A stretch of DNA of 64,000 bases from Acidobacteria bacterium UBA6911 (lineage in GTDB: Bacteria; Acidobacteriota; UBA6911; RPQK01; JAJDTT01), in NCBI GenBank assembly GCA_963579905.1, contig CAUZIZ010000003.1, positions 3,249-67,248 on the forward strand. The letters are read 5' to 3'. Positions within the stretch are counted from its first letter, which is position 1; each line of letters opens with the position of its first letter. The position numbers and the translations under genes were made by a program. Shown here piece after piece: positions 1 to 64,000 of the stretch. The notes under the pieces are model-generated. The model did not search any database, was not told the origin of the DNA, and worked only from the letters and a program-made list of their open reading frames with translations.

Positions 1-2726
<2,726 letters not shown>

Positions 2727-2810
2727 AATCCAAAAGTGGTCTCTGCACAGTATGGGGTCACAATCCGTCGCCCACAGCGAAGTCGGCTTTTTCCCGGCTA
2801 CTTGATGTGA

Positions 2811-4079
2811 TCAGGAGGTCTGCAGTTTTGTGGGCATCTCGCTGAGGGGTTTGTGCTCGTGCACTTCCGAATGGTCTTCCAGTCCTTCCAGCCGGTGTGC
2901 GTACCAACGGGTACCGGGTAGGGCCGTCGGCCCGTGGGCAAACACGCTTATCAGTACCGTCAGGATCACGGTTGAGAAGATCAGCGACTCGCTCTGCAGA
3001 GCTCCCTCCCTCAGCACCAGTAGAACATAGAGGATCGAGGCGACGCCTCTAGGGCCGAACCATGCCAAGAAGACGAAAGTGTCGAAGCGCAGCCCGGATC
3101 CTAGCAGGCTGAGGCCCACAGGCAGCATCCTGATAACAGTCAAACTGAGAATTGCATAGAGCAACGAAGCCCCACTGAATAGCTCCAGAGCCAGAAAAAT
3201 CATTGCTGAGCCGTTGAAGAGAAACGTGAGCAGTGTCAAGAGTTGCCCCTCGGCCTCTGCAAACTCCCAGAGACAGGAGCAGACCTGCCTCGAGCTGTTG
3301 CCAATCGTCAATCCAGCACAGAAGGCGGCGATGACACCATTGCCGCCAACCAACTCAGCGGCGCTGTAGGAGAACACCGCCAGGCCCAGGGCTGCGAGCT
3401 GTTAGAAAGAGTGGTTCATCCACCCGGTTTGCTGTCCCCACTGGACCAACTTTCCTCCCAGGAATCCCACTGCAATTCCCACTAGCGGTCCCAGGACGAT
3501 TTTCATCGCTCCGAACCAGAGCCAGAATTGAGTGCCCTCGGCGCCGTGAGTGGCACCGGCAAGGGAGATCACCAGCAGAAGAACCGGGAGTGCCCTACCA
3601 TCATTGAGACCACTCTCCACGTTGATCGCCTGCCGAATGCGAACCGGTACTCTGGAACTGCTCAGGACTGCCTGTCCCAGGGCAGCATCCGTCGGAGCCA
3701 GGATGACCGCCAACACGGCCGCTTCCCAGAAGCTGACAAAATCGAAGATCAGGGCTGCTGCGACTGTTCCAGAAACAATGGTCAGCGGGAGGCCGATACC
3801 CAGCAACCGCATTGGGATCGTGTGCTCTCGTCGGAGGAGCTTGAGATCGATTCGGGAAGCATCGGTGAACAGAATAAGTATGAGGGTGAATTCGGCAACC
3901 AGGTTGATGAGCTCACTGTCCCGATCCAACTCGATCAAGGCAACAACCTGAGGACCAAGCACCAATCCCATGACGACGAAGGCCATGGGAGGGGTTATCA
4001 CGCTCTTACCAACGCGCCCGGAAACCAGCCCGGAACTGAAAAGGAAGGCACCCAGGACGGCGAAGGCCAGTGTCTCCAT
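2811..4079 (-). pseudogene. NhaP-type (CPA1) Na+/H+ antiporter interrupted by a single in-frame TAA (plus-strand 3399..3401).
   Basis: ORFs 3402..4079 and 2811..3377 are in the same frame (1269 nt = 423 codons). Reverse-complement reading gives ...GWMNHSF*QLAALGLAVFSYSAAELVGG..., a continuous multi-TM antiporter-like protein apart from the one TAA. Confidence 0.75.
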
Positions 4080-4459
4080 TTTGAAAAAACACCAGTCGAT
4101 GAATTGTTGGCCGGTTGTCAGCGGAGATTCCTCCGCAGCCGGCTCAAAGATCAGCTATTGTTCTTAAAGAAAACGCGAACAGGGAAACTCCAGCTCCGCT
4201 CGGATCATCGTTCTTGGCCTGTGCTGTTCGTGAAATGATTCGGGGGCCATTGGAGATCCCGCCGACGACATTGTCCCCTTCAGATGGTGGAGGAGTACGG
4301 CTAAGCCAACATTTCGTGGTGTGGCCTCCGGGCCGAAAACGGCCGCTTGGAAGACACCGCCACGATATCCGAAGCAAATTTCTTCCCGAATGGAGCCAGC
4401 GCTTCTGGGGCGGATGTTCGGGACCCCGTTCTTGGAGATTTTCGAAAAACGACAGGAGA

Positions 4460-7400
4460 CTACTCCGAATCTGGAGTCCCTGGGACAACCGGGAAGACCG
4501 TCACGAGGGGCACCTCTTCCGGGTACTCTACCCCGGCAGTATCTTTCTGCCTCGAGGTAACTGCCGCCAGCGGCCGATCACATTCCAGCGTCAAGAGCCC
4601 TTTCATTTCTTGTGCTCTGGCGACAACGTCTTCGTCATCGAAAAACTGATGGACGAAACGAGCCAGATGACTTCCTGCAGCCAGTGGATCGAGCTCTTTC
4701 TCAGCAATCAGGTTGAACTCTTGATCAAACAGTCGCAGTGTTACAAGGGCATCTGGTGCTCCCTGGTCCGCCGGATAGACGATTGCCAGTCCCGTGTCCC
4801 TACTGCCGGTCGAATCGACCGAGATCGAGAACTCCGTTAGCAAGGTTGAAGCCGGGACCCCGGCCTCGAACAATAGGACGCCTGTTGCCTGGTCAATGCG
4901 GGTGAAGATAACCACCCCCGAGACTCCTGCGCCAGACGATACCCGAGCATATCCAACTCGAAGATCCCCATTGCCCAGGGTGGGCAGTGAGATCGAGTCC
5001 CCTTTCCTGAGCTCGACCTCAAAGCGACTGGCTGTCCCAAGAGTGCCCAGGGTAACCTCCAAAGGCTTACCATCGGGATTGGCAAAGAACTCGATCTGAA
5101 CTCTGCTGTCGAAGCCGGTGTTGACTAGGACCAGAGTCGACTTGAACTGAATGGGGAAGGTGGACCCATCTGCGAGCTGTGGGAAAAAGAAGGAAGAACG
5201 TCGTGCGGGGCCGCCCGGTTCTACAACCTTGCCATCAGCGACTAGATCATCGTCTCCTCGCTCTCCATCTACGAAGTGCAATCTGACCGTGTCCCTTGAA
5301 ATCTCCGCGCCTGTAGTCCCATCTTCCAGGAACTCGTACCAGTGCGGACTCGGGTCGGCAGGTGTAGGGCCATACTTGAAGTAGGTCTCCACATCCTCCC
5401 CAGGCGGCAGCAGTAGATCGACTGTGGCGGTAGAATCTTCAGCCACGCCTTCTACTGTAAGGCTGAAAAGGCCCAGCGGGAAGACAACACCAGGAGGCGG
5501 CAGCATCCCAGGCAGCGAAGCCGTTCCGACCTGGGTCAACGTCAAGGGCCTGTCAACCACGAGGCTGACATACCTACCCGTGAGGCTGTCGGGTAGTGAA
5601 CAGACATAGGCCTGTCTGCTGTCGGGCACACCATCCTGGTTGTTGTCTCCCGCATTGGGAGCAGCTTCCTCCACCAGGTCCCTGACACCATCGCCATCGC
5701 TATCGGCTTCATCCGGAAGAAAGAAGCGCGTGGCCAGCTGAAAGGCGTTTCGGCCGATCTGCGCGCCAATGAAACGCCCCGGGATGTCGTCTGCGGTTGG
5801 ATGGATCCCACCATAGATGCGCGAGATGCTGGTCTCGTCCGACGCGTCGCGATAGGTTGCCCATTGCAAAGTGATGTCGACGCTGGGTCCGTCCTCGAAA
5901 ACAAGGAATTCGTTCCGTGCTACGAAGAACTCACCAAGCCCGCCCGGGAAGAAGGCGTCTCCGGTGAATCTGGTCATCAATTCCGCAGCCGCTCGGCTGA
6001 AGGTGCTGTGGCCCGAGACATAGGCGGCAAAAGGCGGTGTGACAAAGGTCGGACGCTGGTAGGGCCACCACCGCTCGGCGAGAATCCAGCCGACGCCCGC
6101 CGCCGTCGTCGTGGGATCGGAAACGAAATCTGGCCCACGCCAGGTCTTTACCGCGATCTTTCCCAGATTTTCGTTGCTCGGACCCGCCAGGTGCTCATGC
6201 CGCTCACCCGCGGCGACCGTGTCTGGGGTAATCACTTCGACAACACCAGGCTTCAGGCCGATGCCGGCAGGGTGATAGGACGGCCCGCTGGGATCGCTCC
6301 TTTGCCCGTTATCAGCCATATAGCGAATTGCCGAGATCGGGCGGATGTAGTCATACCAGCCTTTGGCACCCCAGGCCGCCACCGCTGAATCGTGGACTGC
6401 TCCACCCAATGAGAAATAGAGTTTGACATCCCATTCGAGATCGTCGAGTGGCTCTCCGGCACCCGCAAAACGCTTCACACCGAGAGGATGGTCGGAGACA
6501 TAGTTGGCGATCGTAAACCAGTGACCCGGAGGTGTCTCCGAATCGGGTCCATCCGCCCAGAACTCTGCCAGCACACGATAGTAGTCGCCTGCTGGAACGA
6601 TCTGCGGAAGGTAGGGCAGTCCCGTGACTGGGTTGACCTCACGGCCACCTCCGTTGTTGGTCCCGAGCGTGTTGTTGCCTCGCGCATTTGGACTGATGTC
6701 GATCATTACACCGTCCGTAGGGTCCAGCTTTCCGCTCCACTCGACCACCTGCTCGAAGCCCGAGCGGTAGTCCCCAGCGCCAGTGCCTCCGATCATCGGC
6801 GGGGGACCCGGATCGAGATAGACCCAGTACTCGTCTCCGGCGCGTTCGTAGATCGTGAGGTCATCGGCGCCCAGTGCGAAGGGCGTGACCTGGCCCCACT
6901 CCGGACTCACGAAGGGAGGGACACCAAGGGGAGACGGAATGCCCGACTGGCCGACAAAAAACTTGAGCGAAAGCGGTTGCCACAGGTTCGGATCTACAAT
7001 ATTCGGGTTGCCGGCAATTGCCGGAAGCAGGGGTGGGTTCCGGGGCTGGTAGAAGCGGTTCGAATAGCCGTTCTCTTCGTTGGCACCATCGGCCCTTCCT
7101 ACGGCAAGTACGGTCGCGGCGATCCGATTGCCCAGAGCCGCCGGAGAATTGCCTGTCACGTCAGTGAAGTCGATGTCGTAGCCAAGCTCGGCCATCTTCG
7201 CGTCGAACGAGGGAAGCGATACGCGTGCGCCCGGCGAGTTCGCGAATCGGGCACTCAGGATACGATAGGAGGAGTAGCTGATCGCCTCCCGGCGCGCGCT
7301 GGCAGCGTCCGCTGCCGTGGCCTTCTCCTGATGGAGATACTGCTGGGCAACCAAGTCGTAAGCTGCCCACGCGTCCCACATGCCAATCGCGGTGTGAAAG

Positions 7401-7705
7401 AGGTTGCGGGCGTGAACAGTCGGGCGTGCAAAATCGTTTCGAATGGCCTCGAGCAGCTCCTCGTTCCACTCCCTGGCGGCGGAATGCTGCGCCGGGCCAG
7501 CCAGTCCCAGACTCAGGACTGAAGTAACCAGGAGGCCCTGGAGCAGTGCACGAAAGAGACCTCCGCCCTGCTGCGCCCTTGGCTCATTCTTCTGCCAGAT
7601 CAACACCCTCTCCGAGCTATCACACCCCACGGCTTGCTCCCTACCACCAGGCCCCTGTACCTTTCCACCTGAACCTGCGCCTCGGTGAAAACAATCGTAT
7701 GACAA
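4460..7705 (-). CDS. Large secreted PAP2-superfamily / vanadium-haloperoxidase-like protein with thrombospondin-type-3-like Ca-binding repeats and a beta-rich C-terminal extension.
   Basis: 1081-aa ORF. PAP2 signature pieces are K-x6-RP (KGWYDYIRP), SGHS (AAYVSGHSTF) and SR-x5-H-x3-D (SRIYGGIHPTADD). The N-terminal HARNLFHTAIGMWDAWAAYD block is typical of haloperoxidase-like PAP2. A DSDGDGVRD repeat is present. A signal-peptide-like stretch LLQGLLVTSVLSLGLAGPA suggests the real start is internal, near 7560. Confidence 0.7.
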   Translation of the reverse strand: MSYDCFHRGAGSGGKVQGPGGREQAVGCDSSERVLIWQKNEPRAQQGGGLFRALLQGLLVTSVLSLGLAGPAQHSAAREWNEELLEAIRNDFARPTVHARNLFHTAIGMWDAWAAYDLVAQQYLHQEKATAADAASARREAISYSSYRILSARFANSPGARVSLPSFDAKMAELGYDIDFTDVTGNSPAALGNRIAATVLAVGRADGANEENGYSNRFYQPRNPPLLPAIAGNPNIVDPNLWQPLSLKFFVGQSGIPSPLGVPPFVSPEWGQVTPFALGADDLTIYERAGDEYWVYLDPGPPPMIGGTGAGDYRSGFEQVVEWSGKLDPTDGVMIDISPNARGNNTLGTNNGGGREVNPVTGLPYLPQIVPAGDYYRVLAEFWADGPDSETPPGHWFTIANYVSDHPLGVKRFAGAGEPLDDLEWDVKLYFSLGGAVHDSAVAAWGAKGWYDYIRPISAIRYMADNGQRSDPSGPSYHPAGIGLKPGVVEVITPDTVAAGERHEHLAGPSNENLGKIAVKTWRGPDFVSDPTTTAAGVGWILAERWWPYQRPTFVTPPFAAYVSGHSTFSRAAAELMTRFTGDAFFPGGLGEFFVARNEFLVFEDGPSVDITLQWATYRDASDETSISRIYGGIHPTADDIPGRFIGAQIGRNAFQLATRFFLPDEADSDGDGVRDLVEEAAPNAGDNNQDGVPDSRQAYVCSLPDSLTGRYVSLVVDRPLTLTQVGTASLPGMLPPPGVVFPLGLFSLTVEGVAEDSTATVDLLLPPGEDVETYFKYGPTPADPSPHWYEFLEDGTTGAEISRDTVRLHFVDGERGDDDLVADGKVVEPGGPARRSSFFFPQLADGSTFPIQFKSTLVLVNTGFDSRVQIEFFANPDGKPLEVTLGTLGTASRFEVELRKGDSISLPTLGNGDLRVGYARVSSGAGVSGVVIFTRIDQATGVLLFEAGVPASTLLTEFSISVDSTGSRDTGLAIVYPADQGAPDALVTLRLFDQEFNLIAEKELDPLAAGSHLARFVHQFFDDEDVVARAQEMKGLLTLECDRPLAAVTSRQKDTAGVEYPEEVPLVTVFPVVPGTPDSE

Positions 7706-7744
7706 TGAACAGTCACGGACAAATGAACAGTCACGGACAATGGT
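7701..7744. promoter_or_regulatory. Tandem 17/18-bp direct repeat (gacaatgaacagtcacg / gacaaatgaacagtcacg / gacaatgg) in the divergent promoter region.
   Basis: Seen directly in the sequence between the haloperoxidase-like gene (minus) and the ada-like gene (plus). Confidence 0.5.
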
Positions 7745-7871
7745 AGAAGAGCTACGATCTTGACTATAGCGGAGTGATTGGCGACCGCACAGCTTCGCGG
7801 TTCAATACGTCGTGTCAGGTCGTAGCAAGAATCGGGTGGGCGTACCGGTGGCTGTTCCCTAGAATCGGTGT

Positions 7872-8714
7872 ATGAACGATTACGATCGGATCGCCAGCAT
7901 AATCGGCTATCTGGACGGGCACCACACCGAGCAGCTGGACTTGAAGACACTGGCAGCACGTACTGGATTGAGCCCCTTCCACTTCCATCGACTCTTTTCC
8001 CGTTGGGCAGGGGTCACACCGAAGGACTTTCTCCAATGTCTAACGCTTTCGCACGCCAAGGAGTTGCTCCGGCGCGGCGAGAGCGTTTTGAATGCTGCCC
8101 TGGATGCTGGGCTCTCTGGGCCAAGCCGGCTGCATGATCTCTGCGTCAGCCTGGAGGCAGCCTCCCCAGGGGAACTCAAGTCCGGTCGCGCTGCATGGAC
8201 TATAAGCGCCGGCCTGGCCGACAGTCCCTTTGGAACCTGTCTGCTGGGTGAGAGTCCTCGTGGAATCTGCCACCTTTCATTCGTCGAGTCCCTGGACCGA
8301 CAAGCGGCCACGGTTGCCCTTCAGGAAGACTGGCCCTTGGCACAGGTTCATTGGGAAGATGCACGTGCTTCACGTCTCGTCTCCCGCCTTTTCGGACGGC
8401 CTGCGGATTCTCACCCGCGAGCTTCCCTACGCCTCTTCGTGCGGGGTACTGGTTTTCAAGTTCGCGTGTGGCGCGCCTTGCTTCACATCCCAGAAGGAAC
8501 CTGCGTCAGCTATGGGCAATTAGCTGAAACCGTTGGCAGTCGCGCCATGGCAAGAGCCGTTGGCAGAGCCGTTGGCCAGAACTCGCTGGCGTACCTTATC
8601 CCATGTCATCGGGTGATCCGCGGGACCGGCGCCGTGGGAGGGTATCGTTGGGGAGGGACACGTAAGAAGGCCCTAATGGCCTGGGAAGGTGTCGCCGATC
8701 GTGGGTTTAGTTGA
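7872..8714 (+). CDS. AraC-type HTH fused to methylated-DNA-protein-cysteine methyltransferase (Ada/AdaA-Ogt-like).
   Basis: N-terminal AraC HTH (LSPFHFHRLFSRWAGVTPKDFLQ). C-terminal MGMT active site IPCHRVI with GYRWG. The N-terminal Zn methylphosphotriester domain of E. coli Ada is absent. Confidence 0.85.
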   Translation: MNDYDRIASIIGYLDGHHTEQLDLKTLAARTGLSPFHFHRLFSRWAGVTPKDFLQCLTLSHAKELLRRGESVLNAALDAGLSGPSRLHDLCVSLEAASPGELKSGRAAWTISAGLADSPFGTCLLGESPRGICHLSFVESLDRQAATVALQEDWPLAQVHWEDARASRLVSRLFGRPADSHPRASLRLFVRGTGFQVRVWRALLHIPEGTCVSYGQLAETVGSRAMARAVGRAVGQNSLAYLIPCHRVIRGTGAVGGYRWGGTRKKALMAWEGVADRGFS

Positions 8715-8734
8715 CGAAACTGGCCGCAATCATC

Positions 8735-9124
8735 TCAGTTGGCACTGGCCGCCAACTCGTATTTCTGCAGCAATGCGAGAAAGCCAGGGTGGTCGCGGAG
8801 TGAATTCCAGGTTGGATCGATCTTCAGAAATCCCACCGAAAAGTGGGAGGGCACCGACAACAGGCGATCGAGAGTCTTGAGTGCCTCGTCATGGTTGCCC
8901 ACCATTGCGTAGATCTGGGCCAGATCTTTGAGCCGGAATCCGAGCGGCTCGTCTCGACGCTTACCTATCATCTCCATCCCCAGTTTGCCCTCTCGGACGG
9001 CGTCGTCAGGACGGCCCAGCCCCGCGTAGGCAATCCCCAACGAACTCCATACCGGGCATGAAATTGCTGGCAGGACTTCGACTTTGTAGCAATGTTCCGG
9101 GGCAGTGGGCAGTGCCGATGGCAC
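8735..9124 (-). pseudogene. TPR-repeat protein fragment.
   Basis: TPR-like helices (GIAYAGLGRPDDAVREGKLGMEMI..., YAMVGNHDEALKTLDRLL) with no plausible N-terminus. It abuts another gene fragment. Confidence 0.35.
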
Positions 9125-9540
9125 TCGGCGGTTTTCAGAGCATCAAGGAGCTTGTGAGGCCGGGTGGCCGGGTGTATCAGTCCCGGCAGGCGGTTGTCGA
9201 CGAAGTCGCGAACAACAAGTTCCTGAGTATGACGAAGCCGATGGGCGCGATGTATGCGTTAATCAAGATTGAAGATGCGATCGCCGACAGAATCGATGAT
9301 CAGACATTCGCGATCGAGCTACTCGAGAACACACATGTGCTGGTGGGGCCAGGCAGCAGTTTCAACACACCCTATATGGACCACTTTCGCATCACTACAT
9401 TGCCGGATCCTGATATAATTCACGATGTTTTTTCGCGAATCGAGTCACTGCTGAAACAGTATGCCCGATTCGATATCCTCGTTGCCGCCGGCTCGTCCCG
9501 GCGCCAGCCCACAAGAATCCAGTTTGCATCGAATGTGTAG
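9058..9540 (+). pseudogene. C-terminal ~130-aa fragment of an AlaA-like class I aminotransferase.
   Basis: AGLRLCSNVPGQWAVPMALGGFQSIKELVRPGGRVY...ALIKIED...HVLVGPGSSFNTPYMDHFRITTLP aligns with the C-terminus of alanine aminotransferase. The ~270-aa PLP-binding N-terminal part is absent. Confidence 0.6.
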
Positions 9541-9543
9541 ACG

Positions 9544-10722
9544 GTGTGCTCGTCCTATGAGGGAAAAGAGACGAGAAATCAACGGTTTGTACTCCAACTT
9601 CTGTGGTTGCAGGGAGTCCTGCTTCTCGGGGCTTCCCTGTCGTGTGGAGAATCCCGCGACTCGATTGGGATTCGAAAAGGTCCGACCGAAGCGGTCCGCA
9701 TGAGCATACTGGAGCGCACCAGCGAGCCCCTATTGATAAGTGATCGTCCTTGGAAAAAGTTCACCCTCAACTACCTGACAGTCATCCGGGAGGGGAAACT
9801 CTGGCGTATGTGGTATGCCGCGTATGCCACGGACTACGAGTACTACAGCGATGCCTATCTCTGCTACGCAGTTTCGTAAGACGGAGTCCACTGGGAAAAG
9901 CCGGAGCTGGATCTGGTGCCGTGGAAGGACGGTCAGGTCAAGACCAACATCCTCATGGACGGCCGCAGCATGCGCGCCAATACGACCACCGTCTTCCGCG
10001 ACGATGAGGCCCCCTCTGATGAGAGGTACAAGGCCCTTCTGCAGAAGTTCCTGGGACGCGACGAGAACGGCAGGGGCGTTTGGCGCAATTCTGCTGCCGT
10101 CTCACCGGATGGCTTGCAGTGGAGTCTGCTTCAGGAACCCATCTACCCCTGGAACAGCGATACCCAGAACGTCTGTCTCAAGGACGGCGACCAATACCGT
10201 TTCTATGCCCGACTCTGGAGGGGTGTGGACAAGGCGGGGAACTCGTCCATCTCTACCGAAACCGAGAACGCGACAACCAGGACCATCGGACTGAGCGAGT
10301 CCTCAAAGTTCTCCCGATTTCCCAAGGCTCAGGAGATCCTGGCACCAGATCCTCAGGATCCGGACGACATGGATTTCTACAACAACGCCTGCACCCGAAT
10401 CAAAGAAGACCTCTACGTGATGTTCATCTCGGCTTTCTACAAACCCGAAGGGGTCATCCGGGTACTGGGGGCCTGGAGTCGCGATGGCCGCTCCTTCCAG
10501 CGACTGGGCCGCAAACCACTTCTGGGTCTGGGTGAGGGTGAGGGATTCGACTCCAAGGTCCTCTACGTTGCCCCCGGAGCGGTCCCAGGACCGCGACCCG
10601 ACACCTACTGGTTCTACTACCTGGGTCAATCAGCCAAACATGATGACAATGTTCCTGGAAAGGTCCATCACGGGGCGGGAGTAGGGAGGTTCTTGGTCGA
10701 GATTCTGGATGGCGGTTCGTGA
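9544..10722 (+). pseudogene. GH130-like (DUF377) secreted beta-propeller glycosidase/phosphorylase-family paralog with an in-frame TAA at 9877..9879.
   Basis: ORFs 9544..9879 and 9916..10722 are in one frame. The read-through is ...AYLCYAVS*DGVHWEKPELDLV..., matching intact paralogs (CYPISEDGYHWEKP at 10835.., SQDGIAWEKP at 27868..). The N-terminal block DRPWKKF...LWRMWY is present. Confidence 0.7.
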
Positions 10723-10834
10723 TTGCGCGGCTCTTCCCGCTTGGATAGTGACCACTTGGCTGGCGTCGTGGTAGTCCGGTGCTGAGCGCGGAAACCCCAA
10801 CTGTGGATTCGCTTATGTCTGATGGAAGATCAGG

Positions 10835-12565
10835 TTGTCTAAGATGAGTATGAGTGCAGAGTCGAACCTGACGCGACGCCGCTTTCTCAGATCCGCTGCG
10901 CTGAGCACTGTCCTCATGGGTAGCTACATGAGTAGTCCTGCCCTGGGACCCCAGCGAAGGCCAGGGGATGGGCACACCGTCCTCGCCGGTACCAAACGGA
11001 TCCTGTTCTTCGACGACTCCATGATCGAGAGCTTGAAGAGCGCCCGATTCGCGTTGAACACTGCAGTCAAGGTATCGAACAACCCGGTGATCAAGAGTGA
11101 CCGTCCCTGGGAGGGGAACACGATTGCTGAAGCAACCGTGTTCTACGACCAGAATCTGAAACTCTTCAGGATGTGGTATCCAGTCTATGACTACCACCCG
11201 CCAATTCCTCCAGCAGAAGAGCCGGTTCCGCAAAACCAGCCGGGAGTCGCCGATATCGCGAGCGAAAGGAAAAGATGCACCGCCTGCTATCCCATCTCTG
11301 AGGATGGATACCACTGGGAAAAACCCTCTCTCGGATTCCTCGAGTTCCAGGGTTCGAAGGCGAACAACATCCTGATGGCGAGCAGTCTGAAGAGCCGTTC
11401 CCACTTCAGTACTGCCCATCTCTTCCGGGATCCTGTGGAAGAGAATCCCGACAAGAAATACAAAGGGCTGAAGTCGAACATGATTCGGGGGCCGGGCGAG
11501 CAGGAAAGGATGACCATTGACCTTTACTACTCGGGCGATGGCTTCAACTGGGAACCCTACGAGAAGAATCCTGTCTATGATCTGAAAAGGTTTGGGAGCT
11601 GGGGTCCGACATCGTTCATGGGGTGGGACCCGATCCGCAGAGTCTATGCCGTCTACATGGAAAACTGCGGCCACCAGCGCTGTCCCGTCGGGAAGCGGCT
11701 CATAGGCCGGGCTGAAAGCCCGGATATGATCGACTGGAGCGAATCTGAGACGATCCTGGTTCCAGACGAGGCAGACGGTCCTGATACCGAGCTCTACGCC
11801 ATGCACCCCTGTGTCTACGGAGACTACTATGTGGGCATGCTCTGGATCTTCAACAAGACTCAGCAGGCACACTATCTGCAGTTCGTTTTCGGTCGCGACG
11901 GAATCCGCTTCGACCGCCGGTACAGGGAGCCCTTCATCGTCCCTGGCGTCACTCCCGCGTTCGACTCGAGTTCAATCCTTCCCCTCAAGCCTATCGTTCA
12001 CAAAAACGAAATCTTCATCTACTACATCGGGGCCAACTACAGAACCCGGCAGCAGTTCGACGCCCTGGGCGAAGAGAAGGCCCGTTGGTCGATCGGATTA
12101 GCGGTTGTTCCCAGGGACCGGTTCGTGTGTCTGTTCGGCGACGAGGGTGAAAGGGGAGAGGTCGTCACGCGTACCTTGAGGTTTTCGGGGAACAGGTTGC
12201 ACGTGAATATGGAGGTGGCTGGCGCTGGTCCTGGCGATTTGAGGGTGGATGTCCTTGATCCCGCATATTTCCCGCTGCCGGAGTATACCCTGAAGGATGC
12301 CGACGCACTTCCCAGAGGCGGCCTCGACAGCGTGGTGACTTGGAATGGAAACCCTGACATCAGCGCACTTGTCGGGAGGCCGATAAAACTGAGGTTCTAC
12401 CTCAGGAACGCTAGACTCCGTTCTCTTTTAGGGTTCTTCCTGGGAACTCGGACGACGGCGGCGGGGACGATCTCGTGTGATCAGTCAGGTATCCTTGTTT
12501 CTTCGCCAGCTATAATAAAAAAGCACATGGAGTCCGTTCGCTCTTCGCGGCTTCAGTACTCATAG
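10835..12565 (+). CDS. GH130-like (DUF377) 5-bladed beta-propeller glycosidase/phosphorylase-family protein with a TAT signal.
   Basis: The twin-arginine signal is RRRFLRSAALS. The N-terminal pattern NPVIKSDRPWEGNTIAEATVFYDQNLKLFRMWY matches the NPIL..WE..VFN..L.YRA signature of GH130. Repeated S-x-DG-x-x-W blocks and an FRDP motif are present. Confidence 0.7.
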   Translation: MSKMSMSAESNLTRRRFLRSAALSTVLMGSYMSSPALGPQRRPGDGHTVLAGTKRILFFDDSMIESLKSARFALNTAVKVSNNPVIKSDRPWEGNTIAEATVFYDQNLKLFRMWYPVYDYHPPIPPAEEPVPQNQPGVADIASERKRCTACYPISEDGYHWEKPSLGFLEFQGSKANNILMASSLKSRSHFSTAHLFRDPVEENPDKKYKGLKSNMIRGPGEQERMTIDLYYSGDGFNWEPYEKNPVYDLKRFGSWGPTSFMGWDPIRRVYAVYMENCGHQRCPVGKRLIGRAESPDMIDWSESETILVPDEADGPDTELYAMHPCVYGDYYVGMLWIFNKTQQAHYLQFVFGRDGIRFDRRYREPFIVPGVTPAFDSSSILPLKPIVHKNEIFIYYIGANYRTRQQFDALGEEKARWSIGLAVVPRDRFVCLFGDEGERGEVVTRTLRFSGNRLHVNMEVAGAGPGDLRVDVLDPAYFPLPEYTLKDADALPRGGLDSVVTWNGNPDISALVGRPIKLRFYLRNARLRSLLGFFLGTRTTAAGTISCDQSGILVSSPAIIKKHMESVRSSRLQYS

Positions 12566-12577
12566 GTCAGTAGCTGC

Positions 12578-12806
12578 CCAGCGGTGCTGCCCCATTCGAG
12601 AAAGAAACTTCCGGCTACTGGGGATTTGTGCGTCACTGCGTGGGGAAGAGTTGTCCAGCTCTCCTCGGAACTTGGCCTCATGTTGCTAACGGCTCAAGTC
12701 GTTCGCAGCTCTGTCGAACTTGGCTTCGTAACGCTGGTAGTTCACCCGTTGGCGGCACCTTCGGAGGACAGGAGACGTGCGACGTATTCTTGAAGTTTCG
12801 GCTTAG
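12578..12806 (+). repeat. Copy A of a ~220-bp noncoding repeat family. Other copies are at 40762..40981 (+), 54155..54326 (-) and a partial copy at 29447..29520 (+).
   Basis: Nucleotide identity with the other copies is roughly 85% (core ...cgtcactgcgtgggRaagagttgtccRgctctctcctcggaacYtggYctcatgYtgctaacggctcaagtcgttcgcRgctctgWcgRacttgSc...). The overlapping small ORFs differ by indels between copies, so the element is not protein-coding. Confidence 0.7.
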
Positions 12807-13374
12807 CCCCGCCACCGGCTGCGCTGGATCGTACATGAAAGAAACTGGTGCCCCCAGGACAGGCGGTGCAGAAAGGTTGTATAATCTTTCTATGAGTCTT
12901 CTGGGACGAGGGTTGGCTTGGACGCATCTAGTGGTGTTCGGTGCAACCATATCCTGTGCCCTGGCGTGTCCGCAGTTTGAGGTGAGTGAGGCAGCATCCT
13001 GTTCGGAACCTCAGTCGAGTAGCTGCTGTACGTACCCTATAGAGGGCAAGTGTCTTGGGTGTGTCGACACCAATTTCTTCGAACCAAGCAAGCATACTAC
13101 GCTGGCTGCGCCCCTTCCCTCAGACTACACTCGCGTCAATCTAACCGAGAACAATCTTCCCGAGCCACCTTTTCAGTCAGCGTCCTTTGTTATAGCCAAA
13201 TCCATTTTTCTCACAAACAGCGCTTTCCTGATTTAGTCTCTCCGCCCTTCCGTCATTTCCGTTTGATTGCGGCGATATCTCCTTCGCCAAAATTGTTCGA
13301 CCTACAGCTGTCCCATGCGGCCGTCCTTGCACGGTGGCACCGGTTGCGGGGACATGAAGAGAGGGATCAATCTT

Positions 13375-14043
13375 ATGAACAGATTGCTCTTAAGAGTTGT
13401 CATGGTTGCGATCGGGCTTGCTGGACAGGCGAGAGCCGCGGCTCCGTCCGACTCCGCGATGGAGTTTTCCCTGGCAGGCATGTCCTGTGCTACCTGTGTG
13501 AACCCTGCCACCAAGACTCTGGGCGACATTTCGGGAGTTCTCGACGTCCAGATAGACTTTGATTCGAAGAGAACCATCGTCAAGGCCAAACGAGAAATCT
13601 CAAGGGATGAGATTCAGGGAGCTCTGAAGGAGCTGGGCTTCGAGGCCCATTTCCCCGGCGATCCCGTAGCTGAAGCTCTTTCCGAAATAGAAAGGGCTGG
13701 CCTAGATATTGAAACAGCTTCCGATGGAGAAGCCCTGAGGATCAGCGATCACTTGGCTTCGGGCAGGATCACCATCTTTGACTATTACGCGGATTGGTGT
13801 GGGCCCTGCCACCTTCTTAGTCCCAAGCTTGAGCGCCTGGTCCTGAAGTACCAGAACCTGGCCCTTCGCAAGGTGGACATCAAGGATTGGGAGTCCGAGG
13901 TGGGGAAGCAAGCTACCAAGGAATTCGGGCTGCCGGGTCTCCCCTATGTCCGTATATATGGCCCGAAGGGAAAACTCCTTGGAACCGTACACGGTAATCG
14001 CATTGAAGAAGTAGAAGAAATTATCAGAAGGAGCCTCAAATGA
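13375..14043 (+). CDS. Secreted heavy-metal-associated (HMA, GMSCATC) domain fused to a thioredoxin (WCGPC) domain.
   Basis: ORF 13267..14043. The probable start is ATG 13375 (MNRLLLRVVMVAIGLAGQARA signal peptide). HMA motif GMSCATC. Thioredoxin active site YYADWCGPCHLLSPK. Confidence 0.75.
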   Translation: MNRLLLRVVMVAIGLAGQARAAAPSDSAMEFSLAGMSCATCVNPATKTLGDISGVLDVQIDFDSKRTIVKAKREISRDEIQGALKELGFEAHFPGDPVAEALSEIERAGLDIETASDGEALRISDHLASGRITIFDYYADWCGPCHLLSPKLERLVLKYQNLALRKVDIKDWESEVGKQATKEFGLPGLPYVRIYGPKGKLLGTVHGNRIEEVEEIIRRSLK

Positions 14044-15074
14044 ATGGCCTCCGCGAGGTTGTATTTGTCTGGGCGATTGTCGCAGTCTTTGTGACTCCGG
14101 TTTTCGGCCAGAGTTGACCGGCCTGAAGCAATCCCTCCATTCCGCGGGGGGTGGGAGCCGGTTCGGTTCTCGATAGGGGTTCGTTTCGCTTCTCTCTCAA
14201 CACCGCCCGAGGGTATGGGTTTGAGGGAAGTCACCCGGAGACGAAGGGCCTGGATAGCAACGGCCAGATCGTGAGTGTTCCTCTACACCGGCATGAAGTG
14301 TCCCTGGACTATCTGCGCCTCGAGCTGGAATTTGAGTACGCTCTCACGGATCGTTGGACCCTTGCACTACGGGTCCCCTACGACATCAAAGACCAAAGGG
14401 CAGATGTGGAATCCACTGAGCCTGTGAGCCCCCAAGAAAAACAACAGATCTTGGATAACGGGTATATCCACCACCGGCCTAAAAGGTATCGAGGCCTCAG
14501 CGACCTGATGCTCTTGGCTACACATCGGAAAGAAGCTCTTTTCCGCGAGGGTGATTCCCTGGGTCTCTCACTAGGCACAACACTGCCAACCGGTACGACG
14601 GAGGAAGATCCTTTTGAACTTGGAGACAGCGGTCTGAAGCACCTCCACATCCAATTCGGCACGGGAACCTTTGACCCACTTCTGGAGCTTAACTACTCGA
14701 TGCCGGTGGCTGGAAAACTTGGACTAGGGGCTTATGCTCTTGCCCGTTTCCCAGTTTACGAAAACAGCAAGACCTATCAGGGACCAGCGGAGATCACGTC
14801 TGGTGTACTTCTTGGGTACAGCCTCAATAGGCGCATTTCGCTTCACGTGAACGGCTCTGCCTATTATCAGAGTTTCGCGTATTGGGATCGTGAGAGAGAT
14901 ATCAACTCCGGTCTGGTAGCCATGAGTAGCATGTTCGGAATAGCTGTCGAGGCGTGGGAGCACACGACACTGGGCCTGGATTTGAGGTATCCCTTATCCC
15001 AAAGGATTCGCTCGAATGGTGATGCTTTCAAGCAGGGTCCGACCTTGCTCTTTAGAATCGCGTGGGAGATGTGA
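14040..15074 (+). pseudogene. Putative outer-membrane beta-barrel protein. A signal-peptide mini-ORF (14040..14117) is in frame with the barrel ORF (14151..15074) but separated by two TGA codons.
   Basis: Translation of 14040.. gives MNGLREVVFVWAIVAVFVTPVFGQS*PA*SNPSIPRG then VGAGSVLDRGSFRF.... The barrel ORF has alternating amphipathic strands and ends ...LLFRIAWEM. The ATG overlaps the stop of the upstream HMA-Trx gene. Confidence 0.4.
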
Positions 15075-15117
15075 GCCTGGGCTTTCTCCTACTCTTGGCG
15101 GTCTTTTGCAGACGCTC

Positions 15118-15834
15118 TCGATGTCCGACGATTGGCCGAGTTTCAGTTTGGACATAGCCTGTCTCGAAACCGCACAGAATGGCACCTTGAATGTTGGGGA
15201 GGATGGCCTATGGATAGTCTCGAATACGTTATCAGGGATGACTTCCAGATTTACAAGTCAGGGGGAATTCTGATCTCGCTTGTCGGGATGGATCTCTCGC
15301 AGGACGCGATCGTACACGCACAGAGGAAGCGGCAAGAGCTGGTCTCGAAAACGTCCAGTTTGTGGAAGCCGATCTCAGCGAGTTCGATAGAACCGTCGAG
15401 CCCGGATCCTTCAACTTTGTCACAGCCTTTGATGCCATCCACGATCAGGCCATGTCCTCAGGGGTATTCATCGGGCGTTGAGGCCAGACGGAGTCTACCT
15501 GATGCAGGACATCAGCGGATCCAGCCACGTCCACAAGGATATCGAGCATCCCATCGGGCCGCTACTCTATACGATTTCCTGTATGCACTGCATGACGGTG
15601 TCCCTGGCACAGGGAGGAGAAGGTCTAGGTGCGGTGTGGGGTGAGGAGAAAGCGCGCGAATACCTCCCAGAAGCCCGATTTTCTCTCTATCACGACACAC
15701 CGCCTTGCACACGACATCCAGAACAACTGGTACGTGGTGACGAAGTGAGCCCAGATCTCCTGCGGGTTCCCCTTACGGGGGTGGAAACCCCTCGCCTTCA
15801 GGAGAAGAGAGGGTCCCCGGAGAGTACCGAGTGA
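15118..15834 (+). pseudogene. Class I SAM-dependent methyltransferase disrupted by at least 3 frameshifts.
   Basis: MTase blocks are split over three frames. Motif-I-like TLNVGEDGLW is in the frame of ORF 15016. GILISLVGMDLSQDAIVHAQRKRQELV is in the frame of ORF 15132. [36 protein letters not shown] is in a third frame. [16 protein letters not shown] is in ORF 15478. Junctions coincide with short G and T runs. Confidence 0.55.
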
Positions 15835-16201
15835 CGGGCAGGGTGGTGGAACGAATCGGGAAAAGGTCTTCTCCCGCTGCCCTTCGAATTCGCCCGTTCG
15901 ATATTCTGCGGTTCATCATTTGGCAGTTGCCTCCTCCAGAGTAAGAAAGGCTAAATCGCAAACCGCAGAACGCCGAACATGCGAAGACCAAAGTGGGGCC
16001 GAGTACTGGCCGCCAAGAGCTAATTTGAAAATGCTCTGCTGTCCTTTGTGGTCATCTGTTACCATCTCAGGAATCGGCGGAGAGACAGGCCATGAGTACC
16101 GTGCAGATCAGCGCTCCCAGCGACCCAGGTTTGAAAGCGGCCCCCGGTTCTCGCCGCTCGCACTGGATTGTGGCGTGCTGTAGGTCCTGGGCGCCGAGGA
16201 C

Positions 16202-17251
16202 TTGGCTGCCGCGCAGACTCCTGGTACGGGGTGGGGGCGACGAGTGAAGCCGATTTACCTCGCGTTCCTCGGATGCGGGCACATCACCCAGGTACACAGT
16301 CGACATCTGCACAAGATGCGGGGCGACATCGTTTGTAGCTATGCCAGTCGTGACCCGGCGCGCGCAGCCGAGTATCAACTTCGGTTCGGCGGTCTGGGTC
16401 ACTATGCGGGCTACGACGAGGCACTTCGTGATCCTTTGGTCGACGCCGTCGTGGTCGCGGTGCCGACTCGCTATCACCTTGAACTCGCCTTGCAGGCGCT
16501 TGAAATGGGTAAGCATGTCCTAGTGGAAAAGCCCGCATTTCCGCTACTCGACGATTACCAAACCGTCATCGAGGCCCGCGCTCGGGCCGGTCGCGTTGTG
16601 CTCGTCGGCGAAAACGATCACTACAAGCCGCTTCGCGTCGAGCTTCGCCGACTTCTGGCCAGTGGCGTGATTGGAGAATTGGTGTTCGGTCACTTCGTGA
16701 CGATCATGAAGAAGCCCAAATCAGCGGACGACTGGCGCAACGATGAGAAGATGGCCGGCGGCGACGCATTCTTCGAGGAAGGAATTCACTGGCTGCACAT
16801 GGCTGGAAGCCTGGGGCCCGAAATCCGCACCATCCACGGGTACCGGCCACTACCGTCCAAGAAGGGACCGCTGCAGGGCGACGCGCGGCGCAAGAGCATG
16901 CTGGTAGCGTTCCAATACGACAACGGCGCGGCGGGCGCCCTGTATTACTCGCGCGAGATTCCGTCGCTGCTCCGCGGGCTTCGCTTGTCGAGGCTTTTCG
17001 GCCGCGAAGGCATCATCACCTTCGAGTCCAACGGTATGTTCATTCTGGTGCGCGGTGGGCATCTACCCCGCTTCAGTCTGCTACCCGGTTTCCGCGACAT
17101 CCGCGGATATCGCGCCATGTATCGCGACTTTGTCAGCGCGATCAGGAACGAGCACACGCCGGAGATGAGTCTCGAGCGAGCGCGGGAGGACCACCGATTG
17201 ATGGACGCGGTGTACGCGACCGTGGATTCCATGGAGCCCGCTCGCCCGTGA
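16202..17251 (+). CDS. Gfo/Idh/MocA family NAD(P)-dependent oxidoreductase.
   Basis: Rossmann N-terminus IYLAFLGCGHI. Family motif VPTRYHLELALQALEMGKHVLVEKP. The likely start is GTG 16244. The stop overlaps the next gene (ATGA). Confidence 0.85.
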   Translation: MAAAQTPGTGWGRRVKPIYLAFLGCGHITQVHSRHLHKMRGDIVCSYASRDPARAAEYQLRFGGLGHYAGYDEALRDPLVDAVVVAVPTRYHLELALQALEMGKHVLVEKPAFPLLDDYQTVIEARARAGRVVLVGENDHYKPLRVELRRLLASGVIGELVFGHFVTIMKKPKSADDWRNDEKMAGGDAFFEEGIHWLHMAGSLGPEIRTIHGYRPLPSKKGPLQGDARRKSMLVAFQYDNGAAGALYYSREIPSLLRGLRLSRLFGREGIITFESNGMFILVRGGHLPRFSLLPGFRDIRGYRAMYRDFVSAIRNEHTPEMSLERAREDHRLMDAVYATVDSMEPARP

Positions 17252-18768
17252 CCGAACGCTTCGACATCGTCATCATCGGCAGCGGCGTCGGAGGCGGCAC
17301 GCTCGCACACACCCTAGCGGACACGGGGGCGCGTATCCTCATTGTCGAACGCGGCGACTTTATTCCTCAGGAGGACAAGAACTGGAGTCCGCACGCGGTA
17401 TGGGGCGAGCTCCGGTATCGAACCTCTGAGCGCTGGCTCGACGGGCACGGTCAGGAATTCCTTCCGTACACACATTATTGTGTCGGCGGCAACTCGAAGT
17501 TCTGGGGGGCTGTGCTATACCGGCTACGGCGCGAGGACTTCAGCGAGCTCCAGCACCTGGGAGGAGTCTCACCGGCATGGCCCATTACCTATGAGACACT
17601 CGCGCCCTACTACGACCGTGCCGAGCGGCTCTATAGCGTGCACGGCGAGAACGGATCCGATCCGACCGAGCCGCCGCGGGAACCCTTTCCGCACCCACCC
17701 ATCGAGCACCAGGGGCGCATCGCCCTGATCGTCGAGCGGCTGCGCGCGCTCGGGTTACACCCGTCGCACCTGCCCCTGGGGTTGCTGCGCCCCGGCGAAC
17801 CCGACGGCTGCATTCTCTGCGACACCTGCAATTCGTATCCTTGCAAATTACGGGCGAAGAGCGACGCCGACGTCTGCTCGGTATCACCCGCACTCGAGCG
17901 CGACGCCGTCACGCTGTGGACGAATTCCTATGTGGGGCGCCTCGTCACCAACGGAAGCGGCGACAAGGTTCTTGCGGCGGAGGTCACCCGCGAAGGGCAG
18001 CCAGTGCGCGTCGAGGCCCCACTTTTCGTCGTCGCGTGCGGCGCGGTGAATTCTGCCGCACTTCTCCTGCGCTCGGCGAGCAGCGTGCATCGTGACGGCC
18101 TGGCGAACTCGTCGGGGCTCGTTGGGCGCAACTATATGGCTCACCTCGTCACCATGCTCGGCGCGCTCATGCCGCCCCGCCACGACACGGTGTTTCAGAA
18201 GACCGTAGCGATCAACGACTTCTACCTGCGCGGTCCCCGGGCCGACTACCCCCTCGGACAGGTTCAGTCGCAAGGACGTTCGCACGCCGCCATAGCCAAG
18301 GCCGCTGGCCCCCCGGGGTCTAGCAGGGTGCCCACCTGGGTGTACGACGCCTGGTTTGCCCGCGGCGTCGAGTGGTTGGCAATGAGCGAGGACTTACCCC
18401 GACCCGACAATCGCGTGACTCTCACCAGCGACGGGCGTGTTCAGCTTCAACGGATGGCTTCCAACGCAGAGGCACACCGCGAGCTCGTCACCGTCACCCG
18501 GCGTCTGCTCCGCAAGGTGGGAGCCTGGTACGTCGCGAGGATCCCGCTGGGCGTCTTCAATACCACGCACCAATGCGGCACGGCGGTCTTCGGTGCCGAC
18601 CCCAAGACATCGGTGCTCGATACCTGGTGCCGGTCGCACGACGTCGACAATCTGTTCGTCGTGGACGCATCGTTTTTCCCGTCCTCGGCCTCGGTGAATC
18701 CGGCGCTCACGATCGCCGCGCAGGCGCTGCGGGCGGCGGACCATATCAAGGAAACTCATCTGAAGTAG
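17248..18768 (+). CDS. GMC-family FAD-dependent oxidoreductase.
   Basis: N-terminal FAD fold DIVIIGSGVGGGTLAHTLADTGARILIVERGD. C-terminal GMC block NPALTIAAQALRAADHI. It overlaps the upstream gene by 4 bp. Confidence 0.85.
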   Translation: MTERFDIVIIGSGVGGGTLAHTLADTGARILIVERGDFIPQEDKNWSPHAVWGELRYRTSERWLDGHGQEFLPYTHYCVGGNSKFWGAVLYRLRREDFSELQHLGGVSPAWPITYETLAPYYDRAERLYSVHGENGSDPTEPPREPFPHPPIEHQGRIALIVERLRALGLHPSHLPLGLLRPGEPDGCILCDTCNSYPCKLRAKSDADVCSVSPALERDAVTLWTNSYVGRLVTNGSGDKVLAAEVTREGQPVRVEAPLFVVACGAVNSAALLLRSASSVHRDGLANSSGLVGRNYMAHLVTMLGALMPPRHDTVFQKTVAINDFYLRGPRADYPLGQVQSQGRSHAAIAKAAGPPGSSRVPTWVYDAWFARGVEWLAMSEDLPRPDNRVTLTSDGRVQLQRMASNAEAHRELVTVTRRLLRKVGAWYVARIPLGVFNTTHQCGTAVFGADPKTSVLDTWCRSHDVDNLFVVDASFFPSSASVNPALTIAAQALRAADHIKETHLK

Positions 18769-18778
18769 GCAGGAACGT

Positions 18779-19300
18779 ATGAAGGCACGATCGTTTAGTC
18801 ACACAGGCGTCACGGTGGCCGACTTCGACAGGTTTGTTCAGTTCTACGCCGAGCACTTCGGCTGCCGCCTCGTCGCTGTCGGAGAAAGCGACCCGGCGTG
18901 GGTGCGCGGGTTCTTCGGAGTCGACGCCGAAGAGCCGCGGTGCAGGATCGGGTGGCTGCGAACACCGGGTGGCGGCATGCTCGAGATCTTCGAGTTCACT
19001 CCGCAACAACCGGCGCAGGAAGTGGCATGGAGCCGCGTGGGTTTGACGCACATCAGCTTCGACGTGAAGAATTCCTACAAATGGCACGACCACCTGGTGA
19101 AAAAGGGAGTTGAGATCATCAGTGAGGTCGAGGAGTCGAAGCACGGACACACGTTCTTTTTCGCCAAGGACTGTGACGGGAACCTGATCGAGCTGATCGA
19201 CTTGAAGTACCGCTACCCACTGCTCAGATACATGGGCTGGTTAGGAGGCTGGATCTTTCGCCGCGGGATGTACAAGAAGTACTACGAGTTGCCGCCGTAG
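18779..19300 (+). CDS. VOC (glyoxalase/bleomycin-resistance/dioxygenase) family protein.
   Basis: HTGVTVADFDRFVQFYAEHFG...MLEIFEF...LTHISFDV is typical of the VOC fold. It lies 10 bp after the GMC gene. Confidence 0.8.
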   Translation: MKARSFSHTGVTVADFDRFVQFYAEHFGCRLVAVGESDPAWVRGFFGVDAEEPRCRIGWLRTPGGGMLEIFEFTPQQPAQEVAWSRVGLTHISFDVKNSYKWHDHLVKKGVEIISEVEESKHGHTFFFAKDCDGNLIELIDLKYRYPLLRYMGWLGGWIFRRGMYKKYYELPP

Positions 19301-19440
19301 CTGGAGAGTAGTTACCGAGGTGTGGGGCAATCAGGGGGAGCCGACACGATGTCGTCAGGACCGAAGGAGACTGGACCGGAGAGGAGAAGGGAAGACTCTG
19401 AGCCTTGCCAGGGTTCTCCTGAAGCCAGTCCCACTCCAAG

Positions 19441-19845
19441 CTATTGACGATCACCCTCAGGGAGTCCGCCGATTCTACACCTAGGAAAAAGACGCGCCGG
19501 CCCCGTGAGACTTGCGATGTGGCCATCGAGTTGCAACTCCACGTCGAGCTGTGCGCCCAACTCAAGGTCGCGGCCGCTACCTTCCAGAAACTCTATCAGC
19601 ATTCCTTTCATGCTGATGTTCACGACTAGCACTTCGCGTGCCTTGTTATTCTCAGTCTTCACTTTGGCCCGGAGTTCCGACTTGCCGGCCACAGGCACCC
19701 GACGAGCCCAGCGGCGCTCCCCGCTGACTATGTCAGAAAGACGCTGGACGTGTAGTTGGGGTGCGGATTCTGCGTCCTTGTAATCCTTCACGGAGGCCAG
19801 AAAAACCTGCTCCCTGTCCCGGTAGTTAAACACTACGCAACCCAC
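19441..19845 (-). CDS. PilZ-domain (c-di-GMP-binding) protein, putative.
   Basis: RxxxR-like RRWARR followed by an (D/N)xSxxG-like VVNISMKGMLIEF block. Confidence 0.45.
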   Translation of the reverse strand: MGCVVFNYRDREQVFLASVKDYKDAESAPQLHVQRLSDIVSGERRWARRVPVAGKSELRAKVKTENNKAREVLVVNISMKGMLIEFLEGSGRDLELGAQLDVELQLDGHIASLTGPARLFPRCRIGGLPEGDRQ

Positions 19846-20893
19846 GGACTACTGTGGAAAGAGGCTCTGCCCCAGTTGGGAATCCACAAGCAGGTCGAAT
19901 ACCACCTCGGTTGGTGAAGCAGCAGCAAAGCGCCCGCGACAGATCAGACCGTTGAGAATGATCCGTGCAGGGGTTTTAAGCTTGCAGCAATCAGGAAGCA
20001 TCCGGGTTGGGTCAAGGCTCATAACCTCTGGTATCGGCTAAGAACCCCGCTGCTTTAATAATCGCCGCCCGTAAAAACTCGAGGCGGCTGGATCTTCAGG
20101 ACGGGGATTAGGCGGCCTGGAGGATATTCTAAAACAATGTACCTCCTGCTTCTACAACCCTTTAATCGTTGGATCGGAAGGGGAAATAGGATGAACCAGG
20201 GTTCGGAAACCCTGGGCTGAAATACGGATTCCCTTCAGAATCCAAAGGGAGCAGGATCCTTTTCCACATAGCTATATTTTCCTGAAGAAGCACCTGTATC
20301 ACACATGCTTCGACCTCTCGCGACGCAAATGCTACGGACTAGACTAAGCACACCGTTTCATAAATACGGTAACGTTTGCAGATGGGGCTTGCGAGGCGAG
20401 ATCAAGGCAGGAGGAAGAAGACGACGCCTGGACATCTTCGACGACGACCAACACAGAGATCGTCCGCAACCCCCATCTGCCCGCCGGGTGGCGACGGGAC
20501 GCGCCGATTTCTTTGTCTCTCCTCCTCCACTATGGCAAGGCATGGCGTTCGTCGGCGATTCGATGACCTGCCTGTTTTGGTCCGTTTCGGAAAATCGGCA
20601 CGTTTCTTACTTTCGACATCCTCATGGTGGTCGCCGGGCGGTAGCTCGGACGACTTATTCTGATTTCGTGGAGTGGACGCCAGAGGTTGCCATGAGATAT
20701 TCCGATACCGGTACATCGACTCCATCGCAGCACTTGTACACGAACCAGACCCAGCCTTACTTCCGGGCGCCACATATTTATATTGCCCTTCCCGCGCGTT
20801 ACTTTCCTGGGAAAAGGGTGCTAACCGGTCAGGGAGCGGGGTCCGCTCCCTATGTTGTGGGAAAATTGGTTACGTAATTCAAGAGTTTTTGCG

Positions 20894-21942
20894 CTAGAAC
20901 ATTTCCGTGCCCCACAGATCGTGCAGATGAATCACCCCAACGACCCTTCCGACTTCATCGGGAACTACCAGAGCGGTGATCTTTTTCCGCTCCATCAAGT
21001 GAAGTGCTTTGACAGCCAGTTCCTTCCGTCCTACCGTGACCGGATTGGGGGTCATACATTCCTGAGCAGTCTGTTCTAGGACAGCGGCGCGTCTGCGCTG
21101 GAGCAGTCTTCTGAGGTCTCCGTCAGAGATCACCCCTACCAGCAGACCCTGCTCCTCTACGACGCAGACAATTCCCAGTGCCATTCGAGAGATCTCGTAA
21201 ATGACCTCGTCCATTGGCGTTGATGTTCGCACCTGAGGGATCTCGTTTCCCGTATGCATCAGATCGCCTACCAGCGCCAGTTTCTTGCCCAGGCGACCGC
21301 CTGGATGGAGTCGGGCGAACTCTGTCAGACTCAGTCCCTTCTCCTGAGAAAGGGCAATCGCCAGGGCGTCTCCCAAAGCGAGCGCGGCTGTGGTGGAGGC
21401 CGTCGGTGCCAGGTCGAAGGGACAGGCCTCTCTGTCGACGCCGACATAGAGGACCAGATCAGAGTTGCGCGCAATGGTCGACTCACCGTCACCAACCAAA
21501 CTAATCAGGGGATGCCAAGGCGTTTTACCGTAGGGATCAAGCGTACAATCTCATCCGTCTCTCCACTGTTGGAAACGGCGAGCACCAAATCACCGGGGGC
21601 CAACATGCCCAGGTCACCGTGAATCGCTTCTGCCGGACTGAGAAAAAGTGCTGGAGTACCCGTGCTGGCAAGCGTTGCCGCAATCTTCCTGCTGATGACT
21701 CCCGATTTTCCCATTCCAATCATCACCACGCGACCCCGACAAGCAGCCATCCAATGCACTGCTCGATCGAATTTCTCGTCCAGTCTGGGAACCAGAGCAG
21801 AAATAGCCGCCGGTTCGATCTCTAGAACTCGACGGGCGGTTTCCCGGGGGCGGCAACCTGTAATATCAGAGACGCCAGAGTCAATACCTCGGGCATCGAC
21901 TGATTCTGCTTCAGCGCCCCTGCTGCGACTTCTCGGTCTCAT
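20894..21942 (-). pseudogene. kdsD: Arabinose-5-phosphate isomerase KdsD/KpsF (SIS + tandem CBS) with a -1 frameshift in a G4 run (plus-strand 21508..21511).
   Basis: ORF 21505..21942 (SIS: GMGKSGVISRKIAATLASTGTPALFLSPAEAIHGDLGM...SNSGETDEI...KRLGIP) stops. The protein continues in another frame as LISLVGDGESTIARNS...ACPFDLAPTASTTAALALGDALA + CBS pair (ORF 20894..21499). This is colinear with E. coli KdsD ...KRLHVPLICITG.... One extra G would restore the frame. Confidence 0.8.
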
Positions 21943-21947
21943 CTTCC

Positions 21948-22763
21948 CTACCCTTTGCTAACCTGTCGATTTGCTTGAGGACCCTCAAGCAAATCGATCT
22001 GCAACGCGTTGGGACCATCGCTCAGCGCCCGATCCGGGTCATCATGGACCTCCAGAAAAAGGCCGTCCGTTCCAACCGCAACTGCCGCACGAGCCAAATC
22101 AGGAATGAACTTAGGTTCACCTGAGCTGGAACCGCCGGCACCTCCAGGCATCTGGACGCTGTGGGTTGCGTCGAACACGATCGGAAAGCCGAACCGCCGC
22201 ATCGTGGTCAGATCCTTGAAGTCGACTACCAGATTGTTGTAGCCGAAGGTGACTCCTCGTTCCGTCACCATCAGTCGAGAATTTCCTGTGCTCTCTGCCT
22301 TCTTCAGGACCTGGCTGATGTCCCCGGGAGCCAGAAACTGTCCTTTCTTGATGTTGACGACCTTCCCGGTGGCAGCAGCGGCCGCGATCAGATCGGTCTG
22401 GCGACAGAGAAAGGCCGGGATCTACAGAACGCCCAGCACCTTGGCGGCAGGAGCCACCTGAGAGACCCTATGGACATCGGAAAGGACAAGGAGGCCCAAC
22501 TCCTCTCGAACCCGGGAAAGAATTCTCAAGCCCTCATCCACGCCGGGTCCGCGATAGGATCGTACCGAGGTTCGGTTGGCTTTGTCGTAGGAAGCTTTGA
22601 AAACGAAGGGGATGCCCAGGGAGGAAGTGATCGCTTTCAGCCGGGTCGCCATCTGCATACAATGATCTTCACTCTCGATCACGCAGGGACCTGCAATGAG
22701 AAAGAAGGGATTCTGCCCTCCCACTTCCCATCCGTTGAAGGAGATCATTCGAGGAGACGCCAT
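21948..22763 (-). pseudogene. kdsA: 2-dehydro-3-deoxyphosphooctonate aldolase (KDO-8-phosphate synthase) with an in-frame TAG (plus-strand 22419..22421).
   Basis: ORF 22422..22763 gives the KdsA N-terminus (GIPFVFKASYDKANRTSVRSYRGPG). The same frame continues ...[37 protein letters not shown]...[13 protein letters not shown]...VFDATHSVQ...[26 protein letters not shown]. The stop sits where E. coli KdsA has Gln (VIQLPAFLARQTDL), consistent with CAG to TAG. Confidence 0.85.
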
Positions 22764-23008
22764 GTTCTCTCGATCAACTCATGGTGAGTAGAAACTTCGA
22801 CGGGCACCGGAAGGATTCCATGCTCGTCGTACTTCTCCTGTTCAACGCCGGTAATCGGAAAGAGCTCCGCATTTGGTCGCGCAATTCTGAAAGCTGAAAA
22901 ATCCATGCGTGAAGTCAGCAGTCACAACATTCTCGCCGACCACGTCTCAGGTTGACAGTACCTCCCAGATGGCTTATGTCTCCATCTACAGAAGTGAAAG
23001 AGAGAACA

Positions 23009-24034
23009 ATGAAGAAAGCCATTCTTCTAGTTGGGATTGTACTGACGCATGCGATGAATGCGCTAGCAGTGGAGACAGAGCTTCTCACGGTCAAAACCGT
23101 TTGGGGATTGAAGCAAAACGGCAAACCGCACAACGCCTTTACCGACCTGATTCGGTTCAAGGGAGACTGGTACATCGGTTTTCGTGAGGCGCTCAAGCAT
23201 CATGGCGGCTTGGAAGGAAAAGGACGACTGCGCGTGATTCGCTCGGACGACGGGGAGGCATGGGAGTCTTGCGGCCTATTCGTCGTGGAAGAGGGAGATT
23301 TGCGCGATGCCAAGTTCTCCATCACCAAGTCTGGTGAGCTGATGTTGCACACGGCTATTCAAGTTTACCATCCCAATCCGGATAAACACAAAAATCTTGC
23401 TTGGTTCAGTAGAGACGGACAAAACTGGAGCGAGCCAGTGCAGATCGGCGAGAACAACATCTGGCTCTGGAGCATGACCTGGTACGATGGTGTCGCCTAC
23501 GGCGTTGGCTATCCCACCACCCAAAAGGGGGCCGTTCGCCTATACAAAAGTGAAGACGGGCGCAAATGGGAGGTTCTGGTCAAGGACCTTTACCCTCGGG
23601 GGAGCGAATCCTCCATCGCTTTTGAGCCCGATGGGACTGCCTATTGTCTGTTGCGGGACGGCAATGTAATTGGCAAGGCGAAAGCTCCTTACAACGAGTG
23701 GACATGGAGTCAATCGCTGAATCTGGGTGGACCCAAGATGATTCGGCTGAAAGACGGTCGCTTCATCGCCGCCGGTCGTGTGGGTTGGGGAAGCATGCGC
23801 CTGTATGAGGTGGATCCGGAGACGGGAAAAGCGAAGCACTTGATAGATCTTCCCGCTCGGGGCGACTCGAGCTATCCCGGGCTGGTCCTTTACGAGGGTG
23901 TACTTTGGGTCAGCTACTACACTAGCAGTGATACGGCGACTGAGGGTGGACTCTACCTGGTGCCAACGGAGATCCGCCTGGCAAAAGTGCAACTTGGTGA
24001 TACCTCTGCCTTCGTTGCCCCGGCCGGTTTCTGA
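23009..24034 (+). CDS. Secreted BNR/Asp-box sialidase-like beta-propeller protein.
   Basis: Signal peptide MKKAILLVGIVLTHAMNALA. Asp-box-like SDDGEAW, SRDGQNW and SEDGRKW. C-terminal YYTSSD..GGLYLV. The real start is ATG 23009, preceded by gaaagagag. Confidence 0.65.
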   Translation: MKKAILLVGIVLTHAMNALAVETELLTVKTVWGLKQNGKPHNAFTDLIRFKGDWYIGFREALKHHGGLEGKGRLRVIRSDDGEAWESCGLFVVEEGDLRDAKFSITKSGELMLHTAIQVYHPNPDKHKNLAWFSRDGQNWSEPVQIGENNIWLWSMTWYDGVAYGVGYPTTQKGAVRLYKSEDGRKWEVLVKDLYPRGSESSIAFEPDGTAYCLLRDGNVIGKAKAPYNEWTWSQSLNLGGPKMIRLKDGRFIAAGRVGWGSMRLYEVDPETGKAKHLIDLPARGDSSYPGLVLYEGVLWVSYYTSSDTATEGGLYLVPTEIRLAKVQLGDTSAFVAPAGF

Positions 24035-24067
24035 GACGAAAACGGCGGCCTGTTGTCTACCCTCCCT

Positions 24068-24451
24068 CTAGTGACGGCGCTTCGTCTGTTGAGACAATCC
24101 GAGCACTCTTTTCAAAGCGGCGATTTGTCCGGAATCGCTACGCTTCATCAGATGGCGGATGAGCGGGCCGGCGAGTCCCCATAGGAGTCCGCGGATCTCG
24201 CAGCGGGCTCTGAGCGTAACTCGGGTGCCGTCGCCTTCGGGCTCGCATCGATATTCGTACGTAGCCGTCACGGCGTCGCGCTTAGGTCCGTTAAACTCTT
24301 CCATGCCATTCCTCCAGGCCGGGGCTTGCGGCCAATCCGTGAGATGGTTCCAGACCTCCTCGACGGTACGTCGGATATGTTCGGTCACTTCGAATCCCTC
24401 GCCCCCTGGCCAGCCCGCGCTGAAGACCTCGATTTCTCTTTCTGCAATCAT
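24068..24451 (-). CDS. SRPBCC (START/Bet v1-like; polyketide cyclase/dehydrase family) protein.
   Basis: MIAEREIEVFSAGWPGGEGFEVTEHIRRTVEEVWNHLTDWPQAPAW...RVTLRARCEIRGLL has the pattern expected of the SRPBCC fold. ORF 24068..24559 has an upstream extension, so the start is set at the internal Met. Confidence 0.55.
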   Translation of the reverse strand: MIAEREIEVFSAGWPGGEGFEVTEHIRRTVEEVWNHLTDWPQAPAWRNGMEEFNGPKRDAVTATYEYRCEPEGDGTRVTLRARCEIRGLLWGLAGPLIRHLMKRSDSGQIAALKRVLGLSQQTKRRH

Positions 24452-24588
24452 GATGATTCCCTCCCTTTTGGAAAGGGTGATAGAACGCCAAATGAAGGGT
24501 TCTTTGGTTACTCCGTGTGAGCCGCGATGTACGGAAATTCTTGCTTCAGCGCTTCGCACCGCATCGCGAAGTCTTGATGGCTGGTTCC

Positions 24589-25452
24589 CGGGTACTGAAA
24601 CGCGGTGAAAATGAAAAGGCTTCCGGCTCCGGGCCGCTCCACCACGTGCTCTACAAAGGACATCGCTTTCCGTGTGAAATCATCAGTCGTACCGTGTGGC
24701 TCTACCACCGCTTCACGCTGAGTCTTCGAGATGTCGAGGATCTGCTGGCTGAGCGTGGCGGCGGCGTTTCCTATGAGACCATTCGCTGTTGGTGTTTTAA
24801 ATTCGGATCCCAGTACGCCAAGTCGATTCGAAAGAAGCAAGGTCATCTAAGCGACATTTGGCATGTTTATGAGTTGTTCGTGAGGATCCGAGGAAGGCAG
24901 GTCGACCTGTGGCGAGCAGTTGATCAGGATGGCGATGTTCTCGACATTCTGGTGACCAATCGCCGGGACAAACGAGCTGCCAAACGTTTCTTCCGCAAGG
25001 TGTTGAAGGAACAAGGCCGTACCCCGTGGAAACTCATCACTGACAAGCTCAGGACCTACCCAGCCGCACATCGCGAAGTGTTCCCCCCAGTTGGGCATAG
25101 AACCGGTCAGTATGAGAACAACCGGGCTGAAATTTCGCATCAATATACCCGGGAGCAAGAGAGGCAGATGAGAGGGTTCAAATCAATCCAGCAGACTCAA
25201 CGATTCCTCTCTGTCCACGGTCGGATTCAGAATCTATTCCGAGTTGGCCGACACCATCTCAAAGCAGCTCACCATCGACTGCTTCGTGACAGAGCTTTTG
25301 CCTCCTGGAGGGAGGCGACGTGTGTCCGCTGAGGAGGAAGAAAGCTGGGGTATATCCCGGCTCGGAATCGTCTGGCCAACATTAAGTTGACAGCGCCGAC
25401 TTGAGGCTTTCAACGGCTACATAATTGACTATAGTGGCCGTTTTCTAGGTCC
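24589..25452 (+). mobile_element. IS6-family insertion sequence (boundaries approximate), 30 bp from tRNA-Pro.
   Basis: It carries one IS6/IS26-type transposase. The candidate imperfect terminal inverted repeats are ggtactgaaacgcgg (24589..) and ccgttttctaggtcc (..25452). The ~860 bp size fits IS6. Confidence 0.55.
24645..25332 (+). CDS. IS6-family (IS26-like) DDE transposase.
   Basis: KGHRFPCEIISRTVWLYHRFTLSLRDVEDLLAERGGGVSYETIRCW...DLWRAVDQDGDVLDILVTNRRDKRAAKRFF...TDKLRTYPAAH...YENNRAEISHQ is colinear with IS26 Tnp26. ORF 24517..25332 is trimmed to the GTG at 24645. Confidence 0.8.
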
Positions 25453-25482
25453 TCCGGAATTCCCATAACTTATTGAAAAGAT

Positions 25483-25559
25483 TGGTCGGGGCAGAGGGAT
25501 TTGAACCCCCGGCTTCCTGCTCCCAAAGCAGGCGCGCTACCAGGCTGCGCCATGCCCCG
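25483..25559 (-). tRNA. tRNA-Pro(TGG): tRNA-Pro (anticodon TGG).
   Basis: The reverse complement reads CGGGGCATGGCGCAGCCTGGTAGCGCGCCTGCTTTGGGAGCAGGAAGCCGGGGGTTCAAATCCCTCTGCCCCGACCA. Acceptor stem, C1:G72, A73, anticodon loop TT-TGG-GA, T-arm GGTTCAAATCC and CCA are all present. Confidence 0.85.
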
Positions 25560-25967
25560 ACTTCCTTATGTCCAGGAACTTACAGCGAACCGGCTACTCT
25601 AGAATCTTGGCGCGTGGTGGGATGCTTGCGACCGATCAGCTCCACCGCTCCTGCCCCGTCACCCCGATCAGAATTGCGCTCCGCGAGTCCCCCGTACGTA
25701 GGTGCAGCATTCACTAGGTTAGCACGGTGGGAGGTTGCCTAGGAAGGCGTCGACAGCTCCTCGAGAGGAGAGACGTCTTCTTTGCTGACCCGAACATGGT
25801 CACTCTGGCTGAGTTCCGGCGACAAATATGCGGCGGGAGTAGAGAGGATCTTCGCAGCTTTGAAATCTCCTACCTGCTGCCATAAGAGATCCGTCTGTGG
25901 TGACAAGTAGCCGTATTTGTCAGGTTGATGCTATCAAGTCCGACCTCATCTCCCTACTCACCGTCCC

Positions 25968-27677
25968 CTAGGGTTCGTCCAATTTCAGCCGTGCAGTGTC
26001 CAACGCTTCAAGGATCTCCGGCAGGTGACGCTGACTCGCCCTGGACCTAGCCTGACGCTCGAATCCATCAAGCCATCGTCTCGCCTCTTCCACCGACTTC
26101 CGGACGTGCGCCCCCTGCCCTCCGACGGTGACGTAAATTGGGCTGGTGTGGGCGAACCGGAGCCGGCAAGGCAGCTGATCGTCGATCTTCCGTCGGTAGC
26201 GTGCCAACCGATCATCGCTCAGAAGACGATCCTCGGCGGTGGCTCGGACCGCAACCCACGTCCCGGCAGAGACCTTCAATGTCGATTCAATCTCGGCCTG
26301 CTCCAGATCACCCTTGAGTGGACCGCGCCCTATCACCTCTCCATTGGCGACGATCTCAAGGGACCGCAAGGGTTGATCCGAGTGTACGGTAGCCTTCAAG
26401 CGAAGGCGGCCGCCAGCTTCCTCAAACGCTACCGTATCGCCGGCTCGGTAAGTGTCGGGCTCGCCCGAGAAGTCGTGTGCCGTGAAGAAGATCATGGGAC
26501 CGTTGGTCACGAAGTTCCGCCCCTCACGCCAAGCCTGGAGGAACGTCTCCAGATCTACTCTCCCCCCTGCCCGCACATAGGCTCGATTGTAGCCGACGGG
26601 CGAGTCCTGCGCCCCCGACGAGGAACCGGCGCCAGCCGCCAGCCGCAGCCCGCAATTCAAGAGCCGGTAATAGCCGTCCGCGTTCATGCCCATCATGCCC
26701 GACGGAGTATTGGCGTACTCGGGAAGTCCTTCTATCCCCAACATATTGCCCGCTCCCTTGCGCGGCAGGAACATGTGACGCAGGAAATAATTGTTGCAGA
26801 CGTTGATGACATCGACATAGCCCAACAGGGAATCGAGCAACGCCTCGGGACGCCAGCCACCGTGGTAGCACACCAGTGCGCCCAACTCGTGGGCCTCACG
26901 AAGCAGGGACAGCGCCGACCGCCCCTGGCCTACTTGAAACGATGGATACCCCCTGAGACCGATCAGATAGACTGGTCCCCAGGATGAGTACTCCAGCTCG
27001 GCATCCAGGATCGACGTCGGAATGGACGTGCCCGCAAACGACAGATCGGTCTTCCAGCCGAACCTGGCAGGCATTTCGAGGCGCTCGCTGTTCCACCAGG
27101 ACATGGAGGTGCCGAAATCGAGGCCCTCGGCAGCTAGTTTCGGTCCCAGGTGTTCGGCCGGTTGGTGAATGTGGTTCTCACCACAGACATATCCTCGTTC
27201 CCGCATGTGGATCCAGCGCACGATTTCGATGGCGTGGGCTGTCACCTCGTTTTCCCGAATCTCCACCATCTCCAGGGCAGGCCGGTATTCCAACCCTCGT
27301 TCGACACGGATTAGCATCTTGCCAGCGGGGACCTTCACCGAGTCCGACCCGTCGGTGATGAACCAGCGGTCAACCTCGAGCGGTTCGACCGTTCCAGCGG
27401 TGACCAACAGTTTCCCGATCTTGAGCCTCTTCTCCGTCTGCCCTGACGGAACATGATCCCGGCCCGAAGCGTCGCGGAGTCTCACTCGCGCCGCCAACCG
27501 ACGACCAGTGGACGCGTCGAGCACGGTCAACTCCAATTGTCCGGTTGCGTCCGTTTCCCCGGACGCAGTCAGAGAAACCAGAGCGATGCCGATGCTGAAA
27601 CCGACTACGGATTTCCCGACTACCTTCACTCCCTCACGGTAGCGATGCCGTCCCTGGGTTGCAAGGGTGGTGGGCAT
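25968..27677 (-). CDS. Hypothetical secreted/membrane-anchored protein. It has an N-terminal carboxypeptidase-regulatory-like beta domain and a possible metal-dependent hydrolase domain (GENHIH).
   Basis: 569-aa ORF with an N-terminal hydrophobic anchor (VVGFSIGIALVSLTASG) and strong coding signal. No family is confidently recognised. Confidence 0.45.
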   Translation of the reverse strand: MPTTLATQGRHRYREGVKVVGKSVVGFSIGIALVSLTASGETDATGQLELTVLDASTGRRLAARVRLRDASGRDHVPSGQTEKRLKIGKLLVTAGTVEPLEVDRWFITDGSDSVKVPAGKMLIRVERGLEYRPALEMVEIRENEVTAHAIEIVRWIHMRERGYVCGENHIHQPAEHLGPKLAAEGLDFGTSMSWWNSERLEMPARFGWKTDLSFAGTSIPTSILDAELEYSSWGPVYLIGLRGYPSFQVGQGRSALSLLREAHELGALVCYHGGWRPEALLDSLLGYVDVINVCNNYFLRHMFLPRKGAGNMLGIEGLPEYANTPSGMMGMNADGYYRLLNCGLRLAAGAGSSSGAQDSPVGYNRAYVRAGGRVDLETFLQAWREGRNFVTNGPMIFFTAHDFSGEPDTYRAGDTVAFEEAGGRLRLKATVHSDQPLRSLEIVANGEVIGRGPLKGDLEQAEIESTLKVSAGTWVAVRATAEDRLLSDDRLARYRRKIDDQLPCRLRFAHTSPIYVTVGGQGAHVRKSVEEARRWLDGFERQARSRASQRHLPEILEALDTARLKLDEP

Positions 27678-27867
27678 TGGCCCTGTGGCTCATCCTGTGC
27701 CTCATAGAGAAGTCTTTTCCTACATCACTTTGCTGTCGTACACCCTTCCTTCCCGCTCGATTTGCAACCCCGGATTCGGTGCAATACATTGAGGAGGCCC
27801 CTTATTCACAAGGTGAGCGAGTAGCTGCTCGCGTTCCTTCAGAACTATTGGCCAAGGGACTACACCC

Positions 27868-29379
27868 ATGAAACAAGCGGCCTATTCAGTCCTGGTGATC
27901 TTGCTTGTGGGAATAGGGTGCAGCCGTGAGCTGCCTCCATCCCAGGGACAGTCGATCGAAATCGGTACCCAGACCCAGCTGGTGGTGGACGATTTTGCCA
28001 TCGAGGTCCGGGAGGCGGTAGAAAGATGGGTCAATGCGCTGATTAAGCATCCCGCTAACCCCATCCTGCGGCCCGATCGGCCCTGGGAGGGGCAGTCCAC
28101 CATGCCTTCGACCGTGCTCTACGACGGCTCGGAGCGCCTTTTCAAGATGTGGTACGGGACGACGGAGCAGCGGTGGAATCCCCATCAGAAACGGAGCCGC
28201 TGGGCCTATGCCACTTCCCAAGATGGGATTGCCTGGGAGAAGCCCGAGCTGGGGCTGGTGGATTTTCGGGGCTCGCGTAGAAACAATCTCCTTCCCGATG
28301 CAGCGGGAAGGGTCTTGATGGATTTCGCGGAGAAGGACTCGTCCCGCAGATTCAAGGCCTTGCGCTATGGCCGGGCTACCTCTGACGGGCCCGAGGGCAT
28401 TTGTGTCGCCTTTTCTCCGGATGGGTTGCGTTGGGAACCCTATCCTGGGAATCCGCTTCTGACCGCTGGCGGGTTCACGCTTCATTGGGGGATCGGAGAC
28501 ACCCTCACCCTCTTTGGATGGGACGAAAAGGCTGGGAAATACGTGTCCTATATGAGGCCGAGCATCCTCTTCCGACACATAGGGCGCTCCGAGAGTACCG
28601 ACTTCATCGACTGGAAGATTCCCAATCCGGTTCTGGTGCCCGATGAGGAAGATCCGCCTGGCACCCAGTTCTACGGAATGTCTGTCTTCCGCGATCGAGA
28701 GGTCTATTTTGGCTTTCTCTGGGTCTACCACCCCAACTCTCTGATAATCGATGTCCAGTTGGCCTACAGCCGGGATGGAATCGGATGGCGCCGCACCGAT
28801 CGGCGCCATCCAATTCTCAGCTACGGTCTGCCCTATCGCTTCGATTCCCATGTCCTGATCGCGCTGGAGCCCCTCATTAGAGAAGACGAAATCTGGGTCT
28901 ACTGTGCCGCTGAGAACAAGGCCCACGTGCTGACAAAGCAGGACCTTCGACTGGGAACTCATTCACTCGGGGATACTGCAATCCCCTTGGACCAGCAGTC
29001 ATGGCTGAAAGAGAGGCGGGGGTATGGAGGCCTGGCAATGGTCCGGCGCGACGGCCTGGTGTCGCTTGACAGCGATGCCCCCGAGGGAGTGGTCACCACC
29101 AAGCCGTTTGTGTGTCGGGGGAAGCAGCTGTTGCTCAATGCCGATGCCTCTCGGGGCCGGATCCGGGTAGAGCTGCTTGACAGGATGGGCGTTGCGCTGC
29201 CGGGTTTCGAGGCGGGTCGCTCGGATCCTCTCCACGGAGATTCGGTCAGCCCGCTTGCCAGTTGGGATGGCAAGTCAGATCTGTCTTCTCTGGAAGGGCG
29301 AAAGATCAAACTGCGGTTGCTGATGTCCCACTCCAAACTCTTTTCCTTTCGATTTGGCAAGATTGAGGGTGCTCTATGA
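27868..29379 (+). CDS. GH130-like (DUF377) secreted beta-propeller protein, intact paralog.
   Basis: Signal peptide MKQAAYSVLVILLVGIGCS. NPILRPDRPWEGQSTMPSTVLYDGSERLFKMWY. S-x-DG-x-W repeats. The C-terminus aligns with paralogs. Confidence 0.7.
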   Translation: MKQAAYSVLVILLVGIGCSRELPPSQGQSIEIGTQTQLVVDDFAIEVREAVERWVNALIKHPANPILRPDRPWEGQSTMPSTVLYDGSERLFKMWYGTTEQRWNPHQKRSRWAYATSQDGIAWEKPELGLVDFRGSRRNNLLPDAAGRVLMDFAEKDSSRRFKALRYGRATSDGPEGICVAFSPDGLRWEPYPGNPLLTAGGFTLHWGIGDTLTLFGWDEKAGKYVSYMRPSILFRHIGRSESTDFIDWKIPNPVLVPDEEDPPGTQFYGMSVFRDREVYFGFLWVYHPNSLIIDVQLAYSRDGIGWRRTDRRHPILSYGLPYRFDSHVLIALEPLIREDEIWVYCAAENKAHVLTKQDLRLGTHSLGDTAIPLDQQSWLKERRGYGGLAMVRRDGLVSLDSDAPEGVVTTKPFVCRGKQLLLNADASRGRIRVELLDRMGVALPGFEAGRSDPLHGDSVSPLASWDGKSDLSSLEGRKIKLRLLMSHSKLFSFRFGKIEGAL

Positions 29380-31337
29380 CAGTCAGATCAGCGAGCCCCT
29401 CTTCTTCCGCTGGATTATTCAGGAAGAGAGGTGCGGTCGGGGACTCGGAAGATTTTTCTGTTGTCCACTCTCTCCTCGGAACTTGGCCTCGGATTGCAAG
29501 CTGCTCAAGTCGTGCGCGGATTTGGTTTGCTTTCCCATCCATTGATGCTGGTGATGGGGGGGCATTTCGGCGTGCTGTTCCAGGTTTCTTGATTTTTGTT
29601 CTTGCTGTTGCGTCTGGCTGCAGTTCGCTCTTCGAGCTCCCCACCGTTGCTACGGGCCCGGCCAGTGCCCCGGGAACGGCAGCCATCACGGTCAACGGCA
29701 GCGTTAATCCGCACGCGGTGGCAACTCATTACTATTTTGAATATGGCACCTCGGCTGCCTACGGAAAGAGAACGCCTGTTCGTGAGCTTCCTTCACGCCT
29801 GGCGGCGTACTTCTACGAAAGCTGGGATGAAGGCCCGGGAGGGTGGACGACCTGGGGTGTGAAGCAGTCTTTGCACCGAGACGGCGGACACTCCAACGGA
29901 TTCTTGAGGATTTCCGAGCCCAGCACCTTGAACGACTACAATCACAGGATGGCCGGAATTCTCCATCTGGCCAAATTCTTCTACTCGGGACCGGTCTACA
30001 AGAGTGCGTACCTGGGTGGAGGTGATCCCGATTTCAGGGATGCCCGGGTCCGTCTCTGGGTGCGCGGAAATGACTGGAAGCCGAACGGGTCCGAGCTGGT
30101 CTGGTGGACCCAGAGTCAGAGTAATATCGAGGCGGGGAATCAGAGAGGCGTTTTCAAACGCGCCAATTGGGACTATACCGGATTCACGCTGACCGCCCAT
30201 CTCCGCGACGGCAATTGGAATCGGGTCGAGTACCGGCTTCGCAACGACACCACCCAGTGGACGTATGGGGGGAGTAACCTGGGTTCGGACGGGCGCAAGT
30301 ACTATTCATATCGGTCCATTGACCAGGCTCTGGGCCATCTCAACTGTAATTTTTTCCATCTCCTGGCCTTTGTCAATCCCCACAATCCTCCTACTGGATC
30401 GATCGATTTCGATGAGTTCGAGCTTGCCTATCGCAACGAGTCTCTGGTTTTTCCCAGTAATGGAGGGAAACTGATCGACTGGCGCCGATACTCCAAAGTA
30501 GATCCCGCAACCCTGACGGACGGATGGCGACACGGCGAGGACCGGATGTGGAAGAGCCAGGAAAATCCCGCCGGTCCCCGGGAATTCACCTACACCTCCG
30601 AATCCGAGGTCACGATCGATACGGTTCAACTGCACCAGAATCCCGAGTGGCCGGGCAAGGGCGTGGAGGTTCTGGTCTCGGCGGACGGCAACTCCTATCA
30701 GTCAATCCTGAAGCGGCCCTTTCCAGAAAAGAGCAATAGCGGCCCCAATTTTGACTTTGTCGTCGAGCAGGGACTCGCCAGCAAGGCCCGATATTTGAGA
30801 GTTCGTCTCTCTTCTGGCTATCAGCGTCGCTACTGGGGATTGGGAGAGATCGAGATTTTCGGTAGCGGCGCTACCATGGTCCCCGATGACGATGACTACT
30901 ATGTGAATACCGATCTTTACGATGTTAAGCCGGGTGAGACTTGTCACTACAGGCTGGTGGCGACCAACAGTCACGGGAGCGGCTATGGAGAGGATCGGAC
31001 TTTTACCCTTCCTGCGTCGGACCAACCGCAGGTCCTGAAGGGGCAATCGAGTCGTATTAACGGTTCGACCGCCAGGCTGCAGGGAAGAGTCAATCCCATG
31101 GGCGTGCCCACCTATTTCTGGTTTGAGTGCGGCACCGACGAGGAGTATGGATCGAAGACCGAGGTCAGGTATGCGGGTCTCGAGCAGACCCCACGGACGG
31201 TTTTCGAGACCCTCACTGGATTGGGATCCGGAACGACGTACTACTACAGGACCGTAGCAGTCAACGGAAGTGGTACCGGATATGGAGATGCCGCTAGATT
31301 CAGCACGACAACATTATCCGCGTCCGAGGGACGATAG
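29376..31337 (+). CDS. Secreted/lipoprotein carbohydrate-binding protein with FN3-like tandem domains and an F5/8-type-C (discoidin)-like domain.
   Basis: Repeats GSVNPHAVATHYYFEYGTSAAYGKRT and GRVNPMGVPTYFWFECGTDEEYGSKT. Discoidin-like YLRVRLSSGYQRRYWGLGEIEIFG. Lipobox-like LAVASGC. The ATG at 29376 overlaps the upstream stop (ATGA), but the first ~70 aa overlap repeat copy D, so the true start may be TTG 29589. Confidence 0.6.
   Translation: MTVRSASPSSSAGLFRKRGAVGDSEDFSVVHSLLGTWPRIASCSSRARIWFAFPSIDAGDGGAFRRAVPGFLIFVLAVASGCSSLFELPTVATGPASAPGTAAITVNGSVNPHAVATHYYFEYGTSAAYGKRTPVRELPSRLAAYFYESWDEGPGGWTTWGVKQSLHRDGGHSNGFLRISEPSTLNDYNHRMAGILHLAKFFYSGPVYKSAYLGGGDPDFRDARVRLWVRGNDWKPNGSELVWWTQSQSNIEAGNQRGVFKRANWDYTGFTLTAHLRDGNWNRVEYRLRNDTTQWTYGGSNLGSDGRKYYSYRSIDQALGHLNCNFFHLLAFVNPHNPPTGSIDFDEFELAYRNESLVFPSNGGKLIDWRRYSKVDPATLTDGWRHGEDRMWKSQENPAGPREFTYTSESEVTIDTVQLHQNPEWPGKGVEVLVSADGNSYQSILKRPFPEKSNSGPNFDFVVEQGLASKARYLRVRLSSGYQRRYWGLGEIEIFGSGATMVPDDDDYYVNTDLYDVKPGETCHYRLVATNSHGSGYGEDRTFTLPASDQPQVLKGQSSRINGSTARLQGRVNPMGVPTYFWFECGTDEEYGSKTEVRYAGLEQTPRTVFETLTGLGSGTTYYYRTVAVNGSGTGYGDAARFSTTTLSASEGR
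29447..29520 (+). repeat. Partial copy D of the ~220-bp repeat family.
   Basis: ttgtccactctctcctcggaacttggcctcggattgcaagctgctcaagtcgtgcgcgg aligns with the core of copies A, B and C. It lies ~70 bp after the GH130 gene stop. Confidence 0.5.
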
Positions 31338-31435
31338 GATTCGGTAACGAAGCAGATCGCGTGAGCTCCTGCGTCAAGAAGGGCCGCAGACATTTTTCAG
31401 TCACACCCCCGACATTGGGTTACAATGTGGAGCGT

Positions 31436-31522
31436 GCGAAAGTGGCGGAATTGGCAGACGCGCCAGATTTAGGATCTGGTGGGTGAGAGCCCGTGGGGGT
31501 TCGAGTCCCCCCTTTCGCACCA
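31436..31522 (+). tRNA. tRNA-Leu(TAG): tRNA-Leu (anticodon TAG) with a long variable arm.
   Basis: GCGAAAGTGGCGGAATTGGCAGACGCGCCAGATTTAGGATCTGGTGGGTGAGAGCCCGTGGGGGTTCGAGTCCCCCCTTTCGCACCA. Acceptor stem GCGAAAG/CTTTCGC. Anticodon loop TT-TAG-GA. T-arm GGTTCGAGTCC. Confidence 0.9.
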
Positions 31523-31570
31523 AATGAAATCAACGGGTTACAGTGATGTGACGGAAGCGAACCGAGCCCG

Positions 31571-31762
31571 TCACGGACCTGTCGTCCAGTTTTCGTCCAG
31601 TTCCGAATGACGGTTTTGCCACTCTTGTAGCTCCGCTTTCTGAGCCGCCTTCACCGAACGGGTGGCGTGTGAGTCCACATAGTGGACGTAGCGCATGGTG
31701 GTCTGGATGTCCGCGTGCCCCAGACTTCGCAGTCGTCGGTCGCCAGTCAGGGAACGTCTGAA
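31571..31762 (-). pseudogene. C-terminal ~60-aa remnant of a tyrosine recombinase (phage-type integrase).
   Basis: ...RRLRSLGHADIQTTMRYVHYVDSHA... is the conserved C-terminal catalytic-Tyr block (GH..i.tT..Y.H) of integrases. The upstream part of the ORF is not integrase-like. Confidence 0.6.
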
Positions 31763-31785
31763 CGTTTCTGACGGAGCACCTACAT

Positions 31786-33420
31786 TCACCAAAAGAAATA
31801 GAATACCAACACGAACGACGTCGCGACTACGACGCCCGCCCACAGATGGGGCTGCAGCCACCACGAAGACACGCCGTCGGGAAAAGGTGACTCCTGGATC
31901 TCCGGCACATCTGCCTGGGAACGACGGAGCCAACCCGACTCCTCTGTCTCCAAAGCATCTCGGTCCTCGGACCTCCCCAGCACCAGAGAGCTCAAAATCA
32001 TGGCGCCCGAAGTAATGGCAATGCTCCAGAGATAGGCAACAAACCGGTCAGTCAACCAGACCGGGAGCATCCCCAGACTAGAACCAATGATCGCCAGGAT
32101 GCCGTAGGTGGAACCGGCGGCAAGACCCAGAATCCCACTTCTTCGATGGACTCGGGTGAAGACGCCCATCAAATAGACGGTCATCAGCGGTATCACGAAA
32201 ACGCTCGTAACTCGCACGAAGAAGCTGGCAATATTCTCGTAACTCAAGATGAACGGAATGTAGAGGAAGGAAAGACCGATGACGACTGGAGTCACCGTCC
32301 GGCTGACTTTCAAGTAGTGCGCGTCTTCTCGATCCCGGGCGATCAACCTGGCGTAGATGTCTCGGGTGCAGAGGGCAGACAGCGCTGATCCAATGCCCTC
32401 GTAGGTCGTCATGGCGGCCGACACGACACCCGCGACTACAATCCCCTTCAGCCCACTGCCCAGGAACCGGTTCACGAGGAGGGGATAGATCTCGTCCGGA
32501 CGCTGCAAGGTCTCGGGCCAGAGTGCGCGGCCCAGAATTCCCAGGGTGCCATTGAAGTACATCATCACCATGGTCATGGCGGCAGCCAGCAGGACTGACA
32601 TCTTCACGTCCCACAACGAGCGCGCCCCTAACAGCTTCATTGTCTCGCTGTGGTTGACGATTGGATAGGCGGCTCCGATGATCACCCATGCCGCCACCAC
32701 GATGAGCGCGTCGGGCTGACCTGGGCGGGAGGCCCCAATATGAAGCAGGTACCCGGGAAGCTCGGTTCCGCCCTTGGCTGCCAGGGCTGCGGTGGCTCCC
32801 TCCCAACCGCCTACGGCCTGCCAGACGACAACCCACAGCACCAGCGTCCCCAGGACCATGGAAACGGTCAGGAAAGCATCCGCCCAGGCAATGGTCTTGA
32901 GTCCGCCGCGCGCGGAATAGAATGTGGCCATGCCGGCAAAGGCCACCACCACGGCCCACGCCCAGAATCCTTCGACTCCCATGACACGCGTGAGCATCAG
33001 CTGCAGTGAAATCGCAATGCCGGCGAGGATGTTGGTCCGGTATTGGACCTGGACCAGCACACTGATCACCCGGGCACCTGGGCCGAAGCGGCCCTCCAGA
33101 TACTCGGCGTTGGTGAACATGGCTCCCCGGTACATTGGCGGCAGGACAAAAAAAGCCGTCACGACGTAGCCGATGACAACCCCCATCCACCAGGTGGAGA
33201 GAATCGAAATGCCGTCGGTATAGCTGATGCCGCTCAAGGCAACGATGTCACCGGCATCCACCGACGTGGCAAACATGGAGACAGCGACGATCCAGAAGGG
33301 GAGGCTACGTCCACCCAGAAACCAGTCGACGTGGGTCCGGGTCTGGCTGGATCGCAAAAGACCATAGCCGAAGACCGTAAGGTTGATACCAACAACAATG
33401 GCCCAATCAAGCAGGGTCAT
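31786..33420 (-). CDS. Sodium:solute symporter (SSS/SLC5) family transporter.
   Basis: 544 aa with multiple TM segments. SSS blocks GGRSLPFWIVAVSMFATSVDAGDIVALSG and FFVLPPMYRGAMFTNAEYLEGRFG. Confidence 0.85.
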   Translation of the reverse strand: MTLLDWAIVVGINLTVFGYGLLRSSQTRTHVDWFLGGRSLPFWIVAVSMFATSVDAGDIVALSGISYTDGISILSTWWMGVVIGYVVTAFFVLPPMYRGAMFTNAEYLEGRFGPGARVISVLVQVQYRTNILAGIAISLQLMLTRVMGVEGFWAWAVVVAFAGMATFYSARGGLKTIAWADAFLTVSMVLGTLVLWVVVWQAVGGWEGATAALAAKGGTELPGYLLHIGASRPGQPDALIVVAAWVIIGAAYPIVNHSETMKLLGARSLWDVKMSVLLAAAMTMVMMYFNGTLGILGRALWPETLQRPDEIYPLLVNRFLGSGLKGIVVAGVVSAAMTTYEGIGSALSALCTRDIYARLIARDREDAHYLKVSRTVTPVVIGLSFLYIPFILSYENIASFFVRVTSVFVIPLMTVYLMGVFTRVHRRSGILGLAAGSTYGILAIIGSSLGMLPVWLTDRFVAYLWSIAITSGAMILSSLVLGRSEDRDALETEESGWLRRSQADVPEIQESPFPDGVSSWWLQPHLWAGVVVATSFVLVFYFFW

Positions 33421-34192
33421 TTCAACTCACTCGAACTGGCACGCGCCCTTCTCGCCACCGGGGACAGACGTAATCATGAGCGAACTATACCAGTGGGCGA
33501 CAGCCACTGGGGACAGACGTCAACATGAGATGACTACACGATTAGGTCTCGTTAGACGTTCTCATGCCTGGATCTGTGTGGGATCAGACACGGAAGTGCC
33601 GAGAACTCGACAGAGAGGCCGTCTTTCCGATCTAGTGGTCTGGCATGAGGAAACCATTTTTCGTGCTGCTGCTTCTAGTTTCGCTGAACGCGACCGAAGT
33701 CCGCGGAGACGAGAGTCCTGACTAAGCTTCAGCTGCTGATGCAGCAAGGCGCTCCTATGACCTTCTCTAAACTCCACAACGACAGTCGCTTCGAGAAAGA
33801 GGAGAAGGATTTCATCGGTCGGATGTACGAGATTTTCTTCCAGATTCCTGGCTTCTTGAAGAGTGAGCACGAACGCACCGACGCGATTCCCACGCTCCGC
33901 CGGATCGCGGATCATTTTGAGGTGACTGACAATTCGATCGATCTGCTTCTGACCGTCATGGCCGCCGACCGCAGGGTGCCTTCTTTCTTCGTTCGGCGAC
34001 CGCACCACCAAAGAGATCCCCTCACTCCAGCTGACCCGGATCGCCCTTTGGCAGTTCTGCTGCCAGGGAGAATGTAGCGGGTCCGCGCGTTTTCTGCCCG
34101 GTGTCCTGGTAAAATGCTGAGTTCGCAGATCTTCCCGCAGCATTTGGACATCAGGTCTATATACATCGTCTACGAGGATTGACTCAAGGCTG

Positions 34193-34438
34193 TTGACCAG
34201 GGAAGCCGGCTCCCTCTCCACTCGCTCAGCGGCACGATGGAGCCCGAACGATCTCCCCGGCTTCGCCCTGGAGGAGTCTCCCGTGATCTGGGGGGATGAG
34301 ATCGCGTACATAGTGAGGTGGGAGAGGAGTCACGCCCGAGCAACATCGGAGAAGCCCCTGGCCAGCCTGGCTGGCCAGCCTGTCCGCCTGCGTTTCGTGT
34401 TGAAGGATACAGATCTCTACTCGCTGAGGTTCCAGTAG
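34193..34438 (+). pseudogene. C-terminal ~60-aa fragment of a GH130-like paralog.
   Basis: ...LPGFALEESPVIWGDEIAYIVRWERSHARATSEKPLASLAGQPVRLRFVLKDTDLYSLRFQ is near-identical to the C-terminus of 39113..39718 (...LPGFALEESPLIWGDEIEHTVRWERGYAKATSDRPLGRISGKPVGLRFVMKDADLYSLRFR). Confidence 0.6.
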
Positions 34439-34638
34439 GAGCAGCACCGGCAACCCGGCCTCGGGACCTTGCTCCTTTGCCCACCCTGACTGCCGTAATC
34501 ACCGGACAACTTCAGCCCGGAATCGGTGGACAACTTGGCCCGGAACAAGCATAGGATTGGCAGATCTAGTCCCGGAAAGGCTCAGTCGGGTTGAGGAAAC
34601 GCTTGTAGGTTTGAGGACGCCGTCGTTTCCGGTAGGGA

Positions 34639-35577
34639 ATGTCTGCGACGGCAACCTACCGGCCCCGCCATCCCGAGAGGACGCCCTTCTACCAGTGTCT
34701 AGCGGACTACGGGAACGAGTTCAAGCAGAGTGATCCCTATTTCTATGAAGCGAAGTATGGACCCAGGCGGCCAGTGGGGGACAAGACCGTCGACCGCTTC
34801 TTGGAGTGTGGCCTCTTGCGCCACGGATTCGCTCGCCTGAAATGTGGCCGCTGTTCGCACCAGGCGCTCTTAGCGTTCTCGTGCAAAACGAGATATTTTT
34901 GTCCTTCCTGCCCAGCCAAGCGGGTGGCCGCCTTTGTCGAGTGGGTCAGCGAAGAAGTCCTGGAGGCGGTCGACCATCGCCAGTACGTCTGGGCCCTCCC
35001 CCGGGTCTTGCGCCCGGCCTTTCGAAAAGAGCGCAAGCTTTTGGGCCGCCTCAGTCGCTGTGCCTGGACCAGCCTGCGCCAATACGCCCAGGCGGCGCTC
35101 GGCGAAGGCTTCGTGCCGGGCGCGGGGGTGGCGATCCAGACCTACGGGGATGCGCTCAATCCTCACGAACCTATCCCTATGCTCGCCAGCGATTCTGCTT
35201 GGGCGCCCGACGGGAGTGTGCGCTCGATGGGCGAAGTCGACGCTGAAGTCCTCACGGACCTCTTTCAACATCAGGTCTTGGAGGCGATGGTGGCCGAGCG
35301 TCGTCTCAGTCACGACTTTGCCCAGAAGCTGCGCGCTTGGCACCCGAGCGGCTTCGGCGTCCATCGTGGCCGGCCTATCGAGAGCGACGACCGTCCCGCC
35401 TTGGAGCGTTTTGCCACCTACCTCCTCCGTCCCAGTTTCGCCGCCAGTCTACTGCAGTACGATCCCCAGCAAGGTCGGGTAATACCGCACTGCCAAGGGT
35501 ATCCACCGCACCCTGGATGCCCTGGACTGGATCGCGCTGGTGACCTCCCCCTACTCCAAACCCGGGGGAACAGATGA
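34639..35577 (+). mobile_element. IS91-family transposase remnant (pseudogene; HUH motif degenerated, C-terminus lost).
   Basis: N-terminal Zn-binding module LKCGRCSHQALLAFSCKTRYFCPSCPAKR, typical of IS91-family transposases. The region where HUH is expected reads IQTYGDALNPHEPIP. The ORF ends prematurely and the catalytic Tyr region is absent. Confidence 0.6.
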
Positions 35578-35682
35578 GCCGTTATTATGGCCGTTACTCC
35601 AACGCTTCGCGTGGGCAGCGGCGCCAAGCCTCCACCCTGGCCACGGGCAAGGGCGCCTCCCAGGCCACGGACTTGTCTGTGG

Positions 35683-36060
35683 TCATGTGGATCGAGTCGG
35701 AGTGGGCCGGCTGCTCAGTACCTTTGTGAGCTGTGATGGTCTGTGGAAGGGACGTGTCTTCCTACCGAAGATCAGGTCGGTAATGTGCAGCAGCTTGCGG
35801 TACTCGAGAATCTCCTTGATCCCCGGAACACAGTTGTGGGTGTTTAGATAGCGCTCCGGCCAGGGGTCCTCGGGGAGGGGACTTTCGAAGAACTGCTCGC
35901 GATTCTCCTGGTAGAAACCTTCGTAGCTCTCCCAGGCCCGGTCCATCTGGGACGAATCAATCAGGCCGGGCAGGACTAGGTAGCCTTCGTCGGCAAAGAA
36001 GGTGCAGGCCGCGGCCTCCTCCTGGTCGATCTTCCCAGTCAGCCGCCTTTCCCTGATAAG
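35683..36060 (-). pseudogene. N-terminal fragment of a phytanoyl-CoA dioxygenase (PhyH) family protein.
   Basis: The extended reading frame gives ...TFFADEGYLVLPGLIDSSQMDRAWESYEGFYQ..., resembling the PhyH N-terminus (compare HLEVEGYVVLPGMLTPDQIAQLHAE of the intact gene at 62072..62947). It terminates after ~125 aa without the His/Asp iron ligands. Confidence 0.4.
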
Positions 36061-36106
36061 ATAGGGAAGAGAGAACAGAGGTCGTCTTCAAGCTGGGAGC
36101 AGCAGT

Positions 36107-37312
36107 ATGATGAGATCGATCGCTTTGCTAGGGTTGGGATTGGTAACGATCTGCGACCTCGTGGAGTCGGCGAACCTGGGGCAGGTCAAGATCAAGCTAG
36201 AACACACGGTGGAGATAGTTCCAACCGGCACGGGATTGGGTCGGGGGATGCTCGGTGTCGTCCGCCATCCCGACGGATCGATCTTCGTCAACACCCAGAC
36301 CTTCGGGCTGGCGAAGAGCACCGGCGGTGGCCAGACCTGGACCGCAGTCCCAGCCGAGAACGCGTTTGCTCTTGGCGTCAGCCGCGACGGGAAGCTGTGG
36401 CTTGCCAATCAAGGCAGTCACAGGAAGACCCTGTTCGTGCGTCGCTCGGCCGATGGCGGCCGCCGCTGGGAAACGACGATGATCAACGGCGGGGCGTTTG
36501 CGCCCGATGCTCCGCGTCACCCCTACTCGTGGGTCGGCGACGACTACAATACCTTTCTTGAACACCCTGACGGAACGCTCATGTTCTCGGCCGGGATGCG
36601 CTACCTTCCGTGGTTTTACGAAGACGAGAGTCTCATGATCGATGGCCTCGTCCGACCCGATGCAGACGTAGGCGGACTGATGATGCTGCGCTCCACAGAT
36701 GGGGGTAGGAGCTGGGGTGATATGACACTGGTCCATCCCTTTGCATCCGAAGTGGGTTACGCCATGGATCCCGAGAACCCCAGGCGTATCCTGGCTATGA
36801 CACGAATCCAGCGGCCCCTGCTGGCCGGAGAAGACCGAGAAGCAACGCTGAAGAAGACCGGGGCGCCGGCGACCGTGAAGTCTGAGGCACCCTCGATCTA
36901 CAAAAACGGACTCCTGTTGGAATCGGAGGACGGGGGGAGAACCTTTCACGAAGTCCCGGGAGGGCTCACCGAATTCTACGAGATCCGCGGCACCATCCTG
37001 TGGGCCCAGAACAACACCGTGGTAGTGACCCATCAGGGTGCCCATCCGGGAGGAGGCCCGGATGGTCGTCTGTTAGCAAGAATCAGTCTCGACGGAGGCA
37101 GCAGCTGGCTAAATGGCACTAGAACCGGCACACCTTTTATGAATCAGTCAACGAAATTCGTCCTGCTTCCCTACCCGCCCGGTCACTCCTTTACCGCTCC
37201 CACAGTCGAAGTCTCCGACAACCGCTTCTTGACCGTCTACTTCCACGGCAATCTCAGCCAAAACAGGGCTATGGTCAGCGGCGTCTTCTGGCACCTCGAG
37301 AACCCTCGCTGA
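36107..37312 (+). CDS. Secreted BNR/Asp-box repeat protein (sialidase-like fold).
   Basis: Signal peptide MMRSIALLGLGLVTICDLVESA. Four Asp boxes: RSADGGRRWE, RSTDGGRSWG, ESEDGGRTFH and SLDGGSSWL. Confidence 0.75.
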   Translation: MMRSIALLGLGLVTICDLVESANLGQVKIKLEHTVEIVPTGTGLGRGMLGVVRHPDGSIFVNTQTFGLAKSTGGGQTWTAVPAENAFALGVSRDGKLWLANQGSHRKTLFVRRSADGGRRWETTMINGGAFAPDAPRHPYSWVGDDYNTFLEHPDGTLMFSAGMRYLPWFYEDESLMIDGLVRPDADVGGLMMLRSTDGGRSWGDMTLVHPFASEVGYAMDPENPRRILAMTRIQRPLLAGEDREATLKKTGAPATVKSEAPSIYKNGLLLESEDGGRTFHEVPGGLTEFYEIRGTILWAQNNTVVVTHQGAHPGGGPDGRLLARISLDGGSSWLNGTRTGTPFMNQSTKFVLLPYPPGHSFTAPTVEVSDNRFLTVYFHGNLSQNRAMVSGVFWHLENPR

Positions 37313-37838
37313 CGGGCCGACTTCATCCACTACTTCAGGAGGTTTGTACCTGGATTGGCGAGGCTCCAGTTGTACCAGAAGGCATCGAAACCACTCAGCT
37401 TGACACTCTGAGGGGCCCTTTCGAATTGCCCTGTTGTGGGATTGAAGCTCGCCCCCGTCGCCTCTTCAATCCAGGCCCCTTCCTTCCTGCGATAGCCTCC
37501 CTCCAGGAGGACGAAAGCTCGAGCTGCCTCAGATGGCCACAGTAAGGCGGTCCGTCAACTGGCCTTCCCCTTCGGAAATATCAGTCGAAGGGTCTGTGCG
37601 CCACGTGTTGTTCGCATCTTTTTCGAAAACAAGGTCAGTGTCGTCCTCAACTGGGCTGAGGAACTCAAGCGGCTGGTGCCGACCGAGAACTGAGACGAGC
37701 CAGTCTGTTTGTCGTCCAGTTATCGTCCAGTCAGAAACCTATAGGATATCGTCAGAAATCACTCGATCGATGCGGAAAAAACCCAGGAACCAATTGAGTT
37801 TTCAGTAGTTTTCGTTAGATTTCACGTCGTTGTCCAAC

Positions 37839-37896
37839 AGATTTAGGATCTGGTGGGCGAGAGCTCGTGGGGGTTCGAGTCCCCCCTTTCGCACCA
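37839..37896 (+). repeat. 58-bp direct repeat of the 3' half of tRNA-Leu(TAG) (attR-like), 56/58 identical to 31465..31522.
   Basis: agatttaggatctggtgggCgagagcTcgtgggggttcgagtcccccctttcgcacca differs from the tRNA by 2 positions. The similarity continues ~10 bp past the tRNA end. Confidence 0.8.
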
Positions 37897-39112
37897 ATCA
37901 AATCAATGACTTAGCGCGAAGCTACGAAAAGGCGAGTGGACACACTATTTATCTCCGTCCACTTTTCGTCCACCTTGAAGTTCACGCTTTTCGGCCTCTC
38001 GGACTGATTCAATCGCGTGTTCTTCCGGTGTACCCAAGTTGATCGAGTCCGGGTGGCCTGCTTGCTCCGGGCGAGAGCCAAAGGAGAGACCAATGTCTCA
38101 AGAGAGAAGAAAGAGCGAGGATCTCTGGGCTCCTATCGTCTTGCCGTGAAAGGCTCCCGTGAAGGACTCAGAGTCTCGTCGAATAGGCCCAAAAAGCTCT
38201 CCCGGACAAAAGTGCGGTAGTAGTAACCCGATTATGTTTGCCAATGTCAGGCAGCGAGACCCGGGACAAATTTTGCTGCCTGGTTGTCCACCCAGAGTCC
38301 GGGGGTCCATGCGAAGAATCGAATCGGAACGGGCTCGGGAGGCTGGGAGAATACTTGTCCAACGCCAGGGATCGTGGCGGCCTCGCTCATGGAACTCACA
38401 AGCACAAACAGCGGAGGCCCGGAACTGTCCTCAAAAATCAACTGCGCCGCGACCGGAAATTCGGTCATCGACAGGGTCTTCACGGGCACACTGCGCACCG
38501 GGAACGTGGCGAACAGCCATTGTTCGAATTGGACGGACGCCACAGGCGCCGGTGCGAGCGCGGTCAATGGAGAGAGCGACTTCAAAGATGTGAGATGGAC
38601 TGAGGACGGGGTAGAGCCTGGCTCTTTCTTCAGTCGCCTCTATTGCTTCGAAAGCCAATAGGGAAAGGCCACGGCCAATTCCCAAGTGCGTCCTTTTCGG
38701 TTCTCCGGCCACGCCGCCGCTGACCCACCCCAACCATCTTCCCACGTACTCCCAAAGCCGGGCAGGCTCCTGATCGTAAAGTCGGGTTGCCCGTTAGACG
38801 AATTGCTCCAGGGTCTTCTGGGCTACGCCGAGTCCGTCGGCTCCGAAGTGGTAGCCCAGGAAGTCGAATCCCTTCTCGATGGGCCCGATGGACGTCTTCT
38901 CGGGATCCTTTTCCAGCCCCCAGTCCCTGCTTACTCCTCACTGCTCGAATCCCTACGGAAAACTCACCAAGAATCTCCTCATCTGCCATTCTTCCATCGC
39001 CCTGCCGCAGTACTCAGCGCCCTGTTTCTTCTCTACAACCTGCCATCACGCAAAGCAATCTCGGGGTAGTCCAGGCTCGTAGGATCGAATCAGCGAGTTA
39101 GCGGCCCTGTTC

Positions 39113-39718
39113 CTACCGGAACCTCAGGGAGTACAGATCCGCATCTTTCATGACGAATCGCAGCCCCACCGGCTTCCCGGAAATCCGGCCCAGGGGCCTA
39201 TCTGAAGTGGCCTTGGCATAACCTCGTTCCCAGCGCACCGTGTGCTCGATTTCGTCTCCCCAGATCAGCGGTGATTCCTCCAGAGCAAAGCCAGGAAGAG
39301 GATTTCCCTGGATATCCTGGATCTCCACACGGATGCTGCCGGCTGCGGAGGTGGCGAAGTTCAGCACCAGGTTGTCCCCGTTGAAGACTAGCGGTTTCGT
39401 GACAAGCTCGCCGCCTGCATAGCCCGCATGCACTGAGACGAATCCATCCGTTCGGAGCACCATCCGCTGCACGTGGACACTGGGAAAGGTGTAATGGCGT
39501 TGAAGGTAGAGAGAAATCTCGTCCGCTGCCGTAGCCACGACTCCGGAGGCAGGTGTATTGGCTCGATGAATCCAGTTTCGGGGGTGCCTGCCCGGGCGGA
39601 TAAAGGCCTCCATGAAGGTCCGCTGCCAATGAAATCCGTCTCGACTGCTGAGAAGGACTACGTCTGAAATACCAGACCTCGGATTTACCCTGAACGGTTC
39701 CAGGGTGCGCCTGGGCAC
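39113..39718 (-). pseudogene. 5'-truncated GH130-like paralog (C-terminal ~200 aa only).
   Basis: ...SRDGFHWQRTF...GGELVTKPLVFNGDNLVLNFATSAAGSIRVEIQDIQGNPLPGFALEESPLIW... aligns to the C-terminal half of the intact paralogs. An in-frame TAA lies 8 codons upstream of the first possible start (GTG 39716..39718). The upstream region belongs to a different gene on the other strand. Confidence 0.65.
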
Positions 39719-39744
39719 TGCGCGCTGCCGAGCCCGGTTGGCTT

Positions 39745-40646
39745 ATGGTGTCCATCCTGGCCACCATCGCCACCTACTGGATCCAGGCACTTCGCTGGCA
39801 GTGCTACCTGCGCCCGGTAGGTCGCGGCCCCTTGGCCTCCTCCTTCAACATCCTGGTCATCGGAAACCTGGTGTCGACCGTTCTTCCGGGCCGGTTGGGG
39901 GACATCGTTGCGCGGGCCTTACTGATGCGCCGCTGGGAAGGGATCCTTGCGGTAAAGACTTCAGCAACGATCGAGGTGGAACGGTTATTTGACGTGCTGA
40001 TGCTGATCGGCTGCTTAGCGGTCTATTTCTACTTCTTTCAAGAAGCCGACTCCTCGGCTGACTTCTCGGCAGCCTCCAGCACTGGAATCTTATTGTTCTT
40101 AGCAGGTGCCCTTGCCACCGTTTTTCTGGTCGTTCTGCGCTTCCAGCACCGAGCCGTTCTAGGCTTGCTGGAGCGATCACTGCAGCCGTTTCCCGGGCGC
40201 CTCCGGCACGCGCTAAAGGAGAGGGAACATGCCTTTGCCGCTGGCCTGGAGCTGTTCAGTGATCTCCACAACACGGCGCTGTCGATCTTTTCTACTCGTT
40301 CGCGCCCTGGTTGGCGCATGCGGTCGCTCTCTGGGGTGTGATCAAAGCAATGGAAATTTCCTCCTTTCGGCCCTCGGATACTCTGCTCATGGTCGGACTG
40401 GGGAGCGTCGGCATGGCCATTCCGACACCAGGGGACATCGGCTCACTCCACTACGCGCTATTCTGGGGCCTGGAGAGAATCAGCGACTCGCCCGACGACA
40501 GCCTGCGGGCCGCCGCGATTCTGTCCTGGGCAATCGGGGTCCTCCCGGTGACCCTTCTGGGATTTCTGGCACTGGCGAGGCGGGGCCTGCAGTTCATGGA
40601 ACTGGTCACCATTGCCAAGCCGGAACGAGAGGATGGGGCGGGATAA
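39745..40646 (+). pseudogene. UPF0104 / lysylphosphatidylglycerol-synthase-TM-region-like (flippase-like) membrane protein with a -1 frameshift in a T4 run (40288..40291).
   Basis: ORF 39745..40341 ends ...SIFSTRSRPGW*. The overlapping frame (ORF 40311..40646) reads ...VDLFYSFAPWLAHAVALWGVIKAMEI...PTPGDIGSLHYALFWGL. Adding one T gives a continuous SIFFYSFAPWLAHAV. Confidence 0.6.
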
Positions 40647-40761
40647 GTCGGGAAGGCACTCGATCCTCTGGAGGCTCTCCTTTCCGGGGTTCTGAAGGAA
40701 TATTCTGGTAGGAATTTGAGTCACAAATTTCAGTTCAGTCCCGCCCCCAGGAAGCCCTGGC

Positions 40762-40981
40762 CTCACTCGAGAAGGAAACTTCCCGCTATTGGGAAGATTG
40801 TGCGTCACTGCGTGGGAAAGAGTTGTCCGGCTCTCTCCTCGGAACCTGGTCTCATGTTGCTAACGGCTCAAGTCGTTCGCGGCTCTGTCGGACTTGCCTT
40901 CGTCACGCTGGTACTTCACCCGTTGGCGGCACCTTCGGAGGGCAGGAGACGTGTGACGTATTCTTGGAGTTTCAAGCTTAG
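40762..40981 (+). repeat. Copy B of the ~220-bp repeat family.
   Basis: It aligns end to end with copy A (12578..12806), with several single-base indels. It lies between the UPF0104 gene and nqrA. Confidence 0.7.
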
Positions 40982-41110
40982 ACGAATCTGAAAAAGACGG
41001 TATACTCTGTGGCTGCATGATCGCCAATTTGGCCTTTGCAACAAGCAGTGTCAGATGCGATAAGGAACGTGCACCATCTAAAGGGTTGAGAGCAATTTAA
41101 GGATGGACTC

Positions 41111-42463
41111 GTGAAGCGATTCAAGATACGTAGAGGACTCAAGCTTCCGATCAGCGGCGAACCTGATCAGCGCATATCCCAGGGGAGAAGCGCCAAAACG
41201 GTCGCTCTCCTGGGTCGTGATTATGTCGGAATGAGACCCACCATGCTGGTTAAGGCTGGCGACAAGGTGACATTGGGTCAGCCTCTCGTTGAAGACAAGA
41301 GGAACCCTGGCGTCATCTTCACCTCTCCAGCTGCCGGACGGGTCGCCTCGGTCAACAGGGGCGAGAAGCGAGCCTTCCTCTCCATCATCATCAGTCGGGA
41401 AGGCCATGCTGCCGCCCAATTCGAGCGGGTCTCGTCCAACCAGCTCGAATCAGCGGGAGCTGACAAGATTCGACAGGTCCTGGTGGACTCGGGGATGTGG
41501 CCGGCTTTCCGCTCGCGGCCCTTCAGCAATGTGCCGGCCATCGACGCGAGCACCAATTCTATTTTTGTCAGTGCGCTGGACACCAATCCGCTGTCGGCAG
41601 ATCCTGCTCTTGTAATCGGCGCACATCAGGAGGCTTTCCAGAACGGGCTCCGAGCCCTTACCCTCCTGGCGTCTTCGAAGGTCATCGTCTCTCGTGCGCC
41701 GGGCTCGGAAGTGGTCATTCCAGATCACCCGAAAATTGACGGCTTTGAATTCCAGGGACCCCATCCAGCTGGTCTGGTGGGAACTCACATCCACTTCATC
41801 GATCCGGTGGGAGAGAGGAAGACGGTCTGGCACGTCGGCTATCAGGATGTCATCGCGATTGGAAAACTGCTCACTACCGGCACACTTTGGACCGAGCGCG
41901 TAGTTTCTCTCGCAGGACCCATGGTCCGGGAGCCGCGCCTGATCCGGGCGCAGCTTGGCGAGTGTCTGGGAGATCTAGTCGAAGGCGCGCTGAAAGAGGG
42001 TGAGAGCCGCCTGGTCTCCGGCTCAGTCTTCGCGGGCGATCTGGCTGGTGTATCTCCGCTGAATTACCTGGGTCGCTACCATACTCAGATTTCGGTGATT
42101 CGAGAGGATCGTTCGCGAGTCCTGCTCGGCTGGCAGGGGCCGGGTTTTGACACCTTTTCGACAAAGAACGTGTTTCTGTCCAAATTGAGATTCGGCCGGG
42201 AATTCGACTTCTCGACAAACACCAATGGAAGCAGGCGCGCGATGGTACCCATTGGCATGTATGAGGGTGTGATGCCCTTGGATATCTTTCCCACCTATCT
42301 CTTGCGCGCCCTGGTTTCTGAAGATCTGGAAAGCTCGGTTTCTCTGGGGGCCCTCGAGTTGGACGAAGAGGATCTGGGCTTGTGTTCTTTTGTCTGCCCG
42401 GGAAAAACGGAATACGGCCCGCTGCTGCGACAGATGCTCACGAGGATTGCCAAGGAAGGGTAG
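41111..42463 (+). CDS. nqrA: Na+-translocating NADH:quinone oxidoreductase subunit A.
   Basis: N-terminus [18 protein letters not shown] and length are typical of NqrA. It is the first gene of a six-gene nqr cluster. Confidence 0.9.
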
Positions 42464-42470
42464 CGAAGGA

Positions 42471-43691
42471 ATGAAGCCTCTGCGGAATTTTCTCGATGGT
42501 CTGGAACCATCCTTCAAAGAGCGTGGGAAGCTGGAGAAGCTCTACCCTCTTTATGAGGCCCTGGACACCTTTCTCTACACACCCGGTGACGTGACTCCAG
42601 AGGCTCCCCATATCCGTGATGGCATAGACCTCAAGCGGATGATGATCACGGTCGTCGCTGCCTTGGTACCCTGCATCCTGATGGCACTGTTCAATACCGG
42701 CTATCAGGCCAACCTGGCTCTGCAGGAAATGGGACTCACAGAGACTATCGGTTGGCGGGCGGCGCTCATTGCCTGGTTGGGCGTTGGTTACGACCCGCAG
42801 AACTTGATTGCCGACGCAGTGCATGGAGCGCTTTACTTCGTCCCCGTGTTCCTGGTAGCCAACATCGTCGGCGGTCTAGCGGAAGGGACCTTCTCGATTA
42901 TCCGAAAACACGAGATCAATGAGGGTTTCATGGTAACCGGGATGCTATTCCCCCTGATCCTGCCCCCGACCGTGCCTCTGTGGCAGGTTGCCCTGGGAAT
43001 TCTCTTCGGCGTCGTGGTGGGAAAGGAAGTTTTCGGGGGCACAGGCAAGAATTTTCTCAATCCGGCCCTGACGGCCCGAGCCTTTCTCTATTTTGCCTAT
43101 CCGGCCCAGTTATCGGGCAACGCAATCTGGACAGCCGTCGATGGTTTCAGCGGTGCCTCGGTCCTTGGCCTGGCGGCATCCGATGGAATGGCCGCCGTCC
43201 AGCAGCAGTACACGTGGATGGATTCGTTCCTCGGCACCATCCAGGGATCGATGGGAGAGACCTCGACCGTCGCCTGCCTGCTTGGTGCCGGCCTATTGAT
43301 TCTCACCGGCGTTGGCTCCTGGAGAATCATGCTGAGCTGCTCCGCCGGCGCTCTGGCGACCTCCTGGATGCTGTACTCGATTGGCAGCGATACCAACCCC
43401 ATGTTTGAGATGTCGCCGGCCTGGCATTTCGTGGTCGGAGGGCTCGCTTTCGGGATCGTGTTCATGGCAACGGATCCCGTTTCAGCAGCCTTTACAAATA
43501 TCGGTAAATATTTCTATGGGATCTTGATCGGTTTCATGGCGATTCTGATCCGGGTAATCAACCCAGCGTTTCCAGAGGGGACCATGCTTGCCATTCTCTT
43601 CGGTAATGTCTTCGCACCACTGATCGATTACTACGTGGTGAAGGCCAATATTCGGCGGCGGGCAACCAGAACCCAGGTGAATTATGTCTAA
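42471..43691 (+). CDS. nqrB: Na+-NQR subunit B.
   Basis: [13 protein letters not shown]...[15 protein letters not shown]...IDLKRMM is NqrB-like. ORF 42390.. is trimmed to ATG 42471. The stop TAA overlaps the nqrC start. Confidence 0.9.
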
Positions 43692-44451
43692 CGACACGGT
43701 CTCGAAGACATTTCTGGTGGCATTCCTGCTCTGCGTCGTCTGTGCGGTGGTCGTGTCCACCTCAGCGGTCAAGCTTCGGCCAGTGCAGCAGATCAACCAG
43801 GCCCTGGACAAGAAGAGCAATATCCTCTCGGCAGCGGGCCTACTAGAAGAAGGAGTGGATGTGGACCGGGTCTACCGGGACTCTATCGAGTCAAGAATCG
43901 TCGACCTCGACACCGGTGAGTACGCGGCCGGGGTGGATGCGGAGACCTTCGATCAGCGGAAAGCGGCCAGGGACCCAGCTCGCAGTATCGAAATAGACGA
44001 GGACCTTGCGGGTATCGGAAGGCGGTCACGCCAGGCTTCCGTGTACCTGGTCAAGAACGGCGACAAAGCAGGTCGCCTGATCCTGCCCGTTCACGGGAAG
44101 GGACTCTGGTCGACCTTGTACGGTTTCCTCGCACTCGACATGGACATGAACACGATTGAAGCCCTGAGCTTCTACCAACATGCCGAGACCCCGGGTCTTG
44201 GAGGGGAAGTGGATAACCCCAAGTGGAAGGCCCTTTGGAAGGGAAAAAAGGCCTACGGTGAAGATGGACAGGCGCGAATCGAGGTGATCAAGGGCAAAGT
44301 CGATGGATCAGCAGCTAGCGCCATCCACCAAGTGGATGGCCTTTCCGGCGCGACCATTACCTCACGTGGAGTGCGCAACCTGCTCCGCTACTGGTTGAGT
44401 GAGAACGGCTTCGGGAGGTATCTCGCACGAGTGCGACGAGAGGGAGTTTAA
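43684..44451 (+). CDS. nqrC: Na+-NQR subunit C (FMN-binding).
   Basis: Single N-terminal TM segment and the FMN-attachment region ...[13 protein letters not shown]. Confidence 0.85.
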
Positions 44452-44457
44452 CGCACA

Positions 44458-45084
44458 ATGGCAAGTCAAATTCGCAAAGTCCTCTTCGGACCGCTGTTCG
44501 AGCAGAACCCCATCGCTCTACAAGTACTGGGCATTTGTTCCGCCCTGGCAGTCACTACCAAGATGGAGACCGTGATGGTGATGTGCCTTGCGGTCATCGG
44601 CGTACTCGCCTGTTCCAATTCGGCAGTGAGTCTGATTCGCAATCACATCCCTTCGAGTATTCGAATTATTGTACAGATGACCATCATTGCCTCACTTGTG
44701 ATCGTTGCCGATCAGATCCTAAGGGCCTATGCCTATGAAATAAGCAAGCAGCTCTCCGTGTTCGTCGGCCTTATCATCACAAACTGTATCGTGATGGGCC
44801 GTGCCGAGGCCTTCGCCATGAAGAACGGTGTCTTCAACAGCTTTCTCGACGGTGTCGGCAATGGCCTGGGCTACAGCTTGATTCTGGTAGTTGTCGGACT
44901 ACTGCGTGAGTTTTTCGGCTCTGGCGCCCTCTTCGGCCAGGTCCTGCTTCCCTTGACCACGGACGGCGGCTGGTACAACGCCAACGGGTTGATGCTGCTT
45001 CCGCCCAGTGCGTTTTTCATCATAGGAATATTCATCTGGGTTCTGCGTTCGGTGAAGACCGAGCAGGTGGAGCACGAAGGATAG
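44458..45084 (+). CDS. nqrD: Na+-NQR subunit D.
   Basis: [26 protein letters not shown]... is the NqrD/RnfE family signature. Position in the operon fits. Confidence 0.85.
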
Positions 45085-45088
45085 AACG

Positions 45089-45700
45089 GTGTTCGAAGAA
45101 TACTTGAGCCTCTTTTTGAAAGCGGTCTTCGTCGAGAACATGGCGTTGGCCTTTTTCCTGGGCATGTGCACTTTTTTGGCAGTCTCCAAGAACGTGGAAA
45201 CCGCTAGCGGGCTGGGGCTCGCGGTAATCGTGGTCCAAACCATCACGATACCCATCAACAATCTCCTCTATCGCAACGTCCTCAGCGAGGGAGCGCTGAC
45301 CTGGGCGGGGCTGCCCGAGACCAACCTCTCATTCCTTGGACTGATCACCTACATCGGAGTGATCGCCGCGATGGTTCAGATCCTGGAGATGGCCTTGGAC
45401 CGTTTCGTACCATCGCTCTACAACGCCCTGGGGATTTTCCTTCCTTTGATCACGGTCAACTGCGCGATACTCGGAGGCTCCTTGTTCATGGTGGAGCGCG
45501 AATACGATTTCGGCGAAAGCGTCGTTTACGGTTTCGGATCGGGTTTCGGCTGGGCCCTGGCCATCATGGTACTGGCGGGCATTCGCGAGAAACTCAAGTA
45601 CAGCGACGTCCCCGAGGGGCTGAAGGGCCTGGGGATTACCTTCATCATCGTCGGCCTGATTTCGCTGGCGTTCATGTCCTTTTCGGGAATCCAGCTATAG
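45089..45700 (+). CDS. nqrE: Na+-NQR subunit E.
   Basis: [32 protein letters not shown] is the canonical NqrE N-terminus. Confidence 0.85.
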
Positions 45701-45706
45701 CCTGAC

Positions 45707-46921
45707 ATGGAAATCTTTCTCGGTGTTTCGATGTTTACGATTATCGTCCTGGCCCTGGTGACGGTAATCCTATTCGCCCGATCCAAGTTGGTTGCCTCGG
45801 GGAATGTCGACATCCTCATCAATGGGGAACGCAATATTTCCGTACCTACTGGCGGAAAGCTTCTCAATATCCTCGCAGACCAGAAGATCTTCGTTTCCTC
45901 AGCCTGCGGTGGTGGCGGAACCTGTGCCCAGTGCAAAGTGAATATTTTCGAAGGTGGCGGCGACATTTTGGCCACGGAAAAGGCTCATATCAGCCGCGGT
46001 GAAGCGAAAGAGGGCTGCCGCCTCTCCTGCCAGGTGGTGGTCAAGCAAAATCTGAAAATCGAGGTGCCGGAGGATGTCTTCGGGGTCAGGAAGTGGACCT
46101 GCAAGGTTCGATCCAATCACAACGTGGCGACCTTCATCAAAGAGCTGATCCTGGACCTGCCCGAAGGGGAAAACGTCGATTTTCGCGCGGGCGGCTTCAT
46201 CCAGATTGAGTGCCCACCCCACACAGTGCGCTACCGAGACTTCGATATCGAAAAAGAATATCGGGATGCCTGGGATGCCTTCAATCTCTGGGATCTTGAA
46301 TCGGTCGTGGAGGAAACAGAGTACCGTGCCTATTCGATGGCCAACTTTCCCGAAGAAAAGGGCATGATCATGCTCAACGTGCGGGTGGCCGTTCCACCAC
46401 CCCGCACCAACTTTCCCCCAGGAAAGATGACCTCCTACATGTTCAATCTTAAGCCGGGAGACGAGGTCACCATCTCGGGCCCGTATGGCGAGTTTTTCGC
46501 CAAAGAGACGCAGGCGGAAATGATCTTCATTGGCGGCGGCGCCGGGATGGCACCGATGCGATCCCACCTCTACGATCAGTTCCGACGAGTTCACACCGAT
46601 CGCAAGGTCAGCTTCTGGTACGGTGCCCGCAGCTTACGCGAGGCCTTCTACTGGGATGAATACGATAAGCTGCAAGCGGAGAATCCGAACTTTGGCTGGC
46701 ACCTGGCGCTCTCGGAACCCCAGGGAGAGGACAACTGGGCCGGCTATACCGGTTTCATCCATCAAGTCCTCTATGACAACTATCTCAGGGACCACGAGGC
46801 CCCGGAGGACTGCGAGTACTACATCTGTGGACCTCCAATGATGAACCAGGCGGTGTTCAAGCTACTCGATGATCTGGGTGTCGAACCCGAGAACATCGCC
46901 TACGACGATTTCGGCGGCTAG
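45707..46921 (+). CDS. nqrF: Na+-NQR subunit F (2Fe-2S ferredoxin + FAD/NADH-binding).
   Basis: N-terminal TM segment. 2Fe-2S cysteines [20 protein letters not shown]-binding C-terminal domain. Confidence 0.9.
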
Positions 46922-46927
46922 TCCCTC

Positions 46928-47953
46928 GTGTTGAAGCCTCTACTTGGTCTCCTGGCGATGCTGGGGGCCGCCCTTCTTGTTCTCTTCTGGAAGCCCACCT
47001 ACGAAGCGCTGCACATCGGCAACACGATGGGGACGACCTATAGGGTCAAATGGCTGAGCAACCAAGGGACGGAGGGCACCCAAGAGATTCGTGCTGGCAT
47101 TGACGACCAGCTCGAGGACATCAATCGCAGGATGTCCACCTATCTGCCCGACTCCGAGCTTTCGCGGTTCAATCGCTCATCCGATAGTGATTGGTTCGCA
47201 GTCTCCGTGCCAACGGCAGAGGTGGTCAAGGAGGCGCTCCGGATCGCTGATCTTACCCAGGGGGCCTTCGACCCAACCATCGGACCTTTAGTCGATCTCT
47301 GGGGCTTTGGTTCTGGCGAGGACCGGATCGAACCTCCTTCGGATCAGGAGATAGCTGCCACGATCAGCCGGATTGGATTCGAGCGGCTGGAGCTAAGAGG
47401 CGACGCCCCGGCTCTGCGAAAACAGGCCGCGGATCTGGAAATTGACCTGTCGGCGATCGCCAAGGGCTATGCGGTAGATCGGGTCGCCGGCTTCCTGGCA
47501 GGCCATGAAGTCGAGAATTTCATGGTCGAGGTAGGCGGAGAGGTTCGGGCACAGGGTCAAAGCCTCGCCGATAGGCCTTGGAGAGTCGCCGTAGAACGGC
47601 CACATATTGACAAACCAGTCGCTCACCGAGTGCTTCCACTATCCGACCTGGCGATGGCGACCTCGGGTACTTATCGCAACTACTTCGATGCCGGAGGGCG
47701 GCGCTACTCTCACACCATCGATCCAGCCAGCGGATGGCCGATCGACCATCACACCATCTCGGTCAGCGTGGTCCATCCCTCTTGTATGACAGCAGATGCC
47801 CTCGCGACAGCCCTACTGGTCCTGGGAGCTGATAGAGGCCTTCGGCTTGCCGAGAAAAACGGCTGGACAGTTCTTTTCATCCGCGAGAAAAACGATAGAA
47901 TAGAAGAGATTAAGACGTCGCAATTTCGCGGCCGCTTTGGCAAACAGCCATGA
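46928..47953 (+). CDS. apbE: FAD:protein FMN transferase ApbE.
   Basis: ApbE family, immediately downstream of nqrF as in other nqr loci. The stop overlaps the next ORF. Confidence 0.8.
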   Translation: MLKPLLGLLAMLGAALLVLFWKPTYEALHIGNTMGTTYRVKWLSNQGTEGTQEIRAGIDDQLEDINRRMSTYLPDSELSRFNRSSDSDWFAVSVPTAEVVKEALRIADLTQGAFDPTIGPLVDLWGFGSGEDRIEPPSDQEIAATISRIGFERLELRGDAPALRKQAADLEIDLSAIAKGYAVDRVAGFLAGHEVENFMVEVGGEVRAQGQSLADRPWRVAVERPHIDKPVAHRVLPLSDLAMATSGTYRNYFDAGGRRYSHTIDPASGWPIDHHTISVSVVHPSCMTADALATALLVLGADRGLRLAEKNGWTVLFIREKNDRIEEIKTSQFRGRFGKQP

Positions 47954-48174
47954 CTCTCTACTTGATCACATTCCTATTCTTTGGACTCGCAGTCGCAGGC
48001 ATGGCGGTGGGTGTAATGGTCACGGGCCGTCGCATCAAGGGAAGCTGCGGCGGCCTGAATAGCCTGGTGACTGACGCTTCGGGCAGACAGAGCTGCAGCA
48101 TCTGTGGAGCGACCTACGAAGAACAGGCTGAGGGTGGCTGCGGCGAGGAGAGTCCAAGTAGATCAGCCGTTTGA
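47950..48174 (+). CDS. nqrM: (Na+)-NQR maturation protein NqrM (DUF539).
   Basis: 74 aa. One TM segment followed by a conserved Cys cluster GSCGG...CSICG. It sits in the canonical position after apbE. Confidence 0.7.
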   Translation: MTLYLITFLFFGLAVAGMAVGVMVTGRRIKGSCGGLNSLVTDASGRQSCSICGATYEEQAEGGCGEESPSRSAV

Positions 48175-48416
48175 CAGAGTCCTGGCTGTGAAGGAGCGGT
48201 GGCGGGTTAAGATGGGTTAAGATCCCGCCTCGCTATCGCTTGGAGCGTAGGACGACTTCCTTGTCATCGCCCAGCGCAATTTCGAAGCTTAGAAGATCGA
48301 AGGCTCCGAGTCGATTCCAGCCCTTGAGCTCATATTATACCGGGTCGAAGGGGGACTTCCCAGCCGCTTTGCTTGAGCTTCCCACCCACACTCTTGGGGC
48401 CCTCGAATCGACTGAT

Positions 48417-49263
48417 CTAGCAGCGCTCGTCTTTCTGTGGCGAACCGTCATCTTTGAGATAGCGGACGGTTACATGACCCACAGGAAACTCGATCTTGAA
48501 ATCCTGAGAATCCTCCTCGCTAAGCACAAGGCCCTGGTGCACATAAGGTGTGAGCTGATCTGGACGGTGGAGATTATAGATCCCGGGCAAGGCACGGACG
48601 CCATTGCTCCATCCTGCCAGAGCTCGTAGTTCTGCCGAAAATCGATACCGGAGTCCGAAGCGTACCATCCTGATGCGTGCCTGCACCGTATGGACCATCT
48701 TGAACAGGAGTTCCTTGTGCTCGCCGTCGCCAAGCGATTCGGTTACGCTGAGCTCGTTCTCCCGGTTGGGACGCGCCCTGAACTCGTATGTCCCGGGGCT
48801 GACATAGACCCTATCTTGGGCCCGCAAAGTGGACGCCTTCTTGCCGCCTTGATAGGCGGTTATCAACGAACCTCGGTCTTTCTTCCCCTCCTCCAGAAAC
48901 TTGGCCTGGACCGAAGGGGGTTCTGTGACGACGACCTCTACCAGGGTCTCTCCCCCTGTCGGAAACCCGGACGGTCTGGGTAACGGGTAGATAATGCTTC
49001 GCCGTTCTAAGTATGGACGCCCACATCGAGCCTGATCCGTCGAAGATGATATAAACACCGTCCTGCAGCGCTTGCTGAGCCCTCGCCGGCCCCAGAGCCA
49101 AAAACGACGTAAACGCCAGCAGCTTGACAGTCAGTACGCTTCTCCCCATCTTCCCAGTGTCCTTCCCTTGGTCCGATTGCGTCTTTTCGATCCTCTCCAT
49201 GCTACTACTTACGGTGCTCACCTCACAGGAGGGGTCAAAAACCAGGGGAGGCTGAACTCGCAA
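48417..49263 (-). pseudogene. Secreted vWA-like protein, probably frameshifted.
   Basis: ORF 48811..49263 has a signal peptide MGRSVLTVKLLAFTSFLALGPARA and the MIDAS motif DGVYIIFDGSGSMW. The overlapping ORF 48417..49058 in another frame carries the rest. The frameshift position was not resolved. Confidence 0.35.
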
Positions 49264-49380
49264 CTCCGAGGAATGATATGCCTCGCGGGTGTTGGATTTT
49301 TACAACTTCCCTGGCTTGGACGGCTGATATAAGATGCCTGCGAACCTCGACGGTCTCTTGGGCTACTACACCAATACGAT

Positions 49381-50913
49381 ATGAGTCTTTTCGACAGCTC
49401 CGGCGGCGGACTCGCACCCATCGACTGGATCATCGTCGCTTTGTATGCCCTTGGTACCATCCTCCTGGGCGGCTACTACTCCCGTCGTCAGATTAGCCTG
49501 GAGGAATACTTTACGGGCGGCGGCAGGATGAATCCGACGCTAATAGGGGTCTCCCTGATGGCCACTTCCTTGAGCAGCATCGGCTACCTTTCCATTCCAG
49601 GAGAAGCCATTTCCAAGGGTCCAGCGGGACTGGCAAATATGCTGGCCCATCCTTTTATCTTCGTGGTGGTTGGCTTCATCTTCATCCCTTTCTTCATGAG
49701 GACCCGGGTCATCAGTGCCTACGAGCTCCTGGAAGAGCGGCTGGGTCTGGGAATCCGGATGCTAGGGGCCGTGCTGTTCCTCCTCTTCCGGTTGGTGTGG
49801 ATGTCGTTGCTGGTCTTTCTGGCCGCCCAGGCCCTGGCCATCATGATGGGCCTGGACGAGTCGTGGGTACCTTGGATCACTCTCATCACCGGATTGATTG
49901 CTGTCACCTACACCTCGTTGGGTGGACTGCGAGCCGTCGTCGTCACGGACGGCTTCCAGACCCTGTTCATGTTGGTAGGAGCGCTTCTGGTGATTGGCCT
50001 TGTGACCTATCGGATGGGTGGGATCGGTTGGTTTCCGACCACCTGGCCGCCCCACTGGGATGAGCAGCCCCTGTACAGTTTCGACCCTTCCGTTCGTCTG
50101 AGCATCCTGGGCACCATTTTCTCCACCTTCATCCTGACCTGCTGCGGCCTGGCAGGTGATCAGACCAAGATCCAACGTCTGATGGCGACCACTGACGCCA
50201 GGGCTGCGCGGCGAGCCTATGCGACCAACCAGATCGTAGGGATCGCAGTGGTGCTGACACTCTGGCTGGTGGGATTCGCGCTTCTGGGGCTGGTTCAGAA
50301 CAACCCCGAACCTCTCCCCGCTGGACTCGATACCGGAGCCAACGGCGACAAGGTCTTCCCCTACTTCATCTCCTATCTGTTGCCGCCGGGCATCTCCGGG
50401 CTGGTAGTGGCAGCCCTGCTGGCGGCCGCCATGTCCAGCATCGACTCAGGGGTAAACTCCATCACGGCGGTAATCGATCGGGACTTTCTGCACCGCTTCG
50501 GGAAACTCCCATCCGACCCCAAGATCCAGGCACGTTGGGCTAAGATCCTGGCCTTCGTTATCGGGGCTGTGATCGTCTTGGGAAGCGCCTTCATGGGGGG
50601 CGTTTCCGGCAACATCTGGGCGATCACCAAGAAAACCTCAGGCTTGCTAATGACCCCCATGTTCGGTCTCTTCTTCTTCGCCTTTTTCGTGCCCTTTGCC
50701 CGGCCCCTGGGCGTCGCGGCGGGTGCCATCTGCGGCCTGACTACAGCGGTGCTCCTCGCCTACTCTGGCGCTATCTTCGGGAGGGACCCGATCAGTGGAG
50801 CCGATCCGGTGAGCTTCATGTGGATTGCTCCGGGTGCTCTGGTCGTGAACCTGACTGTCGGAACCGTAATCAGCTACGGCCTGCACGTCTTTCGGGGAAG
50901 GGTTAGCAGTTAG
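49381..50913 (+). CDS. Sodium:solute symporter (SSS) family transporter.
   Basis: 510 aa with ~13 TM segments. YFTGGGRMNPTLIGVSLMATSLSSIGYLSIPGEA. Confidence 0.85.
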   Translation: MSLFDSSGGGLAPIDWIIVALYALGTILLGGYYSRRQISLEEYFTGGGRMNPTLIGVSLMATSLSSIGYLSIPGEAISKGPAGLANMLAHPFIFVVVGFIFIPFFMRTRVISAYELLEERLGLGIRMLGAVLFLLFRLVWMSLLVFLAAQALAIMMGLDESWVPWITLITGLIAVTYTSLGGLRAVVVTDGFQTLFMLVGALLVIGLVTYRMGGIGWFPTTWPPHWDEQPLYSFDPSVRLSILGTIFSTFILTCCGLAGDQTKIQRLMATTDARAARRAYATNQIVGIAVVLTLWLVGFALLGLVQNNPEPLPAGLDTGANGDKVFPYFISYLLPPGISGLVVAALLAAAMSSIDSGVNSITAVIDRDFLHRFGKLPSDPKIQARWAKILAFVIGAVIVLGSAFMGGVSGNIWAITKKTSGLLMTPMFGLFFFAFFVPFARPLGVAAGAICGLTTAVLLAYSGAIFGRDPISGADPVSFMWIAPGALVVNLTVGTVISYGLHVFRGRVSS

Positions 50914-50938
50914 CAGTTAGCAGTTAGCAGCGAATACT

Positions 50939-51445
50939 ATGTCCGCTGAACTATTTAGACATCGTACTGCTCCAGAATTGGCCGACATGCCTGCTCGCCA
51001 TATTCGTTACCGAATGGTTGCCGTCACCACCTTGATGTCGGTTCTGCTCTACCTCGATCGCTTCTGCATTTCCTTTGCCGAGGTTTTCATCAAGGAAGAC
51101 CTGGGCCTAACGGATACCCAGGTGGGCTGGATGTTGAGCGCCTTCTTCTGGACCTATGCCCTGGGCCAGGTTCCCTGCGGATGGTTGGCGGATCGGTTCG
51201 GCGCCCGAGTGATGCTAACAATCTACATTCTCCTCTGGTCCCTGTTCACGGGGCTGACAGGGGCAGCCGGCGTTTTCAGCGCCCTTCTGGCAATGAGATT
51301 CGGATTTGGATTAGGCCAGGCAGGAGCATATCCAACAAGCGCCAATCTGGTTAGCAAATGGATTCCCTTCTCGGGTCGCGGGTCGGCGAGGGGATCAACC
51401 GCAACTGGAATCTCGCCTTTCTCACCTGTGCTGCCGCGTTCCTGA
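50939..51445 (+). pseudogene. N-terminal ~150-aa fragment of an MFS transporter (ACS/anion:cation symporter-like).
   Basis: LYLDRFCISFAEVFIKEDLGLTDTQVGWMLSAFFWTYALGQVPCGWLADRFGAR...RFGFGLGQAGAYPTSANLVSKW is an MFS N-terminal half (TM1-4). The ORF stops and nothing MFS-like follows. Confidence 0.6.
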
Positions 51446-51776
51446 TTGCGGGAATCGCGGCGCTCGGGATGAATGCGTCCGTCCCGATAGTCCCTGAAGA
51501 CGAAAGCGAAATCCGCCCAGCTTGAGCATCAGCATATCCCTCGCCCACAAAATTCATAGATTTTCGTAGCGAGGCGGTGACAGCGCCGTCCTGGCAAGGC
51601 TTGCGACCGAGACCACACGTGGCGAACCTCCGCAGTCGCACCCGTTCAGTACCTCGAGGAGGGCGACCGAGCGCAACGCAGCCAGGGGGGATGATGGCGC
51701 CGCCGCAGTAGAACACTTGTGGATTATGCGGGCTAAAGTCCCGTCGGGTTGAGGTCGAAGAAGTCCATGAGAACTC

Positions 51777-52549
51777 ATGCAGCAACAGGGCCTCCAGAAT
51801 TTCTCTCCTCCTCCCGCCAGTGGCTTGGAGAGCTTCCGAAGCGCCGTCTGGTCCCGTCTGAATGACGAGACACTCGAACTGCCCCTGTTACCAGCCGTAG
51901 CGGGCCGGGTTCTGTCTCTAGCCCGCAGTCAAGACACTCGTGCAGCCGAGCTAGCCCGGGTAATCCATTCCGCCCAGTCCCTGGTCAGCATGTGCTGAAG
52001 GTTGCGAACTCCGCGGCCTATGGTTGGAACGCACAGATAGTTTCCCTGCAGCAAGCCGTAGCTCGATTGGGATTCGAGCGGATCGCCGAGATTGCATTAG
52101 CAGTTGCGGTTGGCGGTCGCCTCTTTGCACTTGACCGGAGGAAGGCCGAACTCCAGAAACTCTGGAGCCATTCGGTGGCGGCGGCCTTCTGTGCCCAGGA
52201 GGCCGCCTGCCTACTGAGACGCAATACTGAAACAGCGTTCTTGTGCGGGATGCTCCACGATATTGCTAAGCCGGTCGTCCTAGAGGTCGTACAAACCGTG
52301 GAGAAATCTCTAGGTTCAGAGCTCGAATCCGAGGCCGCCGTTCTCCTCATGGAGGAGTTCGGGGGCAGAGTGGGTGCCCAGTTGGCCCGGGAGTGGGGAT
52401 TGCCCGACCAGGTGCAGGAAGCGATTGCCTGCCGGTACTGCTATGAAAAGGCCTCCCACTATCCCGATGAGGCGAAGACGACCTGCCTTGCCGACTTGCT
52501 CTCGGATCATATGCTGAATGAGGCCCCTGACGAGGATGTGTGGACCTGA
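51777..52549 (+). pseudogene. HDOD-domain signalling protein with a frameshift near 51993..51997.
   Basis: ORF 51777..51998 ends ...ELARVIHSAQSLVSMC*. The HDOD consensus continues in the next frame (ORF 51992..52549) as LKVANSAAYGWNAQIVSLQQAVARLGFERI...GMLHDIAKPV. Confidence 0.6.
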
Positions 52550-52625
52550 ATCTCTATCCAGACGATGTGGACTCCTTGCTTTCCAAGAAGGAGTCGGTTC
52601 TGGAAGCCGTCGAATCGATGAAGCT

Positions 52626-54119
52626 ATGAAGTCCTCAGACCACTACGACATTCTGGTCATCGGGAGCGGGCCGGCCGGTCAGAAGGCTGCAGTTCAAGGA
52701 GCCAAGGCGGGCAAGCGTGTGGCGGTGGTCGAGCGGGACCGAAACGTCCGCGGTTCCTATGTCCATACCGGTACGATACCCCAGCAAGACCCTCAGAGAG
52801 AATGCGCTGCAGCTGGACCGATATCAGCGCAGCAGCACAATCTTGGAGTGCAAGCTCAGAGAGGATCTCAGGGTGGACCACCTGATCGGGCGGATGCATC
52901 AAGTCGTCGAGTCCCATGTGAGCTTCATGAGTAGTCACCTTGAACGAAACCACATCCAGCGCCATCTGGGCCGGGCACGCTTCGTCTCGGAAGCAGCCGT
53001 GGAGGTGATGTCTCCCAACGGATCGACCCAACGCATTGGCGCCGACGTCTTTGTAATCGCCACAGGATCCAGGCCGCGTATCCCCCGCCCGAGATTTCAG
53101 TCGACCACCAATACATCCTGGACAGCGATTCCATACTGTCCATGAACTACCTTCCCGATTCGCTGACGGTCCTCGGCGGCGGCATCATTGCGTGCGCATA
53201 TTCCTCGATCTTCCAGCTCCTGGGAGTTCGAGTCACGGTCATCGACCGCTCGAAGCGCCCCCTTCACTTCTTGGACCCTGAAATGACGGAGGAGTTTCTG
53301 AAAGGCTTTCGAGGGAGTGGTGGTCGCTTCTTGAGCGATCGCCGAATCAGCGAGGTAGGTTGGGACGGGGTCTCGAAAGTGAATGTCGAGTTAGTTGATG
53401 GAGACAAGATCGAGAGCGAGAAGATGTTGGTCGCCATAGGACGACAGGCCAACCTGGACGGACTCGGTGTAGAGAGTGCCGGTCTCGAGGTGGATCGTTG
53501 CTGCAAAACGTCCGTTCCCCCTATCTACGCCGTTGGAGACGCTGCCGCCCCCCCGGACTGGCGTCCTCGGCGATGGAGCAGGGTCGGCGTGCTGTCCTTC
53601 ATGCCCTTGGGTTGGGGAAGGACAGCAACGACGAGGCGATCCCAATGGGCATCTACACGATCCCCGAGATGGCCGCTGTGGGGATCACAGAGCAGCAGGC
53701 AGCCGATCGTTTCGGCGGCGCCCTGGTTGGTCGGGCACGATTCTCTGAGGTGGCACGCGGACAGATCTCAGGTCTGACGGTGGGCTTTCTGAAGCTAGTA
53801 GCCGACCCCCGGGAAACGGTTGCTCGGCGTCCACATTGTGGGCGAGGGCGCAACCGAGCTGATCCACCTGGGTCAAATAGGGCTCCTCGATGGCGGCGGG
53901 GTAGATTTCTTCGCGGACAACATATTCAATTTCCCCACGCTTGCCGCGGCCTATCGAGTGGCCGCTCTGGACGTAGTCAACAAGCGCTCCATTCGGGCCC
54001 AGATCGCGCGCGATTCCTCAGCTGAAACTTCAAGAATACGTCGCACGTCTCTAGTCCCCGGACGGCGCGTCGAACGGGCCCTGTTTGCCGACAGCATCAA
54101 CCTACTTCCGCAAGACTAG
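52626..54119 (+). pseudogene. SthA/Lpd-like pyridine-nucleotide-disulfide oxidoreductase (soluble transhydrogenase-like) broken by 4 frameshifts.
   Basis: It is colinear with E. coli SthA across five overlapping ORFs. Frame 1 gives [19 protein letters not shown]...VERDRNV. Frame 2 gives [15 protein letters not shown]...FVIATGSRP. Frame 3 gives ISVDHQYILDSDSILSMNYLPDSLTVLGGGIIACAYSS...PPIYAVGDAAA. Frame 4 gives LASSAMEQGRRAVLHAL...IPMGIYTIPEMAAVG. The last frame gives LLGVHIVGEGATELIHLGQ...FNFPTLAAAYRVAALD. The shifts are at C4 52779..52782, the c-tract 53082..53090, C7 53548..53554 and near 53806..53818. Confidence 0.75.
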
Positions 54120-54154
54120 AACTAGACTCCCCAGACTCTTGTCACGACCTGAGG

Positions 54155-54326
54155 ATGAACTACCAGTACGACAAAGCCAAGTCCGTCAGAGCCGCGAACG
54201 ACTTGAGCCGTTAGCAGCATGAGGCCAAGTTCCGAGGAGAGAGCTGGACAACTCTTCCCCACGTAGTGCCGCACGATATCGCCTATCCTCAACCGAAGTT
54301 TCGTTCTCGAATGGGGCAGCACAGCT
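54155..54326 (-). repeat. Copy C of the ~220-bp repeat family (inverted orientation, 3'-truncated).
   Basis: The reverse complement aligns with copies A and B over ~170 bp. It lies 36 bp after the sthA-like pseudogene. Confidence 0.7.
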
Positions 54327-54368
54327 GGGGGGCGAGACTGATCTGGGACTTCTCACGGCCGGCTCTGA

Positions 54369-57131
54369 TTGACAGCATTCGGTGTCGCTGCTAACTTACA
54401 TTTCCAAGCTATGGATTGCCGAGTCTTCCTAGCAGCCTGCGCCGTGATGGTGCCAACTTTCGCTCCCTCGTTCGGCTCTGACGCTGCAACAGCAGAGTTC
54501 TTCGAAATGCGGGTCCGTCCGCTCCTAGCCGACAACTGCTACGCCTGCCACACCAGTGCAAAAAAGGGGGGCCTTCAAGCAGATTCAGACGAAGGTCTGC
54601 GGCGGGGTGGCAACTCGGGACCCGCTGTCCTTCCCGGGAATTCAGCGGGGAGTCTGCTGATCCAAGCCGTTTCCCAGACTCACGCGCGGCTGAGTATGCC
54701 TCCTCAGGGCAAACTTTCCGCCAACCAGATCGGATATCTGAAAGCCTGGATTGATGCCGGTGCCGTCTGGCCAGAGACCGAGGAGAACCTTCTGCACGCC
54801 GCCGAGACCGCTAGTCACGTCGTCCCACCCGAGCAACGTGCTTTCTGGTCTTTCCAGCCTGTTCTGGAGCCCTCGCTGCCAATCGTAAGAGACCGTAGTT
54901 GGTCCAAAGCCCCGGTCGATCATTTCATTCTGGCGAAGCTCGAACAAGGGGGCCTCGAGCCAGTACCTGCGGCGGGTAAGAGGACTCTTATCCGACGAGC
55001 CAGCTTTGATCTTATCGGTCTGCCTCCCTCTCCCGAAGAGGTGGAGGCTTTTCTCGCCGATGATGACTCACAGGAAGCCTTTGGCAGGGTAGTCGACCGC
55101 CTCCTTTCTTCGCCCCACTACGGAGAACGATGGGGACGTTATTGGCTGGACCTCTCCCGCTATTCAGATGGCCGGATTGGAGCAAGAGAAGATACACCCT
55201 ATGCCAACATACACCGCTATCGGGACTGGGTCGTCCAGGCCTTCAACCAGGATTTGCCATACGATCGCTTCATAAAGGCTCAGTTGGCGGCGGACCTGCT
55301 GCCATCCGAAGGGCGAGATGAGCTGCTTGCCGGTCTCGGTTTTCTGGTGCTCGCTCCCAATCAGGACGATCTGGTCGACGTCACGGCAAGGAGTTTCTTG
55401 GCTCTAACCGTAGGTTGTGCCCGGTGTCACGATCACAAGTACGATCCCATACCCACCCAGGACTTCTATTCCCTGAAGGGCGTCTTCGCCAGCAGCGAGG
55501 TTTGGGACCATCCGCTGGTCGAGGAGCAGGTCGTCGAGATCTACAAGAAGGCCGAGGAGAAGGTCTCAGATCAGAAGGATTTGATCCAGAAATTCATCGA
55601 GTTTCAGTCGAAACAATTAGCCGACATTCTGCTGGAACAGACCTCTTCCTATCTGGTCGCTGCCTGGAAGGTGAGTCGTGCACAACAGGCCTCCGCCCAG
55701 GCTGCTGCCGTGGAAGCACAACTCGACTCGGAGGTGGTAAACCGTTGGATCAAGTACCTGGACCAGACAGAGAAGGAACATCCCTATCTGGAAGACTGGG
55801 AAACGATGTTGGCCCGAGGAGGGACCCTTCAAGAAGCCCGAGATCTAGCGGATCAATTTCAAGAGATCGTCCTCACGATAAACCTTGAAAAAAAGGAGCT
55901 GGAGGATCGGAACTACGTCAAGCTGGGAGGTGCCAAAGGGGCCTCCGACATGGGGACCCGCCAGTATGCCAATCTTGAGTTTCTCGACCTCCAGAAGTGG
56001 TATCTGTGGAGAGATCTGGCAGCGGAGCCACATCCCAGGGGAAGCTTCAGGTTCGAGGGTGGAGTGGCGTACTACGGCTCCGAGGAGGGTCTGGAGATCA
56101 ACCGCTTTCTGACCGGCGAATGGAAAAGGCACCTGGACCGAATGCGGGAGGAGCTGAAGCGGCTGGAAGAGGCATTGCCTGAACCCTATCCTTTTCTGCA
56201 CGGCTACCGGGATTTGGAGAAGCCCAAGGATCTCCGCATCGCCATCCGCGGCGACGAAGACAACCTTGGCAAAGTAGCCCCCAGACGATTTCTACACGTC
56301 CTCAGCGCAGGAGTCCCCGCGGCCTTCGGCCAGGGCAGTGGACGTCTGGAATTGGCCCAGGCCATCGCCAGCCCGGAGAATCCGTTGACGGCTCGGGTGA
56401 TGGTCAACCGCGTCTGGCAGCATCACTTCGGAGAGGGAATCGTCCGCACTCCCAGCAATCTGGGCCGGCTGGGGGCGAGGGCGAGCCATCCCGAACTGTT
56501 AGATTATCTGGCGGCACGATTCATTCAGAGCGGCTGGTCGATCAAGGCCCTTCACCGAGAGATCATGCTTTCCGCTACCTACGCTCTGAGTTCGCAACAC
56601 CGCCAGGAGAACGCCGAGAAGGATCCGGACAACCGTCTTCTGTGGCGGGCGAACCTGATCCAGCGGCTCGACGCCGAGGCCTTACGCGACACCATTCTTT
56701 CGGTTTCAGGAAAGCTGGATCGCTCCCTGGGAGGTCCGTCAGCGCCCCTGGACATCGACCATCGCCGCCGCACCCTTTACACCGTCGTGAGTCGCACCAA
56801 ACCCAACCCGACCCTGACGATGTTTGATTTCCCCGACCCCAACAGTCACAGCGCCAGCCGAAGCATCACGGTGGGTCCTATGCAGAGGCTTTATTTCCTC
56901 AACAGCAATTTCGTGATGGACCAGGCAGCAGCGTTGGCTGAACGTCTAAAGAGGGAAGCCCCAGGCGGCCCCCGGCCACAAATCCAGCACGCCTACGCCC
57001 TGCTCTACGGCCGCACGCCCACAGCCGACGAGGTCCAGCTGGGACTGGACTATCTGGGGGACGGAGAAGAAGCCTGGCCCACGTATGCGCAGGTGCTCCT
57101 CGCCTCCAGTGAGTTCAGCTCGGTGCCGTGA
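54369..57131 (+). CDS. PSCyt1 (c-type cytochrome, CxxCH) / DUF1549 / DUF1553 protein.
   Basis: Heme motif NCYACHTSAKKGGL. DUF1549 block LSSPHYGERWGRYWLDLSRYSDG. CARCHDHKYDP. C-terminal DUF1553. A likely signal peptide from ATG 54411 (MDCRVFLAACAVMVPTFA). Confidence 0.85.
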   Translation: MTAFGVAANLHFQAMDCRVFLAACAVMVPTFAPSFGSDAATAEFFEMRVRPLLADNCYACHTSAKKGGLQADSDEGLRRGGNSGPAVLPGNSAGSLLIQAVSQTHARLSMPPQGKLSANQIGYLKAWIDAGAVWPETEENLLHAAETASHVVPPEQRAFWSFQPVLEPSLPIVRDRSWSKAPVDHFILAKLEQGGLEPVPAAGKRTLIRRASFDLIGLPPSPEEVEAFLADDDSQEAFGRVVDRLLSSPHYGERWGRYWLDLSRYSDGRIGAREDTPYANIHRYRDWVVQAFNQDLPYDRFIKAQLAADLLPSEGRDELLAGLGFLVLAPNQDDLVDVTARSFLALTVGCARCHDHKYDPIPTQDFYSLKGVFASSEVWDHPLVEEQVVEIYKKAEEKVSDQKDLIQKFIEFQSKQLADILLEQTSSYLVAAWKVSRAQQASAQAAAVEAQLDSEVVNRWIKYLDQTEKEHPYLEDWETMLARGGTLQEARDLADQFQEIVLTINLEKKELEDRNYVKLGGAKGASDMGTRQYANLEFLDLQKWYLWRDLAAEPHPRGSFRFEGGVAYYGSEEGLEINRFLTGEWKRHLDRMREELKRLEEALPEPYPFLHGYRDLEKPKDLRIAIRGDEDNLGKVAPRRFLHVLSAGVPAAFGQGSGRLELAQAIASPENPLTARVMVNRVWQHHFGEGIVRTPSNLGRLGARASHPELLDYLAARFIQSGWSIKALHREIMLSATYALSSQHRQENAEKDPDNRLLWRANLIQRLDAEALRDTILSVSGKLDRSLGGPSAPLDIDHRRRTLYTVVSRTKPNPTLTMFDFPDPNSHSASRSITVGPMQRLYFLNSNFVMDQAAALAERLKREAPGGPRPQIQHAYALLYGRTPTADEVQLGLDYLGDGEEAWPTYAQVLLASSEFSSVP

Positions 57132-57404
57132 ACCGGGCACAGCTCTCACTGACTTCGGCACGTTTCAGCCTGGAGGGGATTCCCAGTCCTCAACTCTCAG
57201 CCGCACAATCCGGGAGAACTCGAGGGGTGGCCGACTTTCGCGCTCGAGGCGATCACCCTTCCAGAATCCCACGACTTCATCAAAGAAACCGGGAGGCCAC
57301 TGCTCGAAGATTTCCTCCTGAACCAACTGCGCCAGGGTGTCGAGAAACGCTCAATCCGCTGGCTTCGGCCTTCTCTCTGATTCGTCTGGAAAGCGATTCT
57401 GCTG

Positions 57405-57480
57405 CATAAAGGTGGAGCTGGAGCATGTGGAGCTGTGGCATATGGAACATATAACACATGTATGTGCATGTATGTGAATC
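57405..57480. promoter_or_regulatory. Low-complexity, repeat-rich upstream region (gagcatgtggagctgtggcatatgg...cacatgtatgtg catgtatgtg) ~200 bp 5' of the DUF1501 gene.
   Basis: Direct tandem duplication of catgtatgtg and related gcatgtggag units, with a CATATG palindrome. AT-richer than the surroundings. Confidence 0.25.
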
Positions 57481-57677
57481 TCTGCCCTCAGGCTTCATAA
57501 AGCTTGTGGTTTAAGGAGGTCGCTTTGGTCTCCGGTCCGAAGTTCCTCGTCTTCGAGGCCTTCGGCTCGAAGGACGGCAGCCTAGAAACCACCGTCACGA
57601 TCCGGATAGGCACCGTGACAGGTTTCGAAGATTTGTGTAGAATTCAAACAATACTTTGTCCGATGTAGGATCTTCGT

Positions 57678-59051
57678 ATGAATCGACGTGAACTTCTGTC
57701 TCTCGTTGGCGCTGGCTTTGGCTCAGTTGGACTCTCGAGTCTTCTGGCGGCAACCTCTCGCAGCTCGTCCCTCGCCGTGCGGGCTCCCCATTTTCCTGCC
57801 CGCGCCAAGCACGTGATCTTTCTTTTTCTTAACGGCGGCCTTTCCCAGGTAGATACGTTCGACCCCAAACCGATGCTCGACCGGCACGACGGCGATCCGC
57901 TGCCCGGCCCCAAGATCAAGACCGATCGGGCTTCGGGGAACTTGATGAAGTCGCCGTTCCGGTTTCGCCAGTGCGGCCAGAGTGGTCTCCACGTTTCAGA
58001 GATCTTCCCTCGGGTCGGCGAAGCGATCGATGATTTCTGTGTCATCCGCTCCATGCACTCGGATAATGGGAATCACGAGCCCTCGCTTCTGCTGATGAGC
58101 TGTGGGCATCAGCTTCCGGGACACCCTTCCATGGGCTCCTGGGTTACCTACGGACTGGGATCGGAAAACGAGAATCTTCCGGGTTTCGTGGTGCTTTGTC
58201 CCGGCAGCCCGACCGTTGGGCCTCCCCTTTGGTCTTCGGGTTTCCTACCCAATTCCTTTCAGGGAGCACACATCCGCAACAACGAGACGGAAACGGAAAA
58301 GCTGGTTCAGAACATTCGCAACGCGACTCTCGGTCCAGACGATCAGAAAAGACAGCTGAGCTTGCTCGATCGCTTGAACCGCTCCTATCTGGGGCGGCTG
58401 GGACAGCAGCCGGCTCTGGAGTCGAGCATCGAGGCAATGGAAATCGCCTTCCGGATGCAGACGGAAGCTCCCCGCGTTTTCGACATTACCAAGGAGAAAG
58501 AATCCGTCCGATCCCGCTACGGTGAACACGACTTTGGTCGCGGTTGCCTAATGGCGTTGCGGCTGGTGGAACACGGGGTACGCATGGTGCAGGTTTTCTA
58601 TGGGGATTTTCAACCTTGGGACAGCCACGACGACATCATGGACCACGGCCGGCTGGCTCGCCGAGCCGACGGACCCATTGCTTGTCTTGTCGAGGACTTG
58701 AAGTTGAGAGGCCTGTTCGACGAGACGCTGATCATTGTGGGCAGTGAGTTCGGTCGCACGCCGATGATCCAGAACAGTGGCTTGGAGAAGATCGGAAGGG
58801 GCCGTGATCACAACGTCCACGGTTACACCACGCTATTGGCGGGTGGAGGGGTCAAGGGCGGACTGGCCTATGGTGCGACCGATGACTTCGGCTTCAAGGC
58901 CACCGAGAATCCGGTCCACCCCAACGATCTGCACGCCACCATCTTGCACCTTCTCGGCCTCGACCACAAGCGCCTTACCTACCGCCACAGTGGTCGAGAC
59001 TTTCGGCTGACCGACGTGGGCGGCAAGGTCCTTCGGGAGATCTTGTCCTAG
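57678..59051 (+). CDS. DUF1501 (sulfatase-like) protein with a TAT signal.
   Basis: MNRRELLSLVGAGFGSVGLSSLLAA is a twin-arginine signal. DUF1501 blocks (FLNGGLSQVDTFDPKP, SEFGRTP). It pairs with the upstream DUF1549/DUF1553 gene as is usual in PVC genomes. Confidence 0.85.
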   Translation: MNRRELLSLVGAGFGSVGLSSLLAATSRSSSLAVRAPHFPARAKHVIFLFLNGGLSQVDTFDPKPMLDRHDGDPLPGPKIKTDRASGNLMKSPFRFRQCGQSGLHVSEIFPRVGEAIDDFCVIRSMHSDNGNHEPSLLLMSCGHQLPGHPSMGSWVTYGLGSENENLPGFVVLCPGSPTVGPPLWSSGFLPNSFQGAHIRNNETETEKLVQNIRNATLGPDDQKRQLSLLDRLNRSYLGRLGQQPALESSIEAMEIAFRMQTEAPRVFDITKEKESVRSRYGEHDFGRGCLMALRLVEHGVRMVQVFYGDFQPWDSHDDIMDHGRLARRADGPIACLVEDLKLRGLFDETLIIVGSEFGRTPMIQNSGLEKIGRGRDHNVHGYTTLLAGGGVKGGLAYGATDDFGFKATENPVHPNDLHATILHLLGLDHKRLTYRHSGRDFRLTDVGGKVLREILS

Positions 59052-59535
59052 CTGGCTCCATTCTGATGCCCTTTGCGCGCGGGCGAGGCGTCGAGTAGAA
59101 GGGCCGCACAAGTCAGCAGCACCGTGCTGCCGGACCAAAACCAGTAGCCGTCACCCCAGGCGCTCAGGTCCAGGCGTGAGAACCCGTCGCCCAGCAAGAC
59201 GCTGAAGGCCATGATCGAAGCAGTCCCGCCAAGACACGCCGCCAGCGGCCAACGACGCTTCGCCACGACGATGACCGCAAGCCAGTAGACACCATTTACC
59301 AGCCAGCCCACAGCCAAGGAGCCCTGAGGCAGAGGAATACTCCGTAAGTGAACGCCAGAAAACCGGACTCTCCAAAGCGCCCGGTGCCAACTGGGAGAGC
59401 GAACGTAACCAGGTAGAGTGCGCCGCTCGACCAGAACATCGGCTTCGCCACCGAAAAAGTGTCGAGTCTCTGCTTCGTTTTCGAATAGGGTTTGGATACC
59501 AGTGTAAACATTTTTCCTCCATTCCTTCGACCCAA
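59048..59535 (-). pseudogene. Small multi-TM membrane protein, possibly frameshifted. Function unknown.
   Basis: Two overlapping hydrophobic ORFs (59296..59535 and 59048..59317) in different frames would make one ~160-aa membrane protein. Confidence 0.3.
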
Positions 59536-60107
59536 TCGAGGGTCACTCAGAGTGTTTTCAGATACTCAATTCATGCCCTGCGGTTTTCGTCGGTCTTGAT
59601 CCGCGACCAGACAGCATGACCTTGATTTCCGTGGCCGGCTCTGTCGGCATTGAACCAGTTCCGATCATCTCGGAACTTTCGAAGAAGTTCCGCCTCACCC
59701 AAATGGATGAACTGCGTCGGGTAGAGCTGCTGTCCCACTCGCTCGGGGTCGAACCGCCGTGCCGCCACCACACTGAATATCTTCGGTCGCTCTGCTTCGG
59801 ACCCCAATAGATGGTAGAGGATGGGAACACTGCCATTGTGGAGATACGGAAAGTTGACCCAGACCCCTGTGAGGGGCGGCGCGGCATAGCCTTCACTCTT
59901 CTGAAGATCACCGTGATCGGCGATCGGGCTCTCCTGGGTGCGGTTTCGGAACTGGCCCACTGCAATCCCTTCCTGCCGGAGCGCATCGATCTGGAGCGAT
60001 CGGTACTCGGTCCGGAGTTTCTAGAGAGCGAGCCGGTCTGGAGCATGCAGGTCGATGATCCGAAGAAGCCGCGGGCGAACTCATGGAGGGTTCACGAGCA
60101 CGTCGAA

Positions 60108-60719
60108 TCATTGGTCGACCTGCTGCGCCAGGGCCTGTTGAAGGGGGTGCCCATCGGCCATCAGCTTGATGTCGGGCCCCACCACGTCACGCACCTCAGC
60201 CGCGGCGGCGAGATCTTGAGCCATCGGATTGCCGCCGATCCTCATCTTGAGGGCAAGCAAACCGCGGTCGACAAATTCGAGAGCCTCTTCCGGGTAGTGG
60301 TCCACGGGGTCGAGTCCTTCGGTATAGTTCAATGACGAACCGTAGGCGGGGACCTTTTCCCATAAGCGTCCACCGTAGAGTTCTGCGATGGGAAGGTTCA
60401 GAGCCTTGCCCCGCAGGTCGTCCAGGGCGATATAGATCGCTCCGACAGCCCAGCCATCTCCAAAATTATGCCCCCAGAGTTGCTGCCAGATTTCCCTGTT
60501 CCGGAGTGGATCCCGCCCAATCAGCAGGGGCCCGAGCTGCTCTTCGATCAGAGCCCGAACTCCCGCCCGTGCACCGGTCTTGCCCCAACCAACGATCCCC
60601 TCGTCGGTACTGATCTTTACCAATACCACTTCCCTGAAGGGGTACAGAAGAGTGGAGGGCCCCATCGCCTTCGGCAGCCTATGTTTGAGGAAGTAGGTTT
60701 CTACGGCTGTGATCTTCAT
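60108..60719 (-). pseudogene. Enolase-superfamily (mandelate racemase/muconate lactonizing enzyme) N-terminal portion. The C-terminal barrel is missing.
   Basis: MR/MLE N-terminal domain MKITAVETYFLKHRLPKAMGPSTLLYPFREVVLVKISTDEGIVGWG. Start of the barrel LKMRIGG...DIKLMADGH. It ends with two stops within 10 codons. No downstream frame continues the family. Confidence 0.55.
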
Positions 60720-60878
60720 TCGGGTTCCTCACCTTGTGCGTTTGTTAATCATGCACAATTCAGGGGAAATTATAGCCGGCCGTTCGCCACTTCAGCTACA
60801 GTTGTCTCATCATCCGGTGTGATCAGTCGGATTGGCTCGTGGGTCGGCATTAGGTTACAGTTTCGCAGGGAGGAAAAA

Positions 60879-62057
60879 GTGGACAGAAACTCCGAGAAGC
60901 TAGAGACGAGGGTCATCCATTCAGGGGAACTCAAGCCGCGCATCGGGGGTGCGGTGAACATGCCGATCTTCCAGTCGGCAACATTCGAATACGCGGGAGA
61001 GAAAGCCTATGAGGATGTTCGCTACGTTCGACTGAGCAACACCCCTAATCACCTGGTCCTGCACCGTAAGCTTGCCAACCTCGAAGGGGGCGAGGCCGCG
61101 GTTGTAGCCTCTAGCGGAATGGCTGCAATTACGACTGCCCTGCTCACGGTCCTGTCGAGCGGGGATCATCTTCTTGTGCAGGAAGGACTCTACGGGGGGA
61201 GCCACAGCTTCATCACGGAAGACCTCGGGCGGTTTGGTATCAGCCATGACTTCATCGACGGTGATCGAGCCGGCACCTGGGAATCCAAGCTGCGGCCAAA
61301 CACGCGAGCGGTCTACGTAGAGTCGATGACCAATCCCTTGATTCAGGTACCTGACCTCCGGGCAATCGTGGATTTTGCGCGTCGCAAGGGGCTGATCTCG
61401 ATTGTCGACAACACCTTCTGTACGCCGGTGAATTTCCGGCCTCTCGAACTGGGTTTCGATCTCTGCGTTCACAGCGCCACCAAATACCTGAACGGCCACT
61501 CTGACATTGCGGCGGGAGCGGTAATAGGAAGTGAGAAGCTGCTCCAGCAAGTCAAGCGTCAACTCGGGCACCTTGGAGGAATGCTCGATCCCCACGCCTG
61601 TTTTCTACTTCACCGAGGCCTCAAGACCTTGGTCCTGCGGCTCAACCATCAGAACCGGAGCGCTCTGGAGGTTGCCCGCTTTCTAGAGAGTCATACGGCC
61701 GTCGCCTGGGTCAACCACCCGGGGTTGGAGAGTCATCCCCAGCATAAGCGGTCCCAGGGCCTTTTCTCTGGGTTCGGTGGAATGCTGAGCTTCGAGCCCA
61801 GAGGTGGCCTGGAAGCCTCGAATGCGTTCCTAGAAAAGCTGGAACTGCCCTTGATCGCTCCCAGCCTGGGAGGTGTTGAAACTCTGGTAACTCTTCCCGC
61901 AACAACTTCTCATGCTGGGATACCACGGGAAGAACGCCTGCGACTGGGGATTTCCGACTCCCTGATCCGCGTTTCGATCGGCATCGAGGCCACAGAGGAC
62001 CTAATCAACGACTTTCGCCAGGCCCTCGATCTTGATTCGGTTCCTGGCAGCAGGTAA
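60879..62057 (+). CDS. Cys/Met-metabolism PLP-dependent enzyme (cystathionine gamma-synthase/beta-lyase, methionine gamma-lyase family).
   Basis: TRVIHSGE...SATKYLNGHSDIAAG (PLP-lysine motif). ORF 60468.. is trimmed to GTG 60879, which has a GGGAGG Shine-Dalgarno sequence 6 bp upstream. The earlier part overlaps the antisense enolase-like remnant. Confidence 0.8.
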   Translation: MDRNSEKLETRVIHSGELKPRIGGAVNMPIFQSATFEYAGEKAYEDVRYVRLSNTPNHLVLHRKLANLEGGEAAVVASSGMAAITTALLTVLSSGDHLLVQEGLYGGSHSFITEDLGRFGISHDFIDGDRAGTWESKLRPNTRAVYVESMTNPLIQVPDLRAIVDFARRKGLISIVDNTFCTPVNFRPLELGFDLCVHSATKYLNGHSDIAAGAVIGSEKLLQQVKRQLGHLGGMLDPHACFLLHRGLKTLVLRLNHQNRSALEVARFLESHTAVAWVNHPGLESHPQHKRSQGLFSGFGGMLSFEPRGGLEASNAFLEKLELPLIAPSLGGVETLVTLPATTSHAGIPREERLRLGISDSLIRVSIGIEATEDLINDFRQALDLDSVPGSR

Positions 62058-62071
62058 ATTGGGTCCCAACC

Positions 62072-62947
62072 TTGCTACACTCCACCGCAGGGAAAGGAGT
62101 CAATTTGACGAGAAATCCCAGTATTGTGCATACGGACTGGAGTGCTCTTACGCCTGGCCCGCAGGTTCGGCACCTGGAAGTTGAGGGATATGTCGTTCTG
62201 CCGGGAATGCTGACCCCGGACCAGATCGCACAGCTGCATGCCGAGTTGAAGCCAATCCCCACGGAAAGCCCAGACTACACCGACAAGAAGAGAGCTCACA
62301 ACGACATCCAGTGGGCCGGTGGAGCGATTACCGAGCTCATCGCCAACCCCCCCATGATCGCGTGGCTGGAGCGTCTCTTCGGTGACCTGCCGGTGCTCAT
62401 GACCTACGATTACTCTCGCTCCGAGGCCGGATGTCCAGCGATCAACCTTCATGCTGACGGGCAACCTTGGGGATCAAAGATTTTCGGAGCCGAACAAAGT
62501 TGTCCGCGCTTGGTGCGGGTCTTGTACTACCTCCAAGATCTGACGCCTGAGCGTGCTCCCTTCAGGGTCGTGCCCCGGTCTCATCTGAGCTTTCACAATC
62601 ATGGGAATCCGTACTTGCGCTACCGTGAGCATCCGGAAGAGGTGATGGTCACCTGCTCGGCTGGCTCTGCTTGTTTGATCAACCAGAATGTTTTCCACGG
62701 AAACTTTCCAAATCGTACTGGGCAGGCTCGCGAGATGCTCGGTTTAGCCTATCGGCCACCCTGGTCCGGTCCATTTGAACCTGTAGAAACCTGGTCGGAG
62801 AAGCAGCTTTCGGAAGTTTCAGATGCCATAAAGCTCATCATGACCGACCGCAACCGCCGCATCTGGCTACCCGATGCAGGCAATGTCCATCCTGATATGC
62901 CCGCTGAGGCTGAAGGCATCAATCCCAGCCGCTGGGACTCGCCGTGA
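62072..62947 (+). CDS. Phytanoyl-CoA dioxygenase (PhyH) family Fe(II)/2OG oxygenase.
   Basis: HLEVEGYVVLPGMLTPDQIAQLHAE N-terminus. H-x-D iron ligands (NLHADGQ). Family-typical length. Confidence 0.7.
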   Translation: MLHSTAGKGVNLTRNPSIVHTDWSALTPGPQVRHLEVEGYVVLPGMLTPDQIAQLHAELKPIPTESPDYTDKKRAHNDIQWAGGAITELIANPPMIAWLERLFGDLPVLMTYDYSRSEAGCPAINLHADGQPWGSKIFGAEQSCPRLVRVLYYLQDLTPERAPFRVVPRSHLSFHNHGNPYLRYREHPEEVMVTCSAGSACLINQNVFHGNFPNRTGQAREMLGLAYRPPWSGPFEPVETWSEKQLSEVSDAIKLIMTDRNRRIWLPDAGNVHPDMPAEAEGINPSRWDSP

Positions 62948-63009
62948 GACTCTGAGGCCGAATGGTCCCGCGAATCGACCTAATCAGTTTCTTGGGAGGA
63001 GTTCACACA

Positions 63010-63439
63010 TGAAGAGAATAGAGTTCCTAAAGGTTGCTGGCAAGGCCTCGGCTGTGTGCACTGTCCCCTTCGTGTCCGGCGCTGGTCCAAGCCGGGAAGA
63101 TACCGTATCGACACTCTGGAGCCTCGGCCGGTGAGCCCCTTCAATGTTGGTGGCAAGGCACAACTCCTCATAGAGCGTCTGCTGGTCAGGGAGTCCCCGG
63201 GAGTTGGCTTCGCGCTCCACCCTGCTGAAAAGCACCCATCCAATCCGGGGGGGGTGCGGGCAGACCAACCCTGGGAAGGATGGCGCTTGGAGATCGACGG
63301 CAACGTCATCTACGACGAAGAAGAGAAGATCTTCAAGATGTGGTACCTGGGAGAAGGAGACGACCATTTTCCCTTTGAGTATCCTACCCTCTACACGGCC
63401 ATCACGGGCAGGGATGCCCGTGCCACTACAGGATACTGA
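63010..63439 (+). pseudogene. N-terminal fragment of a GH130-like paralog, frameshifted and truncated.
   Basis: Signal peptide MKRIEFLKVAGKASAVCTVPFVSGA (frame of ORF 62874..63134). The family N-terminal block ADQPWEGWRLEIDGNVIYDEEEKIFKMWY is in the frame of ORF 63056..63439. It stops after ~130 aa, and a convergent gene follows. Confidence 0.55.
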
Positions 63440-63518
63440 AGTTTCTTTCTCGCATGGGGCCACCACAGCCAGCGTGAGGGACCGACCAGACACCCCAAGA
63501 TTACGAACGCCTGTGCGA

Positions 63519-64000
63519 TCAGTAAGAGACACCGTGGCCGAACTTCCGTGGATCGATCACGACATGCTTGATGCTTCGGCGCTTCCACGTGTAGCTGACA
63601 TGAACCAGGCCGTCCCCGGTCTGGACTACTGCCGGGTAGGAATACTCCCCTGGCTGATCCTCCAAGGTAAGGACCTTGGCCCAGCTCTTGCCATCCTTGG
63701 ATATGGCAACCTTTAGCGGTGATCTACCCTTGGTGGTGGGGTTGTAGACCAAGAGCTGCCGTTTATCCTTCAGCGTGACGGCATCAGTTCCAGAGTTTGG
63801 ATTCGGCAAGTCCGTCAACGTCATTTCACCCCACGTCTTGCCCCCGTCACTCGACCATGCTTCCCAAATCCGGCCCTGGCGGCTTCGGCCCAGCGCCTGT
63901 AGCCGTCCCCCGGGATGCGTGAGGATGCTCGGTTGAATGGCACTGATTGCTACTCCGTCGTTGATGGGCTGGGTGCGCGACCAGGTGCTACCCAGATCTG
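63519..64000 (-). CDS. BNR/Asp-box sialidase-like protein, 3' portion. The gene start lies beyond the window end.
   Basis: The ORF is open to the window edge. The upstream in-frame sequence includes a perfect Asp box SSDGGKTWGE. The C-terminus reads GEYSYPAVVQTGDGLVHVSYTW. Confidence 0.6.
   Translation of the reverse strand, partial: DLGSTWSRTQPINDGVAISAIQPSILTHPGGRLQALGRSRQGRIWEAWSSDGGKTWGEMTLTDLPNPNSGTDAVTLKDKRQLLVYNPTTKGRSPLKVAISKDGKSWAKVLTLEDQPGEYSYPAVVQTGDGLVHVSYTWKRRSIKHVVIDPRKFGHGVSY

What the first reader, a model, noticed from the sequence alone, without database searches (positions are those of the whole stretch)
12578..12806. A ~220-bp noncoding repeat family lies immediately 3' of genes, in 4 copies within 64 kb.
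Copies are at 12578..12806 (+), 40762..40981 (+), 54155..54326 (- and 3'-truncated) and partially at 29447..29520 (+). They share roughly 85% identity. Each lies 13-116 bp after a stop codon: after the GH130 paralogs at 12565 and 29379, after the UPF0104 gene, and after the sthA-like gene. The ORF track calls a 60-90 aa ORF in each copy, but single-base indels between copies scramble the frame. Conservation is therefore at the nucleotide/RNA level. The element contains an imperfect hairpin (caagtcgttcg...cgaacttg) and 8-bp inverted termini (gaaacttc...gaagtttc) in copy A. Candidates are a REP/BIME-like 3'-UTR element, a MITE, or a family of small RNAs.
Basis: seen in the sequence. Interest (0 to 1): 0.7.

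Follow-up and report, generated by a model that had tools for sequence, protein, structure and literature searches.

The report
Modular intergenic repeat family in Acidobacteriota
The finding is a real, previously undescribed family of non-coding, building-block-like DNA repeats scattered between the genes of marine and sponge-associated Acidobacteriota; it most resembles the mosaic intergenic repeats known from E. coli, pneumococcus and Neisseria, and shows no sign of being a gene or a structured RNA.

Summary
The repeat is real. The window holds three full copies: A 12566-12806 (+), B 40723-40981 (+) and C 54017-54352 (-). It also holds an old, diverged full copy, D (~29383-29600), and at least two solo fragments. 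Copy C is not truncated; it carries a third body variant. The 'inverted termini' are not termini.

The family is modular. Each unit has a ~58-nt leader module (T), one of two alternative linkers, a 19-nt box present 0-3 times, a near-invariant ~70-nt core, one of at least three alternative 3' bodies (one with 0-3 tandem 23-mers), and a closing 15-mer, GAAGTTTCAGSTYAG, which is also the start of T. Units sit head-to-tail in intergenic arrays.

I found ~190 further hits (full and partial copies) in 119 loci from Acidobacteriota MAGs and marine metagenomes. None was in viral contigs, Rfam or Pfam. Copies show no orientation bias relative to neighbouring genes, no excess folding energy, no covariation, no TIRs, no TSDs and no linked transposase.

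Best reading: a non-autonomous mosaic repeat of the BIME/BOX/NIME kind, spread by recombination or a trans-acting recombinase at the T junction. That step is inferred. It is a new family and a new variant of a known kind, of moderate interest.

The parts
12566..12611 (+). Copy A, leader module T. Its first 10 nt (GAAGTTTCAG) are missing; T starts right after the stop codon TAG at 12563-12565 and ends with GAAACTTC.
   Evidence: Sequence; T-HMM hit 12564-12613, E=5e-13.
12612..12650 (+). Copy A, linker variant 1 (CGGCTACTGGGGATTTGTGC) plus one 19-nt box (GTCACTGCGTGGGGAAGAG, 12632-12650).
   Evidence: Alignments. The box occurs 0-3 times in other copies. The strain L119 deletion junction falls at 12632.
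12651..12718 (+). Copy A, near-invariant ~70-nt core (TTGTCC..CTCCTCGGAAC..GCTCAAGTCGTTCGC..GTCGAA).
   Evidence: Invariant columns in the 32-copy alignment; 116 unique cores with few variable sites.
12719..12791 (+). Copy A, 3' body variant alpha, with no extra 23-mer repeats.
   Evidence: Alignments of alpha copies.
12792..12846 (+). Closing 15-mer of copy A (GAAGTTTCGGCTTAG, 12792-12806), continuing into a second, degenerate T module.
   Evidence: Pattern match; T-HMM hit 12792-12846, E=2e-8.
40723..40782 (+). Copy B, T module, with CAAATTTCAG in place of GAAGTTTCAG.
   Evidence: Sequence; T-HMM hit 40725-40782.
40783..40981 (+). Copy B: linker 1, 19-nt box (40804-40822), core (40823-40892), alpha body and closing motif GGAGTTTCAAGCTTAG (40966-40981).
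   Evidence: The same copy is present at 99.96% identity in an independent assembly, L046. Contig L047 breaks inside it.
54017..54352 (-). Copy C, full length on the minus strand: T 54292-54352, linker variant 2, box, core ~54182-54251, long body variant (alpha') 54032-54181, closing 15-mer 54017-54031. The tail of the broken sthA-like ORF (53820-54119) reads into it.
   Evidence: Pfam on the ORF.
29383..29600 (+). Copy D, an old diverged full copy: T remnant from ~29383, linker 2, no box, core 29461-29527, decayed body. It lies between the stop codon at 29379 and the start of a lipoprotein gene (~29570-29600).
   Evidence: Orthologous copies in L028 and L025, with flanks 84% identical, and in strains L079 and L092.
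63434..63487 (-). Solo T fragment (3' two-thirds of T), abutting the point where a paralog ORF (63056-63439) is cut short.
   Evidence: nhmmer E=2e-5; T-HMM E=1e-6; sequence.
4376..4412 (-). Weak, possible T remnant.
   Evidence: T-HMM E=0.006 only; not followed up.

Best explanation
The element is one member of a superfamily of non-coding, modular ('mosaic') intergenic repeats in marine and sponge-associated Acidobacteriota.

Anatomy (shown). A unit is made of:
- a ~58-nt leader module, T: GAAGTTTCAG-STYAG-GC-rich stretch with a short palindrome-CATTCGAGAAAGAAACTTC;
- one of two linkers;
- a 19-nt box, present 0-3 times;
- a near-invariant ~70-nt core;
- one of at least three alternative 3' bodies, one of which carries 0-3 tandem 23-mers;
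- a closing 15-mer, GAAGTTTCAGSTYAG, which is the beginning of another T.

T also leads at least three unrelated bodies and occurs alone. Units of different kinds sit head-to-tail in one intergenic region and share the 15-mer at their junctions.

Mechanism (inferred). The units are selfish or neutral non-autonomous DNA. They are multiplied and reshuffled at the DNA level, either by a trans-acting recombinase or transposase that recognises T and its 15-mer junction (as in modules that circularise and re-insert next to resident units), or by homologous or illegitimate recombination between T modules. The latter would also yield solo T's and the mosaic combinations.

Effects on neighbours are incidental: spurious ORFs, extended or truncated gene ends, contig breaks, and participation in deletions.
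For: Reality and copy number:
- There are 60 nhmmer hits in 45 genome loci, nearly all from three Acidobacteriota MAGs.
- There are 125 more in 74 metagenome loci.
- Contigs often end inside the element.

Modularity:
- Alignments show the alternative linkers, the 19-nt box at 0/1/2/3 copies, alpha vs beta vs alpha' bodies, and 23-mer tandem copies.
- T is followed by at least 5 different bodies.
- Head-to-tail arrays exist; the spacing between junction 15-mers is mostly 200-350 bp.

Non-coding:
- Indels of 4, 19 and 23 nt occur between copies.
- There is no Pfam hit.

DNA-level rather than RNA-level:
- Orientation is 23 sense vs 28 antisense in tandem gene contexts. Copies occur in convergent (43), tandem (56) and divergent (20) spacers.
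- Fold z-scores are +0.4 to +1.5.
- The alifold covariation term is -0.26.
- The outer 8-bp inverted repeat shows 69 one-sided vs 3 compensated changes.
- Rfam gives nothing.

Turnover:
- A copy lies downstream of the nqr operon in Langseth_Bin_00184 but not in the window.
- Within-genome core identity (~93%) exceeds between-genome identity (88-91%). A core haplotype (C,G,T) predominates in the Langseth MAG copies.
- Copy D is retained at an orthologous site in three species.
- The T palindrome is positionally enriched: a stem of at least 4 bp in 59% of T's vs 16% of shuffles, with at least 8 different stem sequences.
Against: - No mobilising enzyme was found. There is no recurrent transposase or recombinase among ~880 flanking ORFs in ~1 Mb.
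- The only transposase-like ORF in the window is an IS91-type Zn-binding domain at 34639-35577. It lies in an unrelated tRNA-Leu island and has no T motif nearby.
- No clean filled-vs-empty site was recovered. The strain differences that touch copies are microhomology deletions.
- There are no TIRs or TSDs, so transposition in the classical sense is unsupported.
- The ~70-nt interior core is conserved more strongly than the ends. A purely selfish model does not explain this, and it could point to a host or RNA function.
- Transcription was not testable.
Confidence: 0.55

Rival explanations
1. It is a family of transcribed RNA elements: small RNAs, or 3'-UTR or terminator modules that stabilise, terminate or regulate neighbouring transcripts. 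Under this view the invariant core is the functional RNA.
For: - The core is conserved far more than its surroundings across species.
- 60% of flanking gene ends are 3' ends, and divergent spacers are under-represented (20 of 119).
- A terminator-like hairpin plus U-rich tract is predicted on the minus strand of copy B at the T/linker boundary.
- The orthologous copy D has been kept upstream of a lipoprotein gene in three species, at about the same identity as coding DNA.
Against: - There is no orientation preference relative to host genes (23 vs 28).
- There is no thermodynamic signal on either strand.
- RNAalifold finds only 16 weak pairs and essentially no covariation.
- The top mutual-information pairs are explained by linked subfamily haplotypes.
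- Rfam gives nothing at E<=10 apart from a 16-nt chance hit.
- No consensus promoter lies inside the copies.
Confidence: 0.15
2. It is a host-recruited DNA site, in the way BIMEs bind IHF, gyrase and Pol I. The core and T would be binding sites for a nucleoid or topology protein, or recombination hot spots that promote exchange of neighbouring paralogs, as proposed for NIME arrays.
For: - The sequence is conserved without coding or RNA structure.
- Placement is intergenic and orientation-independent.
- Copies lie at the edges of strain-specific deletions.
- A large paralog family is common next to arrays: 18 of 271 adjacent ORFs.
Against: - The enrichment of that paralog family next to arrays is not significant (odds ratio 1.75, p=0.12).
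- The two deletions used 8-11-bp microhomologies. Only one of the four breakpoints lies in a repeat module.
- Old copies such as D decay in the core: 78-86% identity to the consensus.
- No binding protein is known.
Confidence: 0.15
3. It is a classical MITE or PATE: a deletion derivative of an insertion sequence, moved by that IS's transposase (DDE type with TIR and TSD, or IS200/IS605 type with subterminal hairpins and a fixed 5' target).
For: - It is small, multicopy, non-coding and intergenic.
- A CAG is conserved at the left boundary, and the same ...TTTCAG sits near the right end. This is reminiscent of IS200/IS605 target and right-end similarity.
- There is a short GC-rich palindrome ~15 nt inside the left end.
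Against: - There are no terminal inverted repeats and no target-site duplication at A, B or C.
- The conserved sequence continues 5 nt past CAG at the right end (STYAG).
- There is no hairpin near the right end common to the alpha and beta bodies.
- No parent IS sharing the ends was found in ~1 Mb of flanks.
- The element does not fold as a long hairpin.
Confidence: 0.1
4. It is a small protein-coding gene family, or remnants of one.
For: - ORFs of 66-91 aa are called in A, B and C.
- Two forward frames of the core are open in essentially all copies.
Against: - Frame-breaking module differences of 2, 4, 19 and 23 nt separate copies, including copies in Illumina assemblies.
- Variable core sites are not concentrated at third codon positions in either open frame (my reading).
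- There is no Pfam hit at E<=1.
- There is no ribosome-binding site before the recurrent ATG formed at the junction (my reading).
Confidence: 0.02

Closest known systems
Neisserial intergenic mosaic elements (NIMEs: RS blocks separated by 20-bp dRS3 repeats)
   Same: - Both form intergenic arrays in which a short conserved separator alternates with many unrelated families of 50-250-bp 'body' segments.
- Array length and content differ between relatives.
- Isolated separator-body-separator units exist.
- The separator contains an inverted repeat and is thought to be a recombinase site (PMC1797815).
   Different: - Here the separator is a ~58-nt module in direct orientation, not a 20-bp palindrome.
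- The dRS3 motif ATTCCCN8GGGAAT is absent.
- Bodies share a 70-nt invariant core in the subfamily found in the window.
- The phylum is different.
- No phage or IS110-type recombinase is linked so far.
Pneumococcal BOX elements (boxA-boxB(n)-boxC)
   Same: Both are modular, with an internal module present in a variable number of tandem copies; here the 19-nt box occurs 0-3 times and the 23-mer 0-3 times. Both are non-autonomous, intergenic and a few hundred nt long, and both give spurious small ORFs (PMC3184786).
   Different: BOX is predicted to fold into stable structures and is transcribed. These copies show no excess stability. There is no sequence similarity, and the terminal 15-mers here are direct repeats.
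E. coli BIMEs / REP (PU) clusters
   Same: Both are mosaic combinations of a GC-rich palindromic unit with other short motifs. Both are extragenic, are biased towards gene 3' ends, and number in the hundreds (PMC3184786).
   Different: REPs are 20-40 nt and alternate in orientation within BIMEs. Here units are ~200-350 nt and head-to-tail. The T palindrome is only 4-6 bp and only moderately supported. Association with a RAYT transposase could not be tested.
ISPpu9 (IS110 family) modular system with the hitch-hiking ssr9 module
   Same: Separate modules are each bounded by the same pair of short boxes (A/A' with an inverted repeat, and B/B'). They lie head-to-tail or alone, and a non-coding module is propagated by the transposase through its own circular intermediate (PMC12288879). 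This is the best mechanistic analogy for units that share a junction motif.
   Different: No IS110-type gene was found near any copy. No circular junctions were tested. There are hundreds rather than ~10 copies, and the target is not a REP.

Membership tests
MITE (DDE-type) | Terminal inverted repeats at the two ends | tested here: not met
   The ends carry the same 15-mer in direct orientation. The 8-bp inverted repeat GAAGTTTC/GAAACTTC encloses only the leader module.
MITE (DDE-type) | Target-site duplication flanking each copy | tested here: not met
   The flanks of A, B, C and of ~20 array ends show no duplicated flank.
MITE (DDE-type) | A parent IS with the same ends in the genome | tested here: inconclusive
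   None was found in ~1 Mb of flanking DNA. Whole genomes could not be scanned.
REP/BIME | Short GC-rich imperfect palindrome as the basic unit | tested here: inconclusive
   A stem of at least 4 bp sits at a fixed position in 59% of T modules vs 16% of shuffles, with at least 8 stem variants. Overall hairpin energy is no better than shuffles.
REP/BIME | Units clustered in alternating orientation with intervening motifs | tested here: not met
   Arrays are head-to-tail.
REP/BIME | Cognate RAYT (Y1 HUH) transposase gene flanked by the repeats | not testable with these tools
None was seen in the fetched flanks.
NIME | dRS3 separator ATTCCCN8GGGAAT | tested here: not met
   There are 0 matches in the window with up to 1 mismatch.
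NIME | Arrays of many body families separated by one conserved short repeat | tested here: met
   T is followed by at least 5 body types. Arrays hold up to 4 units (L040, L043).
BOX-like modular repeat | Internal module in a variable tandem copy number between fixed end modules | tested here: met
   The 19-nt box occurs 0-3 times and the 23-mer 0-3 times.
BOX-like modular repeat | Stable predicted secondary structure of the element | tested here: not met
   z-scores are +0.38 to +1.53 on both strands.
Known structured RNA family (Rfam) | Match to a covariance model, or conserved structure with covariation | tested here: not met
   Rfam gathering and E<=10 scans were negative. The alifold covariation term is -0.26. 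Outer stem: 69 single vs 3 compensated changes.
IS200/IS605-derived PATE | Subterminal hairpins at both ends, a fixed 4-5-nt target 5' of the left end, and no TIR or TSD | tested here: inconclusive
   There is no TIR or TSD, and CAG is conserved at the left boundary. However, the conserved sequence runs 5 nt past CAG at the right end, and no right-end hairpin is shared.
Protein-coding gene | One reading frame preserved across copies | tested here: not met
   Frame-shifting module differences; no Pfam hit.

The most novel reading that the evidence does not exclude
The T-led units may be independent mobile cassettes that excise as circles and re-insert at the 15-nt junction GAAGTTTCAG|STYAG. A site-specific recombinase encoded elsewhere in the genome (IS110/bridge-RNA-like, HUH or tyrosine type) would act on them. 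The invariant 70-nt core would then be a cis-acting RNA or DNA cofactor for that reaction. This would be a large, diversified population of recombinase 'hitch-hikers', comparable to ssr9 of ISPpu9 but with hundreds of copies and many body types.
Probability: 0.12. Interest if true: 0.7.

Novelty: new variant of a known kind. Interest (0 to 1): 0.42.

Why it matters
If the reading holds, these uncultured marine and sponge-associated Acidobacteriota carry hundreds of copies of a mosaic repeat system that no database describes.

Practical consequences:
- It breaks short-read assemblies.
- It seeds spurious 60-200-aa ORFs in annotations.
- It alters gene ends; the tail of the sthA-like ORF reads into copy C.

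Biological interest:
- It offers a new, phylogenetically distant example for the old question of how BIME/BOX/NIME-type mosaic repeats arise and spread.
- It has unusually clear unit boundaries: a 15-nt junction shared by all unit types. These could make the responsible recombination reaction identifiable from read-level data.

Tried and rejected
1. Protein-coding. Rejected because of frame-breaking modules and no Pfam hit.
2. Structured RNA. Single-sequence folds on both strands, RNAalifold on 32 copies, mutual information on 116 unique cores, and Rfam at E<=10 were all negative. The linked variation at three core sites looks like subfamily haplotypes.
3. It occurs only in alpha bodies, has 6 bp in the consensus, is absent from beta bodies and shows no compensation.
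4. Outer T stem as a structure. Rejected: 69 one-sided vs 3 compensated changes.
5. Filled vs empty site downstream of nqr (window vs L045). The flanks are too diverged for exact boundaries.
6. Strain-level polymorphisms among 121 loci. Only microhomology deletions (L119, L061) and an unrelated 839-bp TA-like indel turned up.
7. Search for a parent transposase. All-vs-all clustering of flanking ORFs, ORFs lying between distant junction motifs (these are TruB, PhyH and UvrB), and the IS91-like ORF in the window all showed no link.
8. Association with the 'GH130-like' paralog family. Not significant.
9. Integron attC or DGR ideas. Dropped because copies are dispersed next to housekeeping genes and number in the dozens to hundreds. 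Not formally tested.
10. Complementarity between the core (GCTAAC) and the junction (GTTAGC), as a guide-RNA hint. Inconsistent across copies on inspection.
11. Phage origin. There are 0 matches in viral contigs.
12. A Python RNAalifold run crashed. The tool version was used instead.

Full report

Yes. Reading the four stated places, the repeat finder, a MAFFT alignment and an nhmmer/BLAST self-scan all recover the family.
- A vs B: 89.2% identity over 223 nt.
- A vs C: 85.4% over 178 nt, plus 88.9% over 45 nt.
- B vs C: 87.7% over 122 nt.
- D vs the others: 82-85% over ~60 nt.

Several details needed correction.
- Copy C is not truncated. After a ~75-nt stretch absent from A and B (54078-54153), its 3' end resumes at 54017-54060. 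That stretch is a third body variant, shared with at least 7 metagenome copies at 85-91% identity.
- Copy D is a complete but old and diverged copy. It starts a few nt after the stop codon at 29379 and runs to the start of a lipoprotein gene. The long ORF 29376-31337 that crosses it is spurious upstream of the signal peptide 'FLIFVLAVASGCSS'.
- Additional pieces exist: a second, degenerate leader right after A (12792-12846), a solo leader at 63434-63487 (-), and a weak one at 4376-4412 (-).

**2. Where else is it?**

About 35 contigs came from one MAG (Acidobacteriota bacterium Langseth_Bin_00184). Several loci came from two long-read Acidobacteriota MAGs (CBDCLS01, CBDCMS01).
- Langseth Ridge is an Arctic sponge ground (PMC8826442); whether this MAG comes from sponge tissue was not checked.
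It found none in viral contigs.
- An HMM built from the window copies gives 60 hits in the genome loci and 125 in the metagenome loci.
- The window's own population is present in independent assemblies. L046 is 99.96% identical over 7.35 kb, including copy B. In L047 the contig ends inside copy B.
- Strains at ~99% identity are L119, L079, L061 and L092.

**3. Anatomy**

Alignments of full and partial copies show a building-block structure.
- (i) A ~58-nt leader module, T: GAAGTTTCAG-STYAG-YSCCGCCCC-short palindrome-CCCCATTCGAGAAAGAAACTTC.
- (ii) One of two linkers: CGGCTACTGGGGATTTGTGC or GGTCGAGGATAGGCGATATCGTGC.
- (iii) A 19-nt box, GTCACTSCGTGGGGAAGAG, present 0, 1, 2 or 3 times.
- (iv) A ~70-nt core that is almost invariant. 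There are 116 unique versions, with variation concentrated at ~8 sites.
- (v) Alternative 3' bodies: alpha (window A and B), which may carry 0-3 tandem copies of a 23-mer; beta, unrelated in sequence and with its own GATCGCC/GGCGATC hairpin; and alpha' (window C).
- (vi) A closing GAAGTTTCAG-STYAG, which is simply the first 15 nt of T.

After that 15-mer the sequence either becomes unique (about 20 array ends listed) or continues as a partial or full T.

T is also followed by at least three further, unrelated bodies, and it occurs alone. Different T-led units lie head-to-tail in one spacer, for example four units in L040 4457-5124. The spacing of junction 15-mers is mostly 200-350 bp.

The left 10-mer is intact (at most 2 mismatches) in 67 of 77 T's that follow another module, but in only 40 of 87 T's with a unique left flank. 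Mismatch frequency falls from 0.54 at the first base to 0.22 at CAG. So the left edge is ragged, whereas many array ends (about 20 listed) stop exactly after the 15-mer.

**4. Not a gene**

- Copies differ by 2-, 4-, 19- and 23-nt modules, including copies in short-read assemblies. No frame runs through the element.
- The called ORFs have no Pfam match at E<=1.
- All three reverse frames of the core contain stop codons (my translation of the consensus).
- Many real genes in the window are also broken: LPG_synthase_TM, the sthA-like Pyr_redox gene and a paralog at 9815-10722. The LPG_synthase split is reproduced in the independent assembly L046, so it is real.

**5. Not a structured or oriented RNA, as far as sequence can tell**

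- Folds of A and B on both strands are no more stable than shuffles (z +0.38 to +1.53).
- RNAalifold on 32 diverse copies yields 16 weak pairs, -10.7 kcal/mol, and a covariation term of -0.26.
- Mutual information on 116 cores shows only three mutually linked sites that behave as subfamily haplotypes.
- The outer 8-bp repeat of T has 69 one-sided changes vs 3 compensated ones.
- Rfam gives nothing.
- The one structural hint is a 4-6-bp GC-rich palindrome at a fixed position in T. It is present in 59% of T's vs 16% of shuffles and has at least 8 different stem sequences. Its folding energy is no better than shuffles, and the copies are not independent.
- Orientation relative to flanking co-directional genes is 23 sense vs 28 antisense.
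- Arrays occur in convergent (43), tandem (56) and divergent (20) spacers. The median distances are 115 nt to 3' ends and 124 nt to 5' ends. This is a mild 3'-end preference of the kind seen for many bacterial repeats, not a 3'-UTR rule.

**6. Evidence on dynamics**

- Copy D sits at the same site in three species whose flanking genes are ~84% identical. Its core has decayed to 78-86% of the consensus.
- The spacer after the nqr operon holds a copy in the Langseth MAG but not in the window.
- Core identity is ~93% within a genome and 88-91% between genomes. One core haplotype predominates in the Langseth MAG copies.
- These points indicate continuing, lineage-specific amplification or homogenisation on top of old insertions.
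- I could not capture a clean insertion event. The strain differences that touch copies are deletions.
  - L119 lacks window 9452-12631. The join falls at an 8-bp microhomology, GTCACTGC, one copy of which is the start of the 19-nt box of copy A.
  - The window lineage lacks 2.7 kb that L061 retains. The loss lies between 11-bp imperfect direct repeats. It removed a beta-type copy, a PhyH gene and the N-terminus of the LPG_synthase_TM gene.
- No transposase or recombinase recurs among ~880 ORFs flanking the copies.
- ORFs lying between distant junction motifs are TruB, PhyH and UvrB.
- The IS91-type Zn-domain ORF in the window (34639-35577) sits in a separate tRNA-Leu island and has no T motif nearby.

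**7. Explanation**

Shown: a non-coding, modular, multi-copy, orientation-independent intergenic repeat with head-to-tail arrays and a shared 15-nt junction.

Inferred: it is selfish or neutral DNA multiplied at the DNA level. Either a trans-acting recombinase recognises T and the junction, or recombination occurs between T modules. The latter also explains solo T's and the free recombination of linkers, boxes and bodies.

The strong conservation of the interior core is the main unexplained feature. It keeps an RNA or protein-binding role alive as a rival. I put 0.55 on the mosaic-repeat reading, 0.15 each on an RNA role and a host DNA-site role (the latter is not exclusive of the first), 0.1 on a classical MITE/PATE, and 0.02 on coding.

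**8. Comparison with known systems**

- In architecture it is closest to neisserial NIMEs, where a conserved short separator alternates with many body families in variable arrays (PMC1797815). It is also close to pneumococcal BOX elements, which have a variable-copy internal module (PMC3184786).
- In lifestyle it resembles BIMEs.
- The best mechanistic analogy is the ISPpu9/ssr9 system, in which separate modules bounded by the same boxes each circularise and move (PMC12288879).
- It is not a member of any of these. The dRS3 motif is absent. There is no stable fold. Units are direct rather than alternating. No cognate enzyme is known.
- Hence I class it as a new family and a new variant of a known kind.

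**9. Verdict**

This is a solid but moderately interesting finding. The MITE and small-RNA options are not supported.

Noticed in passing
window 31436-37897: A 6.3-kb island is integrated at tRNA-Leu(tag) (31436-31522). A 60-nt direct repeat of the tRNA 3' end recurs at 37838-37897 (97% identity). The island carries an SSF symporter, an IS91-type Zn-binding transposase ORF (34639-35577, probably degraded) and a BNR-like gene. The ~99%-identical strain L079 lacks the whole island. In two other species (L028, L025) a tyrosine-integrase-like ORF (my reading of its sequence; not scanned) sits next to the same tRNA.
   Followed up: partly
window 9452-12631 vs L119 9889-9896: Strain L119 lacks 3,181 bp: the 3' end of an aminotransferase-like ORF, two paralog genes and the first 66 nt of copy A. 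The join is at an 8-bp microhomology, GTCACTGC.
   Followed up: yes
window ~39704-39718 vs L061 10889-13614: The window lineage has lost 2.7 kb between 11-bp imperfect direct repeats, CGCC[A/T]GGGCAC. The loss removed a PhyH gene, a beta-type repeat copy and the N-terminus of the LPG_synthase_TM (UPF0104) gene. That gene is also frameshifted (39745-40341 / 40311-40646).
   Followed up: yes
window 52717-54119: The sthA-like pyridine-nucleotide-disulphide oxidoreductase is split over at least 3 frames. Its last ORF (53820-54119) reads ~34 codons into repeat copy C, past the end of the Pyr_redox_dim domain. Together with the other broken genes, this suggests ongoing pseudogenisation in this lineage.
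   Followed up: partly
It makes up 40 of 879 ORFs in the fetched loci. It is not significantly enriched next to repeat arrays (odds ratio 1.75, p=0.12).
   Followed up: partly
window 33454-33546: Two tandem copies of a ~49-nt unit (77% identical) lie inside the tRNA-Leu island.
   Followed up: no
L108 4530-5370 and L064 336-1176 vs L110 ~2506: An 839-bp indel is bounded by a 4-bp repeat (TCGA). By eye, it encodes what looks like a VapB/VapC-type (RHH antitoxin + PIN toxin) pair. It is unrelated to the repeat family.
   Followed up: no
L009 ~4640-4662 (-): One unit has the T interior missing. GAAGTTTCAGCC is joined directly to TTCGGTCGAGG, so about 45 nt between the two arms of the 8-bp inverted repeat are absent. 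This hints at deletion, or independent insertion, of the T interior.
   Followed up: no

Follow-up and report, generated by a model that had tools for sequence, protein, structure and literature searches.

Kdo is a sugar of the lipopolysaccharide (LPS) in the outer membrane, where it joins lipid A to the LPS core almost universally, and most Gram-negative bacteria cannot do without kdsA. Loss of Kdo or of LPS can be survived, as in E. coli suppressor strains of the KPM22 type and in LPS-null Neisseria meningitidis. A paper on this Neisseria (Steeghs 1998) and a review by Zhang, Meredith and Kahne (2013) are among the references of PMC8032781. These examples concern either special species or mutants that carry compensating changes, whereas for the lineage studied here a lack of Kdo in the cell is a possibility. 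In the Pantoea-like symbionts of stink bugs, kds and lpx genes have undergone stepwise pseudogenisation and loss, and different strains are found at different stages (PMC8032781). Similarly, strains of the lineage studied here carry intact, singly hit or multiply hit alleles of kdsA and kdsD. Unlike the host-restricted symbionts, however, these sequences, which have no known host association, come from metagenomes that we take to be open-ocean water samples. Nonsense, frameshift and deletion pseudogenes at high density, together with transposase genes, are described in Sodalis (PMC3091646). The DNA analysed here, a stretch of 64 kb that we refer to as the window, resembles the early decay of Sodalis glossinidius or Mycobacterium leprae in being rich in pseudogenes and IS elements, a likeness drawn from these 64 kb.

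The two genes show clear homology to kdsA and kdsD of the E. coli type, which act early in Kdo synthesis (a DAHP_synth_1 domain, and an SIS domain with two CBS domains, respectively), and in close relatives they are adjacent to kdsB. In contrast to the E. coli-type genes, both frames in the window are broken, and the pair lies apart from kdsB-pyrG, where its neighbours are an IS240 element and what is left of a gene for a 2-hydroxyacid dehydrogenase. The AGPCVIES motif of the window KdsA contains a Cys, which presumably marks the metal-dependent class of KDO8P synthases, unlike the E. coli enzyme.

Lesions in kdsA and kdsD

The features of the locus are given below in window coordinates.

21911-22763, minus strand: kdsA pseudogene (KDO8P synthase), 287 codons in intact alleles, ancestral stop TGA at 21911-21913
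22422-22424, minus strand: nonsense codon TAG at kdsA codon 114, C>T at 22424, CAG (Gln) in intact relatives
21979-21990, minus strand: place where kdsA has lost one of its two tandem CTTGAGGGTC(T/C) units (11-nt deletion)
20894-21942, minus strand: kdsD pseudogene (arabinose-5-phosphate isomerase, SIS and two CBS domains), now split into two ORFs (145 aa and 201 aa), against 349 aa for the product of intact alleles
21505-21511, minus strand: kdsD frameshift, C4 (G4 on the plus strand, 21508-21511) against C5 in relatives, with a premature TGA at 21505-21507 directly after
22764-22951, no strand assigned: shortened region upstream of kdsA, about 850 nt with a 2-hydroxyacid dehydrogenase gene missing, junction near 22767-22776
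20557-20805, plus strand: remnant from a paralogous gene family that lacks a Pfam match, a short way downstream of kdsD, located by tblastn of L095 proteins against the window
24517-25332, plus strand: IS240-family transposase gene (Pfam DDE_Tnp_IS240), 1.75 kb from kdsA

The kdsA frame begins with an ATG at 22763 on the minus strand. Once repaired, its translation matches Pfam PF00793 DAHP_synth_1 (E = 1.6e-69, residues 14-259), the structures that it matches best in the PDB, 1d9e of E. coli among them, are KDO8P synthases (E = 1e-95 to 1e-77), and it is 97% identical to an intact protein of 287 aa encoded at the same locus (P0001). All intact relatives that we examined (L086, L087, L088, L089 and L090-L092) have CAG at codon 114, and the TAG found in its place lines up with the motif Gln (V-L-Q-x-P-A-F-L) of 6mdy, 3fs2 and 3tml, the three solved KDO8P synthases that match best. 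D111G, L205M and E218K also alter residues that are conserved in these three structures. Near the 3′ end of the gene, an 11-nt unit (CTTGAGGGTCT) that adjoined the 5′ side of the remaining copy at 21979-21989 has been deleted, and both units are kept in L085, L086, L087 and L088-L092. This deletion puts the last ~25 codons out of frame, and a new stop TAG at 21948-21950 replaces the TGA at 21911-21913. With the TAG at the motif Gln and the C-terminal frameshift, there is no uninterrupted kdsA frame for the whole enzyme.

In kdsD, the frame is broken at residue 145 and picks up again one base back after the TGA at 21505-21507. The Pfam SIS domain (E = 2e-26) and the tandem CBS domains (E = 5e-18) are recognisable only when the frame is repaired. 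As encoded, the break falls within the SIS domain (residues 67-197), so that the SIS and tandem CBS domains do not lie in one polypeptide. The initial annotation of this DNA had claimed that both genes are inactivated, and the lesions relative to orthologues ~98% identical across the two genes bear this out. It had placed a frameshift in the G4 run at 21508-21511, exactly where we find a 1-nt deletion from C5. It had also recognised a nonsense codon of the CAG-to-TAG type in kdsA, at a position that is Gln in E. coli KdsA; this codon is present at 22422-22424, and the position it gave (22419-22421) is that of the next codon, 3 nt off. The 11-nt deletion is a third lesion beyond the two that it had listed.

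Sister strains and the ancestral operon site

Intact alleles at the same locus and with the same flanks are found in L086 and L087, which are identical to the window in 97.6% of nucleotides across the 2.5-kb locus (98.1% within the two genes), and whose products are of 287 aa (KdsA) and 349 aa (KdsD). When the disabling lesions are compared with same-locus orthologues having the same flanks and 97-99% identity, kdsA is intact in L086, L087 and L094, and kdsD is intact in L086. An intact kdsD of 349 aa is also found in L088. In L093, kdsA has been killed separately, by a 10-nt deletion at codons 131-134 together with the 11-nt deletion; its CAG114 is intact and its kdsD is open up to the end of the contig. 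The 11-nt deletion in L093 sits on an allele background different from that of the window.

We have polarised the nucleotide changes with outgroups. On the terminal branch leading to the window, kdsA has accumulated 7 non-synonymous changes (6 replacements and the nonsense codon) and 1 synonymous change, a ratio that differs from that on the long branch to the intact kdsA allele (13:35; P = 0.002, Fisher’s exact test). The ratios of replacement to synonymous changes in the control genes are 6:21, 12:42 and 29:77. Constraint on kdsA has thus been relaxed since the split, with drift of a neutral type. On the terminal branch of kdsD, 3 replacements are found versus 4-7 synonymous changes; this branch still looks constrained, which suggests that the kdsD frameshift is very young. 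The identity steps of KdsA (97, 91, 88, 85, 84 and 78%) and of NqrA (99, 90, 87 and 77%) are compatible with orthology, as far as such steps go.

In the relatives L088 and L089, the genes are arranged in the order kdsB-pyrG-kdsA-kdsD. In three other contigs (L096, L097 and L098), kdsB and pyrG are intact, and next to them, with nothing in between, come the genes that relatives have after kdsD; precisely the 2,058 nt that make up kdsA-kdsD are gone, and no remnant of the pair is detectable in these three contigs. Contigs without the pair stem from JGI 3300031803 and SRR9039920, both of which also contain the window-type locus, and L096 is from ERZ27247711, an accession close to that of an assembly with the window-type allele (ERZ27247690). 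In JGI 3300031803, the locus of the window lies on contig Ga0310120_10000607, and kdsB-pyrG lacking the pair lies on contig Ga0310120_10005628; NCBI has both contigs as well. The contigs with the empty canonical site probably belong to the same genome as the window, a link drawn from sample co-occurrence and the distribution of database sources and not from a physical connection. In a database of 5.8 billion proteins, every KdsA at least 90% identical to that of the window sits at the relocated locus. The KdsA clusters in canonical context (84-88% identity) have zero Logan or JGI members, whereas the KdsB type of the window lineage does have such members. From this sequence evidence, the window most likely holds a relocated copy of kdsA-kdsD, which is probably also the only close copy. 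Since the ancestral operon site lacks the pair in what is probably the same lineage, the weight moves to real loss or to replacement by a distant gene. It is also evident that synonymous divergence from L088 is somewhat higher for kdsA and kdsD than for kdsB and pyrG, which raises the possibility that the pair has another history, as an older paralogue or through transfer from a relative.

The surroundings of the pair are also decayed. The 2-hydroxyacid dehydrogenase gene is already split in L094 and is more fragmented in L090 and L092, and the relic downstream of kdsD covers only residues 142-234 of a homologue of 462 aa. Of the gene loci that can be recognised in the window, about a quarter or more (25-30%) show degradation, and the window is rich in nonsense, frameshift and deletion pseudogenes as well as transposase genes. 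An interspersed repeat family was considered as a marker of the lineage and dropped, as all relatives have the family at similar identity. Named database matches are from Acidobacteriota for KdsA and KdsB (62-70%) and from Planctomycetes or Gammaproteobacteria for NqrA (about 55%). A search of genome contigs with the repaired KdsA gave, as the best among the matches listed, a sequence of 66% identity from Acidobacteriota. Proteins with the PSCyt, PSD1 and DUF1501 domains, which are hallmarks of PVC- or Planctomycete-like bacteria, were also observed in the lineage.

Origin of the lesions

Could the lesions be sequencing or assembly errors in genes that are intact in the organism? The kdsD frameshift does sit in a homopolymer, a classic error site on some sequencing platforms. 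The nonsense codon is a substitution, however, and the third lesion is a deletion of 11 nt, neither of which is of the homopolymer type. An allele with all three lesions is found in identical form in ERZ27247690 (which differs from the window by 6 mismatches in 20 kb), Logan SRR9039920, Logan SRR9039929 and JGI 3300031803, and the allele in JGI 3300031802 has the TAG and the kdsD frameshift without the 11-nt deletion. The lesions thus recur across different groups, assemblers and samples. L085, from a strain that has diverged a little (by four substitutions in the operon), has two of the three in common with the window, and the excess of amino-acid replacements goes along with the lesions. Errors of this kind, which the initial annotation had left as an option, are extremely unlikely in view of the recurrence in assemblies of five other datasets. 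Another reading is that the fragments act as split proteins, with a KdsA of 113 aa plus a C-terminal part and a KdsD of 145 aa plus 201 aa; against it, all relatives encode single polypeptides. The downstream kdsD ORF begins with a TTG a few bases past the premature stop, as such a reading would have it, but the break is inside the SIS domain and not at a domain boundary. In kdsA, the break takes out the active-site Gln region, and the next possible start lies ~50 codons on, with residues 114-163 lost. We regard split function as having hardly any probability.

It is also very improbable that expression is kept by recoding, that is, with the TAG read as an amino acid and a -1 slip on C-CCC-UGA restoring the KdsD frame. 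The kdsD site is suggestive in that a P-site tRNA-Pro could slip by -1 between two overlapping CCC triplets while a stop codon occupies the A site, giving the exact ancestral I-P-L, and replacements are not yet in excess on the kdsD terminal branch. Some low-level ribosomal slippage at this site might formally still take place. On the other hand, conservation as recoding sites is not seen, since CAG and C5 stand in one continuous frame in the orthologues, and kdsA also has the 11-nt deletion and neutral-looking replacements at conserved residues. TAG terminates 27 of the 65 ORFs in the window, including nqrA, nqrD, nqrE and nqrF, each with the next gene within a few bases. Other broken genes in the window have TAA (in one of them as a nonsense codon), frameshifts or deletions, so that the breaks are not tied to one codon. 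No suppressor tRNA was found within the 64-kb window. Downstream of the lesions, RNA folding was no better than that of shuffled sequences (z = -1.23 and +0.26), and an Rfam search of the sequence after the lesions gave no element, the sole match being a sub-threshold snoRNA (E = 0.11). Suppression or read-through of the TAG, another option of the initial annotation, therefore finds no support, as TAG is a normal terminator in the window and no suppressor tRNA or recoding signal is present there. Reassignment of TAG to Gln (genetic code 15) was considered separately and rejected, given the frequency of TAG as a terminator and the presence of TAA as another in-frame stop.

Very probably, then, kdsA and kdsD are genuine, recent pseudogenes that are fixed in a wild lineage with widespread gene decay. 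Under this explanation, the operon kdsB-pyrG-kdsA-kdsD, which more distant relatives retain, would have been present in the ancestor. Later, at the base of the clade with KdsA at least 90% identical, kdsA-kdsD would have moved beside the 2-hydroxyacid dehydrogenase gene, and the old site would have been emptied. Purifying selection would have acted on the relocated pair during most of the time since then, and constraint would have been lost very recently, with disabling mutations now differing between strains. In the window strain, kdsA would have been hit first, by the CAG>TAG change at codon 114 along with six replacements. The 11-nt deletion in kdsA, by repeat slippage, would have come later than the TAG; kdsD would have been next, by the deletion of 1 nt in the C5 run. 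The locus is accordingly predicted, from its coding sequence, to yield no functional KDO8P synthase or A5P isomerase. The verdict on the pair is that these are ordinary, recent pseudogenes in an eroding genome.

Fate of Kdo synthesis

What the lesions mean for the cell is a further matter, for which the initial annotation had offered two more options, a second copy elsewhere or the abandonment of LPS/Kdo. There may be another kdsA and another A5P isomerase outside the window, either a paralogue of the gutQ/kpsF type or a horizontally acquired pair, with LPS being normal; such a backup would bear on what the lesions lead to and does not conflict with the verdict that the genes are pseudogenes. 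Several independent knock-outs are found beside intact alleles in a population at least 97% identical, as redundancy predicts, and Kdo is essential in most diderm bacteria. In addition, kdsB is an intact ORF with a signature of purifying selection over the long branch (6:21), as would be expected if the pathway were still running on a different kdsA encoded elsewhere. Against such a backup, the canonical operon site in contigs of the same samples has neither the pair nor a remnant, all KdsA of at least 90% identity are at the relocated locus, and the canonical-context group lacks Logan and JGI members. The pair was also under purifying selection for most of its history and so had not long been redundant. 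We give backup genes slightly less than an even chance. That Kdo synthesis by the kdsA-kdsD route is truly lost or dispensable is likewise a serious possibility, falling a little short of even, and outcomes other than these are improbable.

A more specific scenario is that a planktonic marine diderm, PVC- or Planctomycete-like, is now abandoning Kdo: kdsA-kdsD would have left the kdsB-pyrG operon and would now be undergoing independent knock-outs in co-circulating strains, the genome having no further copy, although intact alleles and an intact kdsB persist. We put this forward as a tentative and rather unlikely possibility. If true, it would mean a free-living cell whose outer membrane needs no Kdo-containing LPS. 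Should the population truly have no other kdsA, it would be a rare case of a wild, non-endosymbiotic diderm living without Kdo, and with intact and knocked-out alleles co-circulating, the population could serve for dating the loss. With a backup gene present, the locus would be a clean but ordinary example of the decay of a redundant gene pair. Either way, the window shows that pseudogenes are unusually abundant in this uncultured marine lineage.

Lesions in kdsA and kdsD

The window encodes KDO8P synthase (kdsA) and arabinose-5-phosphate isomerase (kdsD) in broken form, and we are highly confident that both genes are real, recent pseudogenes.

21911-22763, minus strand, kdsA pseudogene; kdsA-like frame opens with ATG at 22763
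22422-22424, minus strand, in-frame TAG ending the kdsA-like frame
20894-21942, minus strand, kdsD pseudogene; kdsD-like frame opens with ATG at 21942
21505-21507, minus strand, TGA ending the kdsD-like frame, which resumes one base out of frame as far as 20894
21508-21511, plus strand, G4 run of the kdsD frameshift

The repaired KdsA translation matches DAHP_synth_1 in Pfam (E = 1.6e-69), and the repaired KdsD translation comprises a SIS and two CBS domains. KdsA also matches solved KDO8P synthases (E down to 6e-95), and in an alignment with the three best PDB matches the TAG falls on the Gln of the VLQxPAFL motif. The initial annotation had located the G4 run exactly; its nonsense codon is present in frame, at 22422-22424 and not at 22419-22421. 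Alignment with the sister allele in JGI 3300031802 (L085) reveals a third lesion, in that an 11-nt tandem repeat, CTTGAGGGTCT, is one copy short in the window kdsA, and this deletion shifts the frame of the last ~25 kdsA codons.

Errors, recoding and intact alleles

Exact look-up of the truncated products recovered the same broken architecture, with ORFs of 113, 107, 145 and 201 aa, in ENA ERZ27247690 (20.3 kb aligned to the window with 6 mismatches), in Logan SRR9039920 and SRR9039929, and in JGI 3300031803. In the L085 allele, slightly diverged by four substitutions, both the TAG and the C4 run are present but the kdsA 3′ end is longer. Since the lesions recur in these assemblies, two of them also in L085, sequencing error, one of the explanations initially offered, is excluded. 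The best full-length KdsA match in a protein search, P0001 (287 aa, 97% identity; others at 91, 88, 85, 84 and 78%), comes from the same locus, between the same flanks, in two sister strains (L086 and L087, 97.6% identical in nucleotides across 2.5 kb). This locus retains the CAG, the C5 run and both 11-nt units, followed by an intact 349-aa kdsD. The recurrence of the lesions and the intact sister alleles bear out the original claim that both kds genes are inactivated.

It had also been suggested that the TAG is suppressed or read through; such recoding, with a -1 slip in kdsD, would keep the genes expressed. We reject it. TAG is a routine terminator in the window, where it ends 27 of 65 ORFs, among them nqrA, nqrD, nqrE and nqrF, each with the next gene beginning within a few bases, and the tRNAs encoded there are Pro(TGG) and Leu(TAG) only. 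RNA folding 3′ of both lesions was no better than that of shuffled sequence, and an Rfam search of the same regions gave no match. The in-frame stop of a broken Na+/H+ exchanger in the window is TAA. An occasional -1 slip is conceivable at C-CCC-UGA, but this motif is a simple derivative of the C5 run in the orthologues and bears no sign of programming.

Order of loss and the ancestral operon site

Nucleotide differences were polarised with outgroups from the lineage at 91% KdsA identity (L090-L092) and from two relatives with the canonical operon (L088 and L089).

Non-synonymous : synonymous differences by branch, with control genes
Terminal window branch, kdsA: 7 : 1 (D111G, H151Q, G184D, L205M, E218K, V273A, Q114*)
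Terminal window branch, kdsD: 3 : 4-7
Long branch to the intact allele, kdsA: 13 : 35
Long branch to the intact allele, kdsD: 17 : 58
Control in L096, kdsB: 6 : 21
Control in L096, pyrG: 12 : 42
Control in L096, priA: 29 : 77

The two kdsA branches differ (P = 0.002, Fisher's exact test), the terminal one fitting neutrality, and the residues hit by D111G, L205M and E218K are conserved in solved structures. The terminal kdsD branch has not yet reached a neutral pattern. These branch-wise patterns suggest that the pair was functional through most of its history, that kdsA was lost first, and that the kdsD frameshift is very recent.

Other strains at the window-type locus carry other lesions. In L093 (ERZ23495067; 476-1266), kdsA has a 10-nt deletion at codons 131-134 and the same 11-nt deletion, CAG114 is kept, and kdsD is open as far as the contig end. 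In L094 (4413-5483), kdsA is intact and kdsD homology ends after ~codon 283, which could reflect an insertion or an assembly chimera, the contig coverage being just 3x. An upstream ~850-nt deletion is common to the window and L086, and the TAG to the window and L085. Such combinations do not follow a tree, which points to co-circulating strains that recombine or undergo recurrent slippage.

The gene order in L088 (88% KdsA) and L089 (84%), on contigs of 0.2-1.3 Mb, is priA-JAB-DUF697-kdsB-pyrG-kdsA-kdsD. In the window clade, including L090-L092 and L094, kdsA-kdsD adjoin a 2-hydroxyacid dehydrogenase gene that is itself decaying: it is in two pieces in L094 (2577-3570), fragmented in L090 and L092, retained in part by L085, and lost by deletion from the window (at 22764-22951) and from L086. 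Taking the relatives' KdsB as query brought up a distinct type of KdsB in data from JGI, Logan, ENA and NCBI, on contigs L096 (ERZ27247711), L097 (JGI 3300031803) and L098 (SRR9039920). On all three the ancestral operon site (10001-13202 in L096) keeps kdsB (251 aa) and pyrG (558 aa) intact, and the Zip and PEMT genes, which in relatives come after kdsD, follow directly; compared with L088, exactly 2,058 nt of kdsA-kdsD are absent, and tblastn found no kdsA-kdsD remnant at this site.

The window-type pseudogene locus occurs in two of these three samples (100% identical over 8 kb in JGI 3300031803), NCBI contains both JGI contigs as well, no Logan or JGI sequence belongs to a canonical-type KdsA cluster, and L096 has split genes too (e.g., Cys_Met_Meta_PP, in pieces of 128 + 103 aa where L089 has 425 aa). 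Because of these shared samples, NCBI presence, cluster membership and split genes, L096-L098 quite likely represent the window's own lineage, with the window holding its only close kdsA-kdsD copy, although kdsA-kdsD is somewhat more diverged from L088 than is kdsB-pyrG. The initial annotation had proposed a second copy elsewhere in the genome; one at the ancestral site is unlikely, as that site is probably empty, but a distant kdsA-kdsD replacement may exist, or Kdo synthesis may be in the course of being abandoned.

Gene decay and mobile sequences in the window

Degraded loci across the 64 kb were identified from Pfam matches and by comparison with a relative, L095.

Degraded loci and transposase genes in the window
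Na+/H+ exchanger: TAA nonsense codon at 3402-3404
Aminotransferase: C-terminal fragment left
LPG_synthase: lacks 79 N-terminal residues, frameshifted (390 aa, intact in L095)
VWA-like gene, 533 aa: three out-of-frame pieces left
MFS transporter: ends after 128 of 347 profile positions
HDOD and Pyr_redox_2 genes: split
Paralogous family without Pfam match: four relics
IS240 and IS91-type transposase genes: within the window

The degraded-gene intervals are 2811-4079, 8735-9540, 9724-10332, 34253-34435, 39116-39685, 39709-40643, 48236-49149, 50939-51445, 51777-52549 and 52717-53777. By a rough count over 64 kb, ~14-15 loci are degraded against ~34 that look intact, which puts the affected share of the loci that can be recognised between about a quarter and a third, and this density is unusually high.

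The last 60 nt of tRNA-Leu(TAG) (31436-31522) recur 6.4 kb downstream at 37838-37897 (97% identity), a pattern that suggests an element inserted at the tRNA gene; between the repeats lie a sodium:solute symporter, a 249-aa ORF, an IS91-type Zn-finger transposase fragment and a BNR-repeat protein. A family of interspersed intergenic repeats, a candidate MITE- or REP-like class (~100-330 nt, copies 80-93% alike), is present at 12577-12809, 40725-40975 and 54017-54352, with shorter copies near 15768-15822 and 29451-29519; it is also found in L088, L089 and L095 and is commonest in L096. The window, from source metagenomes that we take to be marine, encodes the PVC/Planctomycete hallmark proteins PSCyt1/PSCyt2/PSD1 and DUF1501 as well as a complete nqrABCDEF-apbE operon (jointly 18-2726, 54369-57131, 57678-59051 and 41111-47953). 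In contrast to these hallmarks, the closest homologues of KdsA and KdsB with a named source are from Acidobacteriota (62-70%).

Genome-reducing symbionts have been documented to lose kds and lpx genes step by step (PMC8032781), and genomes rich in pseudogenes and IS are known from Sodalis (PMC3091646). The window is a new instance of this known kind of decay, in an uncultured lineage with PSCyt/PSD1/DUF1501 proteins.

What the first reader, a model, noticed from the sequence alone, without database searches (positions are those of the whole stretch)
31436..37896. Degraded integrative island at tRNA-Leu(TAG), bounded by a 58-bp direct repeat of the tRNA 3' half.
An intact tRNA-Leu lies at 31436..31522. 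Positions 37839..37896 repeat its last 58 nt with 2 mismatches, and similarity runs ~10 bp past the 3' end. This is the classic attL/attR configuration of a tRNA-integrating element. Only the last ~60 aa of the integrase survive (31571..31762, motif LGHADIQTTMRYVHY). The interior holds an IS91-like transposase pseudogene, GH130 and PhyH fragments, an apparently intact SSS transporter and a BNR protein. This indicates an old, rearranged island whose cargo transporter may have been domesticated.
Basis: seen in the sequence. Interest (0 to 1): 0.7.

Follow-up and report, generated by a model that had tools for sequence, protein, structure and literature searches.

The report
Decayed integrase-less island at tRNA-Leu
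A 6.4-kb stretch inserted into a leucine tRNA gene of a marine Acidobacteriota genome is the worn-out remnant of an integrating mobile element, absent from closely related strains; this is an ordinary, well-understood kind of genomic island.

Summary
tRNA-Leu(TAG) lies at 31436-31522, and its last 58-60 nt are repeated at 37838-37897 with 2 mismatches.

The predicted empty site exists. Two metagenome contigs from close strains (flanks 95-98.7% identical) carry the complete tRNA directly followed by the sequence after 37896. The 6,374 bp between the repeats are therefore a presence/absence polymorphism.

Only about 51 C-terminal codons of a tyrosine integrase survive (31571-31723). Two related genomes carry full-length homologues at the same position.

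The repeat begins in the anticodon stem, which is the known anticodon-centred attP type. Two tandem pairs of TCGTCCAGT lie 59 nt inside attL and 106 nt inside attR. An intact phage attP of a related integrase has its own 9-mer pairs at 60 and 106 nt, so these are probably arm-type integrase sites.

- The transporter is not foreign cargo. It is a copy of a conserved chromosomal gene, and it sits in an IS91-linked mosaic that also occurs at two other loci in related genomes.
- The island cannot be called old.

An older remnant of a related element follows attR.

Verdict: a new member of a known kind (decayed tDNA island, CIME-like). Interest is low.

The parts
31436..31522 (+). Intact tRNA-Leu(TAG). 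The anticodon is at 31470-31472 and the anticodon stem-loop spans 31463-31479. On the anticodon-loop crossover model, its 3' part downstream of the crossover point came from the element.
   Evidence: ARAGORN; Rfam RF00005, 59 bits.
31464..31523 (+). attL core: a 60-nt identity block that begins at tRNA position 29, the second base of the anticodon stem, and runs through the tRNA 3' end.
   Evidence: The start position relative to the anticodon was read from the sequence.
31582..31601 (+). Tandem pair of TCGTCCAGT with an 11-nt period, 59 nt beyond the tRNA 3' end and overlapping the last codons of the integrase remnant. Candidate arm-type integrase sites of the P' arm.
   Evidence: four of the five copies of the 9-mer in 64 kb fall in these two pairs; 0.71 expected. 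Analogous pairs occur at the same offset in L011, L010 and L055.
31571..31723 (-). C-terminal remnant of a tyrosine integrase, about 51 codons: LGHADIQTTMRYVHY...ELDENWTTGP*. It includes the catalytic Tyr region. The N-terminal ~360 codons are missing.
   Evidence: tblastn of the L011 integrase, residues 365-410, E 1e-14. Pfam does not score the remnant.
31716..31723 (.). Breakpoint where the integrase remnant joins the IS91-associated mosaic. Homology to loci L044 and L053 ends at 31716; integrase homology starts at 31723.
31786..33420 (-). Intact sodium:solute symporter (SSF) gene, 544 aa. It is a copy of a chromosomal gene with conserved synteny in relatives.
   Evidence: Pfam PF00474, E 9e-29; NCBIfam; full-length homologues; native locus AA_permease-AhpC | SSF | radical SAM-Aminotran_4 in L034-L039.
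33574..34045 (+). 5' fragment of the AhpC/redoxin gene that neighbours SSF at its native locus. Codons 18-117 of 292 map to 33697-33996. Truncated pseudogene.
   Evidence: blastn 83.5% to L036; tblastn 83% over 100 aa.
34247..34435 (+). C-terminal 63-codon fragment of a paralogue of the GH130-like gene family. It forms an inverted repeat with 39094-39299.
   Evidence: I1 (206 nt, 71%); tblastn 67%, E 1.6e-23.
34639..35673 (+). IS91/ISCR-family (HUH Y2) transposase pseudogene. The Zn-binding domain and part of the Y2 domain remain. There are frameshifts near 35482 and 35550, and a 557-nt deletion at 35673-35676 relative to L044.
   Evidence: Pfam Zn_Tnp_IS91, E 5e-15; NCBIfam transpos_IS91, E 6e-25, below the cut-off; frame changes; deletion.
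35675..35973 (-).
   Evidence: tblastn of the L044 120-aa ORF in two frames. No Pfam or PDB match.
36107..37312 (+). Intact 401-aa ORF with BNR/Asp-box motifs.
   Evidence: Pfam BNR_2 30.6 bits and BNR 27.8 bits, close to the cut-offs; 97.5% identical to the 411-aa L044 protein.
37712..37731 (+). Second tandem pair of TCGTCCAGT with an 11-nt period, 106 nt before the attR core and in the same orientation as the first pair. Candidate arm-type sites of the P arm.
   Evidence: The spacing is the same (106 nt) as in the intact attP of phage contig L055.
37838..37897 (+). attR core: the displaced 3' fragment of tRNA-Leu, 58/60 identical to attL. Its variable-arm allele is the one found in the intact tRNA of empty-site contig L008.
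37898..38000 (+). Vestige of the integrase-proximal arm of an older, related element. It is homologous to 31524-31625 and carries a CGTCCAC tandem pair at 37956-37973, about 58-59 nt after the fragment end. It is also present in the empty-site contigs.

Best explanation
The segment 31524-37897 (6,374 bp) is a decayed integrative element. A tyrosine integrase inserted it into the anticodon-loop site of tRNA-Leu(TAG). The element's attP carried a copy of the tRNA from the anticodon stem to the 3' end. Integration therefore rebuilt a working tRNA (attL) and displaced the original 3' half 6.4 kb downstream (attR).

The element landed next to the vestige of an earlier, related element, giving a tandem array. 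Its integrase gene was later cut down to its last ~51 codons at a junction with an IS91-family mosaic. That mosaic consists of the BNR gene, gene fragments, the IS91 pseudogene, and a copied piece of chromosome holding the redoxin 5' fragment and the SSF transporter. It now fills almost the whole interior.

What remains is an integrase-less element that still has both att cores and both candidate arm-site pairs, which is the structure called a CIME (cis-mobilizable element).

Shown here: the repeat, the empty site, the integrase homology, the conserved site geometry, and the native origin and dispersal of the interior.

Inferred: the order of events, integrase binding to the 9-mer pairs, and capture of the SSF gene by IS91-type one-ended transposition.
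For: (1) tRNA plus a direct 60-nt 3' fragment, with 0 expected by chance.

(2) Empty site: L008 and L009 have the full tRNA joined directly to 37897 onwards. Left flank 98.3-98.7% and right flank 95-96.4% identical. L049 extends that haplotype to nqrA.

(3) The integrase remnant aligns to residues 365-410 of a 414-aa PF00589 integrase that lies after the same tRNA in L011 (E 1e-14). L010 has a 436-aa homologue there too.

(4) The identity block starts in the anticodon stem. This is the 'A' attP class, reported for 2083 of 3919 Islander islands (PMC4383910).

(5) Four of the five TCGTCCAGT copies in 64 kb form two period-11 pairs just inside attL (59 nt) and attR (106 nt). In phage contig L055, an uninterrupted attP of a 38%-identical integrase has all four of its CAGGACCAA copies in two period-11 pairs, 60 and 106 nt from a tRNA-Leu-like core (0.14 expected). 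L011 and L010 have their own pairs at the same offset. These overlap non-conserved integrase C-termini, which argues for constraint at the DNA level.

(6) The ~100 nt after attR are significantly similar to the ~100 nt after attL.

(7) The interior 31716-37776 recurs at 94-98% identity at two other loci. The SSF-redoxin piece matches a syntenic chromosomal locus.
Against: No intact integrase, excisionase or transfer gene is present. The element family is therefore known only from a 51-codon remnant and from site geometry.

No excised circle or attP junction of this particular element was found.

The 67-nt block containing the P-arm pair (37710-37776) is also present at locus L044-L046, which has no tRNA fragment. 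That block could belong to the mosaic rather than to the element's arm.

The empty-site contigs carry both tRNA variable-arm alleles: L008 has the attR allele and L009 the attL allele. The direction of the polymorphism (gain, precise excision, or deletion between the repeats) therefore cannot be decided.

The older remnant after attR has no detectable protein-level integrase similarity and no right-hand att.
Confidence: 0.85

Rival explanations
1. The island is ancestral in this population. The 'empty' contigs arose secondarily, either by integrase-mediated excision in trans or by RecA-dependent deletion between the two 60-nt repeats. The origin as an integrative element is the same; only the direction of the polymorphism differs.
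For: L009 is the empty-site contig closest to the window (98.7% and 96.4%). It carries the attL allele of the variable arm joined to the attR flank. That is the expected product of a crossover in the identical 3'-most 31 nt of the repeats. Island-bearing contigs come from several samples.
Against: L008 carries the attR allele, which is what a never-occupied site (or an anticodon-loop excision) would have. No outgroup with an unoccupied site is available, because L010 and L011 are occupied by other elements.
Confidence: 0.35
2. The insert is essentially an IS91-family or composite transposon (the BNR-IS91-SSF mosaic). It transposed into the tRNA region, and the 60-nt repeat is its target duplication or a coincidental tRNA pseudogene.
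For: The mosaic occupies 31716-37776, which is 95% of the insert. It is found at two other loci without tRNA genes.
Against: IS91-family elements make no target-site duplication (PMC13181058), and no transposon makes a 60-bp one. The shared extents of the mosaic differ between loci (ends at 37366 or 37776, and a window-specific break at 31716), so it has no fixed termini. The integrase remnant, the anticodon-stem start of the repeat and the conserved 59/106-nt site geometry are unexplained by transposition.
Confidence: 0.04
3. The element was already integrase-less when it arrived. It was moved as a cis-mobilizable passenger, or in trans by a related integrase encoded elsewhere, and it may still be mobile.
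For: Both cores (58/60 identical) and both 9-mer pairs are intact, while almost everything else is pseudogenised. The insert is polymorphic among strains with 95-98.7% identical flanks, which leaves little time for so much decay in situ. Related full-length integrases using the same tRNA exist in the lineage. CIME-type mobilisation is documented (PMC5704250).
Against: No helper integrase lies in the 64-kb window. No circular junction or second insertion site flanked by att was found. Deletions and IS activity can degrade an island quickly.
Confidence: 0.2

Closest known systems
tDNA genomic islands of the Islander type, with an anticodon-centred ('A') attP site (Williams 2002; Hudson, Lau and Williams 2015, PMC4383910)
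   Same: A regenerated tRNA gene plus a displaced 3' fragment in direct orientation mark the ends. The identity block runs from the anticodon stem to the tRNA 3' end. A tyrosine integrase gene lies next to the tRNA. A tandem array sits at the same tDNA.
   Different: The integrase is reduced to ~51 codons, so Islander's integrase filter would reject it. The host is an uncultured marine Acidobacteriota lineage.
CIME, cis-mobilizable elements (Pavlovic et al. 2004; reviewed in PMC5704250)
   Same: [quoted passage not shown]
   Different: CIMEs were defined for decayed ICEs and IMEs of Firmicutes and were shown to be mobilised by accretion with a functional ICE. Here no conjugation or mobilisation gene is present, the ancestral element type is unknown (relatives look phage- or satellite-like), and mobilisation is untested.
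Lambda-type heterobivalent integrase attP, with arm-type sites on the P and P' arms
   Same: Short direct repeats in tandem (period about one helical turn) lie on both sides of the core at fixed distances. One set is next to or inside the int gene end. The geometry is conserved between elements while the sequences differ.
   Different: Binding is not shown. The P' pair overlaps the integrase coding sequence. From my own knowledge, attP overlapping int is known for Myxococcus phage Mx8; I did not check this here.
IS91/ISCR rolling-circle elements that mobilise adjacent DNA by one-ended transposition (PMC13181058)
   Same: A Y2 HUH transposase with an N-terminal Zn-binding domain. The captured chromosomal pieces (GH130-like fragment, redoxin fragment, SSF gene) lie upstream of tnpA, on the terIS side, where read-through capture occurs. 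The mosaic is dispersed to several loci.
   Different: The transposase is a pseudogene in every copy seen. oriIS and terIS were not identified. The BNR gene lies on the wrong (oriIS) side for simple one-ended capture.

Membership tests
tDNA-integrated genomic island (Islander criteria) | Intact tRNA gene plus a cognate 3' fragment in direct orientation on the same replicon | tested here: met
   60 nt, 58/60 identical, both on the + strand.
tDNA-integrated genomic island (Islander criteria) | Integrase gene (PF00589) inside the interval | tested here: not met
   Only a 51-codon C-terminal remnant is present. There is no Pfam hit, but homology to full-length integrases is clear (E 1e-14).
tDNA-integrated genomic island (Islander criteria) | Uninterrupted target site in a related genome | tested here: met
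   L008 and L009.
Anticodon-centred (A-type) attP class | The identity block begins at the anticodon stem-loop and extends to the tRNA 3' end | tested here: met
   The block starts at tRNA position 29, which is 31464; the anticodon is at 31470-31472. L055 attP has the same form.
CIME (cis-mobilizable element) | Integration and transfer genes lost, attL and attR retained | tested here: met
CIME (cis-mobilizable element) | Excision or transfer when a functional element supplies the integrase | not testable with these tools
   Needs an experiment or read-level data. No circular junction was found.
Heterobivalent tyrosine integrase attP (arm-type sites) | Repeated arm sites on both arms at defined distances from the core | tested here: met
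   Pairs at 59 and 106 nt in the window, and at 60 and 106 nt in the intact L055 attP.
Heterobivalent tyrosine integrase attP (arm-type sites) | The N-terminal domain of the integrase binds the arm sites | not testable with these tools
   Biochemical. The L011 integrase does have an Int_N/SAM-like N-terminal region.
IS91/ISCR family | Y2 HUH transposase with a Zn-binding N-terminal domain | tested here: inconclusive
   PF14319, E 5e-15, above its cut-off. NCBIfam transpos_IS91 scores 88 bits, below the cut-off of 125, and covers 16-253 of 356 model positions. The gene is frameshifted and partly deleted.
IS91/ISCR family | oriIS and terIS ends with a tetranucleotide target | not tested
   The ends were not identified.
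Sodium:solute symporter family (PF00474) | Full-length SSF domain | tested here: met
   E 9e-29, model positions 1-398 of 406; TIGR00813, E 4e-46.
   No Pfam or NCBIfam hit for the fragment or for the full-length L008 and L049 proteins. The 503-aa paralogue hits a GH130 mannobiose phosphorylase in PDB at E 0.024.
   No hit at E 0.05 and no PDB hit. The genuine PhyH gene of the empty-site haplotype (L049) shows no similarity to the window.

The most novel reading that the evidence does not exclude
The integrase-less element keeps a complete, functional attL/attR set (cores plus arm-site pairs). It is still moved in trans by a related integrase of the lineage. On this reading it acts as a shuttle that spreads an IS91-captured copy of a native transporter gene among strains of marine Acidobacteriota.
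Probability: 0.15. Interest if true: 0.4.

Novelty: new member of a known kind. Interest (0 to 1): 0.22.

Why it matters
The finding adds no new principle. It is a clean, fully bounded example of island decay and tandem accretion at a tRNA gene in an uncultured marine Acidobacteriota lineage, a phylum in which mobile elements are little studied.

Two by-products could be reused:
- A site geometry conserved to the nucleotide for this integrase group: a core from the anticodon stem to the tRNA end, with tandem 9-mer pairs at about 60 and 106 nt. It could help map att sites of related elements in metagenomes.
- An example of a native transporter gene copied into an IS91-linked mosaic that appears at three loci.

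Tried and rejected
- A search for close full-length relatives of the integrase remnant gave only four short fragments.
- A scan of viral contigs for the exact TCGTCCAGT pair gave no match.
- 17 viral contigs share the tRNA-Leu 3' end, but they belong to distant hosts and integrases.
- A look-up of the 72-aa remnant ORF, aimed at finding a circular junction, found nothing on record.
- A possible degenerate att or tRNA fragment next to the mosaic in L044 is not significant (81 and 70 of 1000 shuffles reach the score).
- tblastn found no protein-level integrase remnant after attR. Only DNA-level homology supports the older remnant.
- The island is not compositionally foreign. Its tetranucleotide distance ranks 47 of 91 same-size segments; GC is 0.591 against 0.577; GC3 is similar to the flanking genes.
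- Rfam finds only the two tRNAs.
- The dispersed intergenic repeat gave no convincing consensus RNA structure.

Full report
**Observation.** ARAGORN finds two tRNA genes in the window. One is tRNA-Leu(tag) at 31436-31522 on the + strand, and Rfam confirms it at 59 bits. The repeat finder reports a 60-nt direct repeat, 31464-31523 and 37838-37897, 97% identical (D1). The two mismatches are at 31484 (T/C) and 31491 (C/T). The 28-nt 3' end of the tRNA occurs exactly twice in 64 kb even with three mismatches allowed, against none in 100 shuffles.

The anticodon lies at 31470-31472 and the anticodon stem-loop at 31463-31479 (sequence). The repeat thus starts at the second base of the anticodon stem. 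Both mismatches fall in the variable-arm stem and both keep base pairing (U.G to C-G, and G-C to G.U).

**The empty site exists.** The window comes from a marine metagenome lineage. Identical proteins lie on ENA, JGI, NCBI-MAG and Logan contigs, and the nearest species-level genomes are Acidobacteriota MAGs. I scanned JGI metagenome contigs for the left junction (unique flank plus the 5' part of the tRNA). This returned two contigs, L008 (Ga0310123_10043262) and L009 (Ga0310345_10002115).

Both carry a complete tRNA-Leu(tag). In both, the tRNA is followed directly by the sequence that in the window follows 37896. The left flank is 98.3-98.7% identical and the right flank 95.0-96.4% identical. 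Relative to these haplotypes the window carries a 6,374-bp insertion bounded by the repeat.

A further contig of the same sample, L049, overlaps L009 by 94 identical bases and extends the island-free haplotype to the nqr operon.

**Integrase.** Two related genomes have the same left-flank gene (81-83% amino-acid identity) and the same tRNA-Leu. Each has a full-length tyrosine recombinase immediately after the tRNA, reading towards it: 436 aa in L010 and 414 aa in L011. The L011 protein matches PF00589 at E 4e-22 and has an Int_N/SAM-like N-terminal region.

tblastn of the L011 protein against the window aligns residues 365-410 to 31723-31586 (61% identity, E 1e-14), and nothing else in the window matches. 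The L011 element also encodes a DUF3987/PriCT primase-helicase, a RepB-primase-like protein and a small terminase subunit. Intact relatives thus look like prophages or satellites.

**Site architecture.** An identity block that runs from the anticodon stem to the tRNA 3' end defines the anticodon-centred attP class. That class accounts for 2083 of 3919 islands in Islander (PMC4383910).

Inside the insert, the 9-mer TCGTCCAGT occurs four times. The copies form two tandem pairs with an 11-nt period, at 31582/31593 and at 37712/37723. Only one other copy exists in 64 kb, against 0.71 copies expected in total. The first pair lies 59 nt beyond the tRNA 3' end and overlaps the last integrase codons. 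The second lies 106 nt before the attR core. The sequence around the two pairs is otherwise unrelated.

L011 has TGTCTCCACT twice with the same period and offset. L010 has TTGCCTG twice. In each case the pair overlaps an integrase C-terminus whose amino-acid sequence is not conserved (ELDENWTT, VETKWRH, DAGKKQAT). This argues for selection on the DNA rather than on the protein.

The decisive comparison is an IMG/VR phage contig, L055. It was found with an alignment of the two integrases. It encodes a 378-aa integrase, 38% identical to the query. Phage genes lie on both sides: a Sak4-like annealing protein, a replication initiator, and small and large terminase subunits.

Next to the integrase stop codon lies an uninterrupted tRNA-Leu-like segment that begins in the anticodon stem. 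ARAGORN finds no full tRNA there, so this is an attP. All four copies of CAGGACCAA in the 21-kb locus form two period-11 pairs, against 0.14 copies expected. One pair lies 60 nt beyond the tRNA-like 3' end, inside the integrase coding sequence. The other lies 106 nt beyond the anticodon-stem edge.

The window values are 59 and 106 nt. attL plus attR of the window therefore reconstitute an attP with the same geometry. I infer that the pairs are arm-type integrase binding sites; binding itself is untested.

**Older remnant and tandem structure.** The ~100 nt after attR (37898-38000) are significantly similar to the ~100 nt after attL. The local alignment score is 20, against 8.6 +/- 1.4 for shuffles (0 of 2000 reach it) and a maximum of 13.5 in 457 genomic control segments. 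This stretch carries a CGTCCAC pair at the same offset.

The same stretch follows the tRNA in the island-free contigs. It is therefore the vestige of an earlier, related element whose integrase end sat next to the tRNA. The present island integrated into the regenerated tRNA in front of it. No third tRNA fragment and no protein-level integrase similarity survive there, so the right end of the older element is lost.

**Interior.** The SSF transporter gene (31786-33420, minus strand) is intact. Pfam SSF scores E 9e-29 over the whole model, and homologues of 544-550 aa align over 100% of it.

It is not foreign cargo. In five contigs of related Acidobacteriota, the 92%-identical orthologue lies between AA_permease-AhpC/redoxin on one side and radical SAM-aminotransferase IV on the other. 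One of these contigs belongs to the MAG that also holds L010. The 80%-identical orthologue in L039 has the same neighbours.

Nucleotide homology between that locus and the window covers 31786-33497 (87%) and 33574-34045 (83.5%). It stops exactly at the SSF stop codon on one side. On the other side it stops inside the redoxin gene, of which only codons 18-117 of 292 are present.

Next come four further pieces:
- A 63-codon C-terminal fragment of a paralogue of a GH130-like gene family (34247-34435). The family label rests only on a PDB hit at E 0.024 for a paralogue.
- An IS91/ISCR-type transposase pseudogene (34639-35673). Zn_Tnp_IS91 scores E 5e-15. NCBIfam transpos_IS91 scores E 6e-25 but falls below its cut-off. 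Frameshifts lie near 35482 and 35550, and 557 nt are deleted at 35673-35676 relative to L044.
- A frameshifted fragment of an unidentified gene (35675-35973). The PhyH label could not be confirmed.
- An intact 401-aa BNR/Asp-box ORF.

Base composition, tetranucleotide usage and GC3 of the insert do not differ from the rest of the window.

**The interior is a dispersed mosaic.** SSF proteins about 98% identical to the window copy lie in two other genomic contexts in long-read assemblies. One context lies between Kelch/DUF309 genes and an NHL/TIG gene (L044-L046). The other lies downstream of infB-nrnA-truB (L052-L054). Neither has a tRNA.

These loci share 94-99% identical DNA with window 31716-37776 or 31716-37366, in the same order, but with different insertions (IS1595, DDE_3, IS200/605 Y1) and deletions. 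The shared extents differ between loci, and only the window keeps the redoxin fragment. The mosaic therefore has no fixed ends, and the window copy is closest to the original capture.

The break at 31716 is specific to the window and abuts the integrase codon LGH at 31723. This is where the integrase gene was truncated.

The captured chromosomal pieces all lie upstream of the IS91 transposase gene. That is the terIS side, where one-ended transposition carries adjacent DNA along. IS91-family elements make no target duplication (PMC13181058). Capture by IS91 is an inference from this arrangement. The BNR gene lies on the other side and is not explained by it.

One observation is uncomfortable for the arm-site reading. 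The 67-nt block 37710-37776, which contains the P-arm pair, is also present in L044-L046, and no att-like sequence lies next to it there. The simplest reading is that the L044-L046 copy derives from an island like this one and took a piece of the arm with it. This is not shown.

**Direction and age.** Island-bearing contigs come from several samples and differ by up to 0.5%. Island-free contigs differ from the window by 1.3-5% in the flanks.

L008 carries the attR allele of the variable arm in its intact tRNA. That is expected for the host allele before an anticodon-loop crossover. L009 carries the attL allele. That would fit a deletion by recombination within the 3' part of the repeats, or a standing polymorphism.

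Gain and loss therefore cannot be told apart, and the island cannot be called old. Given how much decay sits between nearly identical att sites, arrival as an already defective, trans-mobilised element (a CIME in the sense of PMC5704250) is a live possibility. I rate it at about 0.2.

**Surroundings.** Relative to L049, the window also has a 2.7-kb deletion with an 11-nt overlap at 39708-39718. It removed the first ~310 codons of the GH130-like gene, a complete PhyH gene (PF05721), a 66-codon ORF and the start of an LPG_synthase_TM gene fragment.

**Verdict.** The finding is real and its main interpretation is correct. It is a decayed, integrase-less tDNA island of the anticodon-centred class, in tandem with an older remnant, and filled by an IS91-linked mosaic that carries a copy of a native transporter gene. 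This is a new member of a well-known kind, and its interest is low.

Noticed in passing
window 12589-12806 (+), 40760-40981 (+), 54153-54345 (-), 29447-29524 (+); also L049 2700-2847 and 4279-4500, L034 12603-12758: Dispersed intergenic repeat of 60-220 nt with a ~65-nt conserved core (TGTTGTCCnGCTCTCTCCTCGGAAC..GGCCTCATGTTGCTAACGGCTCAAGTCGTTCGCGGCTCTG). It usually lies upstream of genes, and short-read contigs break inside it (L007). There is no Rfam match, no consistent ORF and only a weak consensus fold.
   Followed up: partly
window 39708-39718: Window-specific 2.7-kb deletion relative to the island-free haplotype (L049 500-3226), with an 11-nt overlap at the junction. It removes the N-terminal ~310 codons of a GH130-like gene, a complete PhyH gene, a 66-codon ORF, a copy of the dispersed repeat and the start of an LPG_synthase_TM gene fragment.
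   Followed up: yes
window ~38700-38900 (-): Fragment resembling the reverse-transcriptase motif of group II intron maturases (EKTSIGPIEKGFDFLGYHF). The only support is a PDB hit to 6me0_C at E 0.25, with no Pfam hit. It is also present in the island-free contig L008.
   Followed up: partly
L011 5945-5997 and 6907-6989; window tRNA-Pro 25483-25559 (-): In the relative L011, tRNA-Pro(tgg) is accompanied 962 nt away by a 53-nt copy of part of it, which is another att-like duplication. In the window the same tRNA-Pro lies next to an IS240-type DDE transposase gene (24517-25332).
   Followed up: no
window ~21948-22763 (-): A DAHP_synth_1 (PF00793) gene is called as two adjacent short ORFs of 107 and 113 aa. 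It is possibly a frameshifted pseudogene.
   Followed up: no
window 33454-33546: Two tandem copies of a 44-nt unit (77% identical) just upstream of the SSF start codon. They are also present upstream of the SSF copy in L044.
   Followed up: no
L055 11039-11305 (IMGVR_UViG_3300005441_000003): Intact phage attP with a tRNA-Leu(CAA)-like core, flanked by two CAGGACCAA tandem pairs at 60 and 106 nt. One pair lies inside the integrase coding sequence. It is a useful template for mapping att sites of this integrase group.
   Followed up: yes
L044 8129-9431 and 11789-12185: In the second locus of the mosaic, the SSF gene is bracketed by two direct partial copies of the IS91-type element (96-100% identical segments). 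This suggests a rolling-circle or composite arrangement.
   Followed up: partly

Follow-up and report, generated by a model that had tools for sequence, protein, structure and literature searches.

Probable inherited decay of an HDOD-sthA operon in an uncultured Acidobacteria lineage

The segment at 52626-54020 (+ strand) of the 64,000-nt stretch of DNA analysed here, referred to as the window, is very probably a genuine, inherited pseudogene of sthA, belonging to an HDOD-sthA operon that lost selection in an uncultured lineage. According to the proposed mechanism, sthA would originally have been, as in relatives, the second gene of a two-gene HDOD-sthA operon with a stop/start overlap (ATGA), and both genes would have drifted once selection on the operon was lost in the lineage of the window. 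In sthA, small indels (+1, +2, -1 and -2) are found at short C/G runs, the context expected of replication slippage, and a 24-nt deletion between 11-nt direct repeats. The stop codon is lost where a dispersed repeat abuts the gene, and missense changes lie at catalytic and cofactor-binding residues (G42R, C45Y, E190A, H298P and E441A).

The family of the relic was assessed with a conceptual frame-corrected protein. Against the NCBIfam equivalog model NF003585 (Si-specific NAD(P)+ transhydrogenase; curated cut-off 465) it gave 495.9 bits, with a match spanning protein residues 2-455 and profile positions 2-461 of 464; as a profile match, this is a statement of descent from the SthA family, not of function. 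On the lipoamide dehydrogenase (Lpd) profile TIGR01350 the same protein reached 304.9 bits, below the cut-off of 408.8, and the orthologs read CXXXXT (CVHTGT), not CXXXXC, so an Lpd identity was rejected. Of the label SthA/Lpd-like, given in an earlier reading made from the letters of the window alone (the sequence-only reading), the first half was thus upheld and the second dropped. Lpd and other flavoprotein disulfide reductases belong to the fold family of SthA and have their domains in the same order (Pyr_redox_2, Pyr_redox, Pyr_redox_dim). Four intact orthologs (P0001-P0004) of 472 aa were found, with 85-86% aa identity to the relic and conserved synteny, the order MFS, HDOD, sthA, PSCyt/PSD1, DUF1501 being common to them and the window. 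Among GTDB representative genomes, which do not include that of the window, only three relatives carry the intact gene, all labelled 'MAG: Acidobacteriota bacterium'. No sequence with more than 86% identity to the relic, and so no intact allele, was present among 5.8 billion cluster representatives, and no second SthA/Lpd-like sequence within the 64,000 nt of the window. The top PDB match of the ortholog was the soluble transhydrogenase 9n4y (E = 1.2e-97, residues 6-461; Lpd 1e-67), a likeness of sequence comparison only. Over their full lengths, intact ortholog P0001 and E. coli SthA/UdhA (EC 1.6.1.1) are 42% identical. The two have in common the GSGPxG FAD motif, CXXXXT at identical positions (Cys45/Thr50), GTIPSK, an NAD(P) GxGxxx followed by CEYASIF, and the C-terminal PT(M/L)AEAYRVAAL. 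The window copy differs from E. coli SthA by four frameshifts, an 8-aa deletion, the missing stop codon, and C45Y, G42R, E190A and E441A. The SthA subfamily of the relic differs from E. coli-type SthA in having F where the YXXXXE motif of the latter has Y. Its sthA also always has an overlapping HDOD gene upstream; that of E. coli is a lone gene flanked by oxyR and fabR.

The ATG at 52626 opens a colinear SthA-like reading through frames 0/1/0/2/0 in three-frame translation, so that five frame segments take the place of the single uninterrupted ORF of ~465-475 codons that characterizes SthA. The sequence-only reading had pieced the protein together from five frames in the same way and had located the four breaks correctly, at C4 52779-52782, C5GC3 53082-53090, C7 53548-53554 and C5G3A3 53806-53816. 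The lesions themselves were called from a base-level DNA alignment with the four intact orthologs. Frameshift 1 (52779-52782, + strand) is an insertion of one C, as had been claimed, with CCC or CCG in the orthologs and CCCC here. Frameshift 2 (53082-53090, +), formerly taken for one missing C, is a net insertion of 2 nt in a C-rich tract (ATCCCC--GCCGAG in the orthologs, ATCCCCCGCCCGAG in the window). At frameshift 3 (53546-53554, +, gap at 53546|47), 1 nt is missing as proposed (GCCGG[GC]CCTCCC to GCC-GCCCCCCC), but by the alignment the base is missing from the GG(G) that immediately precedes the C tract, not from the C7 run, which was made by a T-to-C change. Frameshift 4 (53806-53816, +, gap at 53813|14), previously placed near 53806-53818, is a deletion of 2 nt (CCCCCAGGG[AT]AAAC to CCCCCGGG--AAAC). 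The ortholog comparison, which had been suggested as a check, therefore both confirmed and extended the lesions: sign or size had been wrong for two of the four indels, and three more sthA lesions had been missed. Among the lesions absent from the earlier list are the 24-nt deletion, the loss of the stop codon and, in HDOD, the two frameshifts of -1 and -22 nt described below. All four frameshifting lesions lie in short C/G runs, as the sequence-only reading had noted; runs of at least 3 (+/-1 nt) make up ~17% of sthA in the intact orthologs, giving p ~1e-3 for four out of four.

The 24-nt (8-aa) in-frame deletion has its junction at 53481-53493 (+, gap at 53492|53493), where an LEANSRGV-type segment is gone. 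In the orthologs this segment is flanked by the 11-nt direct repeat GGTCT[CT]GA[GA]GT, one copy of which is left in the window; the junction sequence GGTCTCGAGGTGGATCGTTGCTGC had 0 exact matches in JGI metagenome contigs. The former stop codon (54018-54020, +) is TGA in the orthologs and TCA here, at the point where ortholog homology ends and the dispersed repeat starts. Because of this loss the ORF extends to 54119, through a meaningless read-through tail (54021-54119, +) ending with TAG at 54117-54119, within the repeat copy. In total, the pseudogene (52626-54020, +) is 1395 nt long, which is the intact ortholog length of 1419 nt changed by -24 +1 +2 -1 -2. The frame-0 reading stops at 52932, and the gene callers gave fragments of 142, 211 and 99 aa.

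The position of all four small indels within C/G runs is also what might be seen if the gene were intact in the cell and homopolymer runs had been miscalled during sequencing or assembly, and one relative sequenced with long reads at low coverage (L008, '5x') does have split genes resembling such errors. Such an artefact is nevertheless extremely improbable here. A 100% identical sequence is present in two ENA assemblies (ERZ27247711, contig k141_2078328, and ERZ27247690, contig k141_1222694) and in the NCBI MAG GCA_963578445.1, and the Logan assembly of SRR9039929 contains the same sthA fragments. Across assemblies, exact copies of the frameshifted fragments are found on 7-8 contigs. The independence of the ENA assemblies was judged from their separate accessions, and their origin in short reads from the MEGAHIT-style 'k141_' contig names. 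A literature search gave no paper that names SRR9039920, SRR9039929, GCA_963578445, Ga0310120, ERZ27247711 or CAUZDK01. A variant strain (L016, ERZ27247695), distinguished by 4 SNPs, 1 indel and the other state of the MFS gene, has every sthA lesion in common with the window. Moreover, homopolymer miscalling does not account for the deletions of 22 and 24 nt, the +2 and -2 indels, the lost stop codon or the replacement of invariant residues, and the adjoining 2.8-kb PSCyt/PSD1 gene has 0 gaps relative to ortholog L001, while HDOD and sthA together have 59 gap columns over 2.3 kb. The sthA lesions are real mutations, not miscalls, and the lineage is therefore without an intact copy of this sthA. 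Disabling lesions relative to syntenic intact orthologs, recurring across assemblies and in a variant strain, are what the operational definition of a pseudogene asks for.

Degradation was also seen at the level of single residues, where conservation was scored over 120 retrieved homologs. The FAD-binding GXGXXG at the N-terminus is kept (VIGSGPAGQ). In the degraded CXXXXT region (52749-52760, +) codon 42 is CGC (G42R) and codon 45 is TAT (C45Y; TGT in the orthologs), Gly42 and Cys45 both being invariant in 120/120 homologs. In the E. coli Cys45...Thr50 numbering the Cys of the motif is thus replaced and the Thr retained (Y45-V-H-T-G-T50), whereas the closest syntenic orthologs (85-86% identity) read GGSCVHTGT. 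In the NAD(P)-binding domain, the CEYASIF motif has GAA changed to GCA (E190A, 53196-53198, +; Glu in 120/120). It also carries A192S at 53202-53204 (Ala in 117/120), so that GGGIIACAYSSIF stands in place of GGG(V/I)I(A/G)(C/S)EYASIF with its invariant Glu. Further changes are H298P in VPHIYAVGD (53520-53522, +; CAC/CAT to CCT, His in 117/120) and E441A (53946-53948, +; GAG to GCG, Glu in 120/120). The latter turns the C-terminal FPTLAE, the equivalent of YXXXXE in soluble transhydrogenases (STHs), into FPTLAA, and the (Y/F)XXXXE pattern is lost. A role has been described for the CXXXXT motif in STHs, in which YXXXXE is found in place of the His-Glu pair of disulfide reductases (PMC9460512).

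The sequence-only reading had given the reconstructed N-terminus correctly, including the missing family Cys, and had gone on to suggest that the protein may have been non-canonical before it decayed. The lineage would then first have evolved a functional Cys-less (YXXXXT) SthA, lost only afterwards. A transhydrogenase with SXXXXT has been reported from Streptomyces avermitilis, and E. coli SthA with C45A retains ~10% activity (PMC9460512); the naturally Cys-less enzyme of S. avermitilis, with the Thr kept as Thr50 is in the window, is the one precedent for an STH that works in the absence of Cys45. On the terminal branch, either a missense change or a frameshift may have come first. The S. 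avermitilis enzyme, however, is intact and active, whereas the Cys-to-Tyr change of the window is accompanied by frameshifts and by the loss of other invariant residues, and its closest relatives, like all 120 homologs, retain Cys45. The change from TGT to TAT is a single transition placed on the window's own terminal branch, the same short branch on which Gly42, Glu190 and Glu441 (each 120/120) were replaced by G42R, E190A and E441A. A bulky Tyr beside the flavin, in a loop that also carries G42R, would resemble drift rather than adaptation, and no intact Tyr45 allele was present in the databases searched. A Cys-less stage preceding the decay is therefore very improbable.

The signs of relaxed selection are consistent with recent inactivation. 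The nonsynonymous/synonymous count on the terminal branch of the window is 35/45 = 0.78, compared with 0.38-0.69 on the ortholog branches, all of these being small counts. The window departs from the consensus at 10 of the 153 columns that are at least 97% conserved, where the median homolog departs at 1 and a single homolog at as many as 9. The rise in pairwise dN/dS is slight (0.135-0.168, compared with 0.107-0.135), so the signal is modest and reliant on few sites. Since only ~13% of the terminal branch looks neutral, the decay appears to be recent when compared with the divergence from the intact orthologs.

A functional product would appear to be impossible, because frame 0 stops at 52932, neither Rossmann domain is left whole and residues invariant in the family are missing; a gene carrying four frameshifts would not be expected to give transhydrogenase activity. 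It might be argued that the gene is still expressed, by programmed frameshifting, by slippage of transcription on the C runs or in the form of separate working fragments, given that C runs can promote slippage and that the shifts of +1, +2, -1 and -2 sum to zero and bring the last segment back into the starting frame. Four different shifts would each need efficient correction, though, at places where the orthologs are unshifted and nothing is conserved. Even perfect correction would leave the 8-aa deletion and the losses of invariant residues, the partner gene is broken too, with the translational coupling to HDOD destroyed, and the called ORFs of 142, 211 and 99 aa cut through the Rossmann domains. 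Metaproteome peptides reaching across the shift sites are not known. Continued expression of a working protein can hardly be entertained on this evidence. The locus was likewise rejected as a programmed frameshift gene, for which a conserved site with a single defined shift is expected and four shifts of different size and sign with unshifted orthologs were found. It was rejected also as a split gene, since the orthologs do not conserve the shift sites and residues invariant in the family have been replaced.

The decay of sthA is accompanied by that of several neighbours. The HDOD(-HD) partner is a pseudogene (51777-52629, +) with frameshifts of -1 nt at 51988|51989 and -22 nt at 52538|52539. 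Its original TGA overlaps the ATG of sthA (ATGA, 52626-52629), and 4 of its 27 columns with at least 90% conservation are replaced (D66A, R145C, L159M and G164A). Upstream, an MFS transporter remnant (50939-51537, +) has lost ~1.29 kb of its interior (aa 157-571 of the 627-aa ortholog), and its ends lie in different frames. The HDOD -1 lesion is missing from variant strain L016, and the interior of the MFS gene is present there. Since these two lesions are polymorphic while all sthA lesions are common to the strains, decay appears to be ongoing in the population. Besides sthA, HDOD and MFS, the degraded genes in the window include a 155-aa gene, a RoxA-like cytochrome, a sigma54 activator, MR_MLE, LPG synthase and an aminotransferase. 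The flanking DUF1501 gene is intact, with 93% aa identity. The local concentration of lesions that had struck the sequence-only reading is thus borne out against the gapless neighbour, but degradation in the window extends to many genes besides sthA. Elsewhere in the window, the ORF at 16202-17248 matched no exact protein on record, a different start call being probable.

Bacterial pseudogenes with a deletional bias have been described for Rickettsia and Mycobacterium leprae. The present case is like them in its small indels at short runs, its deletions between direct repeats, its decaying neighbours and its net loss of DNA (sthA -24 nt, HDOD -23 nt, MFS -1.29 kb), and shows no difference in kind.

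The element abutting sthA is a copy of a dispersed repeat (54020-54345, +) with a core of ~230 nt and an additional 74-nt insert at 54079-54152, which widens the spacer between sthA and PSCyt from 65 nt in ortholog L001 to ~350 nt. Other copies lie on the - strand at 12577-12803 and 40731-40974, with a partial copy at 29460-29519 (-), and in a strain variant 11 nt are duplicated in tandem after 54034. The downstream repeat may be the source of the sthA stop loss, but not of the internal lesions. Inactivation by the two flanking elements (51554-51738 and 54020-54345) was considered and leaves the internal lesions unexplained; the two are unrelated to each other and only the downstream one touches sthA, at the stop codon. 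A search of Rfam families gave no match in 50500-55000, which means that neither flanking repeat belongs to a known RNA family.

The sthA relic is a real but ordinary dead gene. As a pseudogene it is of little weight, beyond being a clean and well-documented example of an operon that decays through slippage indels and deletions between direct repeats and is still polymorphic in a natural population. It gives annotators reason for caution, the 142-, 211- and 99-aa 'genes' of public assemblies being pieces of one dead gene, and the missing intact copy of this sthA bears on the NADH/NADPH balance of the lineage.

The pairing of the two genes was surveyed over the SthA subfamily of 45-86% identity, whose named genome records are Acidobacteriota and Nitrospirales. 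At all 68 metagenomic loci with enough flank, an HDOD(-HD) gene lies directly upstream of sthA, with overlapping stop and start codons in 65 (58 NTGA, 7 TGATG). We give about even chances to the idea that HDOD is an obligate partner or regulator of the soluble transhydrogenase and that the window represents a natural double loss, in which neither partner was useful alone. A literature search found no paper mentioning HDOD together with a transhydrogenase; the pair would give the poorly understood HDOD domain a testable metabolic partner. In the one Nitrospirales lineage examined (L024 and L025, whose SthA proteins are identical), the pair comes after zwf and gnd, whose products generate NADPH.

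A three-frame translation of 52560-54180, with inspection of the four junctions, yielded an SthA-like protein that is colinear from the ATG at 52626 over five frame segments, the breaks falling where the sequence-only reading had put them. The segments are frame 0 up to the C4 run (52779-82), frame 1 up to the C5GC3 tract (53082-90), frame 0 up to the C7 run (53548-54), frame 2 up to C5G3A3 (53806-16) and frame 0 once more, ending with TAG at 54117-19. After frame correction it scored 495.9 bits on the NCBIfam profile NF003585 (Si-specific NAD(P)+ transhydrogenase, cut-off 465) and 304.9 bits on the lipoamide dehydrogenase profile, below the cut-off of 408.8. The remains at 52626-54020 are therefore those of an sthA gene, and an Lpd identity is ruled out. 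A protein search found four intact proteins of 472 amino acids with 85-86% identity to this relic; the next tier, at identities of 56-62% and below, was the SthA family at large, with named members from Nitrospirales and Acidobacteriota. No intact sthA allele above 86% identity was present among 5.8 billion cluster representatives. The close orthologs lie on long contigs from assemblies named "MAG: Acidobacteriota bacterium" and share a gene order with the window: MFS transporter, HDOD-HD protein, sthA, PSCyt1/PSCyt2/PSD1 protein and DUF1501. In the lowest-coverage ("5x") long-read relative, L008 (ERZ25072076 ctg244921_5x_l), sthA is intact, and both HDOD and PSCyt are broken in two (9122-10004 and 11493-14215); the SthA of this locus has 7 deviations at conserved columns. 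Both features are probably assembly errors, and frameshifts in such assemblies call for independent confirmation.

The lesions were read from a MAFFT alignment of 51700-54200 with the four orthologs. One C was gained at 52779-82, where CCC/CCG became CCCC. At 53082-90 the ATCCCC--GCCGAG of the orthologs became ATCCCCCGCCCGAG, a net gain of 2 nt; the sequence-only reading had described a missing C here, which shifts the frame in the same way but has the wrong sign. An in-frame deletion of 24 nt at 53492|93 removed 8 residues (LEANSRGV-type), and the deleted segment is bounded in the orthologs by an 11-nt direct repeat, GGTCT[CT]GA[GA]GT. One nucleotide was lost at 53546|47, just 5' of a C7 run which itself arose from a T-to-C change, and two were lost at 53813|14. 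The stop codon at 54018-20 was changed from TGA to TCA, hence the tail of 33 codons out to 54119. The length sum agrees with these assignments (1419 - 24 + 1 + 2 - 1 - 2 = 1395 nt, that is 52626-54020). C/G runs of at least 3 nt (+/-1 nt) make up about 17% of sthA in the intact orthologs, and all four small indels lie inside such runs (p about 1e-3). Since the 24-nt deletion also lies between direct repeats, "slippage-type", as the lesions had been called, is a fair label for the mechanism.

If the runs had merely been misread, the gene would in reality be intact. An exact look-up was made with the neighbouring DUF1501 protein, which is intact in the window (93% amino acid identity), and with sthA fragments of 211 and 142 amino acids. 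DNA 100% identical to the window was found in ENA assemblies ERZ27247711 (k141_2078328, 93.8 kb) and ERZ27247690 (k141_1222694, 62.8 kb) and in the NCBI MAG GCA_963578445.1, and Logan assemblies of single runs contain this DNA too; the exact frameshifted fragments were on 7-8 contigs in total. We infer that the ENA assemblies are short-read, because "k141_" names follow the MEGAHIT convention. The variant strain L016 (ERZ27247695 k141_223086) carries every sthA lesion despite four SNPs. In addition, homopolymer errors do not account for deletions of 22 nt (in the HDOD gene) and 24 nt, +2 and -2 indels, a stop loss or missense changes at invariant sites. The adjoining PSCyt/PSD1 gene of 2.8 kb aligns without a gap to the relative L001 at 84% identity, whereas HDOD and sthA together contain 59 gap columns in 2.3 kb. 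A miscall was therefore rejected, and the relic is a true pseudogene, inactivated recently, in a well-known enzyme family, and as such ordinary biology. The sequence-only reading stands as an observation, with corrections, and in part as an interpretation.

The hallmarks of STH are a CXXXXT motif (Cys45/Thr50 of the E. coli enzyme) and a YXXXXE in the C-terminal part; the C45A exchange cuts transhydrogenation roughly tenfold and leaves the enzyme uncoupled, and one natural SXXXXT STH is known (PMC9460512). E. coli SthA is 42% identical to an intact ortholog, with Cys45 and Thr50 in matching positions. In the window the motif reads R42-G-S-Y45-V-H-T-G-T50, so the family cysteine is indeed absent. 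Four residues shared by 120/120 aligned homologs, Gly42, Cys45, Glu190 (CEYASIF) and Glu441 (PTLAE), are replaced in the window. In the alignment of these homologs the relic is off consensus at 10 of the 153 columns conserved to at least 97% (homolog median 1), including H298P, A192S, M418I, a deleted Gly and two shift sites. All these replacements are singletons on the terminal branch of the window, C45Y being a single transition (TGT to TAT). The relatives therefore lend no support to the proposal that the protein was already non-canonical before its decay, a history that is improbable. Pairwise dN/dS of the window against the orthologs (0.135-0.168) is barely higher than among the intact orthologs (0.107-0.135), and the ratio of nonsynonymous to synonymous counts on the terminal branch is 35/45 = 0.78 vs 0.38-0.69. 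With omega set at about 0.13 before and about 1 after inactivation, a rough calculation would make the neutral part roughly the last eighth of this branch. By this sequence-based measure, the gene was inactivated recently compared with its 15% divergence from the orthologs.

Decay extends beyond sthA. The HDOD gene (51777-52629) carries a -1 lesion at 51988|89 and the -22 lesion at 52538|39, and its relic shows four replacements in 27 columns at least 90% conserved among 68 HDOD partners. Upstream of it, the MFS transporter remnant (50939-51537) is missing about 1.29 kb of internal sequence. This deletion is polymorphic, as L016 (1-568) retains the interior; L016 also lacks the -1 lesion in HDOD and has its 4 SNPs clustered at 51799-51961, which could represent a small recombination tract. 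Downstream of sthA, a gene of 155 amino acids is frameshifted, a RoxA-like cytochrome c is reduced to its last 145 residues and a sigma54 activator to its first ~80. Elsewhere in the window, Pfam found partial ORFs of LPG_synthase_TM (profile 39-199 of 302), MR_MLE (cut off within the C-domain) and an aminotransferase (C-terminal third), and a 1.8-kb stretch has only short ORFs without a Pfam match. In the order given here, these lie at 59051-59511 (-), 59550-59987 (-), 59922-60164 (+), 39745-40341 (+), 60108-60719 (-), 9058-9540 (+) and 37312-39113. The net outcome of decay in the stretch is loss of DNA, and these findings suggest widespread pseudogenisation in this genome. Thus the "striking local concentration" of lesions holds against the gapless neighbour but is not specific to sthA, being part of a wider gene decay.

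The sole element deserving follow-up is the conserved HDOD-sthA module. In the orthologs the HDOD TGA overlaps the sthA ATG (ATGA; 52626-29 in the window), and a distant Acidobacteriota MAG also has the pair with overlapping stop/start, as do Nitrospirales loci, in which it comes after the 6PGD and G6PD genes (gnd, zwf). Of 80 surveyed metagenomic loci whose SthA is 45-57% identical, 68 offered 700 nt or more of upstream sequence, and in 68/68 an HDOD-homologous ORF ended at the sthA start. The overlap was a 4-nt NTGA in 58 and 1 nt in 7, with a 2-4 nt spacer in 3; the start nearest the HDOD stop was chosen, which biases towards overlaps, but in most loci this is also where the tblastn match to SthA begins. 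The observation covers 51777-52629 with 52626-54020 in the window and the loci L001-L011, L023-L025 and L026-L105. E. coli sthA has no HDOD neighbour, and no paper in the searched literature contained HDOD alongside transhydrogenase, sthA or udhA. That the two genes decay together in the window is in keeping with a functional unit, any role of the pairing being putative.

Ortholog homology stops at the former sthA stop codon, where a dispersed repeat starts (54020-54345 (+)). Its other copies are at 12577-12803 (-) and 40731-40974 (-), with a partial one at 29460-29519 (-). The copies are intergenic and 80-85% identical over a core of ~230 nt, with terminal inverted ends of 8 nt (GAAACTTC...GAAGTTTC); the one after sthA carries an additional 74-nt insert (54079-54152). 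Rfam gave no match for the repeat, and no copy of it was seen at the loci of the relatives. It has enlarged the sthA-PSCyt spacer to ~350 nt, vs 65 nt in L001, and its insertion or rearrangement, rather than a separate point mutation, may have removed the stop codon as a side effect. In a variant strain from SRR9039929 (Logan, L017), 11 nt (AATACGTCGCA) are duplicated in tandem at 54034, within the read-through tail/repeat; the window state is ancestral, because this unit occurs once in the other repeat copies. Between the MFS remnant and the HDOD gene there is a different, unrelated element of ~185 nt (51554-51738). In the relatives L001/L002 it forms an inverted pair (14347-14517 (+) and 14713-14881 (-), ~75% identity) on either side of an ORF of 75 amino acids, downstream of PSCyt. 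An ORF of 312 amino acids at 34639-35577 (+) has an IS91-type zinc-finger transposase N-terminal domain (PF14319), the full transposase domain not being called, and may be another mobile-element remnant. Finally, the window contains an intact Na+-translocating NADH:quinone reductase operon, nqrABCDEF then apbE (41111-47953 (+)), and two sodium:solute symporter genes (31786-33420 (-) and 49381-50913 (+)), which point tentatively to an energy economy based on sodium in this lineage.
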